64,000 nt of DNA from Flectonema sp. DT1601 (taxonomy: Eukaryota). The DNA lies in NCBI GenBank assembly GCA_964019425.1, contig OZ025787.1, forward strand, positions 620,001 through 684,000, in the 5' to 3' direction. Below the pieces are notes generated by a model, which made no database searches, had not been told where the DNA came from, and saw only the letters and a list, made by a program, of their open reading frames with translations. Positions within the stretch are counted from its first letter, which is position 1, and each line of letters starts with the position of its first letter. Both the position numbers and the translations under genes were made by a program. Shown in pieces: positions 1 through 64,000 of this stretch.

Positions 1-569
1 TGAGTGGTTGGAAATCTGATTTGAGTTTCTTTGTTTTTTTATATAGTTTTTTTTATTATTAACTTTTAAATATTTCTTTTAATCACCTCGCCTGTGCAGA
101 CAAAACAAGGCTGTGGGAGGACTAGTCTGGGTCTGCTTGTTCAGAGAATAAGCAAGCGTAGTGATTGGTTCTTTTTTTTTTTTTTTAATTTATTTTTAGT
201 CTACGTACCTGTGTTCCTAATGAATAAAATACAAGGTGTGTAGCAACGAAATGCCTTACTGCCATTACTCAGTACGTTGGTACTCGGGCTTTGCACAAAT
301 TTATTTTAGTTACAAAAATACTTAGTTAAAATACCTCCGTCTGCTTCCGCAGTGTTCGGAGGTGTAATTAATCTATTGTTGGATATGGTTCTCAATTACC
401 CACGGAAGTGTCTTAAAAAACGATACTAATTGTAAAAAAAGATTTATTTATATAAAACAGGTCTAACATACACAACGAAGAATTGTTATATCTTTTTCTT
501 TCTTTTTTTTTTTTTTTTTTTAAAACAAAAAAAATTGTTTACTTTATTTCTCACAGAGGAGGTAACAAA

Positions 570-1623
570 ATGCCTCCCGGAGGAGGAGGTAGAATTCGCG
601 GCACCTCCTTCAAACAGGAGTACCGGGGTGGTGGTCCAAGCGCTTTCCAGCGGCTGAAGAACAAAGTATGTAAATATTATTATTACTTGTGTTGTGTAGT
701 ATAAAGATAATCCCTAAAGTGATATTAACTAACAATAATTCAGGTTACCGGTCGCGCTCGTGCGCCTTCAATGATATCAGAAAAAGACAAGTCGATGCTC
801 CCTCCTCAAACTAAAGATGACCGGGGGAGAGTTACGATCGTACTTGACCTTGACGAGACACTGATATATGCCCGTGAAGGTTTGTATCTTAACCTCTTGA
901 GCAGCATATAAAAAGGTTAGTATTTATTACAATAAATCAATTAACTACAGGTCCTCTATATGCGAGACCTGGTCTTGATACACTTCTTGAAGTCTTGAAG
1001 GAACGGACAGAACCTGTCGTCTGGACGGCCGGAGTAAAAGCTTATGCGCAGGTCTGTTATTTTAACATTTTCAAACTGTTAAGCAGTCGTGTTGAGGGAA
1101 GAAAATAATTCACAATATACAACACAGGCGGTTATCAGAAATATAGATAAGAAAAGTATCATAAAGCACTGCGTCTACCGACACAAGAAATGGTTTTCGG
1201 TATGTGTAACTGTTCCTCACTAGAACAAAAAAAAACATACACACAACACACACACATAAACAGGGATGTGCTGGGTACAACAAAGACCTGACCCTTCTTG
1301 GAAGAGACATGGATAAATTACTTATCTTAGAAAACACTCCTGACTGTGTTCGGGGTAACGAAGCGAATGGAATAGTCGTAACTGACTACGAGGGAGAGGG
1401 AGAGGACTACACTCTCCAAGCAATAACTGAACTTATAGTTGATATGGTAGACAGAGTAAATAATTCAGGTATAACTGTCCCTCAGTATATTAAAAGTACT
1501 CCACTACTACAAAAGAGAGAAATCTCGACAGACATTGGAGACTACCTCGAGGTCTATTGTCTCGATACGAATGATTTTATGGCTCAAAAGGCACTCAGAG
1601 TTAACCGTGATCTCAGACAGTAG
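570..1623 (+). CDS. SCP/FCP1-family (NLI-interacting factor, HAD-like) phosphatase, paralog 1; exons 570-665, 744-879, 951-1051, 1128-1199, 1264-1623 (254 aa)
   Basis: Four GT-AG introns join in frame. Motifs VLDLDETLI (DxDxT), RPGL, VWTAG...YA and KDLTLLGR...LIxENTP are present. Confidence 0.9.
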
Positions 1624-2951
1624 ATGGCAATAGCAAAATTAAGAGGGATTGAAGTCAGGTAAAGCACTTCACAAAGAGCGTCAGCATAGTTCTGATCCAG
1701 AACTTGCTTGCTTGGAAAAAGCTGTGGGAAAAAAAAAAAAAACAAGAAAAAAAAAAAACTACAATCTGTGGCAAATGACGAGTCGCAATAATGTTTTCTT
1801 TCCGTAAGTAAAGAAAAAAAGAAAAAGAAAAAAAGAAAAAGAAAATTGGCTACCTGTTACATTCTCTTGAAAAAAATTATTTAAAGTCTGCTGTCGGCTG
1901 TTGTGTGGCAGAATGTTTTTGATCCTTTGGCTTTCGTGTCAAAATGATCGAGACAAATGAAAAGGAAAAAAAAAAAAAAAGAAAATAACAAAAAGGAACA
2001 AAGAAGGGAACCCCCTCCCGGTTAACTTCCTCCTTGGATGTGGATGATGTGTGATGGCGCTTATTATGAAGAAATGATGGCCTCTGCTCTTTGGTCTTCT
2101 CACACTTTATAAACATGCAATCCTCATGGCTATACTTGACGGGGAGTAGACAGGTGTTGACACTCTGATTTCAAAAAAAGCGTTTTCAAGTTGGCTCTGC
2201 TCGTTTAAAAGACGCACGCTGATGGAACTAAGAGATTTCTTTTTTCCTTGGTCAAAGGAAGCCAAAGTGTCTCCGTGTCATGATGACTTTATAGGGATCT
2301 AAACTTTGAATTCCTTCTTTATCTTTTTGTCTTGTACTTTCACTCCTCATCCCCTAAAAGTTCTGTTTGCGATTACAAAGCTAACGAAATAAGAAAAGCC
2401 TAACAACAGTTGATGTTCTTGTGTGGTAGAAAAGTGCAAACACATATGGGCACACTGACTTCCGACACAAATAATAGAGGAGTCATTACTGCATAAGAGA
2501 AAGATGTGTTGTTCAGGAAAATATTAAAAAAAAAAAAAAGTAAGAAAATAAACACAGTGTTGCCCCAGGAAAGGGGGGTTTCGTGTCTCCCCACCCAATA
2601 CCCCCCCAGGCGTCTGTTTCTTACTAAGTATTCACATTCTTGTTTTTTCTTTTTCGTGTTAGGGGAGGCTTTCGTTTTTTGCGAATTCAGGTACAAGGAG
2701 TGCCGTCCCCCCAGTGGCCAACCCGCGACCAGTTTTAACAAATAACTTAATAGCAAACACCGTTTTTTCCCGTATGATAACTCTTAGGTGAGCAAAGTAT
2801 ACCAGTCACAGCGGGGGAGACAAAGTTTACTTTATTTCTTCTGCAGGTCTGGTATACATTCACAGATTAACGACAACCTTTACGAGTGAACTCTTGGCGA
2901 ATTATTATTCTACAAAACGATCAGAAACCGTAATAAAAAAAAACAAAGAAA

Positions 2952-3904
2952 ATGGGGCACCACCGAAGGCCGAAGGGAGCTAAGGAAACCAGGATACGAG
3001 GAATCTCATTCAAACATGAGTATCGCAACGGGCCTGGTATGTTGCAGCAGCTGAAGAATAAAATTAATAGAGTGCGAGCTCCGTCAATGATATCCGAGTC
3101 AGACAAGCACATGATTCCACCACAAGCAAAGGAAGACATCGGGAAAGTCACCGTCGTCCTTGATCTGGATGAGACATTAATCTACGCAAGAGATGGTCCA
3201 TTACACGCACGCCCAGGGCTCGACAACTTCCTGGCAACGATCTCTCCGAAGGTTGAGGTAGTTGTTTGGACAGCTGGTGTTCGCGCCTATGCACAGGTAT
3301 GTCTGTTGGACACTTCTACGTTTTTTAATTCATTCACGTGATCGAGTTTATGCCAACTCTGAACTGTCTCATAAACAGGCGGTAGTTAAGAACATCGATA
3401 AGAAAGGAATTATAAAGCATTGTGTTTACAGACACAAGAAGTGGTTCACGGTATGTATTTATCTGTTCTTGTTAAACTAAACTGCAATGGAACACCAATA
3501 TGAGAATAAACAACACAAAGGGATGTGCTGGCTACAATAAAGACCTAACACTACTGGGTAGAAACATGAACAAGTTGATAATTGTTGAAAACACTCCCGA
3601 TTGTGTACGCGGTAACGAACAGAATGGTATTGTGCTTACTGACTATGAAGGTGCTGGAGAAGACATGACACTCGAAGCTCTACGAGACGTCTTAATTGAC
3701 TGTGTTGATGCTGTAGAAGGCGGCAGTACAGTACCTGATTTTATCAAATCTACCCCATCACTTGAAAGGCGTAGAATCCCCAGCGATACCGGAGGAGTAA
3801 TGGACATCTATTGCATAGACACTTTTAACTTTGTAAAGTCAAAGGAGCATCGTATTAACAGAGACATACCAGGATTTCTTCCAAATATTAATAGTAATCA
3901 CTAA
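2952..3904 (+). CDS. SCP/FCP1-family phosphatase, paralog 2; exons 2952-3296, 3379-3450, 3521-3904 (266 aa)
   Basis: VLDLDETLI motif. Colinear with paralog 1, with two GT-AG introns at positions shared with it. Confidence 0.9.
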
Positions 3905-4496
3905 AATATATATTTTTATTTCCCTTTATATTCTATTAAATAGGATGGTTGTATTCCTGTTACGCATCTCCACTTGATGATCGAATCCCTACACAAGTCA
4001 TGTCTCACAGGTAGTTATTATTATTATTATCAGAATTGACTAATGTAGTCAGTTCCTAGCAATCCCATCGTATCTTTATTTACACACTTATTCTTACTCT
4101 TACCTTGTGAAGTTGTTAACAGAAAGAAACCAGTATTCGATAGCGAACTTTTTCGATACGACTAGCGAAGTCTTCAGCTGCTGGCTGTTGATTACTAAAA
4201 GGAAAGGAACTAGTGTTCAGTTTCTAGCTGTTAATCTTTATATAAGTAAATCAAAAGGGATGTGTATTAAACTTATTGTATCGTGTTCAGGACGTATGCC
4301 TGCTGGTGACACACGACAACCTTCTCATTCAATAAATATACAAACACTCGTCTGTTTCCACAGATTAGTGTTGGTCTTCCTCTCATCTGTGGAACTAGCG
4401 TTCCACTAGTTTTTCGTGCTTTTGATTATCCTAAAAGAGTTCTAGTGAGATGGTTATTATATATTCACAACAGGATAGATAGTTGCCCGCACAAAG

Positions 4497-5247
4497 ATGA
4501 CCATAACCGAAAACGACATTGAAAGTGAGATCACTTTGGTCGATGGAAAGTTGGGAGCAGTTTGCTGCGGACTAACATCGTTCTCGGAGATCCCAAAACA
4601 GAATGAAGACATTACTAGTTTAGACGTTTCTGACAATGAACTTCGCAGCCTGTCGGGTGTCGAAGAATTCCCCGAGTTGACGACACTTATTCTCGATAAC
4701 AATGAGATTGCGACTTTTACTGGAATGCCGCTATTGAAGAAGTTAGAGACCCTGTGGGCCAACAAGAATGACATTTCTGATTTGAATGCTCTCCTTGACA
4801 TCTTAGCTGTTAAGAGTCCTGGACTTCAATATCTCTCTCTTCTTGGAAACAGTGTTTGTAAGAACGACCTTGTTGGATCTTCCAAAGAAGAGTCTAACAG
4901 ATATCGATTGTATGTAATTCATAAAGTTCCATCACTACGATTCTTAGACTCACTCCCTGTTACAGATGAAGAGAGACTCAGCGCTAAACAGAGAGGTGCA
5001 TTTCTAAAAGTTGAGAAGGCTGTTGCTAATGACGATGTCGCCAAGAGTGAGAACACTTTCTACAAAGATGCTCCTTCTCGTGAGGGTCAGCATGCGACAT
5101 TTCTCGGATTCCAGAAGCACTATTACTCAGGTATGCTATTGTGTGATTATGCTATACCAGCTATAGATCCATAAGGAGATAAAACAACATCACCCAACAG
5201 GTAAATCTTCGGAAGGAAATCGATTCATTAAAGATGACCAGCTGTAG
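4497..5247 (+). CDS. LRMDA: Leucine-rich repeat protein, LRMDA/C10orf11-like; exons 4497-5130, 5201-5247 (226 aa)
   Basis: LRRs (LDVSDNEL, LILDNNEI, LSLLGN) and an LRRcap (YRLYVIHKVPSLRFLD). The spliced C-terminus YSGKSSEGNRFIKDDQL matches the conserved LRMDA tail as I recall it. Confidence 0.8.
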
Positions 5248-6630
5248 AATTATTATAATGATCCTCGTGATGTTTTACGGAGGTTGTCTGTGGGGACCTC
5301 TTTTGTTGAAGGAGATTGTTATTCCAAATATGTTGTTGACTATTATTATGATTACATCAACTGTTTGAATATTCCTTTTATCATAAGCGAAATTAGTACT
5401 CTGTCCGACTAGTGTCGCACAGATTTGTGTGTCGTGACATTGCAGGGCAAGTCGTTGAAAAACTGTTTCGATCGTTGTTTTGGTTTTCTGGTGATTAGGA
5501 CTGATAATTTCTTTTTTTTTCCTCGTTCCCTTTTTCCAGAAAATCCCCAAGCTGTGTTACGTACCTACGAAGTTGTGTTCAAAATCCGACGCACTTGCTA
5601 AGAAAAGGAGATTTCCGTGCGTTGCCGTACTGCCGACATTGTTAGCTCCTACAAAACCAGCTAATTGAAATATGAAATTTTATAGAACAGAAACGAAAAC
5701 TACCCCACGCGAATTGTTGCCTTCCAATAACCTGTTCAAGAAGTCTAACTTACTTTCTCATCGAAAACCTTTTTTAAAAGGCACCTCTTGTTGCTCCCTT
5801 TGTATCGTGTGGTGTAATCCTTGTTAGTAAGTCTGCGTCTCTTATCGTCAGTGAGAGTCTTGCTTTTGAGACTTTCCTGGGGTTTGGATTCCCTGACTTC
5901 GATAAAATAAAATAAGATAATAATTTCATTAATCAGGTAACAATAAAAGAAGAAAAAATAAGTTAGTTAAGTTACTCTTCCTTCTCTTCACTCCCCTTGT
6001 TTTGTAGTGAGCCAGTACTATTCAGTGCAGTCATTTTTCTGTGAATTGATTTGGTTTTGTTTCATTCATTTGCGAACTGCTTCTATCTCGTATCATTTTC
6101 TAATCCTGCGTGAAGTGATAAAAAAAAAAAAACTTTGTTAGTGTTCACAAAGTTCCTTATTCACACGAGGAGTTACCTGTGCTGTGGAATGTTCTTTTAT
6201 AGTGCGAACAGCGCTGCTCAGATGCTTCATTCTCTTAGCAGACGAGTAGGTAGTAGTTTGTCTGTTTGATGTGCTTTCATGTTCCTTTTCTTCTGTGTAA
6301 CGGCCTTCCACACTAACAGCAGGTGACCTCGCCTGTAGCTGATTGTGTGGTCGGTCGTTTCCCTTTTGCTGAGTTATCATTTTCCTTTTCTTTCTGTTTG
6401 TTGTTTTTTTTTTCCCGTCTTTTTTCCTTTGCTCATCTGTTTAGATAGCATTTATCTATTGACAAGTTTACTTAATTATGAAACAATATGCAAATACAAA
6501 TACTCTCACCATTACAGATTGATTAATTCATGGTTTGGAATCTGATGACCAATGAGGTAAAAGTGTATAGTTAGTTTTATAATTTCAAAAAGTATTTTCT
6601 CACCAGGACAGTCATCACTATCCATAGAGA

Positions 6631-9600
6631 ATGCGATGTTTACTTCAATTGATAATCGTATTACTAATAGTACCGTATTCGGTGAACGGAGAAAATAGTG
6701 TCGGTAGGTGGATTATACTTGTGCGGCAGGGGAGTGATGAAGACGCAGTGGACAGACTGAAGATGGAACTGAAAGGGAAGTTAAGAAAAGAGTTCTTTAT
6801 TGGGAGAAATAGAATATTGAGAGCTGTGATGTCTTCTGAAGAATCTGAACAACTTTATCACGACTTCAATGAAGAAATTGAATCAATAGAATACGACGCC
6901 CAAGTTCGCGTTGCATCACTGACTTGCGGAGATGAACAATCAACATCTTCTACTTCCTGGGGGATTCGTTCTGCGACTTCGAATACAGTTGATGGTGGGG
7001 TACCTTCGACTTTTAGATATAATCAGTCATGGGGTCAGGATATTGATGTTTATGTTTTAGATTCGGGTGTTGATTGTTCTCACAGTGAGTTAACTAATTG
7101 TGAATTTGGAACAATCACATCGGAAGCTACCACTAGTGACGATATCCTCGGGCACGGAACTCACGTTGCTGGAACCATCGCTGGTCAAGATCAGGGGATC
7201 AGTAGATCTACAAATATAATCGCTGTAAAAGTTATGAATGATAATGGTGGTGGTAGTGTTGGTGACATTGCAGAAGGGATCACCTGGGCTATCGATCAGG
7301 TTAAACTAAAAACCAGAAGAGCAATAATTCACATGTCTTTGGAAGCTCCCAAATCAGCAATACTTGACAACTCTGTAAACGCTGCATCTGATGAAGGGAT
7401 AGTTGTAGTTACAGCTGCTGGTAATGGAAATTCAGATGCCTGTAATGTCAGTCCAGGGTCAGCTGTGGAGAGTATTAACGTTGGTAATGCTGGTATTAAA
7501 GAAAGCCCTGGAGGAACTTTTCAATATTATATATCCGGAACTTCCAATTGGGGTTCCTGTATTGATGTATTCGGACCTGGTGAGTTTATCACCTCCGCGA
7601 AATCGAATACGATCGATTCTGAATCCACTTTGTCTGGTACTTCCATGGCCGCCCCTCATGTCACTGGTGCTGTTGCTGCGTATCTCTCTGACAACCCAAC
7701 AGCCAGCGTTCAGGAAGCTAAGAACTTCATTATTAGTAATTCAGTTATTCGTTCAATTGCTGATGTTGATAGCACCACTACGAAGAAATTCCTTAATATT
7801 CCTTGTGATGGTATGTCTGGTTGCTGTTTTATTGAAGCAAGGTGACTTTATAAATTATTATAAATTAACAAACAGGATCGATACAGGAGAATCCTGTAGG
7901 GTACTTAGCCACTGAAAACAACTGTTTTGAAGATTACGAACTTTTTGAAACTGCAACCGGAGCGATTGACTGGCCTACGGCGGACGACGTGTACCCAGAT
8001 AGCCATGAAAAGTGTTGGAAGATATTATGTGAAGGTGAGAGTAGTTATCTTCTATTTCAATGGAGCTTGTATGATATCGAGCGAATAGGTGATTATCTGT
8101 TTATAGGAAACAAAGCCTATGTTGATGAACCTGCTGCTGATTTTTATTTTGAAGGATCTCAAGTACTAAGGTTTACATCAAATCGAAACTCGTTTCGTCC
8201 GCACAAAGGGTTTAGTTTAACATATTCGTGTTCAACTCAATTTGCCACACCTCTTCCTACACAAACAGCTTGTACACAATTAGAAGCAGGTCGAAGTACT
8301 AGTACTTTTGCTTATCCAAGTGAGGGTAATTATGAGAACAACCTTGATGTTTGTTTTCAAATTGACTGTCCTGGTGGTCAGGTTATTGCTCATTTTGACT
8401 ACATAGAAATGGAGTTGAGTTATGATTTCTTTTACATCTATTCAAATAGTCCGAATTCTAATAAAATTACTGGAGATTACACTGCATTTGATGCAACTTA
8501 TTATGATTATTTAACTATGAAACTTACGTCTGATGCATCCGAACAGAAAAGAGGATTCTCTATCAGATATTCTTGTTCTTACACCAATACACTTACACTT
8601 GGGTTAGATCCATCCCAAGTTGGGTCAGAGTTATCTCAAGCACAACGTAACACTCACACGATACCTATCGTTACTGATACTTCATCAACAACGAGTGACA
8701 TCATTACATCAACTCTGACAGCTGAAGAATTTACAGCAACGCCGAGTAGCACAACTACTTCAACTGTTGCTGAAACAGCTACGGAGACTGCTGCTGATAC
8801 AACAACTCCTACTGTTGTGGGCTCTACGACCCGAACTATTGATACAACTACACAAGCTGCTGATGAAGCAACGCAAACTGTTGCTGTAACAACTACACAA
8901 GTTGCTGGTGAAACAACTCAGACTACTGCTGGTGAAGCAACCCAAACTGCTGCTGAAGCAACAACGCCGATTGTTGCTGTAACAACTACACAAGCAGCTG
9001 CTGTAACAACTACACAAGCTGCTGGTGAAGCAACTCAAACTGCTGCTGAAGCAACAACGCCGATTGTTGCTGTAACAACTACACAAGCTGCTGGTGACAC
9101 AACTCAGACTACTGCTGGTGAAACAACCCAAACTGTTGCTAGTGAAGCAACCCAAACTGCTGCTGAAGCAACAACGCCGATTATTGCTGTAACAACTACA
9201 CAAGCTGCTGGTGAAGCAACCCAAACTACTGCTGAAGCAACAACGCCGGTTATTGCTATAACAACTACACAAGCTACTGGTGAAGCAACTCAAACTGCTG
9301 CTGAAGCAACAACGCCGATTGTTGCTGTAACAACTACACAAGCAGCTGCTGTAACAACTACACAAGCTGCTGGTGAAGCAACCCAAACTGCTGCTGAAGC
9401 AACAACGCCGATTATTGCTGTAACAACTACACAAGCTGCTGGTGAAGCAACCCAAACTACTGCTGAAGCAACAACGCCGGTTATTGCTATAACAACTACA
9501 CAAGCTACTGGTGAAGCAACTCAAACTGCTGCTGAAGCAACAACGCCGATTGTTGCTGTAACAACTACACAAGCAGCTGCTGTAACAACTACACAAGCTG

Positions 9601-12600
9601 CTGGTGAAGCAACTCAAACTGCTGCTGAAGCAACAACGCAAACTGTTGCTGTAACAACTACACAAGTTGCTGGTGAAACAACTCAAACTGCTGCTGAAGC
9701 AACAACGCCGATTGTTGCTGTAACAACTACACAAGCTGCTGGTGACACAACTCAGACTACTGCTGGTGAAACAACCCAAACTGTTGCTAGTGAAGCAACC
9801 CAAACTGCTGCTGAAGCAACAACGCCGATTATTGCTGTAACAACTACACAAGCTGCTGGTGAAGCAACCCAAACTACTGCTGAAGCAACAACGCCGGTTA
9901 TTGCTATAACAACTACACAAGCTACTGGTGAAGCAACTCAAACTGCTGCTGAAGCAACAACGCCGATTGTTGCTGTAACAACTACACAAGCAGCTGCTGT
10001 AACAACTACACAAGCTGCTGGTGAAGCAACTCAAACTGCTGCTGAAGCAACAACGCAAACTGTTGCTGTAACAACTACACAAGTTGCTGGTGAAACAACT
10101 CAGACTACTGCTGGTGAAGCAACCCAAACTGCTGCTGAAGCAACAACGCCGATTATTGCTGTAACAACTACACAAGCTGCTGGTGAAGCAACCCAAACTA
10201 CTGCTGAAGCAACAACGCCGGTTATTGCTATAACAACTACACAAGCTACTGGTGAAGCAACTCAAACTGCTGCTGAAGCAACAACGCCGATTGTTGCTGT
10301 AACAACTACACAAGCTACTGGTGAAGCAACTCAAACTGCTGCTGAAGCAACAACGCCGATTGTTGCTGTAACAACTACACAAGTTGCTGGTGAAACAACT
10401 CAGACTACTGCTGGTGAAGCAACCCAAACTGCTGCTGAAGCAACAACGCCTATTGTTGCTGTAACAACTACACAAGTTGCTGGTGAAACAACTCAGACTA
10501 CTGCTGGTGAAGCAACTCAAACTGCTGCTGAAGCAACAACGCCGATTGTTGCTGTAACAACTACACAAGCTGCTGCTGTAACAACTACACAAGCTGCTGG
10601 TGAAGCAACCCAAACTACTGCTGAAGCAACAACGCCGGTTATTGCTATAACAACTACACAAGCTACTGGTGAAGCAACTCAAACTGCTGCTGAAGCAACA
10701 ACGCCGATTGTTGCTGTAACAACTACACAAGCTGCTGGTGAAGCAACTCAAACTGCTGCTGAAGCAACAACGCCGATTGTTGCTGTAACAACTACACAAG
10801 CTGCTGGTGAAGCAACTCAAACTGCTGCTGAAGCAACAACGCCGATTGTTGCTGTAACAACTACACAAGCTGCTGCTGTAACAACTACACAAGCTGCTGG
10901 TGAAGCAACCCAAACTACTGCTGAAGCAACAACGCCGGTTATTGCTATAACAACTACACAAGCTACTGGTGAAGCAACTCAAACTGCTGCTGAAGCAACA
11001 ACGCCGATTGTTGCTGTAACAACTACACAAGCTGCTGGTGAAGCAACTCAAACTGCTGCTGAAGCAACAACGCCGATTGTTGCTGTAACAACTACACAAG
11101 CTGCTGCTGTAACAACTACACAAGCTGCTGGTGAAGCAACCCAAACTACTGCTGAAGCAACAACGCCGGTTATTGCTATAACAACTACACAAGCTACTGG
11201 TGAAGCAACTCAAACTGCTGCTGAAGCAACAACGCCGATTGTTGCTGTAACAACTACACAAGCTGCTGGTGAAGCAACTCAAACTGCTGCTGAAGCAACA
11301 ACGCCGATTGTTGCTGTAACAACTACACAAGCTGCTGGTGACACAACTCAGACTACTGCTGGTGAAGCAACCCAAACTGCTGCTGAAGCAACAACGCCGA
11401 TTGTTGCTGTAACAACTACACAAGCTGCTGGTGAAGCAACTCAAACTGCTGCTGAAGCAACAACGCCGATTGTTGCTGTAACAACTACACAAGCTGCTGG
11501 TGAAGCAACTCAAACTACTGCTGGTGAAGCAACCCAAACTGCTGCTGAAGCAACAACGCCGATTGTTGCTGTAACAACTACACAAGCTGCTGGTGAAGCA
11601 ACTCAAACTGCTGCTGAAGCAACAACGCCGATTGTTGCTGTAACAACTACACAAGCTGCTGGTGACACAACTCAGACTACTGCTGGTGAAGCAACCCAAA
11701 CTGCTGCTGAAGCAACAACGCCGATTGTTGCTGTAACAACTACACAAGCTGCTGGTGAAGCAACTCAAACTGCTGCTGAAGCAACAACGCCGATTGTTGC
11801 TGTAACAACTACACAAGCAGCTGCTGTAACAACTACACAAGCTGCTGGTGAAGCAACTCAAACTGCTGCTGAAGCAACAACGCCGATTGTTGCTGTAACA
11901 ACTACACAAGCTGCTGGTGAAGCAACTCAAACTGCTGCTGTAACAACTACACAAGCTGCTGGTGAAGCAACCCAAACTACTGCTGAAGCAACAACGCCGG
12001 TTATTGCTATAACAACTACACAAGCTGCTGGTGAAGCAACTCAAACTGCTGCTGAAGCAACAACACCGATTATTGCTGTAACAACTACACAAGTTGCTGG
12101 TGAAACAACCCAAACTGTTGCTAGTGAAGCAACCCAAACTGCTGCTGAAGCAACAACGCCGATTGTTGCTGTAACAACTACACAAGCTGCTGGCGAAGTA
12201 ACCCAAACTGCTGCTGTAACAACTACACAAGCTGCTGGTGAAGCAACTCAGACTACTACTGATGAAGCACCCCAAACTGTTGCTGTAACAACTACGCAAG
12301 CTGCTGGAGAAGCAACCCAAACTGATGCTGTAACAACTACACAAGCTGCTGCTGAAACAACTCAAACTGTTGCTAGTGAAGCAACCCAAACTGTTGCTAG
12401 TGAAGCAACCCAAACTGCTGCTGAAGCAACAACGCCGATTGTTGCTGTAACAACTACACAAGCTGCTGGTGAAACAACCCAAACTGTTGCTAGTGAAGCA
12501 ACCCAAACTGCTGCTGAAGCAACAACGCCGATTGTTGCTGTAACAACTACACAAGCTGCTGGTGAAGCAACTCAGACTACTACTGATGAAGCACCCCAAA

Positions 12601-14075
12601 CTGTTGCTGTAACAACTACACAAGCTGCTGGCGAAGCAACCCAAACTGCTGCTGTAACAACTACACAAGCTGCTGCTGAAACAACTCAAACTGCTGCTAG
12701 TGAAGCAACCCAAACTGCTGCTGTAACAACTACACAAGCTGCTGCTGAAACAACTCAAACTGTTGCTAGTGAAGCAACCCAAACTGCTGCTGAAGCAACA
12801 ACGCCGATTGTTGCTGTAACAACTACACAAGCTGCTGGTGAAACAACCCAAACTGTTGCTAGTGAAGCAACCCAAACTGCTGCTGAAGCAACAACGCCGA
12901 TTGTTGCTGTAACAACTACACAAGCTGCTGGTGAAGCAACTCAAACTGCTGCTAGTGAAGCAACCCAAACTGCTGCTGTAACAACTACACAAGCTGCTGC
13001 TGAAACAACTCAAACTGTTGCTAGTGAAGCAACCCAAACTGCTGCTGAAGCAACAACGCCGATTGTTGCTGTAACAACTACACAAGCTGCTGGTGAAACA
13101 ACCCAAACTGTTGCTAGTGAAGCAACCCAAACTGCTGCTGAAGCAACAACGCCGATTGTTGCTGTAACAACTACACAAGCTGCTGGTGAAGCAACTCAGA
13201 CTACTACTGATGAAGCACCCCAAACTGTTGCTGTAACAACTACACAAGCTGCTGGCGAAGCAACCCAAACTGCTGCTGTAACAACTACACAAGCTGCTGC
13301 TGAAACAACTCAAACTGTTGCTAGTGAAGCAACCCAAACTGCTGCTGAAGCAACAACGCCGATTGTTGCTGTAACAACTACACAAGCTACTGCTGAAACA
13401 ACTCAGACTACTACTGATGAAGCAACCCAAACTGTTGCTGTAACAACTACACGGACTGTTGGGAGTGCACCCAGTTTGATTGCTACTCGCTCGTTGTCTG
13501 CTACTCGCAGTATCAGAGCCACTACAGATATCACGAAAACGTTTTCTCGTAGTGTCATTAGTGATGTCACAATCACACCTATTGCGGGTATTGCAACCGA
13601 GACACTGACGATGGATGTTATCGTTGTGCGTGGTGTTTTCAACAGCGGGAACTGCATTACGTTTCTCTCCAGTGCGAAACTGATTGCTGATTTCGAAGAC
13701 ATAACAAAAGAAGTTCTGAAAGTTGTGAAGGCTGCATTCTCATATGAGTGTGGGAGTGTAATATTTGAAGTCACTGTACCCCTTCGTAACCTTACTGAGA
13801 GTTCTCGATTGACGAAGCTGACCGAGAGCGGAGATTTTGAAAGTGAATTAGATTCGAAACTCCGAGAAACCAAAAACAGAGACTTACTAAACACTCTTGG
13901 ATTACTAACAAATGATATCCCAATCCCTACTCCGATGACTCCGACTGATGATCAGTTGGATACTTCTTTGATTATATTAGTAATTGTAGGTAGCTTCTTT
14001 GCGGCGACCCTCGTCGCTCTATTTCTGTGGAGAGCTTACAGAATGTCTCGTCGAAAATCTCAATTACCAACTTAG
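6631..14075 (+). CDS. Membrane-anchored S8 subtilase copy 1: signal peptide, I9 propeptide, S8, 2 CUB-like domains, Thr/Ala mucin stalk, SEA-like domain, TM; exons 6631-7810, 7876-14075 (2459 aa)
   Basis: Catalytic motifs VLDSG, HGTHVAG, AAGN and GTSMAAPHV. A 65-nt GT-AG intron joins the protease ORF in frame to the 2028-aa ORF. CUB signatures (C-x-F-x-I-x-C, LTSD...GF-x-I-x-Y). C-terminal hydrophobic helix followed by a basic tail. Confidence 0.9.
8850..13455 (+). repeat. Coding minisatellite of copy 1, built from 21/24-nt subunits (typical composite AAEATTPIVAVTTTQAAGEATQT)
   Basis: Directly visible tandem repeats. Confidence 0.95.
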
Positions 14076-15184
14076 CGACAAACCTCTGTGGGGGGAGTTG
14101 TTTAGTTATTTTAATGAATTCACGCAATTGCCTTTTGATTTCAATTGTTAATTATCAAGGCTGCTGAGATGAAAAAAAATATAAAGTTCGTTTGTTTCTT
14201 TTTGTTTTGTTGTTAGGTACGTAACGCTAGTTGCTTCGGAAGAAGTCAACTTGTTTTTTTGATTTCTTATTCATGTATCCATCGATTCTTTTTTTAGATT
14301 GTGAACCGTCGCATGATTTATCCCTTTTTTAGAGTTTATCGATTTACGATATGCTATTCATTAATTTTATGTTTATTGGTCTATTTTTTTTCTGTTTCCG
14401 AAGTGATAATACGATATGCCGTGGGGTGTGTTCGCATCTCATTTCAATCGCTCACCTCGGTCACTCACTATCAGTCACTCATACATAGTGGCAGACCTGC
14501 CAGTACTGTTTTTATTTCTTCTTTTTTGGTTTTTTCTGCATTTAACAAGTATTGTAAGAGCTGTTTTCGTTGCACAAGCAAAAACAAAATATCACTATTC
14601 TGTGTGGTAGCCAATTCTATTTTCTTTAAAATTAATTTTTTTTTTTAAATTTTACCTATTCAGATTGAAAGCAGCCGTTATTTCTTAAGGTCAAAGTTAT
14701 TGACTTATTTTCATGTACGACAGGATTCTGTCTGCGTTCAACCCAATCCTAATAAGATTGGGTCTAATTACGTTGCTGTTGCCCTCGTAGCTCTATTAGA
14801 GTTAACCCGATGCTCTTTAGTTTGCTGTATCAGCGATGCACAGTACGCAATGTATTGGACTTCCTTATCTATCTATCTACGAAATATCAGGCATCAATCT
14901 GTATGGCTTTCTTATTAATTTGTGTGTTACTCTTGTCGTATGGTGCTTGACCCGAATGAATCTTGCCTTCTTTGTGAGTTCAGAGCGAAAGCTTTTTCTT
15001 TGCGTTTGGCTTCGCTATTTATCATCATCGTCATCATTGCAAAGTATTTTAGGTGATAAAAAATAAACTTTTTTTTTGAGTTATCTGTGACAACAAGTTA
15101 TCTCAATTTCATCACACGCGTTAGAAAAAACTGATCTTCCCTGACTGTGGCTAATTGCCTAATATTCTTTTTATATTTTTCTCT

Positions 15185-15290
15185 TTGTACCGACGAAGTC
15201 GGAGAAGAAACTATTCAGATTGAAAGCTGTTATTTCTAATGGTTAAAGTTATTGATTTATTTTCCCGACAGGATTCTATCTGCGTTCAAG
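15185..15290 (+). repeat. ~110-bp dispersed non-coding repeat (GTACCGACGAAGTCGG...CTATTCAGATTGAAAG...CTGCGTTCA); further copies near 14656 (partial), 23277, 23588, 34280, 34590 and inverted at ~63030-63137
   Basis: Recognisable near-identical blocks in the array spacers, plus one reverse-complement copy at the right end of the window. Confidence 0.8.
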
Positions 15291-15599
15291 GAAATATAAC
15301 GATAAGGTTAATCTGAGGGTTTTTTTTGTTGCTCCCCAGTTCTGGAAGGCATTCTGACGGTGTCAGTTTGCAACAAAATCAAACAAACAAAAATCTTTGT
15401 TCGCTGTGTGTGAATCTTATTACTACTCAACCAGTAGACAGAACCTACATCGTCAAGTCAGCTATCAATCGCTTCTCTCCCCAGCTATTTTTAGTCATAT
15501 CGTAAATGACTTCTCAAGCGACGGATCTCTCTGTTCTCCGAGCTGTGTTATTGACTAAAAAGGTTTTTGTTCTCAACAGACACGAATATTGATCTGGCC

Positions 15600-15768
15600 A
15601 TACAAATTGCAGGGACCGCGTTAGGCTACAGGTGAAAGTATCGAATCCAAAACAAGAGAGAATGGATAAGTATTTTTATTATTTCCTTTAAACAGATCTC
15701 CTTGAATTAACTTGTGATCCACAACAATTAGATTACGTACCACATGGATGGTTGTCAGTTGTGGAGTC
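15600..15768 (+). pseudogene. Duplicated upstream region and first ~40 nt of the 43268 gene (ATG changed to ATT)
   Basis: Near identity to ~43141-43309, ending abruptly at GTGGAGTC. Confidence 0.85.
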
Positions 15769-16051
15769 AGTAAAGTAACAATAAAAGAAGAAATATAAGT
15801 TAGTTAAGTTACTCTTCCTTCTCTTCACTCCCCTTGTTTTGTAGTGAGCCACTACTATTCAGTGCACTCGTATATCTGTGAATTGATTTGGTATTATTTC
15901 ATTCATTTGCGAACTGTACATACAAATACTCTCACGATTACGGATTGATTAATTCATGGTGTGGAATCTGATGACCAATGAGGTAAAAGTGTATAGTTTT
16001 ATAATTTCAAAAGTATTTTCTCTCCAGGACAGTCATCACTATCCATAGAGA

Positions 16052-19000
16052 ATGCGATGTTTACTCCAATTGATAATCGTATTACTAATAGTACCGTATT
16101 CGGTGAATGGAGTGACATCACTGACTTGCGGAGATGAACAATCAACATCTTCTACTTCCTGGGGGATTCGTTCTGCGACTTCGAATACAGTTGATGGTGG
16201 GGTACCTTCGACTTTTAGATATAATCAGTCATGGGGTCAGGATATTGATGTTTATGTTTTAGATTCGGGTGTTGATTGTTCTCACAGTGAGTTAACTAAT
16301 TGTGAATTCGGAACAATCACATCGGAAGCTACCACTAGTGACGATATCCACGGGCACGGAACTCACGTTGCTGGAACTATCGCTGGTCTGAATTACGGGA
16401 TCAGTAGATCTACAAATATAATCTCTGTAAAAGTTACTGATGATAAAGGTGAAAGTAATGCTAGTAACATCGTAAAAGGGATCACCTGGGCTATCGATCA
16501 GGTTAAACTAAAAACCAGAAGAGCAATAATTCACATGTCTTTAGAAGTTCACAAATCAGCAATACTTGACAACTCTGTAAACGCTGCATCTGATGAAGGG
16601 ATAGTTGTAGTTACATCTGCTGGTAATGGAGGTACAGATGCCTGTAATGTCAGTCCAGGGTCAGCTGTGGAAAGTATTAACGTTGGTAATGCTGGTATTG
16701 AAGAAAGCCCTGGAGGAACTTTTCAATATTACATAGCCGGACTTTCTAATTGGGGTTCCTGTGTTGATGTTTTCGGACCTGGTAGGTTTATCGCCTCCGC
16801 GAGATCGAATACGATCGATTCTGAATCCACCATGTCTGGTACTTCCATGGCCGCCCCTCACGTCACTGGTGCTGTTGCTGCGTATCTCTCTGACAACCCA
16901 ACAGCCAGCGTTCAGGAAGCTAAGAACTTCATTATTAGTAATTCAGTTATTCGTTCAATGACTTTTGTTAATCGTACTACTGGTGTTCCTGTTAGAAGCA
17001 CCCCTTCGGTGAAATTCCTTAATATTCCCTGTGATGGTATGTCTGGTTGCTATTTTATTGAAGCAAGGTGACTTTATAAATTATTATAAATTAACAAACA
17101 GGATCGAAACAGGAGAATCCTGTAGGGTACTTAGCCACTGAAAACAACTGTTTTGAAGATTACGAACTTTTTGAAACTGCAACCGGAGCGATTGACTGGC
17201 CTACGGCGGACGACGTGTACCCAGATAGCCATGAAAAGTGTTGGAAGATATTATGTGAAGGTGAGAGTAGTTATCTTCAATTTCAATGGGACTTAGATAT
17301 TGCATCTGAGGATAAACTGTTGATAGGAAACGAAGTACCTACTTCCGATTATTTGAGAGGATCTCAAGTACTAAGGTTTACTTCAGAAAAAGATGAAAAA
17401 GACTCGAAGCGATACGAAGGGTTTAGTTTAACATATTGGTGTACAACTCAAATTATCACACCTGTTCCCACAAAAGCACCTTGTACGCAATTAGAAGCAG
17501 GTCGAAGTACTAGTACTTTTGCTTATCCAAGTGAGGGTAATTATGGGAAAAACCTTAGTGTTTGTTTTCATATTGACTGTCCGGGTGGTCAGGTTATTGC
17601 TCATTTTAACTACATAGATTTCGAGTGGGGTTATGATTCCTTATCCACCTATTCAAATACTCCAAATCCTCCTCTTGAATTATCTGGGTTTAAAGATGAT
17701 TTTGATGAAACGTATTATTATTATGATTATTTAACTATGAAACTTACGTCTGATTCGGAAGACGAGAGAAGAGGATTCTCTATCACATATTCTTGTTCTT
17801 ACACCCAAAAACCTGCAGCTGAGTCAGAGTTACCTCAAGCACACAATAACACTCACACGATACCTATCGTTACTGATACTTCATCAACAACGAGTGACAT
17901 CATTACATCAACTCTGACAGCTGAAGAATTTATAACAACACCGAGTAGCAAAACAACTTCAACGTTTGGAATAACTACGCAGACTGCTGCTGACACAGCA
18001 ACTTCTACTGTTGGCACAACTACACAGACTGCTGCTGACACAACAACTCCAACTGCTGGCACAACCACACAGACTGATGCTGAAACAGCAACTCCAACTG
18101 CTGGCACAACCACACAGACTGCTGCTGATACAGCAACTCCAACTGTTGGCACAACTACACAGACTGCTGTTGATACAGCAACTCCTACTGTTGGCACAAC
18201 TACACAGACTGCTGCTGATACAACAACTCCAACTGTTGGCACAACCACACAGACTGCTGCTGATACAACAACTCCAACTGTTGGCACAACTACACAGACT
18301 GCTGTTGATACAGCAACTCCAACTGTTGGCACAACCACACAGACTGCTGCTGATACAACAACTCCAACTGTTGGCACAACTACACAGACTGCTGTTGATA
18401 CAGCAACTCCTACTGTTGGCACAACTACACAGACTGCTGCTGATACAACAACTCCAACTGTTGGCACAACTACACAGACTGCTGCTGATACAACAACTCC
18501 AACTGTTGGCACAACTACACAGACTGCTGTTGATACAGCAACTCCAACTGTTGGCACAACCACACAGACTGCTGCTGATACAACAACTCCAACTGTTGGC
18601 ACAACTACACAGACTGCTGTTGATACAGCAACTCCTACTGTTGGCACAACTACACAGACTGCTGCTGATACAACAACTCCAACTGTTGGCACAACTACAC
18701 AGACTGCTGTTGATACAGCAACTCCTACTGTTGGCACAACTACACAGACTGCTGTTGATACAGCAACTCCTACTGTTGGCACAACTACACAGACTGCTGT
18801 TGATACAGCAACTCCAACTGTTGGCACAACTACACAGACTGCTGCTGATACAACAACTCCAACTGTTGGCACAACTACACAGACTGCTGTTGATACAGCA
18901 ACTCCTACTGTTGGCACAACCACACAGACTGCTGTTGATACAGCAACTCCTACTGTTGGCACAACTACACAGACTGCTGTTGATACAGCAACTCCAACTG

Positions 19001-22000
19001 TTGGCACAACTACACAGACTGCTGCTGATACAACAACTCCAACTGTTGGCACAACTACACAGACTGCTGTTGATACAACACCTCCAACTGTTGGCACAAC
19101 TACACAGACTGCTGTTGATACAGCAACTCCTACTGTTGGCACAACTACACAGACTGCTGCTGATACAACAACTCCAACTGTTGGCACAACTACACAGACT
19201 GCTGCTGATACAACAACTCCAACTGTTGGCACAACTACACAGACTGCTGCTGATACAACAACTCCTACTGTTGGCACAACTACACAGACTGCTGTTGATA
19301 CAGCAACTCCTACTGTTGGCACAACTACACAGACTGCTGTTGATACAGCAACTCCAACTGTTGGCACAACTACACAGACTGCTGCTGATACAACAACTCC
19401 AACTGTTGGCACAACTACACAGACTGCTGCTGATACAACAACTCCTACTGTTGGCACAACTACACAGACTGCTGTTGATACAGCAACTCCAACTGTTGGC
19501 ACAACTACACAGACTGCTGCTGATACAACAACTCCAACTGTTGGCACAACTACACAGACTGCTGTTGATACAGCAACTCCTACTGTTGGCACAACTACAC
19601 AGACGGCTGTTGATACAGCAACTCCAACTGTTGGCACAACTACACAGACTGCTGCTGATACAACAACTCCAACTGTTGGCACAACTACACAGACTGCTGT
19701 TGATACAACACCTCCAACTGTTGGCACAACTACACAGACTGCTGTTGATACAGCAACTCCAACTGTTGGCACAACTACACAGACTGCTGCTGATACAACA
19801 ACTCCAACTGTTGGCACAACTACACAGACTGCTGTTGATACAGCAACTCCAACTGTTGGCACAACTACACAGACTGCTGCTGATACAACAACTCCAACTG
19901 TTGGCACAACTACACAGACTGCTGCTGATACAACAACTCCAACTGTTGGCACAACTACACAGACTGCTGCTGACACAACAACTCCAACTGTTGGCACAAC
20001 TACACAGACTGCTGTTGATACAGCAACTCCAACTGTTGGCACAACTACACAGACTGCTGTTGATACAGCAACTCCTACTGTTGGCACAACTACACAGACT
20101 GCTGCTAATACAACAACTCCAACTGTTGGCACAACCACACAGACTGCTGCTAATACAACAACTCCAACTGCTGGCACAACCACACAGACTGCTGCTGACA
20201 CAACAACTCCAACTGTTGGCACAACCACACAGACTGCTGCTAATACAACAACTCCAACTGCTGGCACAACCACACAGACTGCTGCTGACACAACAACTCC
20301 AACTGCTGGCACAACTACACAGACTGCTGTTGATACAGCAACTCCAACTGTTGGCACAACTACACAGACTGCTGTTGATACAGCAACTCCTACTGTTGGC
20401 ACAACTACACAGACTGCTGCTAATACAACAACTCCAACTGTTGGCACAACCACACAGACTGCTGCTAATACAACAACTCCAACTGCTGGCACAACCACAC
20501 AGACTGCTGCTGACACAACAACTCCAACTGTTGGCACAACCACACAGACTGCTGCTAATACAACAACTCCAACTGCTGGCACAACCACACAGACTGCTGC
20601 TGACACAACAACTCCAACTGCTGGCACAACTACACAGACTGCTGTTGATACAGCAACTCCTACTGTTGGCACAACCACACAGACTGCTGCTGACACAACA
20701 ACTCCAACTGCTGGCACAACCACACAGACTGCTGCTGAAACAGCAACTCCAACTGCTGGCACAACCACACAGACTGCTGCTGACACAACAACTCCAACTG
20801 CTGGCACAACCACACAGACTGATGCTGAAACAGCAACTCCAACTGTTGGCACAACCACACAGACTGCTGCTGATACAGCAACTCCTACTGTTGGCACAAC
20901 TACACAGACTGCTGCTGACGCAACAACTCCAACTGCTGGCACAACTACACAGACTGCTGTTGATACAGCAACTCCTACTGTTGGCACAACCACACAGACT
21001 GCTGCTGACACAACAACTCCAACTGTTGGCACAACCACACAGACTGCTGCTGATACAGCAACTCCTACTGTTGGCACAACTACACAGACTGCTGCTGACA
21101 CAACAACTCCAACTGCTGGCACAACTACACAGACTGCTGTTGATACAGCAACTCCTACTGTTGGCACAACCACACAGACTGCTGCTGATACAACAACTCC
21201 AACTGCTGGCACAACCACACAGACTGCTGCTGACACAACAACTCCAACTGCTGGCACAACCACACAGACTGATGCTGAAACAGCAACTCCAACTGTTGGC
21301 ACAACTACACAGACTGCGGTTGATACAACAACTCCAACTGTTGGCACAAATACACAGACTGCTGCTGATACAGCAACTCGTATTGTTAGCACACCCACAC
21401 AGACTGCTGTTGATACAGCAACTCGTATTGTTAGCACACCCACACAGACTGCTGTTGATACAGCAACTCCTACTGTTGGCACAACTACACAGACCGCTGT
21501 TGATACAACAACTCCAACTGTTGGCACAACTACACAGACCGCTGTTGATACAACAACTCCAACTGTTGGCACAACTACACAGACTGCTGTTGATACAACA
21601 ACTCCAACTGTTGGCACAAGTACACAGACTGCTGCTGATACAGCAACTCGTATTGTTAGCACACCCACACAGACTGCTGTTGATACAACAACTCCAACTG
21701 TTGGCACAAGTACACAGACTGCTGCTGATACAGCAACTCGTATTGTTAGCACACCCACACAGGCTGCTGTTGATACAACAACTCCTACTGTTGGCACAAG
21801 TACACAGACTGCTGCTGATACAGCAACTCGTATTGTTAGCACACCCACACAGACTGCTGTTGATACAGCAACTCCTACTGTTGGCACAACTACACAGACT
21901 GCTGTTGATACAACAACTTCTACTGTTGGCACAATTACTCAGACTGCTGCTGACACAGCAGCTCCAACTGTTGGAACAAATACGCGGACTGCTGCTGGCA

Positions 22001-22779
22001 CATCAACTAAAACTATTGCTGATGCAAAAACCAAAACTGCTGTAACAAATATAGTGACACCCAGTTTGATTGCTACTCACTCGTTGTCTTCAATTGTTAG
22101 CAGCACTGTAACTAATGATGGAGAGACATCGTATGGCAGCATCACATCATCTCTGCCAGCAACTGAATTAACATCAACACCGAGTAGCAGCATCACATGG
22201 ACCGCTCCTCGCAGTATCAGCGCCACTACAGATATCACGAAAACGTTTTCTCGAAGTGTCACTAGTGATGCCACAATCACACCGATTGCGGATATTGCAA
22301 CCGAGACACTGACGATGGATGTTATCGTTGTGCGTGGTGTTTTCAACAGCGGGAACTGCATTACGTTTCTGTCCAGTGCGAAACAGATTGCAGATTTCGA
22401 AGACATAACAAAAGAAGTTCTGAAAGTTGTGAAGGCTGCATTCTCATATGAGTGTGGGAGTGTAATATTTGAAGTCACTGTACCCCTTCGTAACCTTACT
22501 GAGAGTTCTCGATTGACGAAGCTGACCGAGAGCAAGGATTTTGAAAGTGAATTAGATTCGAAACTCCGAGAAACCAAAAACAGAGACTTACTAAACACTC
22601 TTGGATTACTAACAAATGATATCCCAATCCCTACTCCGATGACTCCGACTGATGATCAGTTGGATACTTCTTTGATTATATTAGTAATTGTAGGTGGGGT
22701 CGTTGTGGTGACCCTCATCATTCTAATTCTGTGGAGATCGTATAGAAGGTCTCGTCGAAAAGCTCAATTACCAACTTAG
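16052..22779 (+). CDS. Subtilase-CUB-mucin copy 2, lacking the I9 propeptide; exons 16052-17036, 17102-22779 (2220 aa)
   Basis: Same intron and intact D/H/N/S motifs. In-frame loss of 73 codons after the signal peptide. Confidence 0.88.
17960..21990 (+). repeat. 45-nt coding minisatellite (TPTVGTTTQTAADTT) of copy 2
   Basis: Directly visible 15-aa periodicity. Confidence 0.95.
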
Positions 22780-24636
22780 AGACGAGCCGCTATGAAAAAG
22801 AATATAGAGTTCGTTAGTTTCGCATCTCATTTCAATCGCTCATATATGTGACTCACTATCAGTCACTCATAATTAGTGGCAGACCTGCCAGTACTGTTTT
22901 TTTCCTGCCTTTAAAAAGTATTGTAAAGAGCTAAGAAAATTGACTATCCCCGTAAACCTGCTTAAGTCAGTTCACGGTTTCGTTGCACAAGCAAAAACCA
23001 AACATCGCACCATTCTATAGTAGTCAATTCTATTTTTTTAAAATTATTATTTTTTGCATCTCCGTTTTTTCTCCCTTTTCCTTTTCTCTAATCGAGCGTC
23101 AACAAAACCAAACTAACATCTTTCTTTTAAGTGAAATCGGTTTCAAAAAGCAAAAACGTTTTGTGTGTTCGTAAAGGGTTTTCTGATCTGACTAGCAGCC
23201 CTATGTAAGTGATTCTTTAACCCCATTGTTGCCTCGGAATTACTAAACTAAATCAAAGGCTTAATTGTATTTTTATTTGTACCGCCGTATTCAGTACGGA
23301 GACGAAACTATTCAGATTGAAAGCAGCCGTTATTTCTAATGGTCAAAGTTATTGATTTATTTTCCACCTTGTGACGAGATTCTGTCTGCGTTCAACGAAA
23401 TATCAGGCAATAATCTGAATAGTTTTTTTTTTTTTAAATTTGTGACTCATTTTTTACGTGTGACGAAATAATCTTTTTTTTTTGAGTTATCTGTGACAAC
23501 AAGTTATCTCAATTTCATCACACGCGTTAGAAAAACTGATCTTCCCTGACTGTGGCTAATTGCCTAATATTCTTTTTATATTTTTCTTTTGTACCGACGA
23601 AGTCGGAGAAGAAACTATTCAGATTGAAAGCCGTTATTTCTAATGGTCAAAGTTATTGATTTATTTTCCCGACAGGATTCTATCTGCGTTCAGGGAAATA
23701 TAACGATAAGGTTAATCTGAGGGTTTTTTTTGTTGCTCCCCAGTTTTTGTCGAACTGGAAGGCATTCTGACAGTGTCAGTTTGCAACAAAATCAAACAAA
23801 CAAAAATCTTTGTTCGCTGTGTGTGAATCTTATTACTACTCAACCAGTAGACAGAACCTACATCGTCAAGTCAGCTATCAATCGCTTCTCTCCCCAGCTA
23901 TTTTTAGTCATATCGTAAATGACTTCTCAAGCGACGGATCTCTCTGTTCTCCGAGCTGTGCTATTGACTAAAAAGGTTTTTGTTCTCAACAAACAACGTC
24001 TTCTGGTCAATGGGACAAAAAATGTAATTTTCCCTTTTATCTTTTTTTTTTCTAAACGTATCTTTTCTTTGATTAACGACTACGAATATTTTTTTCCAGT
24101 CAAGTACTTGATATTAATCTTGTTTTTAATACACTGTTTTTGTATTGTCAAAGTTTCACCCCCAGTTTTTGGAAGGCATCCTGACAATAGCAGTTTGCAA
24201 CAAAATCGAACGAACAAAAATCTTTGTTCGCTGTGTGTGAATCTTATTAGTAGACAAAACCTACATCGTCATGTCAGCTATCAATCGCTTCTCTCCCCAG
24301 TTATTTTTAGTCATATCGTAAACGACTTCTCAAGCGACGGATCTCTCTGTTCTCCGAGCTGTGCTATTGACTAAAAAGGTTTTGTTCTCAACAGACACGT
24401 ATAGTGATGTGTTCATACAAATTGCAGGGACCAGTGTTACACTATAGTCATTTCTCTTTGAATTGATTTGGTATTGTTTCATTCATTTGCGAACTGTACA
24501 TACAAATACTCTCACCATTACAGATTGATTAATTCATGGTGTGGAATCTGATGACCAATGAGGTAAAAGTGTATAGTTAGTTTTATAATTTCAAAAAGTA
24601 TTTTCTCACCAGGACAGTCATCACTATCCATAGAGA

Positions 24637-27600
24637 ATGCCATGTTTACTTCAATTGATAATCGTATTACTAATAGTACCGTATTCGGTGAATGGAGAAA
24701 ATAGTGTCGGTAGGTGGATTATACTTGTGCGGCAGGGGAGTGATGAAGACGCAGTGGACAGACTGAAGATGGAACTGAAAGGGAAGTTAAGAAAAGAGTT
24801 CTTTATTGGGAGAAATAGAATATTGAGGGCTGTGATGTCTTCTGAAGAATCTGAACAACTTTATCACGACTTCAATGAAGAAATTGAATCAATAGAATAC
24901 GACGCCCAAGTTCGCGTTGCATCACTGACTTGCGGAGATGAACAATCAACATCTTCTACTTCCTGGGGGATTCGTTCTGCGACTTCGAATACAGTTGATG
25001 GTGGGGTACCTTCGACTTTTAGATATAATCAGTCATGGGGTCAGGGTATTGATGTTTATGTTTTAGATTCGGGTGTTGATTGTTCTCACAGTGAGTTAAC
25101 TAATTGTGAATTTGGAACAATCACATCGGAAGCTACCACTAGTGACGATATCCACGGGCACGGAACTCACGTTGCTGGAACCATCGCTGGTCAAGAACAC
25201 GGGATCAGTAGATCTACAAATATAATCTCTGTAAAGGTTATGAATGATAATGGTGGTGGTAGTGTTGGTGACATTGCAGAAGGGATCACCTGGGCTATCG
25301 ATCAGGTTAAACTAAAAACTGGAAGAGCAATTATTCACTTATCTTTGGAAGCTCCCAAATCAGCAATACTTGACAACTCTGTAAACGCTGCATCTGATGA
25401 AGGGATAGTTGTAGTTACATCTGCTGGTAATGGAGGTACAGATGCCTGTAATGTCAGTCCAGGGTCAGCTGTGGAAAGTATTAACGTTGGTAATGCTGGT
25501 ATTGAAGAAAGCCGTGGAGGAACTTTTCAATATTACATAGCCGGACTTTCTAATTGGGGTTCCTGTGTTGATGTTTTCGGACCTGGTAGGTTTATCGCCT
25601 CCGCGAGATCGAATACGATCGATTCTGAATCCACCATGTCTGGTACTTCCATGGCCGCCCCTCACGTCACTGGTGCTGTTGCTGCGTATCTCTCTGACAA
25701 CCCAACAGCCAGCGTTCAGGAAGCTAAGAACTTCATTATTAGTAATTCAGTTATTCGTTCAATGACTTTTGTTAATCGTACTACTGGTGTTCCTGTTAGA
25801 AGCACCCCTTCGGTGAAATTCCTTAATATTCCCTGTGATGGTATGTCTGGTTGCTATTTTATTGAAGCAAGGTGACTTTATAAATTATTATAAATTAACA
25901 AACAGGATCGATACAGGAGAATCCTGTAGGGTACTTAGCCACTGAAAACAACTGTTTTGAAGATTACGAACTTTTTGAAACTGCAACCGGAGCGATTGAC
26001 TGGCCTACGGCGGACGACGTGTACCCAGATAGCCATGAAAAGTGTTGGAAGATATTATGTGAAGGTGAGAGTAGTTATCTTCAATTTCAATGGGACTTAG
26101 ATATTGCATCTGAGGATAAACTGTTGATAGGAAACGAAGTACCTACTTCCGATTATTTGAGAGGATCTCAAGTACTAAGGTTTACTTCAGAAAAAGATGA
26201 AAAAGACTCGAAGCGATACGAAGGGTTTAGTTTAACATATTGGTGTTCAACTCAATTTGCCACACCTCTTCCTACACAAACAGCTTGTACACAATTAGAA
26301 GCAGGTCGAAGTACTAGTACTTTTGCTTATCCAAGTGAGGGTAATTATGAGAACAACCTTGATGTTTGTTTTCAAATTGACTGTTCTGGTGGTCAGGTTG
26401 TTGCTCATTTTAACTACATAGATGTGGAGTTGGGTTCTGATTTCTTTTACATCTATTCAAATAGTCCGAATTCTCATAATAGATTTACTGGGCCTCGCAA
26501 TGCATTTGATGCAACTTATTATGATTATTTAACTATGAAACTTACGTCTGATTCATCCGTACGGAAAAGAGGATTCTCTATCAGATATTCTTGTTCTTAC
26601 ACCAATACACTTACAGTTGGGCCCGAGTTACCTCAAGCACACAATAACACTCACACGATACCTATCGTTACTGATACTTCATCCACAACGAGTGACATCA
26701 TTACATCAACTCTGACAGCTGAAGAATTTACAGCAACGCCGAGTAGCACAACTACTTCAACTGTTGCTGAAACAGCTACGGAGACTGCTGCTGATACAGC
26801 AACTCCAACTGTTGGCACAACTACACAGACTGCTTTTGATACAACAACTCCAACTGTTGGCACAACTACACAGACTGCTGTTGATACAGCAACTCCAACT
26901 GTTGGCACAACTACACAGACTGCTGTTGATACAACAACTCCAACTGTTGGCACAACTACACAGACTGCTGTTGATACAACAACTCCAACTGTTGGCACAA
27001 CTACACAGACTGCTGTTGATACAGCAACTCCTACTGTTGGCACAACTACACAGACTGCTGTTGATACAACAACTCCAACTGTTGGCACAACTACACAGAC
27101 TGCTGTTGATACAGCAACTCCAACTGTTGGCACAACTACACAGACTGCTGTTGATACAGCAACTCCAACTGTTGGCACAACTACACAGACTGCTGTTGAT
27201 ACAACAACTCCAACTGTTGGCACAACTACACAGACTGCTGTTGATACAGCAACTCCTACTGTTGGCACAACTACACAGACTGCTGTTGATACAACAACTC
27301 CAACTGTTGGCACAACTACACAGACTGCTGCTGATACAGCAACTCCTGCTGTTGGCACAACCACACAGACTGCTGCTGATACAACAACTCCAACTGTTGG
27401 CACAACTACACAGACTGCTGCTGATACAGCAACTCCAACTGTTGGCACAACCACACAGACTGCTGTTGATACAGCAACTGCTGCTGTTGGCACAACTACA
27501 CAGACTGCTGTTGATACAGCAACTTCAACTGTTGGCACAACTACACGGACTGCTGCTGATACAACAACTCCTACTGTTGGCACAACCACACAGACTGCTG

Positions 27601-30600
27601 CTGATACAGCAACTCCAACTGTTGGCACAACGACATGGACTGCTGCTGATACAACAACTCCAACTGTTGGCACAACTACACAGACTGCTGCTGATACAGC
27701 AACTCCAACTGTTGGCACAACCACACAGACTGCTGTTGATACAGCAACTGCTGCTGTTGGCACAACTACACAGACTGCTGTTGATACAGCAACTTCAACT
27801 GTTGGCACAACTACACGGACTGCTGCTGATACAGCAACTCCTACTGTTGGCACAACCACACAGACTGCTGCTGATACAACAACTCCAACTGTTGGCACAA
27901 CCACACAGACTGCTGCTGATACAACAACTCCAACTGTTGGCACAACCACACAGACTGCTGCTGATACAGCAACTGTTAATACAGCAACTCCAACTGTTGG
28001 CACAACCACACGGACTGCTGCTGATACAACAACTCCAACTGTTGGCACAAGCACACAGACTGCTGCTGATACAGCAACTCCTACTGTTGGCACAACTACA
28101 CAGACTGCTGCTGATACAACAACTCCAACTGTTGGCACAACCACACAGACTGCTGCTGATACAGCAACTGTTAATACAGCAACTCCAACTGTTGGCACAA
28201 CCACACAGACTGCTGCTGATACAGCAACTGTTAATACAGCAACTCCAACTGTTGGCACAACTACACAGACTGCTGTTGATACAACAACTCCAACTGTTGG
28301 CACAACTACACAGACTGCTGTTGATACAACAACTCCAACTGTTGGCACAACTACACAGACTGCTGCTGATACAGCAACTGTTAATACAGCAACTCCAACT
28401 GTTGGCACAACTACACAGACTGCTGCTGATACAACAACTCCAACTGTTGGCACAACTACACAGACTGCTGTTGATACAACAACTCCAACTGTTGGCACAA
28501 CTACACAGACTGCTGCTGATACAACAACTCCAACTGTTGGCACAACTACACAGACTGCTGTTGATACAACAACTCCTACTGTTGGCACAACTACACAGAC
28601 TGCTGCTGATACAACAACTCCAACTGTTGGCACAACTACACAGACTGCTGTTGATACAACAACTCCAACTGTTGGCACAACTACACAGACTGCGGTTGAT
28701 ACAACAACTCCAACTGTTGGCACAACTACACAGACTGCTGTTGATACAACAACTCCTACTGTTGGCACAACTACACAGACTGCTGCTGATACAACAACTC
28801 CAACTGTTGGCACAACTACACAGACTGCTGTTGATACAGCAACTCCAACTGTTGGCACAACCACACAGACTGCTGTTAATACAGCAACTGTTAATACAGC
28901 AACTCCAAATGTTGGCACAACCACACAGACTGCTGTTAATACAGCAACTGTTAATACAGCAACTCCAACTGTTGGCACAACTACACAGACTGCTGCTGAT
29001 ACAGCAACTGTTAATACAGCAACTCCAACTGTTGGCACAACTACACAGACTGCTGCTGATACAACAACTCCAACTGTTGGCACAACTACACAGACTGCTG
29101 TTGATACAACAACTCCAACTGTTGGCACAACTACACAGACTGCTGTTGATACAACAACTCCAACTGTTGGCACAACTACACAGACTGCTGTTGATACAGC
29201 AACTCCTACTGTTGGCACAACTACACAGACTGCTGTTGATACAGCAACTCCAACTGTTGGCACAACTACACAGACTGCTGTTGATACAGCAACTCCAACT
29301 GTTGGCACAACCACACAGACTGCTGTTAATACAGCAACTGTTAATACAGCAACTCCAAATGTTGGCACAACCACACAGACTGCTGTTAATACAGCAACTG
29401 TTAATACAGCAACTCCAACTGTTGGCACAACTACACAGACTGCTGTTGATACAGCAACTCCAACTGTTGGCACAACTACACAGACTGCTGTTGATACAGC
29501 AACTCCAACTGTTGGCACAACTACACAGACTGCTGTTGATACAACAACTCCAACTGTTGGCACAACTACACAGACTGCTGTTGATACAGCAACTCCTACT
29601 GTTGGCACAACTACACAGACTGCTGTTGATACAACAACTCCAACTGTTGGCACAACTACACAGACTGCTGCTGATACAGCAACTCCTGCTGTTGGCACAA
29701 CCACACAGACTGCTGCTGATACAACAACTCCAACTGTTGGCACAACTACACAGACTGCTGCTGATACAGCAACTCCAACTGTTGGCACAACCACACAGAC
29801 TGCTGTTGATACAGCAACTGCTGCTGTTGGCACAACTACACAGACTGCTGTTGATACAGCAACTTCAACTGTTGGCACAACTACACGGACTGCTGCTGAT
29901 ACAACAACTCCTACTGTTGGCACAACCACACAGACTGCTGCTGATACAGCAACTCCAACTGTTGGCACAACGACATGGACTGCTGCTGATACAACAACTC
30001 CAACTGTTGGCACAACTACACAGACTGCTGCTGATACAGCAACTCCAACTGTTGGCACAACCACACAGACTGCTGTTGATACAGCAACTGCTGCTGTTGG
30101 CACAACTACACAGACTGCTGTTGATACAGCAACTTCAACTGTTGGCACAACTACACGGACTGCTGCTGATACAGCAACTCCTACTGTTGGCACAACCACA
30201 CAGACTGCTGCTGATACAACAACTCCAACTGTTGGCACAACCACACAGACTGCTGCTGATACAACAACTCCAACTGTTGGCACAACCACACAGACTGCTG
30301 CTGATACAGCAACTGTTAATACAGCAACTCCAACTGTTGGCACAACCACACGGACTGCTGCTGATACAACAACTCCAACTGTTGGCACAAGCACACAGAC
30401 TGCTGCTGATACAGCAACTCCTACTGTTGGCACAACTACACAGACTGCTGCTGATACAACAACTCCAACTGTTGGCACAACCACACAGACTGCTGCTGAT
30501 ACAGCAACTGTTAATACAGCAACTCCAACTGTTGGCACAACCACACAGACTGCTGCTGATACAGCAACTGTTAATACAGCAACTCCAACTGTTGGCACAA

Positions 30601-33600
30601 CTACACAGACTGCTGTTGATACAACAACTCCAACTGTTGGCACAACTACACAGACTGCTGTTGATACAACAACTCCAACTGTTGGCACAACTACACAGAC
30701 TGCTGCTGATACAGCAACTGTTAATACAGCAACTCCAACTGTTGGCACAACTACACAGACTGCTGCTGATACAACAACTCCAACTGTTGGCACAACTACA
30801 CAGACTGCTGTTGATACAACAACTCCAACTGTTGGCACAACTACACAGACTGCTGCTGATACAACAACTCCAACTGTTGGCACAACTACACAGACTGCTG
30901 TTGATACAACAACTCCTACTGTTGGCACAACTACACAGACTGCTGCTGATACAACAACTCCAACTGTTGGCACAACTACACAGACTGCTGTTGATACAAC
31001 AACTCCAACTGTTGGCACAACTACACAGACTGCGGTTGATACAACAACTCCAACTGTTGGCACAACTACACAGACTGCTGTTGATACAACAACTCCTACT
31101 GTTGGCACAACTACACAGACTGCTGCTGATACAACAACTCCAACTGTTGGCACAACTACACAGACTGCTGTTGATACAGCAACTCCAACTGTTGGCACAA
31201 CCACACAGACTGCTGTTAATACAGCAACTGTTAATACAGCAACTCCAAATGTTGGCACAACCACACAGACTGCTGTTAATACAGCAACTGTTAATACAGC
31301 AACTCCAACTGTTGGCACAACTACACAGACTGCTGCTGATACAGCAACTGTTAATACAGCAACTCCAACTGTTGGCACAACTACACAGACTGCTGCTGAT
31401 ACAACAACTCCAACTGTTGGCACAACTACACAGACTGCTGTTGATACAACAACTCCAACTGTTGGCACAACTACACAGACTGCTGTTGATACAACAACTC
31501 CAACTGTTGGCACAACTACACAGACTGCTGTTGATACAGCAACTCCTACTGTTGGCACAACTACACAGACTGCTGTTGATACAGCAACTCCAACTGTTGG
31601 CACAACTACACAGACTGCTGTTGATACAGCAACTCCAACTGTTGGCACAACCACACAGACTGCTGTTAATACAGCAACTGTTAATACAGCAACTCCAAAT
31701 GTTGGCACAACCACACAGACTGCTGTTAATACAGCAACTGTTAATACAGCAACTCCAACTGTTGGCACAACTACACAGACTGCTGTTGATACAGCAACTC
31801 CAACTGTTGGCACAACCACACAGACTGCTGCTGATACGGCAACTCCAACTGTTGGCACAACCACACAGACTGCTGTTAATACAGCAACTGTTAATACAGC
31901 AACTCCAACTGTTGGCACAACTACACAGACTGCTGTTGATACAGCAACTCCAACTGTTGGCACAACCACACAGACTGCTGCTGATACGGCAACTCCAACT
32001 GTTGGCACAACCACACAGACTGCTGTTAATACAGCAACTGTTAATACAGCAACTCCAACTGTTGGCACAACTACACAGACTGCTGTTGATACAGCAACTT
32101 CAACTGTTGGCACAACTGCACAGACTGCTGCTGATACAGCAACTCCTACTGTTGGCACAACCACACGGACTGCTGATGATACAACAACTCCAACTGTTGG
32201 CACAACTACACAGACTGCTGTTGATACAACAACTCCAACTGTTGGCACAACTACACAGACTGCTGTTGATACAGCAACTCCTACTGTTGGCACAACTACA
32301 CAGACTGCTGTTGATACAGCAACTCCAACTGTTGGCACAACTACACAGACTGCTGTTGATACAGCAACTCCAACTGTTGGCACAACTACACAGACTGCTG
32401 TTGATACAGCAACTCCAACTGTTGGCACAACCACACAGACTGCTGTTAAAACAGCAACTGTTAATACAGCAACTCCAAATGTTGGCACAACCACACAGAC
32501 TGCTGTTAATACAGCAACTGTTAATACAGCAACTCCAACTGTTGGCACAACTACACAGACTGCTGTTGATACAGCAACTCCAACTGTTGGCACAACCACA
32601 CAGACTGCTGCTGATACGGCAACTCCAACTGTTGGCACAACCACACAGACTGCTGTTAATACAGCAACTGTTAATACAGCAACTCCAACTGTTGGCACAA
32701 CTACACAGACTGCTGTTGATACAGCAACTTCAACTGTTGGCACAACTGCACAGACTGCTGCTGATACAGCAACTCCTACTGTTGGCACAACCACACGGAC
32801 TGCTGATGATACAACAACTCCAACTGTTGGCACAACTACACAGACTGCTGCTGATACAGCAACTCCTGCTGTTGGCACAACTACACAGACTGCTGCTGAC
32901 ACAGCAACTCCTACTGTTGATGGTACAAGGACCGCAGCTGCTGAAGCAACAGCTCCAACTGTTGGAACAACTACGCAGACTGCTGCTAGCACATTAACTA
33001 AAACTATTGCTGATGAAAAAACCCCAACTGCTGTAACAACTATAGTGACACCCAGTTTGATTACTACTCACTCGTTGTCTTCAGTTGTTAGCAGCACTGT
33101 AACTAATGATGGAGAGACATCGAATGGCAGCATCACATCATCTCTGCCAGCAACTGAATTAACATCAACAACGAGTAGCAGCATCACATGGACCGCTCCT
33201 CGCAGTATCAGCGCCACTACAGATATCACGAAAACGTTTTCTCGTAGTGTCACTAGTGATGCCACAATCACACCGATTGCGGATATTGCAACCGAGACAC
33301 TGACGATGGATGTTATCGTTGTGCGTGGTGTTTTCAACAGCGGGAACTGCATTACGTTTCTGTCCAGTGCGAAACTGATTGCAGATTTCGAAGACATAAC
33401 AAAAGAAGTTCTGAAAGTTGTGAAGGCTGCATTCTCATATGAGTGTGGGAGTGTAATATTTGAAGTCACTGTACCCCTTCGTAACCTTACTGAGAGTTCT
33501 CGATTGACGAAGCTGACCGAGAGCAAGGATTTTGAAAGTGAATTAGATTCGAAACTCCGAGAAACCAAAAACAGAGACTTACTAAACACTCTTGGATTAC

Positions 33601-33770
33601 TAACAAATGATATCCCAATCCCTACTCCGATGACTCCGACTGATGATCAGTTGGATACTTCTTTGATTATATTAGTAATTGTAGGTGGGGTCGTTGTGGT
33701 GACCCTCATCATTCTAATTCTGTGGAGATCGTATAGAAGGTCTCGTCGAAAAGCTCAATTACCAACTTAG
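24637..33770 (+). CDS. Subtilase-CUB-mucin copy 3; exons 24637-25840, 25906-33770 (3022 aa)
   Basis: Same architecture, intron and catalytic motifs as copy 1. Confidence 0.9.
26785..32990 (+). repeat. 45/60-nt coding minisatellite of copy 3, with a 2340-bp higher-order duplication
   Basis: Rare variants such as CGACATGGAC at 27631 and 29971 recur exactly 2340 bp apart. Confidence 0.95.
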
Positions 33771-35163
33771 AGACGAGCCGCTATGAAAAAGAATATAGAG
33801 TTCGTTAGTTTAGCATCTCATTTCAATCGCTCATATCTGTGACTCACTATCAGTCACTCATAATTAGTGGCAGACCTGCCAGTACTGTTTTTTTCTGCCT
33901 TTAAAAAGTATTGTAAGAGCCAAGAAATTTGACTACACACGTAAACCTGCTTAAGTCAGTTCACGGTTTCGTTGCACAAGCAAAAACCAAACATCGAATC
34001 ATTCTGTGTAGTCAGTTCTATTTTTTTATAATTATTATTTTTTATATTTGTGCATCTACGTGTTTTCTCCCTTTTCCTTTTCTCTAATCGAGCGTCAACT
34101 AAACCAAACTAACTTCTTTCTTTTAGGTGAAATCGGTTTCAAAAAGCAAAAACGTTTTGTATGTTCGTAAAGGGTTTTCTGATCTGACTAGCAGCCCTAT
34201 GTAAGTGATTCTTTAACCCCATTGTTGCCTCGGAATTACCAAACTAAATCAAAGGCTCAAAGGCTCAATTGTATTTTTATTTGTACCGCCGTATTCAGTT
34301 CGGAGACGAAACTATTCAGATTGAAAGCAGCCGTTATTTCTAATGGTTAAAGTTATTGATTTATTTTCCACCTTGTGACGAGATTCTGTCGTCGTTCAAC
34401 GAAATATCAGGCAATAATCTGAATAGTTTTTTTTTTTTAAATTTGTGACTCATTTTTTACGTGTGACGAAATAATCTTTTTTTTTGAGTTATCTGTGACA
34501 ACAAGTTATCTCAATTTCATCACACGCGTTAGAAAAAACTGATCTTCCCTGACTGTGGCTAACTGCCTAATATTCTTTTTATATTTTTCTTTTGTACCGA
34601 CGAAGTCGGAGAAGAAACTATTCAGATTGAAAGCCGTTATTTCTAATGGTCAAAGTTATTGATTTATTTTCCCGACAGGATTCTATCTGCGTTCAAGGAA
34701 ATATAACGATAGGGTTAATCTGAGGGTTTTTTTTGTTGCTCCCCAGTTTTTGTCGAACTGGAAGGCATTCTGACAGTGTCAGTTTGCAACAAAATCAAAC
34801 AAACAAAAATCTTTATTAGCTGTGTGTGAATCTTATTACTACTCAGCCAGTAGACAGAACCTACATCGTCAAGTCAGCTATCAATCGCTTCTCTCCCAAG
34901 TTATTTTTAGTCATATCGTAAATGACTTCTCAAGCGACGAATCTCTCTGTTCTCCGAGCTGTGCTATTGACTAAAAAGGTTTTTGTTCTCAACAAACAAC
35001 GTCTTCTGGTCAATGGGACAAAAAATGTAATTTTCCCTTTTATCTTTTTTTTTTTTCTAAACGTATCTTTTCTTTGATTAACGACTACGAATATTTTTTT
35101 TCAGTCAAATACTTGATATTAATCTTGTTTTTAATACCTAAAGTTGTTACTGTTTTTGTATTG

Positions 35164-36115
35164 GTCCGGCGCAGTTATGACCTTAAACTGACTGTCATCT
35201 TACCTGATCCTTTTGGTTTTCATTTCTTGCTGAGTGATATGGCTATGTGCTGCCCAAATCTTTTGTGGTACATTTCTAAAGCTTTTCGGTAAGCCCACAG
35301 TACACTTATAATGCTTGGACAACTGGGGGTGAACGATCCTCGGTACTGTTCCGGGGTTTTCTATTTTCTTTCGTGGAGTGTGGGCATATGGCACATGTGG
35401 TCGTATTATAAAGAAAGATGTATATGAAAGAAAGAAGATTTTTTATTTTTTTCACCTTCCCCCCACTCCCAGATCATTTCTCTTTTATTTTATTTAGTTG
35501 TTTACAACCTATTAGCCTCTGGGCAAGGTAGAGGTTGGAAGTCGATCACTTCCAGCCAATACTATGAAACTACAATCTTCGCGATTGGGTCCTTACTGAT
35601 GCGGGCTACCCAGACCCCTCGTAGTCATCAGTTTGTATTTTGCTAACTAACTAACACCCATGTGCCGAAAGAAGCGTCTTCGTTCGTCTGGCGGTGCCCC
35701 GAGTCTCGGACACCTCTATAGAGTACTGTCTGAGCATGAGTGGAACCTTTTTATTTTCTTATTATTCATCCCCCATAAACATAACTCAGCCCCACTCATT
35801 TTGTTGGTATTCCGCGTTCACTGATATATTTATATAGGGGGACTGTGTTAAATGGTGGAAGAAATAACCATGTTGACGTGGTTCCCTTGGCTGAGAAGGG
35901 CAAACGCGATGAGTAGGACAGGCCTGACACCGCAGTGTCCCCCTTACTTTCTTTCGCTGAAGAGGGCTGGGTAAGGGGAATGGTCCGAAGAAAGATTGTT
36001 TTTAATCTTAGCCCGAAACCAACTTGTTTGTTGTCCTACGAAATTTTGCCTTTTTTTTGATTAACTGTCACTGATAATTATTAATACTAACTAACTAACT
36101 TTTCTTTGATACTAA
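35164..36115 (+). mobile_element. 952-bp non-coding retroposon-like insertion with a (CTAA)n tail and a 97-bp target-site duplication (35067-35163 / 36116-36212)
   Basis: The flanking direct repeat is present only once in the paralogous spacer (~24062-24147). No convincing ORF. A hammerhead candidate lies near the 3' end. Confidence 0.8.
35940..36021 (+). ncRNA. Candidate non-circularly permuted hammerhead ribozyme
   Basis: CUGAAGA 35957-63; stem II 35964-71/36007-14; GAAA 36015-18; stem III UGG 35981-83/CCA 36019-21; GUC cleavage after 35985; stem I 35986-94/35947-56; extra helix 35940-47/35971-78. Confidence 0.75.
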
Positions 36116-36701
36116 CTTTTCTTTGATTAACGACTACGAATATTTTTTTCCAGTCAAGTACTTGATATTAATCTTGTTTTTAATACCTAAAGTTGTTACT
36201 GTTTTTGTATTGTCAAAGTTTCACCCCCAGTTTTTGGAAGGCATCCTGACAATAGCAGTTTGCAACAAAATCGAATGAACAAAAATCTTTGTTCGCTGTG
36301 TGTGAATCTTATTAGTAGACAAAACCTACATCGTCAAGTCAGCTATCAATAGTTTCTCTCCCCAGCTATTTTTATTCATATCGTAAATGACTTCTCAAGC
36401 GACGGATCTCTCTGTTCTCCGAGCTGTGCTATTGACTAAAAAGGTTTTGTTCTCAACAGACACGTATAGTGATGTGTTCATACAAATTGCAGGGACCAGT
36501 GTTACACTATAGTCATTTCTCTTTGAATTGATTTGGTATTGTTTCATTCATTTGCGAACTGTACATACAAATACTCTCACCATTACAGATTGATTAATTC
36601 ATGGTGTGGAATCTGATGACCAATGAGGTAAAAGTGTATAGTTAGTTTTATAATTTCAAAAAGTATTTTCTCACCAGGACAGTCATCACTATCCATAGAG
36701 A

Positions 36702-39700
36702 ATGCGATGTTTACTCCAATTGATAATCGTATTACTAATAGTACCGTATTCGGTGAACGGAGAAAATAGTGTCGGTAGGTGGATTATACTTGTGCGGCAG
36801 GGGAGTGATGAAGACGCAGTGGACAGACTGAAGATGGAACTGAAAGGGAAGTTAAGAAAAGAGTTCTTTATTGGGAGAAATAGAATATTGAGAGCTGTGA
36901 TGTCTTCTGAAGAATCTGAACAACTTTATCACGACTTCAATGAAGAAATTGAATCAATAGAATACGACGCCCAAGTTCGCGTTGCATCACTGACTTGCGG
37001 AGATGAACAATCAACATCTTCTACTTCCTGGGGGATTCGTTCTGCGACTTCGAATACAGTTGATGGTGGGGTACCTTCGACTTTTAGATATAATCAGTCA
37101 TGGGGTCAGGATATTGATGTTTATGTTTTAGATTCGGGTGTTGATTGTTCTCACAGTGAGTTAACTAATTGTGAATTCGGAACAATCACATCGGAAGCTA
37201 CCACTAGTGACGATATCGTCGGGCACGGAACTCACGTTGCTGGAACCATCGCTGGTCAAGATCAGGGGATCAGTAGATCTACAAATATAATCTCTGTTAA
37301 GGTTATGAATGATAATGGTGGTGGTAGTGTTGGTGACATTGCAGAAGGGATCACCTGGGCTATCGATCAGGTTAAACTAAAAACCAGAAGAGCAATTATT
37401 CACATGTCTTTGGAAGCTCCCAAATCAGCAATACTTGACAACTCTGTAAACGCTGCATCTGATGAAGGGATAGTTGTAGTTACAGCTGCTGGTAATGGAG
37501 GTATAGATGCCTGTAATGTCAGTCCAGGGTCAGCTGTGGAAAGTATTAACGTTGGTAATGCTGGTATTAAAGAAAGCCCTGGAGGAACTTTTCAATATTA
37601 TATATCCGGAACTTCCAATTGGGGTTCCTGTATTGATGTATTCGGACCTGGTGAGTTTATCACCTCCGCGAAATCGAATACGATCGATTCCGAATCCACT
37701 TTGTCTGGTACTTCCATGGCCGCCCCTCATGTCACTGGTGCTGTTGCTGCGTATCTCTCTGACAATCCAACAGCCAGCGTTCAGGAAGCTAAGAACTTCG
37801 TTATTGGTAATTCAGTTATTCGTTCAATTGCTGATGTTGGTATCACCACTACGAAGAAATTCCTTAATATTCCTTGTGATGGTATGTCTGGTTGCTGTTT
37901 TATTGAAGCAAGGTGACTTTATAAATTATTATAAATTAACAAACAGGATCGATACAGGAGAATCCTGTAGGGTACTTAGCCACTGAAAACAACTGTTTTG
38001 AAGATTACGAACTTTTTGAAACTGCAACCGGAGCGATTGACTGGCCTACGGCGGACGACGTGTACCCAGATAGCCATGAAAAGTGTTGGAAGATATTATG
38101 TGAAGGTGAGAGTAGTTATCTTCTATTTCAATGGCAGTTGTATGATATTGAGAGGTTAACTGATTATCTGTTTATAGGAAACAAAGCCTATGTTGATGAA
38201 CCTGCTGCTGATTTTTATTTTGAAGGATCTCAAGTACTAAGGTTTACATCAAATCGAAACTCGTTTCGTCCGCACAAAGGGTTTAGTTTAACATATTCGT
38301 GTTCAACTCAATTTGCCACACCTCTTCCTACACAAACAGCTTGTACACAATTAGAAGCAGGTCGAAGTACTAGTACTTTTGCTTATCCAAGTGAGGGTAA
38401 TTATGAGAACAACCTTGATGTTTGTTTTCAAATTGACTGTTCTGGTGGTCAGGTTGTTGCTCATTTTAACTACATAGATGTGGAGTTGGGTTCTGATTTC
38501 TTTTACATCTATTCAAATAGTCCGAATTCTCATAATAGATTTACCGGGCCTCGCAATGCATTTGATGCAACTTATTATGATTATTTAACTATGAAACTTA
38601 CGTCTGATTCATCCGTACGGAAAAGAGGATTCTCTATCAGATATTCTTGTTCTTACACCAATACGCTTACAGTTGGGCCCGAGTTACCTCAAGCACAACG
38701 TAACACTCACACGATACCTATCGTTACTGATACTTCATCAACAACGAGTGACATCATTACATCAACTCTGACAGCTGAAGAATTTACAGCAACGCCGAGT
38801 AGCACAACTACTTCAACTGTTGCTGAAACAGCTACGGAGACTGCTGCTGATACAACAACTCGGACCGTTGGCACAACGACACGGACTGCTACTGATACAG
38901 CAACTCCAACTGTTGCTGATACAAGCACACGGACTGATGTTGATACAACAACTCCTACTGTTGGCACAACTACACAGACTGCTGTTGATACAGCAACCCC
39001 AACTGTTGGCACAACTACTCAGACTGCTGCTGACACACCTGTTGGCGCAACTACGCAGACTGCTGCTGATACAACAACCCCAACTGTTGACACTGCAACC
39101 CCAACTGTTGGCACAGCTACGCAGACTGCTGCTGACACAACTGTTGGCACAACTACGCAGACTGCTGCTGATACAACAACCCCAACTGTTGACACTGCAA
39201 CCCCAACTGTTGGCACAGCTACGCAGACTGCTGCTGACACAACTGTTGGCACAACTACGCAGACTGCTGCTGATACAACAACCCCAACTGTTGACACTGC
39301 AACCCCAACTGTTGGCACAGCTACGCAGACTGCTGCTGACACAACTGTTGACACTGCAACCCCAACTGTTGGCACAGCTACGCAGACTGCTGCTGACACA
39401 ACTGTTGGCACAACTACGCAGACTGCTGCTGATACAACAACCGCAACCGTTGACACTACAACTCAGATTGTTGGCACAACTACTCAGACTGCTGCTGACA
39501 CAACTGTTGACACTGCAACCCCAACTGTTGGCACAACTACGCAGACTGCTGCTGATACAACAACCGCAACCGTTGACACTACAACTCAGATTGTTGGCAC
39601 AACTACTCAGACTGCTGCTGACACAACTGTTGACACTGCAACCCCAACTGTTGGCACAACTACGCAGACTGCTGCTGACACAACTGTTGGCACAACTACG

Positions 39701-42013
39701 CAGACTGCTGCTGATACAACAACCCCAACTGTTGACACTGCAACCCCAACTGTTGGCACAGCTACGCAGACTGCTGCTGACACAACTGTTGGCACAACTA
39801 CGCAGACTGCTGCTGATACAACAACCCCAACTGTTGACACTGCAACCCCAACTGTTGGCACAGCTACGCAGACTGCTGCTGACACAACTGTTGACACTGC
39901 AACCCCAACTGTTGGCACAGCTACGCAGACTGCTGCTGACACAACTGTTGACACTGCAACCCCAACTGTTGGCACAGCTACGCAGACTGCTGCTGACACA
40001 ACTGTTGGCACAACTACGCAGACTGCTGCTGATACAACAACCCCAACTGTTGACACTGCAACCCCAACTGTTGGCACAACTACGCAGACTGCTGCTGATA
40101 CAACAACCCCAACTGTTGACACTGCAACCCCAACTGTTGGCACAGCTACGCAGACTGCTGCTGACACAACTGTTGGCACAACTACGCAGACTGCTGCTGA
40201 TGCAACAACCGCAACTGTTGACACTGCAACCCCAACTGTTGGCACAACTACGCAGACTGCTGCTGATGCAACAACCGCAACTGTTGACACTACAACTCAG
40301 ATTGTTGGCACAACTACTCAGACTGCTGCTGACACAACTGTTGACACTGCAACCCCAACTGTTGGCACAACTACGCAGACTGCTGCTGATGCAACAACCC
40401 CAACTGTTGACACTACAACTCCTACTGTTGGCACAACTACACAGACTGCTGCTGATACAGCAACCCCAACTGTTGACACTGCAACCCCAACTGTTGGCAC
40501 AACTACTCAGACTGCTGCTGACACAACTGTTGGCACAACTACGCAGACTGCTGCTGATACAACAACCCCAACTGTTGACACTGCAACCCCAACTGTTGGC
40601 ACAACTACGCAGACTGCTGCTGATGCAACAACCGCAACCGTTGACACTACAACTCAGATTGTTGGTACAACTACTCAGACTGCTGCTGACACAACTGTTG
40701 ACACAACTACGCAGACTGCTGCTGATACAACAACCCCAACTGTTGACACTGCAACCCCAACTGTTGGCACAACTACTCAGACTGCTGCTGACACAACTGT
40801 TGGCACAACTACGCAGACTGCTGCTGATACAACAACCCCAACTGTTGACACTGCAACCCCAACTGTTGGCACAACTACTCAGACTGCTGCTGACACAACT
40901 GTTGGCACAACTACGCAGACTGCTGCTGATACAACAACCGCAACCGTTGACACTACAACTCTGATTGTTGGCACAACTACTCAGACTGCTGCTGAAACAG
41001 CAACTCCAATTGGTGCTGTAACAAGCACACGGGCTACTGCTGACACTGCAACTCGGACTGTTGGCACAACTACGCAGACTGCTGCTGGCACAACAACCCC
41101 AACTGTTGGCACAACTACGCAGACTGCTGCTGATACAACAACCCCAACTGTTGACACTACAACTCAGACTGTTGGAACAACTACACAGACCGCTGCTGAC
41201 ACAACTGTTGGCACTACAACTCCTACTGTTGGCACAACGACGCTGACAGCTGCTGGTACAATAACTCCAACTGCTGTAACAACTATAGTGACACCCAGTT
41301 TGATTACTACTCACTCGTTGTCTTCAGTTGTTAGCAGCACTGTAACTAGTGATGGAGAGACATCGAATGGCAGCATCACATCATCTCTGCCAGCAACTGA
41401 ATTAACATCAACAACGAGTAGCAGCATCACACGGACCGCTACTCGCAGTATCAGCGCCACTACAGATATCACGAAAACGTTTTCTCGTAGTGTCACTAGT
41501 GATATCACAGTCACACCGATTGCGGATATTGCAACCGAGACACTGACGATGGATGTTATCGTTGTGCGTGGTGTTTTCAACAGCGGGAACTGCATTACGT
41601 TTCTGTCCAGTGCGAAACAGATTGCAGATTTCGAAGACATAACAAAAGAAGTTCTGAAAGTTGTGAAGGCTGCATTCTCATATGAGTGTGGGAGTGTAAT
41701 ATTTGAAGTCACTGTACCCCTTCGTAACCTTACTGAGAGTTCTCGATTGACGAAGCTGACCGAGAGCAAGGATTTTGAAAGTGAATTAGATTCGAAACTC
41801 CGAGAAACCAAAAACAGAGACTTACTAAACACTCTTGGATTACTAACAAATGATATCCCAATCCCTACTCCGATGACTCCGACTGATGATCAGTTGGATA
41901 CTTCTTTGATTATATTAGTAATTGTAGGTGGGGTCGTTGTGGTGACGCTCATCATTCTATTTCTGTGGAGATCGTATAGAAGGTCTCGTCGAAAAGCTCA
42001 ATTACCAACTTAG
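36702..42013 (+). CDS. Subtilase-CUB-mucin copy 4; exons 36702-37881, 37947-42013 (1748 aa)
   Basis: Same architecture, intron and catalytic motifs as copy 1. Confidence 0.9.
38840..41280 (+). repeat. Coding minisatellite of copy 4 (mixed TVGTTTQTAADT and TVDTATP subunits)
   Basis: Directly visible tandem repeats. Confidence 0.95.
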
Positions 42014-43267
42014 CGACACACCTCTGTGGGGGGAGTTGTTTAGTTATTTTAATGAATTCACGCAATTGCCTTTTGATTTCAATTGTTTATTATCAAGGCT
42101 GCTGAGGTGAAAAAAAAATATAAAGTTCGTTTGTTTCTTTTTGTTTTGTTGTTAGGTACGTTAGATACGATAGTTGCTTCAGAAGAAGCCAATTTGTTTT
42201 TTGATTTTTTATTTATGCATCCATCGATTCTTTTTTAGATTGTGAACTGTCGCATGATTTATCCCTTTTTTTAAAATTAATCGATTTGCGATATGCTATT
42301 CTGATTGTTTATCTTTTCTGTTTCCGAAGTGATAATACGATATGCCGTGGGGTGTGTTCGCATCTCATTTCAATCACTCACCTCGGTCACTCACTATCAG
42401 TCACTCATACATAGTGGCAGACCTGGTTTTTTGAAACTTTGTGTTGAAATACGGAATTTTGAAAATTTTTATGCGGAATTAGGGGTTTTCCCTTCTGAAT
42501 TTAGCAAGAATTGTAAAGAGGTAAGATAATTGACTACATATGTAAACCTGCTTAAGTCGGTTCACGGTTTCCTAAGTCAGCTCCAGTTATTTTTAAGTCA
42601 TATCGTAAATGACTTCTCAAACGGATCTCTCTGTTCTCCGAGCTGTGCTATTGACTAAAAAGGTTCTCAACAGACACGAATAGTGATGTGGTCATACAAA
42701 TTGCAAGTAAATGCATTAGCGACAACGTCTTCTGGTCAACGACAAAAATATGATTTTCCCTATTTTGTTTTGTTTTTTTAAACATACCTTTTCTTTGATT
42801 AACAACTGCAAATCCTTTTTCACGTACTTGATATTAATTTTATTTTTAATACCTAAAGTTGTTACTGTTTTTGTATTGTCAAAGTTTCACAGTTTTTGGA
42901 AGGCATCCTGACAATAGCAGTTTGCAACAAAATCGAATGAACAAAAATCTTTGTTCGCTGTGTGTGAATCTTATTAGTAGACAAAACCTACATCGTCAAG
43001 TCAGCTATCAATCGCTTCTCTCCCCAGTTATTTTTAGTCATATCGTAAACGACTTCTCAAGCGACAGATCTCTGTTCTCCGAGCTGTGTTATTGACTAAA
43101 AAGGTTTTTGTTCTCAACAGACACGAATATTGATGTGGTCATACAAATTGCAGGGACCGCGTTAGGCTACAGGTGAAAGTGTCGAATCCAAAACAAGAGA
43201 GAATGGATAAGTATTTTTATTATTTCCTTTAAACAGATCTCCTTGAATTATCTTGTGATCCACAACA

Positions 43268-45562
43268 ATGAGACTACGTACCACATGGATGGTTGTCAGT
43301 TGTGGAGTCGTGTCAACCGTTGCATCGCTAGCGGCAGGGTTGATAATGTACCTTGAGGGGTTGGTTGTAATTGAGCATACTGTTGAGGAGACAGGGCGAG
43401 CGGATTTGCAAGCGATTGCGAGAGAAGGGAGGGCCAGCTTTGAAACAACAGAGAACAGCACTGCTCGGATTGGTGACATGTTAAACAATCTTGATAACTA
43501 TCCGGACTACGAATCCTTCTCTAAGTGGATGGCTGTGAGATCGATCGCTGAGATATACCGCAGCAACGTATTAAGTGGAGCAGGAATGCTTTCGTTTAGT
43601 ACAGACAAGAATCAATCCAGACGAATAATGGACTTGTTGTGGTATGATCTCCACAGGGACCGCTCACGTCACTATGTCCATGCTCAAGCGAATGCCCTTA
43701 TTGATACGCCTTCTTGTGGTTACCCGTGCGTCGTTGCATTTGCAATCCCTGATCCAAACACAGCAGCACGGGGTCCTAATATCTATAACTTTACAACCAG
43801 ATTGTTGGATGATCCCAATGTAAATGAACTTCTCGATACTGGCATTGCTCCTGGTACTTCGTGGTGGTCTAACCCCCTGATCTGGTTCTCTAGTGATGGC
43901 AATCCATATGTGTACCTCATTAATTTGAGACTGTTACCGCTGTCACCTAGGCACAGCATTCTTTCAGGGATGCAATCGATAGCTAAGTCCGACATGTTGA
44001 CGGAGCACTGGAGAAAGCTCATGGCCAAGTACACAACAGAGGCTAAGGTTCTTATTACGCAAGTTGCAAGCGGGCGCGACAGTATTGTGCTGACAGGCAA
44101 CTTTCCGGAGGCCGAGGTCGACAAGGACTGCAAAGCTGGGTTCCAACAGGAGGGCCTGGAACGGCCGCCGTGTCTGAAATACGTCTTGAACCTGACGGAA
44201 GAATTCCAAAAACTGGTAGGCGAGCTCAATAACACGGCCAACGGACATTTTCGCAGAGGGTCTTCGTACTGGATGATGAAAGATTACTTATTTTTGAAGG
44301 GCAACAGCCGAGGAGCTCTGGACGACATCTACCTGATGTGGTTTCGAAGCATTTCATCTGTGAATGGACAGCTGAACCGCGCCTTGTTCCTGCTGATCGC
44401 GTTTTCTGTACTTGTGGCGTCATTCGACCTGATGATTGGGTCTCTGGAGATCTTCTTCATCGCTAAGCCTCTCGGCAGGCTGGCAGAGTCGACGGTTCCC
44501 CTCTGCAGGCTGGATCTGGTGGCTGCGAACAAGCTGATCGATCCCTGTTTGGGGAGTTTCATAGCAGAGTGTCAGGATCTCGCGAACGGGCTCGCATTCG
44601 CAACAGCAAGTCTCGATGAGTACAAGGCGTTCCTTCCGAAGAGTCTGTTCAGTCAAAGCGAAGACTCTGACGGGTCGCCGGCTCCATCGCAAAATTCTTC
44701 GAAGCCTTCCTCGCAGGTGGGGGATTCGAACTCGTCCAGGACATCAAAGAAACCTCAACATGTCGCGGGACCTGCTGCTGCACTCAGAGTGGGCCTCGCG
44801 AAAACACCATTGACTGCAATAAAAGTAAAGCTTAGTGATGCTATTAAAGAGAAGTCCTTCATCGAAGCCCTCTCAGTGATGGAATCTGTTGTTTCTTCGC
44901 ACAGGGGAACACTGCATCAGTTTTACGTAGCAGACCCCAGCATGCAGTGCGCAACCTGGCAGGGTGTCAGCAGCTCGGTGATTGAAAGGTGTTGTCAGGT
45001 CGCCATACACATGAAGGAGATGAAGCATCATGCTGTTATCATATCCGAACCGGGATGTAGGAGTGGTAATTTAGGATCGAGTACAATACGATCATTTGCA
45101 GTTACGGGAGTGATCGAGAAAGTCATAGGACCGATGCTGGATATTGCTATGTGGCTGGGAGCGCAATCATCTAGTGCTGTGATATTGACAAGCAAGGGGT
45201 GTGCGGTGAAGGTGCAAAGCAGTATCAAAACCAGCGTACTTCTCAGTGCCCGAATCCACCTGGAACTTCACACACTGTCAGAAATCGTCGGTCAGGAACA
45301 AGTGCAGCAAGAAGAGTGGATGTACACAATGGAAACAGGTGGTACCGGCAATGTGATCGCAAACTTGAAAAATGCGGGTGGAGTCATCACGGAGAAAGAC
45401 CTCGTTGCTCTGCAGAGCGAGGTAGACAAGGGAAAGTGCTCCCCTTCCTTCAAGTACATGTTAAAACTGGCACAGACAAATGTCGGTGATGCGTTCATGA
45501 TTACTCACGGTGCGGTGCAAGTAGGAGATAAGCATCTGTCAACACAGTGCATTCCAACATAA
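43268..45562 (+). CDS. Receptor-type membrane protein: TM, extracellular domain, TM, HAMP-like linker, degenerate class III nucleotide-cyclase-like domain (764 aa)
   Basis: Two hydrophobic helices. KPLGRLAES...ECQDLANG...YKAFLPKS linker, then GTLHQF, SGNLGS...RSF and EEWMY. Catalytic aspartates are not evident. Intronless. Confidence 0.6.
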   Translation: MRLRTTWMVVSCGVVSTVASLAAGLIMYLEGLVVIEHTVEETGRADLQAIAREGRASFETTENSTARIGDMLNNLDNYPDYESFSKWMAVRSIAEIYRSNVLSGAGMLSFSTDKNQSRRIMDLLWYDLHRDRSRHYVHAQANALIDTPSCGYPCVVAFAIPDPNTAARGPNIYNFTTRLLDDPNVNELLDTGIAPGTSWWSNPLIWFSSDGNPYVYLINLRLLPLSPRHSILSGMQSIAKSDMLTEHWRKLMAKYTTEAKVLITQVASGRDSIVLTGNFPEAEVDKDCKAGFQQEGLERPPCLKYVLNLTEEFQKLVGELNNTANGHFRRGSSYWMMKDYLFLKGNSRGALDDIYLMWFRSISSVNGQLNRALFLLIAFSVLVASFDLMIGSLEIFFIAKPLGRLAESTVPLCRLDLVAANKLIDPCLGSFIAECQDLANGLAFATASLDEYKAFLPKSLFSQSEDSDGSPAPSQNSSKPSSQVGDSNSSRTSKKPQHVAGPAAALRVGLAKTPLTAIKVKLSDAIKEKSFIEALSVMESVVSSHRGTLHQFYVADPSMQCATWQGVSSSVIERCCQVAIHMKEMKHHAVIISEPGCRSGNLGSSTIRSFAVTGVIEKVIGPMLDIAMWLGAQSSSAVILTSKGCAVKVQSSIKTSVLLSARIHLELHTLSEIVGQEQVQQEEWMYTMETGGTGNVIANLKNAGGVITEKDLVALQSEVDKGKCSPSFKYMLKLAQTNVGDAFMITHGAVQVGDKHLSTQCIPT

Positions 45563-46050
45563 TTATTATCTTTTTATTTCTGTTTTAATTTTTTTTGTTA
45601 CGCATAAGCAGCTTAGCAGTTAGACTTTCATTAACATGAAAGGCCTGCTGGATTTGACATTTTTGAATAGTGCGCTAAGTATTTCATTTTCTATTACCTT
45701 GCAAAGTGATAATATATTTTTCAGATTGATCGACCTGTTATTATTATCCCTCTCTTTGTTTTTCTATTCCCTTCCCTAATTCTTGCTACGCTGACAATAT
45801 ATTTTTTTCTCTACTACTGGCTTTACAGAATGTGTTATTATATAACTGATTCCTCTTACGTCACTAGTTGTGTTTCGGGAGTATAAAATAATCGTTTTCT
45901 TTTTTTCTTAAAGCAAATATTTCGCTTTTCTTCTGTTTTTTGTCCGAACCCTTTGTTGGAAAGGGAATCGTGGCAGCGCTTATCCTTTGTAAAATTTTTA
46001 TGGTTGTGCAGGTGTTAATTAAAGGAAAATAGTGAAGTTGATCGTATTAA

Positions 46051-48437
46051 CCCTTACACCACCAAAACCCCCAAAATAACGGGTCCAAAATTTTGCTGTT
46101 TTTTCAAAAAGAGAAAAGGTACCCCCCCAGAAAACCTATGTACCAAACCGGACACAACCACCCCTACGGGGTCAATAGCACCTGTCACCCGCACACCTAA
46201 CGGTGCGTACCTTGGTGCGTTGTTGCACATTCAGCAGAACTAACAAAGTCGGCACTCAACGGTTTCCATTCATAGCAGCTGCATGTTATTCCCTTCCTGT
46301 ATTTTGAAAGGGATGATGTTTCTGCGCAACATCATGTCAGAGGGAGCCCAAGTAAAGAGAATGCCAAATCACGGCCAAAATTAAATCGAAAAATCAGCCT
46401 GTTTTTTGAGCTTGTAAAAGCCCTCTGTGGTAGCAGAAACTACGCGAACAACTTGCATCATAGCACAGCAGGTGCAGATACACAAGACGTCGAAGATTAC
46501 CGCATCGAGGCTGATAAGCTCGGAAAATGTAAATAACATCGATCCCAGATCATGGAACTTCATTAGTAACAGTGCAGCTACTGGGCTGGATTTATAACTT
46601 TCGCCTCTTTACCCCACTATTGGGCATGCTGGATTTTCGAGAAGTCGGCGGCTTAGGAACATCACAAGGAATTTTGTAGTTTTGGAGGGTGTGATACCTT
46701 TTGAAACATGGGTAAGCACAAAGCGCTTGATTGCATCGCTCACAGTAATACATTATTTGTATGCGCTTTGCGTGAACTGCACACTGACGAGCCTTTTCCA
46801 TCTTTCCGAGGTAGTCCCAAAGCTGGCTTGAGTCGATCAGGGATTGATACTGATGGTGGAGAAGGCGGTACTGATGGTGTTATTAATAGTGTTGGTGCTG
46901 CTCGGGTACATTTAAAGTACCTAGAAGCTGCGCAATCAGCGCCAACTTAAAGGAGGAAAATCTCTTGCTTCTCCAACCAGATTCACTCCTATCCGTCCAA
47001 ACTCCACCGTGTCCACGTCGCATCAGAATAAAAGAATTCAAGATGCACGTCTCCAATATAAAAATAAAAACCTTCAAATACCAGCGAGGAGATTTCTGCG
47101 TCCTACGGGTTCTATCCTTGATGGCACAGCGAGGTCTGCGCCTCCCTTCATGATGTTGTACTTCGCCACCTGCTGTGGCATCGGAACAGAGGATTTTTTA
47201 TACTTGGCCCGAACTTTGCCTGACCTTCTGCAGGTTGTCCTTCCCGTCTTTCCACTTCACGAGGTGGACCTTGTGGGACTGACTCCATACGCATCATACT
47301 TCTTCAGCTGTTGTTGGGACTCTTGTCTTGTAGGGCGGCCACGGTGTGCTTTTTTTTTCGATATCAGATCTTTATCAAGGTCTTTTCTGTCTTTTCTCAC
47401 TGCTCCAACAGCCTTTAGCCTACTTTCAGCAGCCTGACGAAAAACTTGTACCGAGAAAACCAATTGTCGAAGCACACCCAGTATCGATAAGCTTCAGTAA
47501 GGTTTCGAACCACTTTGTCCGGCTTACGGGAATCCTTCCTATGGTTCTTACCAACATAAAAAATACACTTCAGAGTATATCCCTCGGTCACACAAGGTGT
47601 AAACCTTGATTCCGAATCGCTTTCTCTTCATCGGAGAGTAGAACATGAACGATATACGTCCACGGCAGGGAATTATTGTTTCGTCGACACTTAAATAGCG
47701 GCCTGGTGTTACCGCGGATGACCACTTAGGGAGAACAAGGTCGAGCAGTGGACGCACCTTGTGAAGTTTATCACGCTTCGGATCACTAAAATCGGGAGCT
47801 GGCAATGTCGCAGAGAAGTGTAAATTTCTCTGAATTTCGGCAAAGCCATTACGCGAAAACCCTTTTGGAAAGTAGGGGGTCGACAGCATGTCATTTAAAC
47901 TCCAGTAATCTTCCAGGTTAGATTTTATTATTAGGTGCGTCAGTAGCGTCCCCCAACAAAAGCCCTCAGCTCCTGTACTGGTTTCGAATTTTCTTCCCTC
48001 TGTGCATAGCCTCAGAGTTTTCTTTCATCAGCTGGAAAACTGATTCTCTGAAGAAAAACTCAAAAACCTGCAGTTCCGAGTTGCCTGCAACTTTAACCTT
48101 TAACGTTTCTTGGAAACGTGACTTTATTCTTGGTAACCTTGTTACCTCCCCTCCCCATTCAGGGTCAGATACTTCGTCAAACAACGAATCGGAGCACACC
48201 GACGGCGGATCAACTTCATCAGAACTGTGGACCGACATATTTCCTAAGTTGATTTTGGCCAGCTATAGCGAATGGAAAAATTACTATTCAATAAAAACTA
48301 TTGCGACGCAACACGTAAGGAACACAAAAGACGTCGCAATAATACCTCTTCCGTGAAATCGTTGCACTCAGAAATGCAAAATTTTCACTTAGCAAAATTT
48401 TTTTTTTTTTCAGACTGATATATCCGGTGGTGTAAGG
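46051..48437 (-). mobile_element. Decayed piggyBac transposon
   Basis: TTAA|CCCTTACACCACC at the left end and GGTGGTGTAAGG|TTAG at the right. Fragmented minus-strand transposase with SVDETII, FDNWFS, YNIMKGGAD and a C-terminal Cys-rich domain (CERCNQALCAYPCFKRYH). Confidence 0.92.
46592..48238 (-). pseudogene. piggyBac transposase with multiple frameshifts and stops
   Basis: The DDD motifs are distributed over several short ORFs in different frames. Confidence 0.88.
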
Positions 48438-50197
48438 TTAGATCTTCCCCCTTTTTCACTTACGGTAGCGTGCTCAACTACGTTCACGTGGCCTCCACCA
48501 AAGAAACCAGGCAAAATGTTCAATGCCTCCTGTTTCATGGTGACAGTACTTTTATTTTTTGTGCAAAGACCTGCAGTATTCTTCCCAGATATATCTTTTC
48601 GTATCGTATCAATTTCCCCCTCTTTTTTTTCTTGTGACTTTTTTTTCTTTTGGAGTGATCCAAAAAAGTAATATTAGGATGTTGAAACCCGCAGCGTTGT
48701 TCTAAAGAATCAAGCTACTTTAATAGTTACTTTGATTGGCACAATACGTAAATATCTGCAGCGAAGTGTATTTTCAGGGTTTGCATGAGAGCTTAATTAG
48801 TCTTTTTTACCGACGACCGTGACAAGAGGCAGCTCATCTGCGTCTTGCACTTTTAAAGTGAATTTTCTCAGACAAAAATCCAGCTGACAGGGAAAAGCAA
48901 AGGAATCAGCATGTGTTTTCTTCCCGATGGGGGAAAAACAAAAAAAACATTGTGCTCTCGTCTGTCTTCTGGGATAGAGCTGGGGAAAGAGAGAGTTCTC
49001 TCTCTGCGTTAGCAGCGTTTCGAATCCCAGCAATATTTCTCAGTTAGAGGAAGCAAAAGTCATAACAAGGTTGCTGTAGGTGAACCTGCAGCAGATTATT
49101 ACCAAAGTCCTTAAAATTATTCTGGCAATCCATGCTGCGACCTCGAAACCGGCTGCTGCTTGAGTTACGAAGCATGGATTAACATCCCATTCTTTGTGTC
49201 TTTTTTACAATTTTCCTTTTTCCCTCCCTCATTTCTGTTACTCTTTTAGTAGCGTGTTATATGGGCTCCGCTATATTGATTCTTTGTAACTGCTAACATT
49301 CGGCGCATTGTTCGATTTACTAAAATGTTATTACCTTTCTGACAGCACGTATTTTGTTTTGTTAGGCAGTACAAGTAACTTTTATTTTCGTTCCCTTTTT
49401 TTCCCCCCTTCGAACTATTTGAAAAATGAAAAAAGGTAAGTCTACACAACAAGTTAAATAATCTACAAAACCTTTTTTTTCATTTTATTTTCTTCCTCTC
49501 CTTTTTATTCCCTACCCTCAAGTTTTAAAAAGCCCCGCTGTTCAGCATGGAGCAGATAACGGAGAAAGTAATACACAACATGAAAAAATGAATTCCGTTC
49601 CCTCTTGTTCTCTTGGTCTAATATCAATTTTAAATTGAAGTTGAAATTGGGTTTTTCTAAAATTTATCTTTCCCACAAGGTAACACCAACAGCATGATCT
49701 GTATTCTCGTTGCTTTTATTACTCTATGCTTCCGTTAATGCTACTCAATCAGACTGATGAAGCCTGCTCTTTTCATTCAGATTTAAAGAAATGTACGAAG
49801 GCTTCGACCGTGTTTGAAGAATGTTTGTGCCTCGTTGGCCATTTGATCAGATTTTTGAACCATTGTCTCAAGCTTATCATGTCTCCCCGGTGGCTGTAGG
49901 CTTTTTTATTTACTGTAACTACAAATAACATGGATGGCATACAAAAAAAAAAGCTCATCTATCTTCGGTGAGTCGGCCAGCAGTCACAAACGGACATTGA
50001 AAGCGCGGATAATTGTTGTTGCTGTGGAAACCTTGCTCTGCTGAAGAGGGAGTTGAAATTTTCCCCACCTGCATTCTGATTCAAGTTGTCTTCGAGAGTA
50101 CTTGAATCAGAATACTTGCTTTTGTCAAAAAGCTACTTATTCCTCCAGCTCATACGTCCTTCTCATCTTTTCTGGAGACTGGACCGCTGGTGAACGC

Positions 50198-50356
50198 GCA
50201 AACAGAACAAATCTTTTCTTTTGTTCTTCGTTAAAACTACTTTGAGACACGGTCTTCCGCTAATCATCGCACGAACAGAACATATCTTTTCTTGTTCTCG
50301 TTTAAACATTACCTGCAAACAGAGCATATCTTTTTTTTGTTCTTGTTAAAACTCTA
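50198..50356 (+). repeat. Three imperfect ~42-bp direct repeats (GCAAACAGAACAAATCTTTT...GTTCT..GTTAAAAC)
   Basis: Copies begin near 50198, 50269 and 50315. Confidence 0.7.
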
Positions 50357-50774
50357 TTTTAACAAAGCTTGCGAATCAGCCTGCGGGGGAGGAGGGGCGG
50401 CTGGGGGTAGCGACGGGACCCACGCCGGAACTGGCAAGCCTGAAGTGCGAGGGAGTAATTAGCCTTCCTATACTGTATGCACCTGGGAAAGAGAAGTATA
50501 CCTAATTGAATGAACATGCAGTTAACAAGTCTGAGATCACAAAGAAGAATCTACACTGTGGTGCAGATTACTTCTGCGTAGGGGTTGTACCGGGCCGTTT
50601 CGATTCGACGGGACACCGGCGGGGGAAGGGTGGGTGGGACTTAATTTAAATATAAGTTTTCTTGTGATGAAGACAGGGGTGTGAGAACTGATAAAGGGAT
50701 AGAAATATTTGATATCGTCAGAAAACTAATAGAGACATTGACCTATATAAATAAATAAGGAACGGCGATTATGT

Positions 50775-50846
50775 GGCTACATAGCTCAATTGATAGAACG
50801 CCGGTCTGAAATAATGGCGGTCGAGGGTTCAAAACCCGCTGACGGC
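50775..50846 (+). ncRNA. tRNA-derived (Phe-GAA-like) element in repeat A2, with a broken acceptor stem
   Basis: 72-nt canonical spacing: A box TAGCTCAATTGATAG, anticodon loop CTGAAAT, B box GGTTCAAAACC, then T5 at 50849-53. Confidence 0.75.
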
Positions 50847-50980
50847 GGTTTTTGTTTGGTGCTCAGTTTCGGTGGCAAATTACCTAAATGGAATTTTGAT
50901 AATTAGCCTTCCTATACTGTATGCACCTGGGAAAGAGAAGTATACTTAATTGAATGAACATGCAGTTAACAAGTCTGAGA

Positions 50981-52700
50981 TCACAAAGAAGAATCTACAC
51001 TGTGGTGCAGATTACTTCTGCGTAGGGGTTGTACCGGGCCGTTTCGATTCGACGGGACACCGGCACCACCACCACCACGCGAGTTAAAGAACGACCCCAA
51101 CGCTTGTTCAACCTTCGCTCTCGTTCCGTGTGAGACTTCCTCTCGAGAAGGAATGTCTGCTGGGTTTAGCTTCGTGCTTACCCAGGCAAGGGAGTAGGAA
51201 CATTTCAAAACTAAAAGGCATTCAATCGCAGTTATCAAACACCTGTTGAGACTGTGTGAGCGAACACACATCTTCTTCCTAAAAGCACCACAAACTGTAG
51301 TGTTGTCAACCCAGATGGAAAGGTGGTCGGCCTTTGAGTGTCTGTCCAAGAGCGTCCGCTTCAAGGATATTTATATGTCGGTCTTCACCAGCAGGCCATG
51401 CCGCACCAAGAATTTCCAGCTCACCTGTTTTCCAAACGATGACACCTCCCCATCCCTGCAATGAGGCATCTACAAACACTTCGGCAGTCCTCCCCTCTTT
51501 CTGCTCAGGCATAATTATTCTCTCCTTCTGCACAGCACCGATCCACATTTCTAATTCCCTCCTTACTGAACGGGGCAATTTTAGTACCTGCTGTACTTGT
51601 AGGGTCCCCTTGTTCAAGTAATTTGTGACCCTGCGAAGATACTTCAAGCTAAACCAGTACTTCCCAGGTGGAACTCCAACAATGGAGCTGGCATGCAACA
51701 GGCGACCTCCTAAGGACTCCAACTCCGATGCAGTCAATGAATCAAGGTTGGTGTTCTTGATTTTTCTCCCAATCTTGGTCCCCAAGCTCACCCTGTCCGT
51801 ATGGTGATCAAAGGTGACCCCCAAGAACTCATACTCCGGAGAGAGATCCACAGTATCACTTGGTTTCCATGTGATGTTTGCCATTCTGGCAAAGGAGTCC
51901 ATCCTCTCAGCTGCGCATTTAACCTTCTCCTTGGGACCAAATAACCTAATGTTATCGATCCACCAGTGAATCCAACGGCATCCTGCAGGGACTTCAAGAC
52001 TGGATTCTACCAGGTCTGCATACCTGAGGAGTCAACTTCACTCTTCAGTTTCTCTGATTCGGCTGGGAAGGTTTATTCTTTGACTCGACTTCCGATGGGT
52101 CATGTGTGTGCCCCAGAATTGATGAACACCATCGCTGCAGTAGTTGCTGGTGACCCGCTGTTCGTTAAGAAAGAATTTGCGGAGGAGGAAACCTCCGAAT
52201 GTACAGCATCCAGGTAACAAGAAATGTGCTGCAGTGGAACGAATGGTTCATATCCCCCAGACGAGATCAGTTCGTTCTGCTCTTTTGTCCAGAGGATGAA
52301 CCGCTGTCTGTTCCCCGTCTCCCTCTCCTCTCATACACTGTAAATGGTACATTCCGAGACAGCGGTACAGAATCACTCGGCACTGCAATACCACACTCAA
52401 CCAATTCTCTTGCATGTTTCTCTGCCAACTTCGAAGTTGCCCTCTTCGAGAGCCGTGCATTGACAGAAGAATCCCTAGGAAAGAAGGTGAGGTTCCAAAC
52501 ATAATCAAACCTCTTCAGGACCGATGGCAACATCCTCCCCCTTACAGCTGAAACATCCATCTTAGGTGTAGGGGCCACATGTAGTGGTGAAGATATCTCC
52601 TCCTTCGTTATGGGGATGCGCGTGCTCTTTGTTCTGTGCGTGAACTGCGCTGCTACGCCCCGCATCACATCCCGTTCACTCGCATTCTTTGATCTATCAA
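50981..52700 (-). pseudogene. RT/RNase H of the YR element, disrupted by frameshifts (~52330, ~51340) and an internal inversion
   Basis: Minus strand: NVPFTV, RQRFILW, WIDNIRL, EFLGV, and RH motifs VDAS, HINILEA, VDNTT, NPADIPSR. Plus strand: RDFKTGFYQ and RLPMG. Confidence 0.85.
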
Positions 52701-53915
52701 CTACAGGAAACAGGTGACATCCCCTGTCTTTAACGCCCTCGCCATTGCAATTGGGTTTCCGCCGTACCTCAGCGTGGTGTCTGAAAGGGCCGACACTCCT
52801 GCATGCTTGGCCAGCCTGCTTATCAGCCCTTCTGTGAGTCCTTGCTGCTCTTGGTCCGATGCCAGAACCTCCAACAGATGACTTATCGCACCTCTTTTTA
52901 TTGAGTGGGCGGTGTATCTTTTCATCCTGCCGTCCTGCTGGAACGTTTTCACTAATTTTGACGTGTCCCACGGGTGTAGTTTTTTGAACTCCCCCATCGC
53001 ATCCAGCAAGATCTTTATCTCTTCTGTGTGATTCCCCTTTATCACCGTCCATCTGCTTGGCGAGTAAGGGTTTGCCCTCCTTCCCTTCGGCGTGCGGAAC
53101 CAATCTATAATAATCTCTGACGGACTTACAGAGATGAACTGGTCCCTTGAGAGCGCTGCGGTCTCGCCCCATCTTGATGCAGTCTTCCAGCACACTAGCA
53201 TTGCCAAGTGGGTCTTTAAGTCTTGCCCCCTTGCCCAATCCACCAGGTCGAAACTTGTCATTGGCGTTGCCTGTTCCAGCGGTATTGCCGCCCCGTTCGC
53301 CCTCAGTGCTGCAGCCAAGCTCAACAGCGGTCCGTTTTCTATTCCGATCCTCCCCATCACTGCAGACAGACTCTTTGCATAAGAGAGAAGCCCTTGCACT
53401 GCCACACCTGTCGCCATCACGAACAGAACAGCCGAGCTTGCGTTTGCTGGTTTCTCCTTTTCCCTTGCCCAGGCCCGAAATCTTCTCCACAGATTCCGCC
53501 TGCTTGCTGTTGTCTTTGAGGCCCACATCTTCTCCAGTGTTTCTTGAAGCTTTTCTGTCGCCTCCATGTATGTGACGGAATCCTCGGCATGCCGCCTCTT
53601 CGTCCCCTCTGGGCATCCCTCCATCATGTCCAACAGGATCTTCCCAACCACATTTCCTTCTAATCCTTCTGAGGGCATTGTTTCCGTTGAATCTGCGATC
53701 TCTTCTGTTCCAACTGAGCTTATTTTCATCTCCCTTCCGCTGGGGAATCCTCGGACTGCGGATTTTACAATGTTGTCCGGGTCTTGAACGATTAAACTTA
53801 CAGATCCTCCTAACCTTGCTTTTAGTCGGCTGCTCCTCAACACCTGTCTTGAGTGCTTCTGCATAAGTCTTGCGGGCTTTCTCAACTTTAACTTTGGCAA
53901 TGGGGATGTTTCCAA
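52701..53915 (-). CDS. Tyrosine recombinase of the YR retrotransposon
   Basis: Catalytic set R (SRWGE), K (PKG), HxxR (HSIKR), H (AKH) and Y (LRY) is intact. Start codon uncertain. Confidence 0.88.
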   Translation of the reverse strand: METSPLPKLKLRKPARLMQKHSRQVLRSSRLKARLGGSVSLIVQDPDNIVKSAVRGFPSGREMKISSVGTEEIADSTETMPSEGLEGNVVGKILLDMMEGCPEGTKRRHAEDSVTYMEATEKLQETLEKMWASKTTASRRNLWRRFRAWAREKEKPANASSAVLFVMATGVAVQGLLSYAKSLSAVMGRIGIENGPLLSLAAALRANGAAIPLEQATPMTSFDLVDWARGQDLKTHLAMLVCWKTASRWGETAALSRDQFISVSPSEIIIDWFRTPKGRRANPYSPSRWTVIKGNHTEEIKILLDAMGEFKKLHPWDTSKLVKTFQQDGRMKRYTAHSIKRGAISHLLEVLASDQEQQGLTEGLISRLAKHAGVSALSDTTLRYGGNPIAMARALKTGDVTCFL

Positions 53916-53984
53916 TACTTGCGTGTCTAACCTTCGTTTTAGGAACGTTGGTTTTGTTGTTACTTGCAGGGTCCGGTCGGCTGG

Positions 53985-55223
53985 TCACTTCGCGAACCCT
54001 CTCCCGTTTCCCGACGATGGATACGTAGAGACAAACGATCTCCCCCCTTTCCGTTTCGGTTGTTGCATCTTCGCATTTCTATTTCTCTTCGCTATTGCGT
54101 TTGCTTTCTCCAGAGGGTCCTCCGATGCAACTTCTAAGATCATCTCCAACTCTGATCTCTTCGTACCATCCTTGCAAAAGTAATACTGCATCCGCAGTTG
54201 CTCCAACAGCTCGTTCCCCAACTCCACAAAGTGCGGGTTCTCCTCCCACCCTTCAACGTACTCCAAACCGAGAACGAAGTTCTTCAACTGCCTGAAGAAG
54301 CCAAGTAGCTGGCCCCCACCAACCTTGTACTCCAGACCGTTCACATATCGCTCCCTGATCCCATGGATCAGTGCCTCGGTCTTTCCTGACTTCATAACGG
54401 ATGCCCACTTTGTTACATCCCTGCCTGCAGACGGATCAGTCACCTCCCGTGTCATCGCTTCGTTCGACCCCGGTGCTGGTAGTTGCTGTGCTGCTCCCCC
54501 GACTACTGGAACTTGTTGAGCCGTAGTCAACCCGTTCTTCAGATCTGCTATTTCTTGTAATATTTTTTGGATCACTTCCGCATTCTGCTTTTGCTGATCT
54601 CTCTGCTGTTGTGTGATTTGCTGGATAACGCTAGCTTGTTGTTGTTGTTGTTGGGCCTGTTGTTCTCTGAAGGCCTCCCACATGCCTCCGATGTTCTCGG
54701 CTTTTTCAGTGGCCTCCCCAACCCTTCTCCTCACTGATTGGCTCTCCCTCTGATACTGGCTAAACGCCGTCTGCGTTTCGCTTCTCAGCGAGTCGAACCC
54801 CTGCTTGGTATCACTTCTCAGTGTGTCTGTGCTCTGCTGCAGCGATCCCATCGCATCCGCCTCGTCGTGCGTCACCAGCCTATCCGACCCCCCCTTAGAT
54901 ATCCGCTCGCTCATCCGGGCGGCGCTCTGGTTGACCAACTGCAGGCGGCTCCTTGATAACACACCAAGTATTACTAGACACTTATTCATCGAAAGTGTCT
55001 TGGCCGCATCATTGGAGATCCCGAGACACATGGCCAGTGTGCCTTGGATCAACCTTCTTGTCTCCTTGTCGGATCTCAATGTACTTAAGTCGATGCTAAA
55101 GGGGATGCTTGCAACCAGCTCGTCCAGATTGATATTATCGAGCTTCTTTGGTGGTTCCTCACCCATCTGCGCCTTCCAAGTCTCAATTAAGAACTCAGGG
55201 AACTCAAAATTTACACGAGTCAT
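53985..55223 (-). CDS. Gag-like ORF1 of the YR retrotransposon (412 aa, coiled-coil/Gln-rich)
   Basis: First ORF immediately after repeat A1. Assigned by position only. Confidence 0.7.
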   Translation of the reverse strand: MTRVNFEFPEFLIETWKAQMGEEPPKKLDNINLDELVASIPFSIDLSTLRSDKETRRLIQGTLAMCLGISNDAAKTLSMNKCLVILGVLSRSRLQLVNQSAARMSERISKGGSDRLVTHDEADAMGSLQQSTDTLRSDTKQGFDSLRSETQTAFSQYQRESQSVRRRVGEATEKAENIGGMWEAFREQQAQQQQQQASVIQQITQQQRDQQKQNAEVIQKILQEIADLKNGLTTAQQVPVVGGAAQQLPAPGSNEAMTREVTDPSAGRDVTKWASVMKSGKTEALIHGIRERYVNGLEYKVGGGQLLGFFRQLKNFVLGLEYVEGWEENPHFVELGNELLEQLRMQYYFCKDGTKRSELEMILEVASEDPLEKANAIAKRNRNAKMQQPKRKGGRSFVSTYPSSGNGRGFAK

Positions 55224-55401
55224 TATTTAACTTAATTTAAATATAAGTTTTCTTGTGATGAAGACAGGGGTGTGAGAACTGATAAAGGGATAGAAATATT
55301 TGATATCGTCAGAAAACTAATAGAGACATTGACCTATATAAATAAATAAAGGAACGTTTTTTATTTATTTAATAAATAAATAAAAGGAACGGCGATTATG
55401 T

Positions 55402-55473
55402 GGCTACATAGCTCAATTGATAGAACGCCGGTCTGAAATAATGGCGGTCGAGGGTTCAAAACCCGCTGACGGC
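55402..55473 (+). ncRNA. Second, identical tRNA-derived element in repeat A1
   Basis: Same sequence as 50775-50846. Confidence 0.75.
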
Positions 55474-55527
55474 GGTTTTTGTTTGGTGCTCAGTTTCGGT
55501 GGCAAATTACCTAAATGGAATTTTGAT

Positions 55528-55682
55528 ATTCCGGGTGATTGGGATGGGAATTGCCTGTTCAGGAGTGTGTGCCAACCCCTGGGGACGCCAGAGGGGTGGA
55601 AGGGCAGACATGGAGAGCTCCGCAGGAGAACGGCAGGGTACCTGACAATTTGCAGGTTTGCGGGCGTTAGAAGAGGATGGTG
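55528..55682 (+). pseudogene. OTU-like cysteine protease fragment
   Basis: IPGDWDGNCLFRSV...HGELRRRTAGYL resembles the OTU Cys box (DGNCLFRA...LR). Confidence 0.6.
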
Positions 55683-55746
55683 GCCTTCCTATACTGTATG
55701 CACCTGGGAAAGAGAAGTATACTTAATTGAATGAACATGCAGTTAA

Positions 55747-58700
55747 TATCATTAATTTTAGAACAGAAAAGTGAGAATAAGAAAAGTAGAGATCAATAAA
55801 AGAAAAGTATTCATTTCTGCAGTTTCCTAACATCAAAGGGTAATAGAATATGTAGTTTCAGGCCTTAATCTTATACTACTTGTCCCTTTTTAGGCCTTCA
55901 TCAGTAAGTTCTAAGGGACTTCATTCTATGTTGAAGTTGCTATCGTTCAAAGATAAAAATCCATCGGAGCTCGCCAGGATAGGGCTAGCAATGTTTATTT
56001 GCTTTTGCTCAATTTGAATTTTTGACGTCTGATCGTTTCACTATTACAGTCGAGTTAATGGATGAGTCGTCATCCAATTTGCGTTTTACTTTATCTTCGC
56101 ATATCATCAAAGGTCCTATATTCGCTGGTGTCATCGTAACATCCATATCAGTCTGAGCTTTTAATGGTATCATATGGAAACTATACTCTGTAGTTCGGTA
56201 CATCTTGTCAAAATGATCGAAAGGGAGTCTTAAATCTTTTGTGCCTTTAAGAATGTCTCGGATGATCATGGACTCAAATGAGACTAGCGCAACAATAAAG
56301 TGAGTCATCCTTGTTTTCGCTTTATGTAGAATAAGTGCTGCGGCTGCTTCAGGATAATCGAAATCTGCTGGGTTAACGAAGTACTCGATTCTTCTGTTGA
56401 ATTTAGTCATGCAAGCCATGTTAAGTACTTGTAGCGAGAACCAACCATCTGGTGATGGTTTATGCTCTGAGTTGTTCGGTTCTACTTTAAGAGATTCTTC
56501 ATAAAATCGCTGTTGGTAGTTTTGCAGAAAACTGAAGTTAATTCTATCGATATATAAATGATCTGCAATGAAGTTGAGCGCTGCCCATCCGCATTCTCCA
56601 CCGAGAAGACCTTCTCCTGATGTTTGATGTAGGGATGGTGGAAATCGTTTATCCAAGGAATGGCTTGTAGAGCCTGTGTGGTTAATTGTATCCTTTTCGA
56701 TGCTTAATGGGACTTTGTGACTAAACTTCTCAAAAGTAAGGTTGATACGTCGACGCATTGCAGCTGCTGTATTACCATCATCAATGTGAGAGCTAATGAA
56801 GCGGAGGCATGCTGCTCTGATATTGTCAGATTTATAGCCCCGGTTGAGTAATCTATAAGTTACCGCTTCAAGTTCCTGTAAAAAGTCTGCCTGGTTGTTG
56901 CAGATTTTTAGAGCTCGTAAGATCATGGTGGTAAAGATACCTGAACCCATTGATTCTTGAGCTGCGGAATGCTGATGAGTAAACCTTGTTGGCGTAATAT
57001 GCCAACCCCTGGCTTTGTCATTAACACTTAAACGAATCCATCGTTTATTTGTGTTAGTGATCTCTATTCGGATACGAATTCCTATATAAGAGACATCATC
57101 AATATTATTCGAAGTATCAGTGTAATCCATTGAATATAGACTTGCTGGTGGAGGGTCGCAACTCCAGGTGAGGAAGTCGTCGATGTATCTACACGAGTGG
57201 TCATGTTGCCGAGCTAAGTCTAGATTTTTTGCTTCAATTAAAGAATCGATATATGCGGATTCAACTCTATAGCAGTAGAGATTTGCTATATCGCTACTGG
57301 CGTTGCCACCCATTGGAATGCCTATTGTTTGTCTCCAAATATAACCTCTTAATGCAATAAAGGAGGAGTCAATACAGAATTCAAGTAATTTTTGACATTC
57401 TGCAAGCGCAAGAGAAGGGAATCGTGTAGGGTCACTCGATTCAAGACGTAAGATATTTTTGAAACTAAAGGCTTCTTGCAGTGCTTCACTTACTTTAGTT
57501 TTAATAGCGTTGTGTGGTAGGCGGGTGTACATTGTTGTAAAATCAAAAGTCTTAGGGGATAATTTTTTCAAAACCATCAAATTCTGTTTAATCGAACTAG
57601 AGACTTCATCATCTGATTCCACAATCCAGTATCGTTTGAACCGTGAATGCATATCTTTCTCTTTCAATATAGTCATCGCATTTTTAAGGATACTAGAGAG
57701 ATGTTGGTGCGCATATGTTGTTGCTGTTGCAGGTGCAAGATTATGATCCTTATCGTATTGTCGTTGTTCTGCTGTACCCGTGAAGGATGAGACACCAGTA
57801 ATCCATCTCATCCCGATAGCTGATTTGTGTAATTTAATCATTCCATATAGGTGTGGGAGTCGATCAGAGTGGCGGGCATTGATTGAAATGTTCATGTTCT
57901 TGAGGTTGGCTAGTAGAGTTGGTTCGTCTGATGTGATGCGTTCATAAGAATCACTTTGTAGCTGCTCTCGAAGTAAAAGCAAATAATTTATTTTACACAT
58001 GTAACCAATATCGTGCTGTCCTTTGTCAACTTTAAGAAACACAAACTGAGATTGAAGATTCTGAAGTTCAGTCCATGCTTTATTTGATAATGGTGAGTCA
58101 AGAAAGCTTAAGTCTTTACTTAATTTAAGCTGCAATTGTTTAAGAATTGTGTTTTTAAAGATCGATTTAAAGTTATCGCCAACGTTCTTGTATGCGTGAG
58201 TTATATATTCAGTAATATCATTTTCAAGTGATTCTAATGCAGCTGATGGGTGCACTGGGACTCTAAATTTTTGACCTCGTGCGAAGAAGTCTCTTAGTTC
58301 TTCTGAGACTGGTAAATCAATAGCGAGTCCGCAAGAATGGCCGTTGTATTTTAAACTATTCAGTTCTTGAGTACTGCAATTGCAAGTAGATTGAGTCGGG
58401 GAGTCTGAATTGATGCTTGTTGAAGATGCATTTAAGACGATATCACCAACTGTTGTTCCAAGTTTGTTACAGATGCGTGTTCTTTCAAGAGTTCTTAGAC
58501 AAGGACAGGTTGCTTTAACTTCATCACATCTAAGAACAGCGCCAAGACCAATACGATCTAATGCTTTGTGGCCAAGATTCAGTTTCAACCAGTAAGTGTC
58601 CGAATCCTTCTTCTTGTTTTCCCTTCTGAGATTGGCAGGATTTAGTCTTTGCATGAAACAATGCTCCAGCTGTTTTACGCGGGCAGTGTAATGTTCTTGA

Positions 58701-59841
58701 AAAAAGTTACTTCTAAGAAACTGCAAGACTTTTGTAGTGGAGCGTGTCTGCCAACGCGAGAAGTCGTATTCAACGAATTCTTCGTCAGTAAGCTTAAACA
58801 AATAGTTAAGCTTTGACGGGATCCATTTTTTATCCGTTGCGACTTGAAAAGAAACACCTGTTTCTAGTGTTATTGTTGTTGGTTGCAATGTATTGGAGGA
58901 CGTTGTGCTGCTCACATTGTAACCGTCATCTGCTACTTCGTTGAAGTTGTAGAAGTTTTCTGTAGCAAGATGTTGTTGTCTTACAGGTGGAGGTTGGCGG
59001 TTGTTTCTTGTGCGATTTCTGTTCGTACTCAATTTTGGTGCATAATAGCCACGCGTATTTAATAGATTTTTAAAGGAATTAATATAATACTGTTCACGTG
59101 GTGCGGCAGCTCTGTAGAAATCCGCTGCGTTGTTGTAATTGCAATCCGGAATCTTTTCTAGCGGCATGGCTAGGAGTGGGAATCTCTGCTTTGCCAGGAA
59201 CTCATAAAGCTTGTTCCCCTGGTAGCTGTTGTCCCTTGAGTGCTTTTTCGCAGCATACCAGTGGGAATGAACTCGCTTCATTGTAGAATTATACGTTTGC
59301 CCTACGTATACTACTTTCTGGTCTGATCTTCTAAAGAGTGCATAAATGACTCCGGGGGTACGCATTCCGGGTTGTCTGCCTCTTATTTTGCGGCGTTGTA
59401 AAATTTTCCTTTGGAAAATATGGCGTTGACGGTTACAGTTACTCTCGTAAACTGACCAATCTATTCCGCCGTTTCGCTGCTTGTTTCTGTGCGCAGCTCC
59501 TTCATTATGCCAATTAAAATGGGCTTGGCTAGAATGCCAGTTTGCGCGGGAACGTCCATGTTGGCGTCGAATTCTATGTTGTGGGTGTTGTGTAAAACTG
59601 TGTCTCACTTCTCTTACTGATGACTTTCTCCATGGATTAGAATTGTAAGAGGGAGGCAATGCTCGTTCAATGATTAGACGCATTTTACCAGCACCTACGG
59701 ATCGAACTGCTGCACTGATTGCAGCAAATGGGAGCTCTTTCCTGTTTTTTTGCTCTATCATAATTTTTAAAGTGCTTCCTGATTGCACTATCTTCCTTAA
59801 CTGGAAGTCTCTTAAAGGTAGCACTCTAAATAGTGCTGTCC
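55747..59841 (-). mobile_element. Penelope-like retroelement with N-terminal endonuclease (Naiad/Chlamys-type), 5'-truncated, 15-bp TSD TGAACATGCAGTTAA
   Basis: TSD at 55732-55746 and 59842-59856. One long ORF with GIY-YIG followed by RT. Hammerhead candidate in the 3' UTR. Confidence 0.9.
55852..55919 (-). ncRNA. Candidate non-circularly permuted hammerhead ribozyme in the PLE 3' UTR
   Basis: Minus strand reads GUCCCUU-agaa-CUUA-CUGAUGA-AGGCCU-aaa-AAGGGAC-aa-GUAG-UA^-UAAG-auua-AGGCCU-GAAA-CUAC. Predicted cleavage is between 55874 and 55873. Confidence 0.78.
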
Positions 59842-59848
59842 TGAACAT
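56009..59848 (-). CDS. PLE polyprotein: GIY-YIG endonuclease, reverse transcriptase, C-terminal Josephin-like domain (1279 aa; the ATG is supplied by the TSD)
   Basis: Endonuclease: GVIYAL...VYVGQT...KR...H...REQYYI...LN. RT: KVDKG, YGMIKLHK, FDFTTMYT, GIPMGG, RYIDD. C-terminus: ECGWAALN...GWFSLQVL...THF. Confidence 0.9.
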   Translation of the reverse strand: MFRTALFRVLPLRDFQLRKIVQSGSTLKIMIEQKNRKELPFAAISAAVRSVGAGKMRLIIERALPPSYNSNPWRKSSVREVRHSFTQHPQHRIRRQHGRSRANWHSSQAHFNWHNEGAAHRNKQRNGGIDWSVYESNCNRQRHIFQRKILQRRKIRGRQPGMRTPGVIYALFRRSDQKVVYVGQTYNSTMKRVHSHWYAAKKHSRDNSYQGNKLYEFLAKQRFPLLAMPLEKIPDCNYNNAADFYRAAAPREQYYINSFKNLLNTRGYYAPKLSTNRNRTRNNRQPPPVRQQHLATENFYNFNEVADDGYNVSSTTSSNTLQPTTITLETGVSFQVATDKKWIPSKLNYLFKLTDEEFVEYDFSRWQTRSTTKVLQFLRSNFFQEHYTARVKQLEHCFMQRLNPANLRRENKKKDSDTYWLKLNLGHKALDRIGLGAVLRCDEVKATCPCLRTLERTRICNKLGTTVGDIVLNASSTSINSDSPTQSTCNCSTQELNSLKYNGHSCGLAIDLPVSEELRDFFARGQKFRVPVHPSAALESLENDITEYITHAYKNVGDNFKSIFKNTILKQLQLKLSKDLSFLDSPLSNKAWTELQNLQSQFVFLKVDKGQHDIGYMCKINYLLLLREQLQSDSYERITSDEPTLLANLKNMNISINARHSDRLPHLYGMIKLHKSAIGMRWITGVSSFTGTAEQRQYDKDHNLAPATATTYAHQHLSSILKNAMTILKEKDMHSRFKRYWIVESDDEVSSSIKQNLMVLKKLSPKTFDFTTMYTRLPHNAIKTKVSEALQEAFSFKNILRLESSDPTRFPSLALAECQKLLEFCIDSSFIALRGYIWRQTIGIPMGGNASSDIANLYCYRVESAYIDSLIEAKNLDLARQHDHSCRYIDDFLTWSCDPPPASLYSMDYTDTSNNIDDVSYIGIRIRIEITNTNKRWIRLSVNDKARGWHITPTRFTHQHSAAQESMGSGIFTTMILRALKICNNQADFLQELEAVTYRLLNRGYKSDNIRAACLRFISSHIDDGNTAAAMRRRINLTFEKFSHKVPLSIEKDTINHTGSTSHSLDKRFPPSLHQTSGEGLLGGECGWAALNFIADHLYIDRINFSFLQNYQQRFYEESLKVEPNNSEHKPSPDGWFSLQVLNMACMTKFNRRIEYFVNPADFDYPEAAAALILHKAKTRMTHFIVALVSFESMIIRDILKGTKDLRLPFDHFDKMYRTTEYSFHMIPLKAQTDMDVTMTPANIGPLMICEDKVKRKLDDDSSINSTVIVKRSDVKNSN

Positions 59849-61329
59849 GCAGTTAACAAGTCTGGGGTCACTTAGAAGAATCTACACTGTGGTGCAGATT
59901 ACTTCTGCGTAGGGGTTGTGCTGGGCCGTTTCGATTCGACGGGGCACCGGCACCACCACCAGTGGGGGCGGCGGTGCACACCCCGGTGGTCTACTCGAGG
60001 GTGGGGGGATCGACCCAAGAGGACGTCGGTGAGATGGATCCGGTGGCGAACAAGGACCGGATGGAGGCACGCGAGGCACCCGTCGGGGGAGCACCGCGGG
60101 GTACACGTCCAGGGAAGAGGCGGGGTGTGTCCCCCGGACGCGAGTAGTAGGGGGGCAGGCGCAGCGCAAGCTGCTCCTACTGGTGTCGTCTGGAACGCGG
60201 AGATGGAGAAGCTGGGGGCGGCGGCATGCCTGATACACATGGGGGCGCTCGACAGGAGGTTCACGTGGTCGGGCTGCCTACCGACATGGGACGAAGCGAC
60301 GGCGGAGTACGTGGCCGGGGGGTTAACTGTTCGAGTTTGTACGTAAAATACAAATGTTTTGTATCATAGACAACGTAACGATAATTTAACATTAGTTCTG
60401 AGATGCAAACCCGCAAACAGTGGCTAAAGGTAAAGGTGTTGGTGTAGGTATACACTCTGCGATTGACGTAAATACTTTACATTATAATAAATGTTTCTAA
60501 CTCATCTGCATACACATCTCTTTTTCCGTGTTGTCATTCAGTGCAGTACGGAATCGAGTTATTCAATTTTGAATGAATCGTGAGCCCTGGGAAACCAAAA
60601 CCAGGGTATAATGTAATACGGCAGAGTGTAGTTTCACCTACAAATCACTTGCTTAAAATCTTGTTCGCTATCGGTCTCCGGGAGATATTTAGCCTTAGCA
60701 GAGGGATTCCTGCCAATTAGCTCAGCATTCCCAAACTGAGCGACTCTTGCTGACTGTGAAGGTAGACTGGATGGCTGCTCAACAATTCTTTGAAAAAAAT
60801 ATGTTAGCAAAAATTGCTAGTTCGTAGCACACTACTGGCGGAGCAGCACTCACCTTAAATAAATTATGGTGGTTGCATGATCCAACAAATAATGTTGGGG
60901 TGACGGCATCGACGGGTTTTGGGCTAAGACATTTAATTGGCAAAGTCCAGGGTGGGGAATGTATTCAAAAAGAAAACAATCACCTGTGTCCCTGTATGTT
61001 CTATACGCGAACATGTCAGAGTTCTCACAAAATTGACCTTCATGGTTAAGGGTTGCCTCAGTATTTCCTTTAGTTTATGTAACAGGAATGTACTTTCTTT
61101 CAATAAAGAAAACAAAATGACGTAAGATAGATTTACATTATTTGAATTATACGAATTACAATAATATTTATCTCTAAATGTTGTCCTAATTCAAAGGGGC
61201 TGCGGGCCAACTCAGGTAACTGACAAAGAAACTGGACGACGGACGACGGACGCACAAGGAGGCAGAAGGGCTGAGACCAGCACAAGAAGTGGGACAACCC
61301 GAGGAAAAAGAGCGACCCCCGCCGAAGGA

Positions 61330-61400
61330 GGAGAAGCTGTATGCGGTGGCGGTGGGATGGAAACCGGGAGTGTATGCATCGTGGGGGTCAGCCCACGCAA
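61330..61400 (+). pseudogene. RNase H1 N-terminal hybrid-binding (Cauli_VI/viroplasmin-like) domain fragment
   Basis: KLYAVAVGWKPGVYASWGSA matches the YAVxxGxxPGVYxxW motif. It sits in a GC-rich island with no long ORF. Confidence 0.65.
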
Positions 61401-64000
61401 ACCCGCAAACGAAGGGGACGAGAGGCCGGAAGGCAAAGACGGGGGCAAAGGGGGCCGGAAAGGAGGACCCAAGTCCGCAGGTCGCTTGCAGGTTTGCTGC
61501 AAGCGGAAATGGGAGAGTCCACCCCGAGCTCAGGTGAACGGCAGGCGAGGAGGTACGCGATCCTCAGTGCCGATCCGCGGTGTGAAAGCATGGCCTAACG
61601 ATCCTTTGGTCTCGCTTCATGTTCAAGGGATGAAGCCGGGTTTGACAGAAAAATTACCACAGGAATAACTGGCTTGTAGCAGCCAAACGTTCAGCCACAG
61701 CGACGTTGCTTTTTGATCCTTCGTTGTTGGCTCTTCCTAGTTATTCATTACTTTATCATCATTTTCTCTCTCAGGTGCAATACAGTGATGGAAAGCTAAT
61801 TATCAAAATTCCATTTAGGATATATCCGTGCTTCGATGATGGAGGTTATGAACTTGGAAGCGGTAATGCTACTGAAAAACGTGCATGAAAAAAAGAGCAA
61901 AAGGTTGCTTTTCTTCTTACTACATCCCCATCTGTAGTTTATCTCACGTTTCTATTTTATTGAAAAGAATGAAATGAAAGATAACCTTAATACTTATTTC
62001 CATCACAGGGTAGAATTGCAGCACATTACAGAGATAAGTTCAATAAAGAACTTGATTGCTTTGGATTGATTCTTTTCAAAAGGAAACCTCAGCACAAGCA
62101 GCAACCTCTGTCGAGTTTGAATTACTTTTCCAAATCCTGGCCTCTTACCTTCTAGCCTGGGGAATGTAAGAGAAGAGTTAGAATTAACATTCATCGTTAG
62201 TGATATCTTCTCAACACCTGCACCCCTCCAAACTGTTGTGTATTCATCATTTGTAATAAAAGATCCCAACATTGAATCCATTTTCCACTGCCAGTATTTC
62301 TCATTGCCATCGGTTGTTTGCTTCGGTCTCTTTGTCTGTCTCTCTTCTTTCTAAGTTTTTCATAACCAATGCGTAGTATTCTTTATTCGGTGTAGCATAA
62401 AGTGATTATTCCTCTTTCTTTATTAGACGTGAATAAACAGACTGCAGCATCTGTTGAAGAACTGCACACAGTGTGAAAGACTCCTGATGTTGATCCTACA
62501 ACAGATTGGGATTCATCCTCATATCCACATGTAATAAACCTCACTTGATACGTCCCCCATCTGAGATGTTGGATACATTCTTGGCGTATGGAATCGAGTT
62601 ATCAATTTCAAACAATCGTGAGACGAGCAATTACGTATGCTTGACAATAGCTACTTGATAGTTTTTCCATATCACTTGGAGGATGTCGCTGTAATAGAAA
62701 ATACTCAGGTACTTGAATGAACATTGCACAACAATAAGCCACTGCTTTACAGTAGGCCTTGAGTGAGGCCGGGTAATTCCATAAATCAAAACATATACAG
62801 CAGACTAAACGCTACATAAGTGTAAAAGAACGGTACTTGGTTGCTCCTCACAGGTTGTGACTCTGGGAAGCAACAATAATAGATTTCGTTTTTAAGCAAT
62901 AATAGAATAGTAATCCTGACAACACCAAAACATATACTTCAAGACTTACCAGAATTGACCCCTTGCCCGCAGCTCGCATGAAAGTCGAGTGAAAAATAAT
63001 AAAAAACCATTCAGATTAGCCTTATATTTTGTTGAACGCAGACAAAATCCTGTCGCACGGGGAAAATAAATCATGACCATAAGAAATATCGGCTTTCAAT
63101 CTGAATAGTTTCTTCCCTGACTACGTCGGTACAAAAAAAAAAAAAAAAAACATTTGCTGCTTATTAGTTGGGCACGCGTTTATTATCTTTTTTTAAAAAA
63201 AAAAAAAGAAAGATCGTTATAAATATGGTATACTATAATAGGAAACAAGTAAACAAAACGAAGGACGACGTTTTTAAATAGTATGAGTGGCTGGACAAAA
63301 AAATTCAAAACTATAATGTGTGTTTTGTAAAGCAAAATTGCCTGACAAAGGCATAAAGTGTAAATGTAGTCCAGCAAGCTCGGATAAATATAATTTTTTT
63401 AACGGTTTATTCGTACAAAACAGAAACAGAACAGTGCAAAAGCTCGATCATGGTCGCAGTGAAGAATTATTTCAAACAAAATAAAACACCTAACGAATAC
63501 ATAAAACAAACTGTGATCGGGTTTCAAAAGAACTCCACTGTAGACCACTGGGCTAAAACGCCGACAATTATCTTCGAGAGGGGTCCGAAAAGAATAAATT
63601 ATAATAGAATTGCACCCTACTAATCCACAGGGACAGGGGAAAAGTTCGATTGTCGTCCCGACGCGCAACTTGGTGACAACGGTGGAGACCAATCGTGGAT
63701 TTCGGAAGTAGAAGGGATGCTAACTCGGGAAACAGAGGAGGGGTGGGCCCCTCGAGACCCACAACTTGGAGATATCGGTGGTGACCAATCATGAACACCA
63801 GTTGTCGGAGTGACACTACATTGGGGAGGTGTGGATGAGTTGTCGGATCGTAGAGTGTGTATTTGATCACGCAAAGCGAAGCATTCCGTTGAGGGTAAGA
63901 ATTGACCAAAGTGGGAAGTAATTGGTGAAAGTGGTGGAGAGTAAGGGGTGAGCGGATTAGACAGCAGGACACTGTTTTCCCCAAATTGAGAACTCACACA

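Follow-up and report, generated by a model that had tools for sequence, protein, structure and literature searches.

A 952-bp insertion in the window (the whole 64,000-nucleotide stretch of Flectonema sp. DT1601 DNA analysed here) resolves into two non-coding modules, A and B, the second of which carries a predicted hammerhead ribozyme of type CSG. On balance, this two-module element was probably copied by the reverse transcriptase (RT) of a Penelope-like element (PLE) of the Naiad/Chlamys type. A Chlamys-like PLE with a hammerhead of the same predicted type lies ~20 kb from the insert. The features discussed below are collected in Table 1.

Table 1. Features of the insertion, its empty sites and the neighbouring PLE (positions in the window; X1, X2 and X5 are public sequencing runs; TSD, target-site duplication)
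Feature	Position	Strand	Basis
Empty paralogous site, repeat single-copy, 11 bp shorter	24062..24147	+	sequence comparison
Left TSD copy	35067..35163	+	95/97 identity with right copy
Module A: non-coding, fixed 5' end, (CTAA)3C tail	35164..35655	+	homologue ends
Predicted H-type pseudoknot, module A 3' end; contains hammerhead-like words	35587..35631	+	folds and sequence
(CTAA)3C tail of module A	35643..35655	+	sequence
Module B: retrozyme-like non-coding element, 444 bp	35656..36099	+	fold, contigs
Predicted type-CSG hammerhead, module B	35940..36021	+	descriptor, helix reading
(CTAA)3C tail of module B	36087..36099	+	sequence; B contigs of X1, X2 and X5 carry CTAA too
Junction stutter: 12-nt target-start copy and one extra tail unit	36099..36115	+	
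Right TSD copy	36116..36212	+	95/97 identity with left copy
Second empty paralogous site, keeps those 11 bp; more diverged, 6-bp gap	42788..42878	+	
Chlamys-like Penelope element: N-terminal GIY-YIG, CxC, RT	55747..59841	-	domains, motifs, TSD
Predicted type-CSG hammerhead, PLE 3' UTR	55852..55919	-	descriptor, helix reading
PLE 15-bp TSD	55732-55746/59842-59856		

The first-pass annotation had described a unique, non-coding segment between two near-identical 97-bp repeats, and closer comparison upheld this description. The direct repeats align over 97 bp at 95 of 97 positions with zero gaps; they bracket 952 bp (35164-36115) that recur nowhere else in the window (next-best match E = 0.18), and in all six frames the insert offers at most 80 codons free of stops, or 54 counted from a Met. 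The insertion site is a spacer in a tandem array of subtilisin and Thr-rich membrane-protein genes. One such spacer, at 24062-24147, had been proposed as a single-copy empty site and indeed qualifies as one, albeit with 11 bp of the repeat absent. Empty sites total three: this spacer, that at 42788-42878, and an empty allele in a single contig of run X1, which joins 35099 to 36151 and thereby skips the insert. The CTAA repeats and stuttered target start recorded at the 3' end were also recovered by a scan of the window, in which runs of at least two CTAA units occur, on both strands, only at 35643-35654 and 36087-36098. The 3' junction proceeds from the tail to a 12-nt copy of the target start (36099-36110), then to one further tail unit and finally to the target; this order fits target-primed insertion with slippage, a process that we infer from the junction.

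The 97-bp duplication could instead have arisen when paralogous spacers of the array recombined or served in repair. At least four such paralogues are 88-96% alike, both mismatches between the repeats (n = 2) belong to the left copy, with the right one identical to the 24062 site, and a length of 97 bp far exceeds the TSD of the PLE itself. However, the difference of 2 in 97 matches the background rate across the two flanks (8 in 500), and the stutter exactly copies the start of the duplicated stretch. Recombination in its simplest form would further demand two insertions 97 bp apart, and very long TSDs reportedly have a precedent in R9 elements. We therefore consider recombination very unlikely and treat the repeats as a TSD.

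Comparison with public sequencing data addresses whether the insert is a mobile unit. Eight runs from six studies (X1 to X8) contain part of the insert, each with less than half of its words, and seven of the eight were compared. Five contigs, from four of four runs, begin at 35161-35167, and the three with flanks shown have dissimilar flanks. At the other end of module A, contigs of X1, X2, X3, X4, X5 and X7 stop at 35650-35655, past which those of X1, X2, X4 and X7 continue into dissimilar sequence and those of X3 and X5 end. These shared contig ends and dissimilar flanks identify module A as a dispersed element whose ends are fixed. The expectation of a discrete, dispersed, non-autonomous element is thus supported by homologues from several runs that share defined ends. 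The composite structure suspected from the second CTAA run at ~35643 is likewise confirmed, in that modules A and B each end in (CTAA)3 and recur with their own ends in other runs.

No complete ribozyme was found in module A. A search for a hammerhead with blocks in any order and the last core base relaxed returned no full core in module A, and Rfam returned nothing there at gathering score. The hairpin at 35587-35631 is present in both MFE and centroid folds, and a putative crossing helix of 5 bp, which we read from the sequence, would make it a pseudoknot; the conserved 3' end of the module also has a 10-nt word in common with the PLE core strand.

Module B is a 444-bp unit with no ORF, one predicted hammerhead and a fold z of -2.1. 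It is present in single copy in the window; among the runs, only X1 covers it whole, whereas X2 and X5 cover parts of it (X1 and X2 belong to one study). X8 has no contigs on 35560-36130, which carries no weight as evidence of absence. In X1, record 3 spans 35701-36092 at a depth of 25.5, and record 2 consists of the B tail, ~66 other letters and the B head (35655-35730) at a depth of 7.9. The two records overlap at both ends, by ~30 letters on the head side and by 23 aligned letters on the tail side, in an assembly graph whose word length we take to be 31. They fit a closed graph path of ~500 nt, which would be either a tandem repeat or a circle, alternatives that contigs cannot distinguish; the tail-to-head contig comes from X1 only, and metatranscriptome contigs give neither RNA ends, strand, level nor circularity; an RNA library may also contain DNA.

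Several other identities were considered for the modules. The option that the insert is the 3' remnant of a truncated PLE found no support, as there is no ORF, both 5' ends are defined and neither module resembles the window PLE, the only PLE compared (best BLASTN match of either module, E = 0.22). A tRNA-derived head is likewise unsupported, with ARAGORN reporting 0 tRNAs within the window. At the 5' ends of both modules an HDV-like descriptor gave no match; its lone match elsewhere overlaps the hammerhead helices and was dismissed.

The two modules could also have arrived in two events, with A a LINE-moved SINE that made the 97-bp duplication and B a PLE-derived piece that later entered the A tail, duplicating the 13-bp (CTAA)3C. 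Several LINE clades typically end in tails of short repeats. The two CTAA runs match at all 13 bp, a length near that of the PLE's 15-bp TSD, and the Diplonema genome is rich in LINE-1, SLACS, R2-like and jockey-like RT genes (PMC10161547); a preference of Naiad and Chlamys elements for microsatellite targets is described in the available sections of PMC8557442. This order of events is nevertheless unlikely: B ends in CTAA with no A seen ahead of it in X1 records 2, 3 and 5 and in X2 record 9, and the B head in X1 comes after B's own tail region rather than after A. In the favoured reading, A and B probably entered together, within one duplication.

The first-pass annotation had called the element ribozyme-bearing, giving no coordinates, and this claim acquires a location in the predicted hammerhead of module B, albeit one of unusual type. 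In B, an I-II helix of 8 bp (35940-35947/35971-35978) precedes stem I (35948-35956/35986-35993, 4 + 4 bp flanking a bulge), the core strand CUGAAGA (35957-35963) and stem II (35964-35968/36010-36014, 5 bp). Stem III (35981-35983/36019-36021) has just 3 bp past the core A-U pair, GAAA occupies 36015-36018, and cleavage is predicted after GUC, at 35985 (NUH 35983-35985), 114 nt from the 3' end. The corresponding motif in the PLE, on the minus strand 105 nt behind the 1290-codon ORF, has helices of 7 bp (I-II), 4 bp (stem I), 6 bp (stem II) and 4 bp (stem III); its core lies at 55904, with NUH at 55876-55874, GAAA at 55859 and a predicted cut after 55874, 127 nt from the 3' end. Both share the core order C-S-G, that is CUGANGA, cut site (NUH) and GAAA, which is non-circularly permuted and places the cut-site strand within the would-be loop II.

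Scanning the window for CUGANGA, stem II and GAAA yielded two non-repetitive cores, 35957 (+) and 55904 (-). A full CSG descriptor (stem I at least 4, stem II at least 4 and stem III at least 3, thresholds chosen after both motifs were seen) matched exactly these two sites on both strands, and gave 1 match in 200 dinucleotide-shuffled windows. The letters of the B and PLE motifs differ in all four helices and all pair, for two sequences that are barely alignable. Variation within the B family comprises one indel and one A-to-G change: two X1 contigs do not have the bulged T, leaving stem I continuous, and A35946G retains a G-U wobble. In the nested MFE fold of the B region, the I-II helix forms from its two halves but stems I and III do not form. 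Rfam (E ≤ 5) gave three chance-level matches, with the B ribozyme not among them, and the exact B ribozyme pattern had 0 matches in JGI metagenome contigs. Judged by its sequence, the module B motif is very likely a member of type CSG.

Alternatively, the B ribozyme may be a degenerate type I hammerhead that uses a downstream GUC and would be cut after 36035, with the CSG pairing being accidental or inhibitory. A hairpin CAAC/GTTG followed by GUC does lie directly behind GAAA, and the X1/X2 variant retains this hairpin with a longer loop; type I is, moreover, the form described for PLEs and animal retrozymes in the material consulted from PMC7761336 and bioRxiv 10.64898/2026.07.22.740005. A strict type I descriptor nevertheless had 0 matches in the window, picking up neither ribozyme, and a relaxed reading of B must place bulges beside the core in two stems, I and III (one contiguous pair each), while leaving an 8-bp and an 8-9-bp helix unused. 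The PLE ribozyme gives no type I reading even with relaxed thresholds. We give the type I reading little credence and retain the CSG assignment. The two alternative cut-site strands on one core allow us to speculate on a possible route from type I to CSG.

The neighbouring PLE provides a candidate class of partner for these modules. Domain order and motifs assign it as Chlamys-like: the GIY-YIG domain is N-terminal to RT (a weak match to PF01541, E = 0.027, with motif columns conserved in nine of nine aligned proteins), and GIY-YIG precedes RVT_1 in its relatives. CxC, DKG and the fingers insertion are present in the alignment, and CCHH and CX2-5CxxC are absent from the endonuclease, as is characteristic of Chlamys in its GIY-YIG before RT, CxC, DKG, fingers insertion and absent CCHH (PMC8557442, where described). 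Among named organisms, the protein is best matched in Flectonema neradi (54% over ~450 aa) and in Diplonema papillatum (40%). From this mobile protein and from long uninterrupted ORFs, a diplonemid host is likely. The element has its own empty site at 50955, and this copy has no upstream pLTR and is probably 5'-truncated. Its 15-bp TSD, the absence of a CTAA tail and the absence of a sequence match indicate that the window PLE is not the direct parent of A or B. The identity of the partner is accordingly the main weakness of the proposed reading, as A and B have no sequence in common with the window PLE.

A possible course of insertion can nonetheless be outlined. Tandem B transcripts would be cut by the hammerhead after 35985 into ~500-nt monomers, which might circularise, as in animal non-LTR retrozymes. 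The PLE protein would nick AT-rich DNA, and reverse transcription would begin at the CUAA run of B; a first short start could slip back onto a target TAAC 12 nt from the nick, giving the stutter. At the B head, the enzyme would then jump onto an A RNA at its CUAA tail, placing A and B within one duplication, and a second-strand cut 97 nt from the first would account for its length. The jump draws support from three cases in which an A tail precedes the 3' tip of a ribozyme-bearing element: the whole of B here, the last 96 nt of B in X5, and in X1 a 19-nt word matching the PLE 3' UTR, its sole such match in the window. The accessible portions of PMC11167929 describe a purified Poseidon PLE that cleaves AT-rich DNA on both strands and initiates within an AC-rich part of its RNA; in this sole PLE reconstituted in vitro, hammerhead cleavage was dispensable for insertion. 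PMC8557442 describes TSD length as variable and set by second-strand cleavage.

We also asked how hammerheads are arranged in other elements of this class. PMC8557442, in the parts drawn on here, reports most Naiad and Chlamys elements to be without a canonical hammerhead and marks ten 'core' and eight 'half-core' cases. In its Naiad consensus file, at least six distinct places fold, by eye, as complete type CSG with a I-II helix among the matches listed (4 of 21 and 3 of 30, with one in common; a further 28 of 37 add none). Four further places and one degenerate place have the order site, GAAA, core. This reading of the file is no census, as motifs are hidden where lines wrap and the names of most records are absent.

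Among metagenome loci encoding relatives of the PLE RT, 80 of 479 formed the test set. Type CSG occurred in 0 of these 80, which counts against its generality. All six block orders gave 0 matches under strict settings and two weak matches under relaxed ones (3/3/2). With stem II left free, the same 80 loci yielded 21 sense cores in the order site, GAAA, CUGANGA and 0 antisense, against 0.53 per shuffled set; one locus (L080) had no compact fold and was removed, leaving 20 compact rewired cores in 14 sequence clusters. Sixty-six loci extend 150 nt or more past the stop codon, and 18 of them have a rewired core there. In 18 of 20, the strand preceding GAAA forms 5-6 Watson-Crick pairs with a partner situated 23-44 nt upstream of the cut site (1.05 expected); a partner behind the core occurs in 0 of 20. 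Because of this upstream partner strand, the hammerhead of most relatives is another rewired form, with a split stem II, and not the published type SGC; the SGC label was dropped for the 21 cores, as stem II fails to form behind the core. A 'GA + G' split of the core found no support either (2 of 20 against 4.4 expected). A short tandem repeat lies within 220 nt behind the rewired core in 7 of 20 loci and upstream in 1 of 19, and those behind the core resemble the tail of module B. PLE relatives in viral contigs gave 21 pattern matches, of which 0 were confirmed.

These arrangements invite a broader proposal, which we advance tentatively and with more doubt than conviction: non-circularly permuted hammerheads may be the missing ribozymes of Penelope elements with an N-terminal endonuclease, CSG in this likely diplonemid and several Naiads and split-stem-II in many others. 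Module B would then be a protist CSG retrozyme with a circular RNA, passing RT to the ribozyme-less A through its CUAA tail.

The known systems share some of these features and differ in others. Type CSG has been validated at the bench for CSG-1 and CSG-2, each a unique sequence from a soil metagenome to which neither a host nor a genomic role is assigned, and the authors graded the evidence for its biological relevance as weaker (PMC10085705, in the parts available). The motifs described here have the same order of CUGANGA, cut site and GAAA, an intact core and a I-II helix in the same place. They are, however, two unrelated predicted motifs that reside in eukaryotic mobile elements. Compared with the published examples, the predicted ribozyme of B has a shorter stem III, and the linker that leads to the 3' strand of its stem II is longer. 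Metazoan non-LTR retrozymes, as characterized in the accessible text of PMC7761336 and bioRxiv 10.64898/2026.07.22.740005, are likewise few-hundred-base non-coding units with one hammerhead that co-occur with PLEs, for which mobilisation by PLEs has been proposed; they are arranged head-to-tail, to which the single tail-to-head contig of X1 may correspond in B. They are of type I and found in animals, whereas B is of predicted type CSG, ends in (CTAA)n, probably belongs to a protist and is joined to A; although retrozyme-like in manner, B does not have the type I hammerhead and so is not a member of that group as defined. Non-autonomous head-to-tail derivatives of Chlamys elements, such as MRC1, are known from the cited parts of PMC8557442. 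Known Chlamys and Naiad derivatives generally share 3' sequence with the autonomous family, whereas A and B share none with the window PLE. Those parts mention neither Euglenozoa nor Diplonema.

The ribozyme of the trypanosomatid ingi/L1Tc derivatives RIME, NARTc and SIDER is said to be HDV-like. Neither the HDV-like descriptor nor Rfam detected a 5' ribozyme of this kind in A or B. Like B, these are short non-coding euglenozoan retroposons with a ribozyme and TSDs; unlike B, with its (CTAA)n tail, they place the ribozyme in the 5' 77 nt and end in poly(A), according to the available text of PMC12278014.

A literature search, to which subscription journals were mostly closed, returned no published link between permuted hammerheads and PLEs and no published Penelope elements in Diplonema. 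The locus joins two gaps, namely the biological role of type CSG and the unexplained 'core' and 'half-core' motifs of Naiad and Chlamys elements. A single window contains two elements, one of autonomous type and the other non-autonomous, that share this rare predicted wiring, together with empty sites and exact predicted cut sites. If this reading is true, it would extend retrozyme-like elements and Chlamys-like PLEs to the euglenozoans.

At the metagenome loci that encode relatives of the reverse transcriptase of the window's Penelope element, the predicted order in 18 of the 20 compact hammerhead matches places the 5′ strand of stem II ahead of the cut site, then CGAAA and lastly CUGANGA; stem II would be separate from the core strand. 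This predicted detached-stem-II wiring, unlike published type SGC, occurs at loci L002, L004-L006, L008, L010, L013, L015, L030, L033, L034, L040, L042, L049, L050, L056, L069 and L073, where the cores are positioned in the 3′ UTR or an upstream repeat. The Chlamys-like Penelope element of the window itself has inserted into a tyrosine-recombinase retrotransposon, whose terminal repeat it interrupts; a literature search, with subscription journals mostly outside its reach, found no publication on a Chlamys-like Penelope clade in diplonemids.

The neighboring TATE/DIRS-like element, which we take to be TATE-like, carries gag-like, recombinase-like and RT/RNase H-like ORFs as judged by eye, with zero Pfam matches among them, and has repeated ends (50639-50901 versus 55230-55528, and 50456-50620 versus 50900-51064). 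A stretch within its terminal repeat (~55399-55475) appears tRNA-like by eye; ARAGORN called zero tRNAs in the window, this stretch included. Elsewhere, ~61590-61740 looks like a possible large-subunit rRNA fragment; pieces of 28S lying scattered have been reported from D. papillatum.

Coordinates of features in the window
Feature	Position	Strand	Details
Chlamys-like Penelope element	55747-59841	-	15-bp TSD, clean; empty site at 50955
TATE/DIRS-like element	50456-55746	-	ORFs judged by eye, repeated ends
piggyBac-type transposase fragment	47548-48024	-	PF13843, E=2e-20
Subtilisin stop / CUB-like/Thr-rich start	7845/7869, 17071/17095, 25875/25899, 37916/37940

Within module A, the first half of the non-coding insert, there are two subfamilies, one made up of the window, X3 and X5, the other of X1, X2 and a single X4 contig (X1-X5 being public sequencing runs). 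Each retains a single GAAA with CTA(C/T) after it in the segment 35556-35573, and the two positions differ by 8 nt. The strand preceding GUC at 35626 can pair with this segment, in an arrangement from which stem I is absent. For module B, the second half, X1 and X2 hold a second family sharing only its last 70 nt (36024-36095), in which the CAAC/GTTG hairpin is kept with a longer loop.

The four gene copies all have an identical 23-nt gap between the stop of the subtilisin ORF and the start of the CUB-like/Thr-rich ORF, which is in a different frame. This gap may represent a very small conserved intron, the site of a frameshift or the boundary between two separate genes. The module B tail and the stutter together create two TACTAAC words (36084-36130) adjoining pyrimidine runs, about 600 nt upstream of the subtilisin ORF. 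These words look like a branch-point signal, and splicing could be altered by them.

Follow-up and report, generated by a model that had tools for sequence, protein, structure and literature searches.

A non-coding retro-insertion in the 64-kb stretch of DNA analysed here (the window) ends in a hammerhead of the CSG order, a non-circularly permuted type comprising helix X, stems I-III and the core, with every hammerhead part present in scrambled order (Table 1). We regard it as probable that this RNA cleaves itself after C35985 and that the element carrying it is copied in trans by a Penelope reverse transcriptase (RT) of the Naiad/Chlamys type. The architecture is not new, being described in the parts of Eckert et al. 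2023 (PMC10085705) used here as type CSG with the same extra helix; it is the element context of this known fold for which the literature search returned no precedent.

Parts and pairing of the permuted hammerhead

The first-pass annotation had proposed a permuted hammerhead at 35940..36021, and all of its parts were found where they had been placed. The 5'-to-3' order of the blocks is C, S, G, the sole order scoring among the six. CUGANGA lies directly between the stem I and stem II strands in block C, a UH cleavage site, with C35985 as the last base of the GUC triplet, lies between the stem III and stem I strands in block S, and GAAA lies between the stem II and stem III strands in block G. 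Stem I is formed by 35952-35956 with 35986-35990, contains one bulge and could be extended past this bulge or into helix X, stem II by 35964-35970 with 36008-36014, and stem III by the four pairs of 35981-35984 with 36018-36021. Helix X has eight Watson-Crick pairs, ten being possible with an extension, and a duplex energy of -16.1 kcal/mol, equalled by 2 of 500 random segments; the corresponding energies in this copy are -7.7 kcal/mol for stem I, -11.7 kcal/mol for stem II and, computed without its A-U pair, -3.3 kcal/mol for stem III. Judged from its sequence, the motif has all the sequence and structure features of type CSG, with cleavage as a prediction, and the position of the cut is predicted by likeness to the tested type-CSG RNAs. 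The nested three-way junction order of canonical type I, II and III hammerheads, the kind known from PLE pLTRs and retrozymes, is not present. When 35940..36021 is folded with nested pairs only, helix X and stem III form, whereas the crossing stems I and II do not; this shows a competing fold within the model, though such a model cannot represent the knot.

A descriptor that allowed blocks C, S and G in each of their six orders, applied to both strands of the window, gave exactly two matches, with cores at 35957 (+) and 55904 (-) and predicted cuts after 35985 and 55874, respectively. Both are of the CSG order with helix X, which bears out the earlier proposal that the same permuted order recurs at 55852-55919. 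These two matches compare with no CSG match in 60 block-wise dinucleotide shuffles of the window, which gave two matches of other orders in total, an outcome that favours the annotation. The distance from motif end to insertion end, put earlier at about 95-105 nt, is 95 nt and 105 nt in the two cases, and the elements were rightly called unrelated in sequence, their best local alignment score of 24 being reached by 19 of 200 shuffles. An Rfam search found neither window motif and nothing at the insertion; a miss of both motifs is expected, as nested covariance models cannot represent the CSG order. ARAGORN likewise made no call in the hammerhead or elsewhere in the insertion.

Table 1. Coordinates of the hammerheads, the insertion and the Penelope element in the window
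Feature	Position	Strand	Remarks
Type-CSG hammerhead	35940..36021	+	Descriptor match; layout as in the Eckert type-CSG consensus
Helix X, 5' strand	35940..35947	+	Pairs with 35971-35978; connects stems I and II
Catalytic core strand CUGAAGA (block C)	35957..35963	+	Between the 5' strands of stems I and II
Block S	35981..35994	+	Stem III 3' strand, GUC triplet, stem I 3' strand; predicted cut after C35985
Block G	36008..36021	+	Stem II 3' strand, GAAA (36015-36018), stem III 5' strand
Insertion A+B including end copies	35164-36116	+	Missing from the paralogous region; empty site ~24059-24147
Target duplication, 5' copy	35068..35163	+	96 bp, 2 mismatches relative to the 3' copy
Target duplication, 3' copy	36117..36212	+	96 bp
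Element A	35164..35655	+	Separate non-coding repeat with the same tail as B, joined 5' of element B
Element B	35656..36099	+	~445-nt non-coding, carries the hammerhead, (CTAA)n-type tail; possibly 5'-truncated
10-nt copy of target start, then 7-nt tail copy	36100..36116	+	Precedes the 3' target copy
Chlamys-like Penelope element (N-terminal GIY-YIG, CxC, RT)	55747..59841	-	15-bp target duplication 55732-55746 / 59842-59856
Second type-CSG hammerhead	55852..55919	-	In the PLE 3' UTR; predicted cut after 55874

The insertion consists of two elements

The paralogous region at 22710-24735 is without 35164-36116 and contains the empty site. A coding role for the insertion was rejected, as its longest stop-free frame is 80 codons. 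Contigs of public runs divide the insertion into two units, A and B, both of which finish in a (CTAA)n-type tail. Element A contigs, whose flanks differ from those in the window, stop at 35655 in runs X1, X2 and X4 and start at 35161-35167 in runs X3 and X4. Element B is covered in runs X1, X2 and, partly, X5, again next to different flanks; the contigs of X3 and X4 gave no cover of B, and run X7 yielded no contig on B, which is uninformative. From the short copies at 36100..36116 we infer an aborted and restarted priming. The 96-bp target duplication is unusually long, and the 3' region of element B near 36052-36065 resembles the target start and might guide priming.

Variation between copies touches the ribozyme itself. 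Two X1 contigs carry A35946>G, with the helix X pair kept as G-U, a 1-nt deletion at 35952 in the same two contigs abolishes the stem I bulge, and a loose end in X2 has, by eye, the same letters as the X1 variants. Run X5 has a decayed hammerhead core. With respect to tandem units or circles, the window holds a single copy of B, and one X1 contig contains the B tail, 66 nt and then B's first base, an arrangement which fits head-to-tail short units. The element A tail (in an X1 contig) and the element B tail (in an X2 contig) are each joined, in the same sense, to sequence that by eye resembles the 3' end of the window PLE; each joint is seen in one contig, and a contig from an RNA library is not proof of transcription. 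Sequence kinship of A or B with the PLE 3' UTR was rejected, none above shuffles being found for B. Queries with P0001 or alignment A2 returned no relatives among viral contigs.

In common with non-LTR retrozymes, element B is non-coding with a hammerhead in each unit; its hammerhead is not of type I. As a non-coding unit that carries a CSG hammerhead and probably depends on a PLE, element B would represent a new variant among retrozymes.

The 3' end of element A, at 35590-35635, has a hammerhead-like layout that is broken, with a helix X-like pair and a stem II 5' strand like that of B. It was rejected as an intact hammerhead, the last core base being C and stem I missing (by eye). Element A variants in X1 and X2 generate a GAAA ∼40 nt upstream of this layout.

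The Penelope element of the window

The PLE at 55747..59841 has two empty sites in the window, near 50511 and 50955. Its GIY-YIG endonuclease lies N-terminal to the RT and gives a weak Pfam match at residues 177-226 (E 0.14), with GIY-YIG found at the aligned place in homologues at E 6e-5 to 0.004. The CxC and DK motifs and an RT fingers insertion are present, as read by eye from the translation and pairwise alignment, and the endonuclease, judged by eye rather than by profile, is of the Chlamys type, having neither a CxxC linker nor CCHH. The element is Chlamys-like by the description in the sections of Craig et al. 2021 (PMC8557442) drawn on here. Eleven homologues of its protein were found, four of them, including the best one, named Diplonema papillatum, which makes a related protist the probable host. 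This PLE is likely to represent the donor type of RT and endonuclease for element B.

Permuted hammerheads at RT-related loci

We extended the descriptor search to 56 loci encoding related RTs, 45 from metagenomes and 11 from prokaryotic genome bins. The latter (L046-L056) are Naiad-type eukaryotic retroelements on contigs of those bins and most likely reflect contamination. A non-circularly permuted hammerhead was found at 21 of the 56 loci (19 of 54 without two duplicates), comprising nine CSG-type motifs (six CSG, two CSG with one additional base after the core and one, L052, with a 30-nt insert) and twelve of an order termed split-C, which begins with the stem II 5' strand and finishes with the core. 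Match rate depended on the 3' flank available after the stop, being 21/41 with at least 300 nt and 15/23 with at least 700 nt. All 21 matches are on the sense strand in the 3' UTR, 80-1097 nt past the stop, and downstream sequence makes up 41 of the 168 kb. Canonical hammerhead order was observed at none of the 56 loci. Shuffles of the 56-locus set gave 0.25 matches per set, none of them CSG, and those of an earlier 45-locus run 0.1 CSG per set.

The split-C motifs occur in the 3' UTRs of L003, L005, L007, L010, L011, L027, L028, L030, L033, L035, L046 and L047. This order is the closed circuit of CSG/SGC opened between the last base of the core and stem II, and falls outside Eckert's six. Reading these motifs as ordinary SGC was rejected, as in most rows the post-core bases are unpaired with the strand before GAAA and it is the upstream strand that pairs (by eye), with an alternative SGC-like pairing of three pairs possible in L010 and L046. 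At L052:4910-5045 the 30-nt insert of the CSG hammerhead lies between the core and stem II; the motif had been considered as GCS+1 and was re-read, and it is possibly an intermediate between CSG and split-C.

The descriptor selects for complementary stems I-III, leaving helix X as the unselected test of covariation. The observed helix is reached by at most 25 of 500 random segments in 21 of the 22 motifs tested, the exception being L016. Stem covariation is also seen in a block table of the two window motifs and eight loci, in which the stem sequences differ. The first-pass annotation had taken the two window instances as natural covariation, for which they are weak evidence alone, the support stemming from this wider set. 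It had further suggested that permuted hammerheads form a family linked with retrotransposition of the PLE type in this lineage; the link is supported by the 21 of 56 loci and by Naiad consensi read by eye, and the restriction to one lineage is lost, the family spanning the N-terminal-endonuclease PLE clade.

The matching loci are Naiad-type, with an N-terminal GIY-YIG motif in 8 of 21 (those long enough) and DKA in 15 of 21; a GIY-YIG motif after the RT was found in none of the 21. In a tree of the RTs of fetched loci and proteins, a quick and unfinished search with moderate supports in which kin share labels and which excludes L043 (too short) and L042 and L045 (no RT region), the twelve split-C loci all group within a single clade (SH-aLRT 91), the nine CSG-type loci all lie in another (SH-aLRT 88), and the PLE of the window belongs to a third (99). 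Within this third clade, the closest relatives with 3' flank (L001, L002, L004 and L006) gave no hammerhead match. Of the 41 loci that have 300 nt or more after the stop, 20 gave no match; a few of these (L008, L022) show, by eye, cut or one-mismatch CSG motifs. Several N-terminal-endonuclease PLE proteins carry a C-terminal deubiquitinase-like domain, UCH in L011, L028 and P0003 and Josephin in P0008 and P0010.

Relation to known hammerheads and retroelements

Eckert et al. 2023 (PMC10085705) defined blocks C, S and G and their six orders. In the sections used here, type CSG consists of two unique and near-identical sequences known only from soil metagenome DNA, with no known organism and no element context. 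Both RNAs cut where predicted, with rates of 0.004 and 0.026 per min. The authors rated the evidence for biological relevance of CSG as weaker. Compared with these CSG-1 and CSG-2 RNAs, the window motif agrees in its strand order, in where helix X lies and in the 2-nt link that precedes stem III, whereas it is unrelated in sequence, its context is a eukaryotic retro-insertion and its link between stems I and II is longer and holds a small hairpin (PMC10085705). The 35940..36021 RNA is a new example of a known, barely populated kind.

According to the portions of Craig et al. 2021 (PMC8557442) considered, Naiads and most Chlamys have no canonical hammerhead, permuted orders being outside the tests of that study. 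It flags ten 'HHR_core' rows, nine Naiad and one in the Hydra sheet, and eight 'HHR_half_core' rows with the second half 35-50 nt off; the corresponding window gaps are 51 and 38 nt, which we count as matching. Of six published consensus 3' ends inspected by eye, four (Naiad-1, -2, -3_Nbra and Naiad_Hcon; nematode) contain a complete CSG hammerhead with helix X, and seven other places read as split-C by eye, one core word having been inspected at 60 of its 62 occurrences (PMC8557442). The permuted order is the likely explanation of why Naiad and Chlamys elements were said to lack hammerheads. The window PLE resembles these N-terminal-endonuclease PLEs in its N-terminal GIY-YIG, CxC, DK and RT fingers insertion, and differs in that a diplonemid-like host is absent from the passages covered (PMC8557442).

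Like the non-LTR retrozymes (bioRxiv 10.64898/2026.07.22.740005, in the portions considered) and non-autonomous PLE derivatives (MRC1-type, PMC8557442), element B is short, non-coding, hammerhead-bearing and tied to PLEs, and one X1 contig may be a sign of head-to-tail units. The retrozymes described in those portions have type I (or type III) hammerheads and come from animals or plants, in contrast to the CSG knot of element B, which, unlike them, is also joined to a second element within a 96-bp target duplication. A literature search, with subscription journals outside its coverage, returned no paper linking permuted hammerheads with PLEs.

Proposed mechanism and alternative explanations

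We propose that slow, site-specific cleavage would occur after C35985, with helix X substituting for the contact between stems I and II (loop I-loop II), as the parts of Eckert et al. 2023 (PMC10085705) used here propose for CSG. Cleavage of head-to-tail or read-through transcripts would yield unit-length RNA ends, as in canonical PLE pseudo-LTRs and retrozymes, and a nick by the PLE GIY-YIG endonuclease would prime reverse transcription at the tail. Because the integrated copy spans the cut site, the RNA that serves as template would have to be uncut, re-ligated or tandem, with the ribozyme copied along with the rest, unless the RT jumps templates; template jumping may also have generated the A+B join and the tail-to-PLE joints. 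By analogy with the tested RNAs, CSG hammerheads are very probably active in the family, and activity of the 35940..36021 copy itself appears likely. Mobilisation of element B by a Naiad/Chlamys RT has a high probability in our view; since B and the PLE have no common sequence, it rests on the common fold, position and joints. We lean slightly towards cleavage being needed for mobility.

Short stems may arise randomly in AT- or GC-skewed sequence, where a loose descriptor could match them by chance. Such an origin is already effectively refuted by the lack of CSG matches in the 60 window shuffles, by the 56-locus scan with its shuffles and by the presence of helix X, which was not selected, and is further opposed by the strict strand and position bias of 21/21 locus matches; we consider it extremely improbable. 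A fold that is real in the family might nevertheless have decayed in the 35940..36021 copy, which would then cut poorly or not at all. The extra stem I base relative to the X1 copies, the competing hairpin in the nested model, the slow cutting of even the natural CSG RNAs (0.004-0.026 per min in the sections of PMC10085705 used) and the decayed core in run X5 are consistent with decay, whereas the core bases are all intact, the core is adjoined by at least five stem I pairs, and helices other than stem I are stable. We judge decay unlikely for this copy.

A different question is whether PLE tails harbour the hammerhead as a passenger or parasite which retrotransposition does not need, as raised in the parts of Craig et al. 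2021 (PMC8557442) considered. Some related elements are without any match, and integrated copies span the cut site, indicating that cutting was not required for that copy. However, RT clades that diverged deeply keep the hammerhead at the same position even though every stem has been replaced, and a mere passenger seems improbable to us; the hammerhead topology also tracks the RT tree, yet, as kin share labels, this shows inheritance, not need. Element B could in turn belong to a second PLE family, an autonomous one, as its 5'-truncated tail (pseudo-LTR or 3' UTR) rather than being a dedicated non-autonomous element, which would leave the ribozyme reading unaffected. PLE copies are often 5'-truncated (in the passages of PMC8557442 covered), and the 330 nt of B that precede the cut are non-coding and could be accommodated in a UTR, the cut being 484-1097 nt past the stop in CSG-type loci. 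The X1 contig in which B's first base follows the B tail 66 nt on fits head-to-tail short units instead, the tail type of B is also found in the short element A, and no contig joined B to an ORF, though the loose ends show only 30 letters; this origin is conceivable and, on these observations, somewhat unlikely.

If element B is a non-coding unit mobilised in trans, as we prefer, the retrozyme-like elements would extend to a euglenozoan-type protist. For type CSG, known until now as two orphan sequences, these findings supply a class of host, a likely role and numerous diverged representatives. They also show that the link after CUGANGA tolerates lengthening or opening. A broader proposal, to which we give even chances, is that non-circularly permuted hammerheads serve the entire Naiad/Chlamys clade and its non-autonomous partners as standard ribozyme, that this is the natural home of the CSG and split-core orders, with L052 as intermediate, and that such hammerheads are needed for the RNA ends of retrotransposition.

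Other features of the window

A repeated segment at 55230-55528 and 50639-50901 has, by eye, a tRNA-like look near 55400-55470, and ARAGORN called no tRNA in it. Long open frames at 43259-45562 (+), 52267-54078 (-) and 53985-55226 (-) have no Pfam match. Isolated fragments of eukaryotic SSU and LSU rRNA, possibly retrocopied, lie at 48958-49094 and 61672-61717. Four tandem genes with long low-complexity repeats, separated by spacers rich in short repeats, occupy 6628-42013, the fourth encoding a subtilase and a CUB domain.

Follow-up and report, generated by a model that had tools for sequence, protein, structure and literature searches.

A captured tRNA gene in the terminal repeat of a tyrosine-recombinase retrotransposon family, with a plausible role as a promoter element

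The host retrotransposon and its surroundings

The window analysed here, a stretch of 64,000 nucleotides, contains one retrotransposon of 5073 nt, which runs on the minus strand from 55528 to 50456 and consists of repeat A1, a gag-like ORF, ORF2, ORF3, repeats B1 and A2, an 18-nt spacer, and repeat B2 (Table 1). Neither the gag-like ORF1 nor ORF2 has a Pfam match. The structure model of ORF2 (pLDDT 81), however, retrieved Cre recombinase in a fold search (E 2e-6), with 35 matches at E <= 0.001 that are tyrosine recombinases (YRs) throughout, among the matches listed, whereas searching the sequences of solved structures with the alignment of YRs gave no real match. For ORF3, RVT_1 and RNase H domains were matched by Pfam in full-length relatives. 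The copy in the window is dead, with an inversion of ~240 nt in the reverse transcriptase (RT) region (~51954-52190) and a frameshift in RNase H (RH) near 51330. Repeats A1 and A2 have 0 mismatches and differ solely by a 36-nt fold-back insertion in A1, located ~20 nt before the 5' end of the tRNA-like sequence described below and missing from A2 as well as from contig 1 of public run X1. Both the RT inversion and this insertion look like template-switch scars, and the insertion could mark the 5' end of the element RNA. The leader ahead of gag contains candidate splice-acceptor AGs at 55335, 55280, and 55253.

Table 1. Features of the retrotransposon and of the tRNA-derived module (window coordinates).
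Feature	Position	Strand	Basis or remark
Repeat A1, element 5' end	55230..55528	-	repeat comparison
Gag-like ORF1, 412 aa, intact	53985..55223	-	named by position
Tyrosine recombinase ORF2, 387 aa, Cre-like fold	52701..53864	-	fold search of predicted structure
RT/RNase H ORF3, overlaps ORF2	50987..53988	-	broken in this copy
Repeat B1	50900..51064	-	repeat comparison
Repeat A2	50639..50901	-	repeat comparison
C-rich A2/B2 spacer, common to distant relatives L003, L011, L013	50621..50638	-	
Repeat B2, element 3' end	50456..50620	-	repeat comparison
AT-rich fold-back insertion, 36 nt, A1 only	55348..55383	.	placement ambiguous by a few bases
Pyrimidine-rich leader between module and gag	55230..55340	-	putative role
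Pseudo-tRNA in A1, 73 nt, cloverleaf-colinear, 6/21 pairs broken, no CCA	55402..55474	+	
Box A, tRNA positions 8-19, G19 to A	55409..55420	+	
Box B, GGTTC core intact	55453..55463	+	
T5 run one base past the discriminator, predicted Pol III terminator	55476..55480	+	
Identical second module copy with T5 run, in A2	50775..50853	+	

VIPER and TATE elements are described as having a gag-like ORF, overlapping YR and RT/RH ORFs, A1...B1-A2-B2 repeats and no target-site duplication (TSD) (PMC6681497, PMC12278014). The present element has the same order of gag, YR, and RT/RH with YR overlapping RT/RH, split direct repeats A1...B1-A2-B2 of similar size, and no TSD, only a TA being common to both element ends and the B1/A2 joint, which confirms it as a VIPER/TATE-type tyrosine-recombinase retrotransposon. 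It differs from VIPER and TATE, for which no tRNA-like sequence is described (the main text of PMC6681497 uses the word tRNA 0 times), and in its host, likely a diplonemid or a near relative judging from the relatives of the element and the gene layout. The named relatives of both YR (45-52% identity) and RT (43-46%) are Diplonema papillatum proteins, with which the family groups (SH-aLRT 99) in a quick RT/RH tree constructed without a reference VIPER or TATE sequence, and all 16 ORFs of at least 150 aa between 4497 and 45562 lie on the same strand. The reading made from the sequence alone, which had placed the element in a genome likely transcribed polycistronically, thus agrees with a likely host among such euglenozoans; for D. 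papillatum, TATE-like ORFs and polycistronic clusters are reported, with no curated elements (PMC10161547). The C-rich A2/B2 spacer, whose cDNA strand is G-rich, is possibly a replication signal; it recurs in 3 of the 7 relatives checked by pattern (L003:4461, L011:4076, and L013:4187; 28-35% YR identity).

YR-family copies seem to pile up at this locus. A second, truncated member has its split B1-type repeat at 55683-55746 and 59842-59961, 155 bp from A1, and the sequence inserted into that repeat with a 15-bp duplication (55747-59856) is likely a Penelope-like element with an N-terminal endonuclease: its 1279-aa ORF (56009-59848, minus strand) has a GIY-YIG-like motif ahead of the RT, with scores below 0.9 for GIY-YIG plus RVT_1 look-alikes. 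An inverted B/A junction remnant (~40 nt of B and 19 nt of A) lies at 61762-61819, beside a fragment of large-subunit rRNA (61672-61717), and an isolated, diverged 3' piece of small-subunit rRNA is found at 48958-49101; scattered rRNA pieces have been reported in D. papillatum (PMC10161547). The rest of the window includes four tandem units at 6631-42013, in each of which a subtilase gene (Peptidase S8) precedes an ORF of very large size (1140-2411 aa) made of 45-nt and related tandem repeats, as well as a degenerate piggyBac-like transposase remnant at 46040-48340 (DDE_Tnp_1_7, E 2e-20 at 47551-48024). An intergenic repeat of 150-165 nt is dispersed through the gene array (15169-15325, 23270-23729, 34274-34732) and occurs inverted near 63 kb (62994-63150).

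Origin and decay of the tRNA-derived module

Within repeat A, of which it takes up 79 of 263 nt, lies a tRNA-derived module that is antisense to the element ORFs and has its tRNA 5' end facing gag. The 79 nt at 55402-55480 recur letter-perfect at 50775-50853 and nowhere else in the 64-kb window; since the whole repeat has 0 mismatches, this identity is no independent evidence. The tRNA 5' end and the gag ATG are 179 nt apart in A1, and 143 nt apart in the usual form, which lacks the 36-nt insertion. An identical tRNA-shaped sequence in both A repeats, antisense to the ORFs and ~180 bp from the gag ATG, was what the sequence-only reading had described, and these points hold; its length of 72 nt becomes 73 nt when the discriminator is counted.

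The Rfam tRNA model RF00005 aligned 55402-55474 to its positions 1-71 with 19.4 bits (E 0.051 on 121 nt; gathering score 29), and ARAGORN missed the module by default as well as among the relaxed calls listed, down to -ps75. Our own covariance model, for which we used 38 real tRNAs and excluded the six that a BLAST search with the module had retrieved, gave both copies 28.2 bits (E 7e-6 on 64 kb), the next-best site reaching 10 bits. TRGCY and GGTTC are present, box A lacks its YGG end, and a box A...box B pattern, written with the module in view, occurred twice versus 0 times in 100 shuffles. BLAST against phage and plasmid records placed tRNA genes on top, the best match being ungapped at 53/73. 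Because Rfam, our own model, and BLAST all align the module to tRNA, its tRNA origin is firm, beyond chance. The donor isotype cannot be named, as tRNA-Asp (53/73) and tRNA-Trp, -Pro, -Ala, and -Ile (51-52) are nearly level, all of them bacterial or phage records. Exact module patterns were absent from the viral and prokaryote contigs searched.

As a tRNA, the module has decayed. The broken acceptor stem noted earlier is real (three pairs), and the damage extends further, with one broken pair each in the D, anticodon, and T stems. Its RNA does not fold into a cloverleaf (folding z -0.69). When broken pairs were counted in 18 control tRNAs under a fixed numbering, which inflates the count in rows that are off register, 8 had none and four had 5-9, a count that we set aside as a test. 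With 19.4 bits versus the curated 29, 6 of 21 pairs broken, and an anticodon that is altered in the X1 contig, the module does not resemble a functional tRNA gene. Nor does it show the head, body, tail, and TSD of a SINE2: it has no SINE body, no tail, and no flanking direct repeat of at least 6 nt, and within the 64-kb window our tRNA model detected copies in the two A repeats alone. It ends in the discriminator, one G, and T5, with no CCA. Given the lack of CCA, body, tail, and TSD, the captured sequence is a tRNA gene and its terminator rather than a SINE or a mature tRNA that had been reverse-transcribed. A captured tRNA had already been suspected from the sequence alone, a view borne out by the gene-type T5 end and the missing SINE parts. 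Both boxes, the T5 run, and the full ungapped length persist despite the 6 broken pairs; the AT-rich spacer beside the module has undergone indels, of 36 nt in A1 and of 2 nt in the X1 contig.

Distribution within the family and among distant relatives

The family is multi-copy: its near-identical gag proteins form clusters of 11 and 9 members, and its RTs cluster in groups of 12 and 20 with 99-100% identity. By these sequences it is young and recently multiplying. Two subfamilies (P0063 and P0064 clusters; P0084) are ~18% apart in gag and the start of YR, with RT/RH 98-100% alike, which suggests a gag swap between them. The gag of the second subfamily is ~82% identical to that of the window. 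Two public runs contain small parts of the element. In X1, contig 1 (418 nt, depth 2.5) runs from the A repeat, with the module in it, into the start of gag; X2 yielded no piece covering the module. The 16 listed gag differences of the X1 contig amount to 5 amino-acid changes, and since all 5 fit the second gag subfamily (P0064 cluster), the module is present in both subfamilies. The proposal that it is built into the family repeat is thereby upheld, with the qualification that, RT being 98-100% identical between the subfamilies, an A repeat common to both may reflect recent recombination.

Compared with the window over 144 nt, the X1 contig has 5 differences, of which 3 are listed, at tRNA positions 35, 36, and 38, and 2 are unplaced. 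None of the three listed differences is in a box; one of the two unplaced ones could be in box A. The anticodon is GCG in X1 versus GAA in the window copies, and the three changes in the anticodon region may represent one event. The GAA anticodon loop described earlier is thus a property of the window copies but not of the second subfamily, and with the anticodon changed there, the label "Phe/GAA" is not meaningful. The 5 differences in 144 nt (3.5%) compare with 35/1351 (2.6%) in YR/RT/RH (P 0.58, with the X1 contig at depth 2.5). The chance of 0 changes in the 23 box letters is 0.55, for one X1 contig in which 2 of the 5 differences are unplaced, and 12 invariant letters would survive neutral decay with at most one change with a chance of 0.12-0.47, for a module that was noticed for its tRNA look. 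The placed differences fit retained boxes and a free anticodon, yet at a rate no lower than in the coding core they prove little about the preferential box conservation that the sequence-only reading had set as a check.

A metagenome scan yielded 45 loci with 23-43% YR identity to the element; no YR relatives occurred in the viral contigs searched. Terminal repeats were present in 12 of the 45, with the full A1...B1-A2-B2 arrangement in 5 and the B1-A2-B2 block in 2 more. Our tRNA model detected the module in 0 of the 45, including the 7 with a whole A repeat, the sister families (P0090-P0092, RT 62-69% identical) and those of D. papillatum being known as proteins only; the best scores in the relatives, 14.1 and 13.9 bits (E 0.14-0.15), fell inside ORFs. 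A tRNA-Thr called by ARAGORN -ps in relative L007 was rejected because of its poor pairing and its location within the RT/RH ORF. The module is therefore family-specific and not general in these elements, and such elements evidently work without it.

A possible promoter element and competing explanations

Terminal repeats with tRNA-derived parts have precedents. Helenus, Cassandra, and Ajax (TRIMp3), the closest known class and one that the sequence-only reading had not named, have LTRs with Pol III promoters derived from tRNA or 5S, and "not a few" Repbase LTRs are stated to contain tRNA-like parts, which means that the motif class is not rare; DIRS elements are not mentioned in the portions of that article available to us (PMC10886601). 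The YR element shares with Helenus and TRIMp3 a tRNA-derived stretch carrying box A and box B in the terminal repeat. Helenus, Cassandra, and Ajax, however, are gene-less LTR elements of 0.3-1.3 kb with a primer-binding site, polypurine tract, and TSD, whereas the present one has 5073 nt and three ORFs and belongs to a YR family; Helenus and TRIMp3 have two LTRs and a TSD of 4-5 bp in place of split direct repeats without a TSD; and the TRIMp3 Pol III unit makes the element's own RNA, as shown for Cassandra, in contrast to a unit that is antisense to the ORFs and closed by its own T5 (PMC10886601). Foamy viruses are likewise autonomous retroelements with a self-contained Pol III unit in the terminal repeat, but their cassettes are hairpin pri-miRNAs in U3, unlike a tRNA-derived relic with no stable hairpin (PMC6950176). 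In trypanosomatids, boxes A and B of a divergent tRNA-like sequence stand head-to-head with the unit they drive, as here; the partner there is a short, single-copy Pol III RNA and the function has been shown, while here it is a mobile protein-coding unit known from its sequence (PMC4950102). No Rfam snRNA or 7SL match was found in 49000-64000 at E <= 5. Our search found no report of a YR retrotransposon whose repeats contain tRNA-derived sequence; it did not extend to subscription journals, Repbase, and most supplements of PMC6681497.

As the best explanation of the module, we tentatively put forward a cis-acting Pol III-box promoter element upstream of gag, with Pol II as the likely enzyme; on this analysis, its likely use is that of a mobile switch for turning on transcription and not that of a tRNA. 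An entire tRNA gene, terminator included, was captured into the A repeat of one VIPER/TATE-type family and has since decayed as a tRNA. Pol III factors would bind the boxes and clear nucleosomes on the upstream side of the tRNA, as at trypanosome tRNA genes, and Pol II would most likely start sense transcription there, just upstream of gag; spliced-leader trans-splicing at a pyrimidine-rich AG ahead of gag would give the RNA its cap. The module would lie outside the 5' end of the transcript and be rebuilt in every cycle from the internal A2 copy. In the model for this class of elements, split direct repeats allow sequence outside the RNA 5' end to be rebuilt from A2, and A is therefore a place where an external promoter can reside. 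An analogous repeat-based rebuilding is described for DIRS-1 (PMC7192593). In trypanosomatids, snRNA genes depend on the boxes of divergent tRNA-like sequences, with box A 104-106 bp from the start (PMC4950102); T. brucei tRNA genes have a nucleosome-depleted region upstream (PMC5359979), and acetylated H3 adjoins tRNA clusters within polycistronic units (PMC2695483). The promoter reading is favored by the ungapped length, the retained boxes and T5, the presence in two gag subfamilies, and the head-to-head position; the loss of G19 of box A and the 0 of 45 distant relatives with a module count against it. Its precedents are kinetoplastid throughout and none is diplonemid, and TFIIIC is described as not identified in T. 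brucei (PMC5359979).

A neutral fossil is a genuine possibility, only slightly less probable than the promoter reading: a tRNA gene taken up a single time from a flanking site would have been retained since then through the copying of A in each cycle. Damage in every stem, an anticodon free to change, the missing module in 45 of 45 distant relatives, and a conservation that does not exceed that of the coding core are all what it would predict, and the suggestive observation on the other side is that the ungapped full length, boxes, and T5 have been kept through at least 6 stem changes next to a spacer that takes indels. We consider it unlikely that the module is a barrier or a source of small antisense RNA, in which Pol III would make a RNA of ~75 nt and the unit would act as a Pol II terminator, as a chromatin boundary at both ends, or as a feed for silencing. 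The box A-box B-T5 unit is complete, the element is antisense to a 45-kb array of plus-strand genes, trypanosomatid tRNA-like sequences are transcribed (PMC4950102), and tRNA genes are frequently located where Pol II terminates (PMC2695483, PMC5359979), yet a barrier in A1 and A2 would obstruct the element's own RNA, which must cross A2, and the module RNA has no stable fold. A passenger tRNA-headed SINE inserted in the repeat is scarcely credible: although insertion of a SINE has been proposed as the origin of Helenus and Cassandra (PMC10886601), here T5 directly follows the tRNA. A passenger SINE was one of the cases that would have overturned the sequence-only reading, and the missing body, tail, and TSD speak against it, as do the absence of any copy outside A in 64 kb and the occurrence of the module in the second subfamily. 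Hardly more probable is a primer-binding site or primer scar. The complement of the tRNA lies 54 nt from the 5' end of the sense RNA, in the orientation and position of a primer-binding site from which a host tRNA could prime cDNA, and the primer of DIRS-1 is described as not known (PMC7192593); against this stand the gene-type T5 end without CCA, the relatives that lack a module, and a 3' acceptor strand that does not pair with its own 5' strand and is thus unlikely to match a working tRNA.

Direct use of the module as a Pol III promoter for full-length element RNA, like that of trypanosomatid U-snRNA genes, is improbable. Pol III would then transcribe the whole 4.8-kb element from the divergent pseudo-tRNA, trans-splicing would supply the cap to make an mRNA, and the split repeat would regenerate the external promoter in each cycle, a chain of steps we regard as a long shot. 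Module and gag do stand head-to-head, and a start 104-106 bp away, as in PMC4950102, is predicted at 55303-55305 in A1 and 50676-50678 in A2, within A and before the ATG. Across its 5073 nt, the sense strand contains 0 T5 runs where 4.8 are expected, and at least one such run occurs in 18 of 20 relatives of at least 3.5 kb. However, host ORFs are T5-poor as well (1 run in 10 ORFs), codon shuffles account for the absence in each element ORF (P 0.30-0.92), and the non-coding part reaches only P 0.054. Avoidance of T runs was accordingly rejected as a sign that Pol III reads through, its significance being lost against host ORFs and codon shuffles, and the terminator count leaves the direct Pol III reading open without giving it support. 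In addition, seven T4 runs follow the predicted start, T4 ends Pol III transcription in L. major (PMC2695483), and known Pol III elements are shorter than 1.3 kb (PMC10886601).

Collectively, the sequences point to a real pseudo-tRNA, fixed in a family of protein-coding YR retrotransposons as part of their terminal repeat; a function for it is plausible. Diplonemids are among the most abundant marine eukaryotes, and euglenozoans have few defined Pol II promoters, which bears on how mobile elements get transcribed in them. Were the module a fossil, it would merely be a source of false tRNA calls. Were the direct Pol III reading true, this would be a Pol III-driven autonomous retroelement with a borrowed euglenozoan snRNA trick. 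If the module is a promoter element as proposed above, the principle of Cassandra and Helenus would extend from gene-less LTR elements to a tyrosine-recombinase family that encodes proteins, with the orientation reversed; a 260-bp test piece for divergent protein-coding transcription from a tRNA-type box pair would be at hand; and the family would have spread Pol III boxes to dozens of sites in the genome.

Follow-up and report, generated by a model that had tools for sequence, protein, structure and literature searches.

The host element and its coding region

The window, a 64,000-nucleotide stretch of Flectonema sp. DT1601 DNA, carries on its minus strand a solo Penelope-like element (PLE) of 4095 bp at 55747..59841. 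Its uninterrupted 1250-aa ORF (56009..59761) contains a GIY-YIG region from aa 137, a CxC motif at aa 460, a DKG motif at aa 579, a reverse transcriptase (RT) with YIDD at aa 859, and a peptidase-like C-terminal region from about aa 1055. The 262-nt 3' UTR (55747..56008) holds a hammerhead motif at 55919-55852, which starts 90 nt past the stop codon and ends 105 nt short of the element end. A 15-bp target-site duplication flanks the element, with identical copies at its 3' end (55732..55746) and 5' end (59842..59856). The insertion splits a terminal repeat of another retrotransposon, and this repeat is found unbroken at 50906-51074 and 50462-50620. A contig from sequencing run X1 that joins 55731 to 59842 was considered as an empty allele and rejected, because it probably derives from uninterrupted copies of the repeat and so is not independent evidence. 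A search of 55747-59841 for a pseudo-LTR or a partial tandem insertion found neither, the 15-bp duplication being the only repeat. As a solo copy without a pseudo-LTR, the element does not itself show rolling-circle copying.

The first-pass annotation had named the host as a PLE with the motif in its sense-strand 3' UTR, and the ORF motifs and coordinates agree. Pfam gave no match on the whole 1250-aa ORF, and a GIY-YIG match at E=0.001 lies below the gathering score. Two homologs score above the Pfam cut-offs: P0010 for GIY-YIG, which lies upstream of an RT match, and P0004 for RVT_1. A fingers-domain insertion is a further mark of the Naiad/Chlamys clade; in the window ORF, 75 aa separate RT3 from RT4, a spacing that may or may not reflect one. 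The C-terminal region yielded weak Peptidase_C39 leads only, and PDB sequence searches returned nothing useful; a resemblance to Josephin is a tentative suggestion.

By motif order, the element appears to be Naiad/Chlamys-like. In Craig et al. 2021 (PMC8557442), Naiad and Chlamys elements have the same N-terminal GIY-YIG, CxC, DK motif and RT as the window element. Its endonuclease region has neither a CX2-5CxxC nor a CCHH zinc finger, and the first 260 aa include two cysteines. Zinc fingers are likewise missing at the Chlamys endonuclease, and the sequence therefore seems to fit Chlamys better than Naiad as these groups are defined in that paper (PMC8557442). Compared with the Naiad and Chlamys elements described there, the window element differs in its complete permuted hammerhead, its solo state, its clear 15-bp duplication, and its lack of a pseudo-LTR.

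A hammerhead motif with strand order C-S-G

The motif spans 68 nt (55852..55919, minus strand) and consists of a linking helix followed by three blocks. The 5' strand of the linking helix, helix I (55913..55919), pairs with its 3' strand (55882..55888, read 55888-55882) and connects stems I and II; an unpaired gap of 4 nt follows its 5' strand and one of 3 nt precedes its 3' strand. Block C (55892..55908) comprises a stem I strand (55908-55905), the core CUGAUGA (55904-55898) and a stem II strand (55897-55892). A 2-nt AA linker (55881-55880) leads from helix I into block S (55870..55879), which holds a stem III strand, the GUA triplet and the second stem I strand (55873-55870). After a 4-nt S-G linker (55869-55866), block G (55852..55865) supplies the second stem II strand (55865-55860), GAAA (55859-55856) and the second stem III strand (55855-55852). 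Stem III pairs 55879-55876 with 55855-55852 and is extended by the A15.1-U16.1 pair, and both strands of stem II are the same 6-nt palindrome. By hammerhead numbering, cleavage is predicted after 55874, at GUA.

All four helices (helix I and stems I-III) are perfect Watson-Crick duplexes, and CUGANGA, GAAA, A15.1-U16.1 and an NUH adjoining stems I-III are all present. The core and three stems proposed for the minus strand are thus found part by part, and the proposed order A-C-B corresponds to what Eckert et al. 2023 (PMC10085705) call type CSG; their helix 'I', which joins stems I and II, is the extra helix of 7 Watson-Crick pairs. The optional 6-bp helix UAGAAU/AUUCUA that could enclose the motif (55844..55928) fares less well: the letters do pair at 55928-55923 with 55849-55844, but the helix is a prediction of weak stability, at -2.7 kcal/mol. 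One core position, unremarked in the first-pass annotation like the weakness of stem I and of the enclosing helix, is unusual. Pair 10.1-11.1 is A-U in place of the usual G10.1-C11.1, which is highly conserved though not absolute, and among 11 tabulated motifs this is the only one with A-U; the other 10 have G-C. Across the same set, CUGANGA, GAAA and NUH are kept in 11 of 11 while the stems vary, a conservation that is partly circular because our scanner required these letters. The feature at 55919-55852 is real, with every testable defining feature of type CSG apart from the usual G10.1-C11.1 pair, and we hold with high confidence that it is a selected hammerhead fold.

Chance controls

The scanner covers seven wirings, namely the six block orders and a split-core (split-C) form, and does not require helix I. 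It recovered the motif at 55919-55852 and, as a positive control, 10 ordinary type-I hammerheads among the 120 viral loci listed, and found no type-I order (C-G-S) in the 64-kb window. Across 30,000 dinucleotide shuffles of the 262-nt 3' UTR, the seven wirings never appeared, even at a looser score. At that looser score, 60 shuffles of 29 kb, read on both strands (about 3.5 Mb), also gave no match. Helix I adds to this, since its 7 bp were matched in only 4 of 20,000 shuffles. If pairing is ignored, the sequence pattern is expected by chance 0.19 times per window on average. An Rfam search of 50000-64000 returned no hammerhead match, which bears out the expectation that standard descriptors miss the motif.

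A second motif of the same type in the window

The scanner identified a second type-CSG motif, of different sequence, on the plus strand at 35940..36021. Its helix I has 8 bp (35940-35947 with 35971-35978), followed by stem I (35952-35956 with 35986-35990), the core CUGAAGA (35957-35963), stem II (35964-35968 with 36010-36014) and GAAA (36015-36018), with a GUC triplet and a predicted cut after 35985. Like the first motif it has an AA linker; it carries the G10.1-C11.1 pair and a hairpin in the S-G linker. The motif at first looked rich in G-U pairs, and its acceptance rests on the 8-bp helix I and on the insertion context; none of 3000 shuffles matched it.

This context is a non-coding plus-strand insertion of about 950 bp (35164..36112), flanked by a 100-bp direct repeat (35064-35163 and 36113-36212) and absent from a paralogous gene unit at 24059-24147. 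The motif ends 91 nt before the end of the insertion, which we infer is likely a non-autonomous Penelope-like element. All helices are retained in the second motif, and of 12 stem positions compared between the two window motifs, 6 have changed on both strands and the other 6 match, a pattern that does not establish homology. Aligned under gappy settings, the two 3' regions score 164.5, where the best of the shuffles reaches 163, and we treat the motifs as separate families because this alignment is unconvincing. Both insertions keep the uncut ribozyme and a further 91-105 nt after it, which means that neither was templated by a simple 5' cleavage product.

Hammerhead motifs in related elements

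Published nematode elements carry the same arrangement. Craig et al. 2021 (PMC8557442) report Naiad and Chlamys elements as lacking canonical hammerheads, and mark eight Naiads as 'HHR_half_core', with core halves 35-50 nt apart; the 38-nt spacing of the core halves at 55919-55852 falls in this range. The 62 'ctgatga' and 23 'ctgacga' matches in the supplement were read by eye, outside the scanner, a reading that could miss motifs split across line ends. By this reading, at least seven Naiad records have intact CSG motifs. Naiad-1_Nbra, Naiad-2_Nbra, Naiad-3_Nbra, Naiad_Hcon and Naiad_Hpol end in an intact CSG with a helix I of 9-13 bp, and two further intact matches lie where Naiad_Parc and Naiad_Asuum fall, an assignment made by position only. 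The consensus sequences of Naiad-2_Nbra and Naiad-3_Nbra end one base past stem III.

Metagenome relatives show a different opening of the fold. Among the best 80 of 153 confirmed loci, 70 have at least 150 nt past the stop codon, and the split-C form appears on the sense strand in 8 of these 70 3' flanks, compared with no antisense match and none in 100 shuffled sets. A ninth match, L078, was left out of the count as rich in G-U, with 7 such pairs. At the threshold used, 61 of the 70 flanks from the best 80 loci have no form, and an intact CSG was found in none of the 80. Two loci (L006 and L034) are near-misses for split-C by eye and are uncounted, and L062 carries the form upstream of its RT. 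Helix I reaches at least 6 bp in 8/10 cognate pairings of the window motif and nine split-C loci, against 7/90 non-cognate pairings.

In a quick RT tree of 53 metagenome loci and the window RT, the latter sits on a long branch and groups with eight loci at an SH-aLRT of 100. Split-C was found in four of these eight by the scanner and in one more by eye; it is missing from the remaining three, whose flanks are 264-585 nt long. Given the quick search and the long window branch, we draw no order of events from this tree. As their strand orders imply, CSG, SGC and split-C are one ring of strands with the opening in different places. Viral contigs gave 28 protein-pattern matches and no relatives. 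Two pattern scans found no CSG motif among 240 viral loci listed, and the same loci contain 1 type II and 10 type I hammerheads.

Comparison with known hammerheads

Eckert et al. 2023 (PMC10085705) describe the hammerhead in terms of three blocks, C, G and S, and name six orders of them. Two similar natural CSG sequences from soil DNA, CSG-1 and CSG-2, are reported there to cleave where predicted, with rates of 0.004 and 0.026 per min, and the authors rate the case for a biological role of CSG as weaker than that for SGC. The window motif shares with both the block order, the full core, the helix I that joins stems I and II, a length of about 66-68 nt, the 2-nt AA linker into stem III, and the 4-nt S-G linker. 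The short linkers at 55919-55852 look strained, but CSG-1 and CSG-2 cleave with the same ones. The differences from these published examples (PMC10085705) lie in A10.1-U11.1, a stem I of 4 bp instead of 6 bp, the 4- and 3-nt gaps beside helix I, and the possible enclosing helix. One descriptor given there requires G10.1-C11.1 and a gap between stems II and III of at most 10 nt, and would miss the window motif, where this gap is 12. The setting also differs: the soil sequences come with no host or element named in the available text, whereas the window motif lies in the 3' UTR of a eukaryotic retroelement.

Type SGC, represented in the same source (PMC10085705) by HRIMA-1 and its variants, shares the strand ring, the short S-G linker and helix I with the window motif. 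It is opened elsewhere, comes from metatranscriptomes, and occurs beside hairpin ribozymes. Compensatory mutants showed that all four helices of SGC are needed.

The hammerheads already known from PLEs are built differently. Cervera and de la Pena 2014 (PMC4209133) describe minimal type-I hammerheads with the core near the PLE 3' end, as at 55919-55852, and propose that they process tandem RNA and that tandem PLE copies arise from unit-length and circular RNA. These ribozymes have the order CGS and a palindromic helix III of very few pairs, and dimers are their proposed active form. The window motif, unlike them, has a predicted double pseudoknot and a stable stem III. We found no publication linking non-circular hammerheads to PLEs in the literature searched, which was mostly outside subscription journals.

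Predicted fold and cutting

Folding predictions support parts of the structure; the programs used cannot score a double pseudoknot. Helix I is predicted at -9.6 kcal/mol with a mean pair probability of 0.84-0.87, and stem I, with 4 bp and one G-C pair, is weak at +0.3 kcal/mol as a duplex. The mean pair probability of the enclosing helix falls from 0.89 to 0.71 and 0.46 in 85-, 171- and 262-nt contexts. The nested prediction places helix I and stem III in two adjacent hairpins inside this optional helix. The loops of these hairpins would then pair twice, as stems I and II, and so could form the usual core within one molecule.

When the six block orders are enumerated, only in CSG do all three stems (I, II and III) connect the two cut products; in SGC stem III alone does so. 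Since no other order holds the cut ends together by all three stems, slow and reversible cutting appears likely. On balance we favour the reading that the motif is a complete C-S-G hammerhead in an intact PLE 3' UTR that would cleave the element RNA after GUA at 55874, in a slow and reversible manner. We infer both the activity of this copy and the processing of the element RNA. The copy would probably cleave in vitro, although it may be slow or inactive because of A10.1-U11.1 and the weak stem I.

Such cleavage would shorten tandem or read-through transcripts to single units. The cut ends may stay clamped by stems I-III, making rejoining or circularisation possible. Unit-length RNA released from a tandem transcript could restore the ribozyme by bringing its own ends together and then circularise, and the whole ribozyme would thereby be copied into new insertions. 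This model would explain why both window insertions keep a whole ribozyme and about 100 nt beyond it. We advance religation or circularisation as the role of the 55919-55852 ribozyme tentatively, at rather less than even confidence.

Alternative readings

The fold might instead act chiefly in its uncut state, as a 3' signal at which the RT of the element binds or initiates, with cutting slow and incidental. The retention of the entire ribozyme in both window insertions is in keeping with this, as are the ends of the two Naiad consensus sequences, one base after stem III. Two contigs of run X1 also diverge 1-6 nt past stem III; this is a weak hint, because the sequencing-run contigs cover only parts of the element at 55747-59841 at a depth of 2-3. 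In vitro, a Poseidon element inserts without needing hammerhead cleavage and uses unprocessed RNA as its dominant substrate, and no RNA-seq ends were found at its cut site. A pure binding signal need not, however, keep the catalytic letters found in every tabulated motif. The sense-strand enrichment over shuffles, which is free of the circularity of the scanner, also speaks for catalysis. We consider a mainly uncut role unlikely.

It is less probable still that the 55919-55852 copy, though it belongs to a real family, has itself been attenuated or inactivated. The replacement of G-C at 10.1-11.1 and the 4-bp stem I would suit a decayed copy, and the published CSG examples are already slow. Against decay, the ORF is intact, the 15-bp duplication is perfect, and no Watson-Crick pair is broken in any of the four helices. 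An A-U swap at 10.1-11.1 requires changes on both sides. A stem I of the same 4 bp occurs in Naiad-3_Nbra and in phage type-I hammerheads selected for it. Run X1 has no other letters inside the motif; its reads probably come from the same family, at low depth.

A strand-swapped dimer formed through the self-complementary stem II, as proposed through stem III for minimal PLE hammerheads (PMC4209133), is very improbable. The palindrome shared by both stem II strands would permit it, and a cofold reaches -40.1 kcal/mol against -16.8 per monomer, a difference that arises partly because the program forms no monomer pseudoknot. The stem II strands differ, however, in the second window motif and in nine split-C loci, of which L046 shares the palindrome in part. 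Stem III at 55919-55852 is, moreover, a stable 5-bp helix, so the reason for which minimal hammerheads need a partner does not apply. Chance assembly of short motifs has a negligible probability: the motif was singled out by eye within 64 kb, and its unpaired pattern has the chance mean of 0.19 given above, but once pairing is required the shuffle controls refute this reading, and the motif recurs at the same place in other elements.

Implications for Penelope-like elements

The fold type itself has been described before. The literature searched does not place it in a eukaryotic retroelement, or in a clade reported to be without hammerheads. The contrast is sharper than the first-pass annotation had it, since the N-terminal-endonuclease kind of element is reported to lack canonical hammerheads (PMC8557442). 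The locus places type CSG in a biological setting, adds several more divergent examples of it, and points to strand order as what hid the 'missing' ribozymes of a large retroelement clade.

A broader proposal, which we consider doubtful but worth stating, is that CSG, far from being a rarity of soil, is a standard 3' ribozyme of N-terminal-endonuclease PLEs across protists and nematodes, as one opening of a ring that others open inside the core (split-C). The knotted orders would then have been adopted to clamp the cut ends with at least three helices, which may let the RNA rejoin or circularise without a host ligase. In the CSG order, the cut products are predicted to remain attached to each other and open to religation, unlike those of type I, and this bears on why PLEs carry hammerheads.

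Split-C hammerheads in related elements

Among the best 80 of the 153 metagenome loci related to the Penelope-like element (PLE), a split-C hammerhead wiring is found at L001 4013, L005 3316, L007 2028, L008 2309 and L009 2555, and further at L027 2873, L032 2695, L046 1953 and L062 168. In this arrangement, the 5' strand of stem II and helix I come first, followed by S and then G, with stem I and the core at the end; there is often a UGCU-like motif ahead of stem II. The split-C order lies outside the six described by Eckert et al. 2023. In the Craig et al. 2021 supplement (PMC8557442), inspection by eye shows the same form in the Naiad records of jellyfish and octopus as well as in a further record. 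As a by-product, pattern scans of viral contigs yielded, among the matches listed, canonical hammerheads, ten of type I and one of type II (L201, L219, L241, L248, L253, L277, L289, L296, L310, L319 and L088).

Ribozyme copies and genomic surroundings

In sequencing run X1, two contigs share the 3' half of the ribozyme and diverge 1-6 nt past stem III (window 55846-55851; depth 2-3), a hint that there may be another copy whose tail differs. A second type-CSG hammerhead motif lies in a non-coding insertion at 35164-36112 (+), which is flanked on both sides by an unusually long direct repeat of about 100 bp, contains the short repeat ACTA at positions 35643 and 36087, and is missing from a paralogous gene unit.

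The PLE itself is inserted within the 5' terminal repeat of a retrotransposon (50456-59961, -), presumably of the tyrosine-recombinase type (DIRS/Ngaro-like class). This retrotransposon has split direct repeats at 50456-50620, 50639-50901, 50900-51074 and 55230-55528, and its ORFs occupy 55226-53985, 53984-52701 and 52031-51306 (-). An inverted 58-nt piece of the retrotransposon's terminal repeat (61762-61819) adjoins 46 nt that match eukaryotic LSU rRNA (61672-61717, +). Elsewhere in the window, tandem gene units (6628-42010, +) each consist of a roughly 405-aa ORF, which we take from its motifs to be subtilisin-like, followed by a very long mucin-like ORF that is rich in Thr/Ala and made up of repeats of 45 bp and related units; a piggyBac-like transposase remnant lies at 47548-48024 (-; Pfam DDE_Tnp_1_7, E=2e-20).

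C-terminal domains of PLE proteins

Related PLE proteins (P0001, P0012, P0014, P0018, P0002, P0003 and P0004) vary in their C-terminal protease-like domains. The window protein has a weak Peptidase_C39-like region (56012-56644, -), four relatives carry a USP/UCH domain, and others bear what we take to be OTU- or Josephin-like motifs. This variety suggests that PLE proteins have captured deubiquitinase-like domains repeatedly.

Follow-up and report, generated by a model that had tools for sequence, protein, structure and literature searches.

The window, a stretch of 64,000 nucleotides, contains on its minus strand a Penelope-like element (PLE) of the Chlamys type whose only open reading frame (ORF) ends in a Josephin-like domain. 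This domain is predicted to have the Josephin fold, including the helical insertion, and a Cys-His-Asp triad is predicted at the Josephin positions. An earlier note on this DNA had proposed that such a domain is fused to the C-terminus of a PLE reverse transcriptase (RT), and this is borne out: GIY-YIG, CxC, RT and the domain lie in one ORF. The novelty that it implied does not hold, since Craig et al. 2021 (PMC8557442) report a C-terminal Josephin motif in three Chlamys families of Chara braunii (Chlamys-1/4/6_cBra). The finding of the fusion is therefore mainly a confirmation, because the bare fusion is already in print; what is new is the evidence on fold and triad, a probable new host group, and a C-terminal slot in which the protease is interchangeable. 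The features are listed in Table 1.

Table 1. Positions of the element, its parts and the neighbouring retroelement in the window
Feature	Position	Strand	Basis or remark
PLE of the Chlamys type, 4095 bp; one copy, truncated at its 5' end and lacking a pseudo-LTR	55747..59841	-	bounded by duplicated 15-mer
Target-site duplication, 15 bp, element 3' end	55732..55746		duplicated 15-mer
Target-site duplication, 15 bp, element 5' end	59842..59856		duplicated 15-mer
Single uninterrupted ORF, 1277 codons within element	56009..59841	-	about 1350 aa if full length
3' UTR, 262 nt, no hammerhead match	55747..56008	-	Rfam scan
GIY-YIG endonuclease at the N-terminus, Chlamys type: no Naiad-like CCHH or CxxC fingers	59048..59353	-	Pfam below cut-off, alignment with P0003
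CxC motif as in Naiad/Chlamys elements, aa 500-502	58376..58384	-	motif according to PMC8557442
PLE reverse transcriptase and thumb	56777..58084	-	DKG aa 619, FDFTTMY 779, GIPMG 854, YIDD 899
Josephin-like papain-fold domain, aa 1085-1240	56162..56629	-	profile, fold searches
HQTSG motif	56615-56629	-	start of the motif span
ECGWAALN motif	56573-56596	-	same frame
DGWFS motif	56435-56449	-	same frame
THFIVA motif	56288-56305	-	same frame
IRDILKG motif	56243-56263	-	same frame
EYSFHMI motif	56168-56188	-	same frame
Predicted catalytic Cys1097, start of long helix (model helix 17-31)	56591..56593	-	18/18 covering rows
Predicted catalytic His1194	56300..56302	-	17/17 covering rows
Predicted third triad residue Asp1209	56255..56257	-	16/17 covering rows, one Glu
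VIPER/TATE-like tyrosine-recombinase retroelement, terminal repeat split by PLE	50456..59961 (50456-55746 and 59842-59961)	-	ORF order by eye; repeated ends
Neighbour, gag-like frame	53985-55226	-	by eye
Neighbour, YR-like frame	52701-53984	-	by eye
Neighbour, RT-like frame	52267-54078	-	by eye
Neighbour, RT/RH-like frame	50981-52031	-	by eye

The PLE is considered to be a discrete insertion with target duplication, because the flanking 15-mer is also found unsplit, once each, at 50511 and 50955 in the terminal-repeat copies of the neighbouring element, which represent the empty site, and because a contig of sequencing run X1, perhaps from another copy of the repeat, joins 55731 to 59842 and thus has the joint without the PLE. 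The insertion target is a non-microsatellite repeat, inside the split terminal repeat of another retroelement. The stop-to-stop frame of 1290 codons (56009-59881, minus strand) carries the GIY-YIG, RT and Josephin-like motifs, and its first 13 codons derive from the target, not from the PLE. Two near-identical proteins from other records, P0015 and P0179, extend 73 residues further at the N-terminus than the window copy; this copy is therefore regarded as 5'-truncated, without 73 N-terminal codons. Chlamys elements form pseudo-LTRs by partial tandem insertion; no pseudo-LTR or internal terminal repeat was found in this single truncated copy, and an Rfam scan of 50300-62000 (E ≤ 1) gave no hammerhead ribozyme, its matches being two LSU rRNA pieces only. 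Eight of the ten ORF variants in sequencing runs X1 and X2 are synonymous, as are all three in the Josephin-like domain; these variants come from single short contigs at a depth of about 2, and some may be errors.

Assignment to Chlamys follows from ORF features (both RT trees described below were built without the published Chlamys consensus proteins): the GIY-YIG endonuclease stands N-terminal to the PLE RT in one ORF, CxC and DK(G) (aa 619-621) are present, and a hammerhead is absent. The Pfam match of the endonuclease is below the cut-off (aa 177-226, E 0.14), and the segment aligns with that of the relative P0003. By eye, in comparison with the Naiad-type proteins P0046 and P0110, the CCHH and CX2-5CxxC residues are missing from it. 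Pfam RVT_1 gave no match in the window copy and a weak match in P0003. The starts of FDFTTMY and GIPMG are 75 aa apart; for comparison, the insertion in the fingers of Chlamys PLEs is 20-40 aa long. Between the RT thumb and the Josephin-like domain lie about 50 aa, and a tail of about 50 aa comes after the domain.

The motifs quoted in the earlier note are real: all of them lie in one open minus-strand frame, at aa 1085-1238 of the 1290-codon ORF. Its assignment of the domain is upheld by a profile made from the Pfam-supported Josephin domains of six relatives, with the window left out. The window domain scored 16.6 bits against this profile, and none of 1000 shuffled versions reached this value, the best being 6.3; Josephins also came first in both fold searches. 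P0003 was the sole RT relative obtained from a word-based search (7989 scored candidates), with 26% identity over GIY-YIG and RT, and it has a Josephin domain above the Pfam cut-off at the position equivalent to that of the window domain. A second profile (A2), from a 25-row alignment with the window and four close copies among its rows, matched ataxin-3 with an E value of 4e-7, covering both catalytic halves, and the Cys and His of the window align with those of ataxin-3 through it. The domain is remote from known enzymes: Pfam PF02099 did not match the window domain or protein, phmmer with the domain alone gave nothing meaningful among PDB sequences, and a word-based protein search with the domain alone scored 0 of 206 candidates. 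The sole Pfam families matched by the domain alone were Longin (E 0.02) and C39 (E 0.12). The Longin identity was rejected, the matches being short and spurious. A USP12/46/21 identity was also set aside: the profile matches are confined to the His box, and with the deeper profile ataxin-3 scores better. The domain seems to be under constraint: in a sister family, its two halves are 71% and 57% identical to those of the window, versus 78% for the RT and 42% for the end tail.

The structure of the domain was predicted with AlphaFold2 and compared with known folds, as the earlier note had proposed. The model obtained from the 25-row alignment, which contained Josephin-type relatives, was papain-like, with a pLDDT of 83.5 and a pTM of 0.79; single-sequence prediction of the domain gave a pLDDT of 38.7. 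In VIA-align against 48,161 chains, Josephin-2 (6pgv) ranked first (Z 13.6, rmsd 3.9, 133 aligned residues) and ataxin-3-like (3o65) second (Z 12.6, rmsd 3.4, 151 aligned), the next Z being 9.7; C39 peptidases were at Z 9.4, about 4 Z units below the Josephins. Foldseek placed ataxin-3 (1yzb) first with a TM score of 0.63 (E 2e-4), and C39 peptidases were close behind (E 5e-4). An Atlas feature search was led by C39 peptidases at 0.92, although no more than 139 of the 256 features were in common.

The Cys-His-Asp triad suggested by the earlier note is retained as a prediction: it is kept in the rows counted in Table 1, even though the distant rows share just 10-26% identity. In Josephins, a Gln at position -5 from the Cys has an oxyanion role. 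This canonical Gln is missing: the window domain has Leu there, and the residue is absent from 13 of the 14 PLE domains listed. It is seen in P0166 and P0167, two Josephin fragments of probably cellular origin. The equation of HQ with the HEKQ of ataxin-3 in the earlier note has to be abandoned, as Q1086 is at -11 from the Cys, not at -5; it is not kept in the Flectonema relative. Residues 1-15 of the model, where a substitute for the Gln would sit, have a pLDDT below 50. Because the Gln at -5 is missing, the domain is named Josephin-like, not a canonical MJD enzyme.

A complex of the domain with yeast ubiquitin was also predicted. The score was 0.41, versus 0.00 for the best control; at least 91% of the contacts are common to the runs, and the pLDDT of the partner is at least 87. 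Of the solved pairs, 51 of 78 passed the mark, as did 2 of 108 mismatched pairs; the passes at 0.60 or below included only 5 solved pairs but all 4 passing mismatches, so that a pass in this range is more often wrong unless the complex is likely beforehand. It should be mentioned that the pass may stem from memorisation by the predictor, because Josephin-ubiquitin complexes have been solved (3o65, 6pgv). The model weakly suggests that the domain may bind ubiquitin.

The predicted fold of the domain resembles that of ataxin-3, ATXN3L and Josephin-2 (MJD, PF02099), with two inserted helices that follow the catalytic one; a G-x-F-S motif is shared, and the Cys, His and Asp are at matching positions. 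It differs from these enzymes in that its identity to solved Josephins is 12-17%, the Gln at -5 and a Pfam match are lacking, and it forms part of a retrotransposon protein. Bacterial Josephin-like DUBs and clippases (bioRxiv 10.1101/2024.07.24.604956) also have a divergent Josephin fold; PcJOS among them (Z 9.7) matches the window model less well than the eukaryotic Josephins do.

Chlamys-1/4/6_cBra have the same arrangement as the window element, namely an N-terminal GIY-YIG without CCHH, then CxC, RT and a C-terminal Josephin-like motif, and their endonuclease segments resemble that of the window by eye. The Chara ORFs are, however, about 1800 aa long and have a second C/H-rich motif, whereas the window ORF would be about 1350 aa with a 50-aa tail without such a motif. 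The Chara elements target (TA)n or (CA)n, unlike the window element. The available text of PMC8557442 calls the Chara Josephin homology weak and gives no fold or triad test, and diplonemids, to which the host of the window probably belongs, are not among the hosts named in its section 9.

Dualen/RandI non-LTR elements also have a Josephin-like domain in an RT-bearing protein (PMC8557442, PMC13405545), and LINE proteins with Josephin and OTU are described in the latter. These belong to an unrelated element class with a LINE-type RT, and in the examples that PMC13405545 gives in its available part, the Josephin lies at the N-terminus. Ginger1 DNA transposons have one C-terminal slot with OTU or Ulp1, never both in the available account (PMC2836005), which also mentions Mutator elements with Ulp1, Helitrons with OTU and a Trichomonas transposase that carries a C19 domain. 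The difference is that Ginger1 encodes a DNA transposase with two alternating families, whereas the PLE sample has an RT with four. Neither a USP, Ulp1 or OTU domain in a PLE nor a PLE in diplonemids was found in the literature outside Repbase Reports and most subscription journals. The words 'Penelope' and 'PLE' do not occur in the main text of the Diplonema papillatum genome paper, and the available parts of PMC10318531, PMC6431247 and PMC11167929 contain nothing on PLE proteases.

The survey of related PLEs that the earlier note had advised gave more than Josephins. A phmmer search with a 1199-aa query against 1.84 billion representatives found 1849 proteins (E ≤ 0.001), of which the best 150 were analysed as relatives (153 proteins in the whole set). 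The end of the RT thumb is reached by 122 of these 153, and 50 have tails of at least 60 aa. Pfam was run on 47 tails: 46 of these 50 (the window, P0003, P0053 and P0139 excluded) and that of P0040. UCH/USP was found in nine (eight above the cut-off), Josephin in five (four above), Ulp1 (Peptidase_C48) in one, above the cut-off, and OTU in one, below it. In all, 16 of the 47 tails have a DUB/ULP family, 31 have none, and two kinds never occur together. Josephin PF02099 was matched above its cut-off by P0003, P0029, P0043, P0097 and P0109; labels given by eye (Josephin in P0017 and P0073, Ulp1 in P0027 and P0045, OTU in P0090) are outside the Pfam counts. The counts are lower bounds, because the USP of P0186 was missed by Pfam and found with a local profile. 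Most USP tails keep the Cys and His boxes; the USP-like tail of P0023 (Lacrimia lanifica) has neither.

The fusions in this slot are unlikely to be all artefacts of gene models, since a single frame of 1412 aa, that of the full-length P0181 (Diplonema papillatum), encodes GIY-YIG, the RT motifs and UCH, and since the architectures of P0014 and P0110 were found again in several records. P0005, a PLE protein fused to kinesin, is such an artefact. In P0006, which is near-identical to the window family, aa 896 of the RT is joined in-frame to aa 1083, and this join places the Josephin-like domain behind half an RT. PLE proteins of Diplonema papillatum, among them P0008 (KAJ9462022.1), P0181 (KAJ9437456.1), P0183 (KAJ9472448.1) and P0205, are labelled 'Ubiquitin carboxyl-terminal hydrolase 26' or 'V-type proton ATPase subunit a3'. 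Several proteins with the former label are thus retrotransposon proteins, which affects DUB gene counts.

Among the best 150 of the 1849 proteins, the closest named relative is P0004 (54% identity), which derives from a transcript assembly of Flectonema neradi and covers the RT and the Cys half of the Josephin-like domain; the other nearest are P0008 and P0011 (Diplonema papillatum) and P0023. We take Flectonema and Lacrimia to be diplonemids. A diplonemid host is considered probable, because the nearest named relatives are diplonemid and the neighbouring element has a VIPER/TATE-like layout. This would extend Chlamys elements to the Euglenozoa.

In a FastTree tree of 121 RTs, tails of at least 80 aa occur in 41 of the 56 rows of one half, versus 3 of 65 in the other. 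The module therefore seems to be dispensable for PLEs, given also the 31 tails without a Pfam match. An IQ-TREE tree of 34 chosen rows pairs the window with P0004 (100/99), inside a group of 13 rows with modest support (83/94), of which seven have USP; a Josephin-bearing trio is sister to this group. The module was likely swapped, because the closest RT relatives of the window mostly carry USP. The AU test rejected a single clade of Josephin-bearing RTs (p 1.8e-5) and did not reject the monophyly of an 11-row USP group without the window (p 0.059), both groups having been chosen after the tree was known. A regain of Josephin inside a USP clade is hence unsupported: a single ancestral Josephin that was later replaced fits equally. 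The simplest history would be that, close to the lineage of the window, USP took over from an old Josephin tail on one or more occasions, and that Ulp1, OTU and the USP of P0110, whose tree placement carries a long-branch warning, were separate gains. P0110 has a Naiad-type endonuclease (CxxC and CCHH-like residues), an RT and a strong USP (103.8 bits), and this USP is likely a separate capture.

In target-primed reverse transcription, the nick in the target is made by GIY-YIG, and the RNA is then copied by the RT. The Josephin-like domain is probably catalytically active; its substrate seems somewhat more likely to be ubiquitin or a ubiquitin-like protein than anything else. We tentatively prefer the reading, given a little under an even chance, that it works as a deubiquitinase and thereby shields the protein of the element itself. 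By analogy, it may act in cis, an idea that follows a suggestion for Dualen cited in PMC8557442. The tail domain would remove ubiquitin or ubiquitin-like tags from the element protein, which would then survive long enough for copying and insertion; in sister lineages, USP would have taken the place of Josephin. The anatomy, the insertion, the conservation of the triad and the alternation of protease families are the observed part of this mechanism. To our knowledge, removal of ubiquitin or SUMO is the sole function common to Josephin, USP, Ulp1 and OTU. Tag removal is favoured over self-cleavage because the four slot families share only that chemistry, and protection from ubiquitin-dependent turnover is plausible, somewhat the more so because unrelated DUB/ULP families occupy the slot in relatives.

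The same enzyme might instead act, as a deubiquitinase or deSUMOylase, on host repair, chromatin or silencing proteins at the insertion site, where the fused endonuclease and RT would deliver it. Ulp1, a SUMO protease, and OTU in the slot fit signalling marks as well as degradation marks, and an equivalent proposal has been made for Ginger1 transposases with OTU or Ulp1 (PMC2836005). However, the present evidence fits targets in cis and in trans alike, and we regard action on host proteins as rather unlikely. Unlikelier still is a domain that binds ubiquitin or another partner with little or no catalysis, be it a weak enzyme, a pseudo-enzyme or a passenger in slow decay. The frequent absence of the canonical Gln from PLE domains, the loss of the catalytic boxes in P0023 and the many relatives without any such domain agree with this, whereas the retention of the triad at such low identity and the mostly synonymous variants speak against it. 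The polyprotein processing put forward in the earlier note finds no footing in the linkers between RT and protease: LxGG occurs in 0 of 22, and they range from 41 to 688 aa with no common site. The slot is, moreover, shared by four families of differing specificity. A C39-like peptidase with a non-ubiquitin substrate is suggested by the fold ranking and the Atlas list given above, but the Josephins are clearly ahead in VIA-align. Self-processing or a C39-like activity thus appears improbable.

Beyond the protection of a single element protein, the C-terminus of Chlamys and Naiad elements may be a plug-in slot repeatedly filled by Josephin, USP, Ulp1 and OTU in a general ubiquitin/SUMO arms race that appears undescribed, a view that we hold at not quite even weight. 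Hosts would use ubiquitin or SUMO to restrict these retroelements, which would answer with a fused eraser; the exchange between Josephin and USP inside the diplonemid radiation would be part of this. The swapping of different ubiquitin/SUMO proteases in one slot points to control of retrotransposons by the host at the protein level, and the slot offers matched natural pairs, Josephin versus USP on closely related RTs.

The neighbouring element, whose terminal repeat the PLE splits, has a gag-like ORF followed by overlapping YR-like and RT/RH-like frames, a layout described for VIPER/TATE of trypanosomatids (PMC12278014). Pfam gave no support for the YR, gag and RT/RH labels. This copy looks frameshifted, because both sequencing runs have 11 more bases behind 51330. 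A stretch of 154 bp present only in this repeat copy (55529-55682, plus strand) encodes an OTU-like fragment of 34 aa (Pfam OTU, E 0.013) and ends 65 bp from the 3' end of the PLE. By eye, the repeat also has tRNA-like stretches at about 50770-50845 and 55397-55472 (plus strand), which neither ARAGORN nor Rfam called. Elsewhere in the window, positions 6628-42013 (plus strand) hold four tandem units, each with a subtilisin (Peptidase S8) frame and then a long Thr-rich mucin-like frame that ends in a transmembrane-like segment, and a DDE_Tnp_1_7 transposase fragment lies at 47548-48024 (minus strand, E 2e-20). Eukaryotic LSU rRNA fragments are located at 60652-60901 (minus strand) and 61672-61717 (plus strand); scattered 28S pieces have been described in the Diplonema papillatum genome paper.
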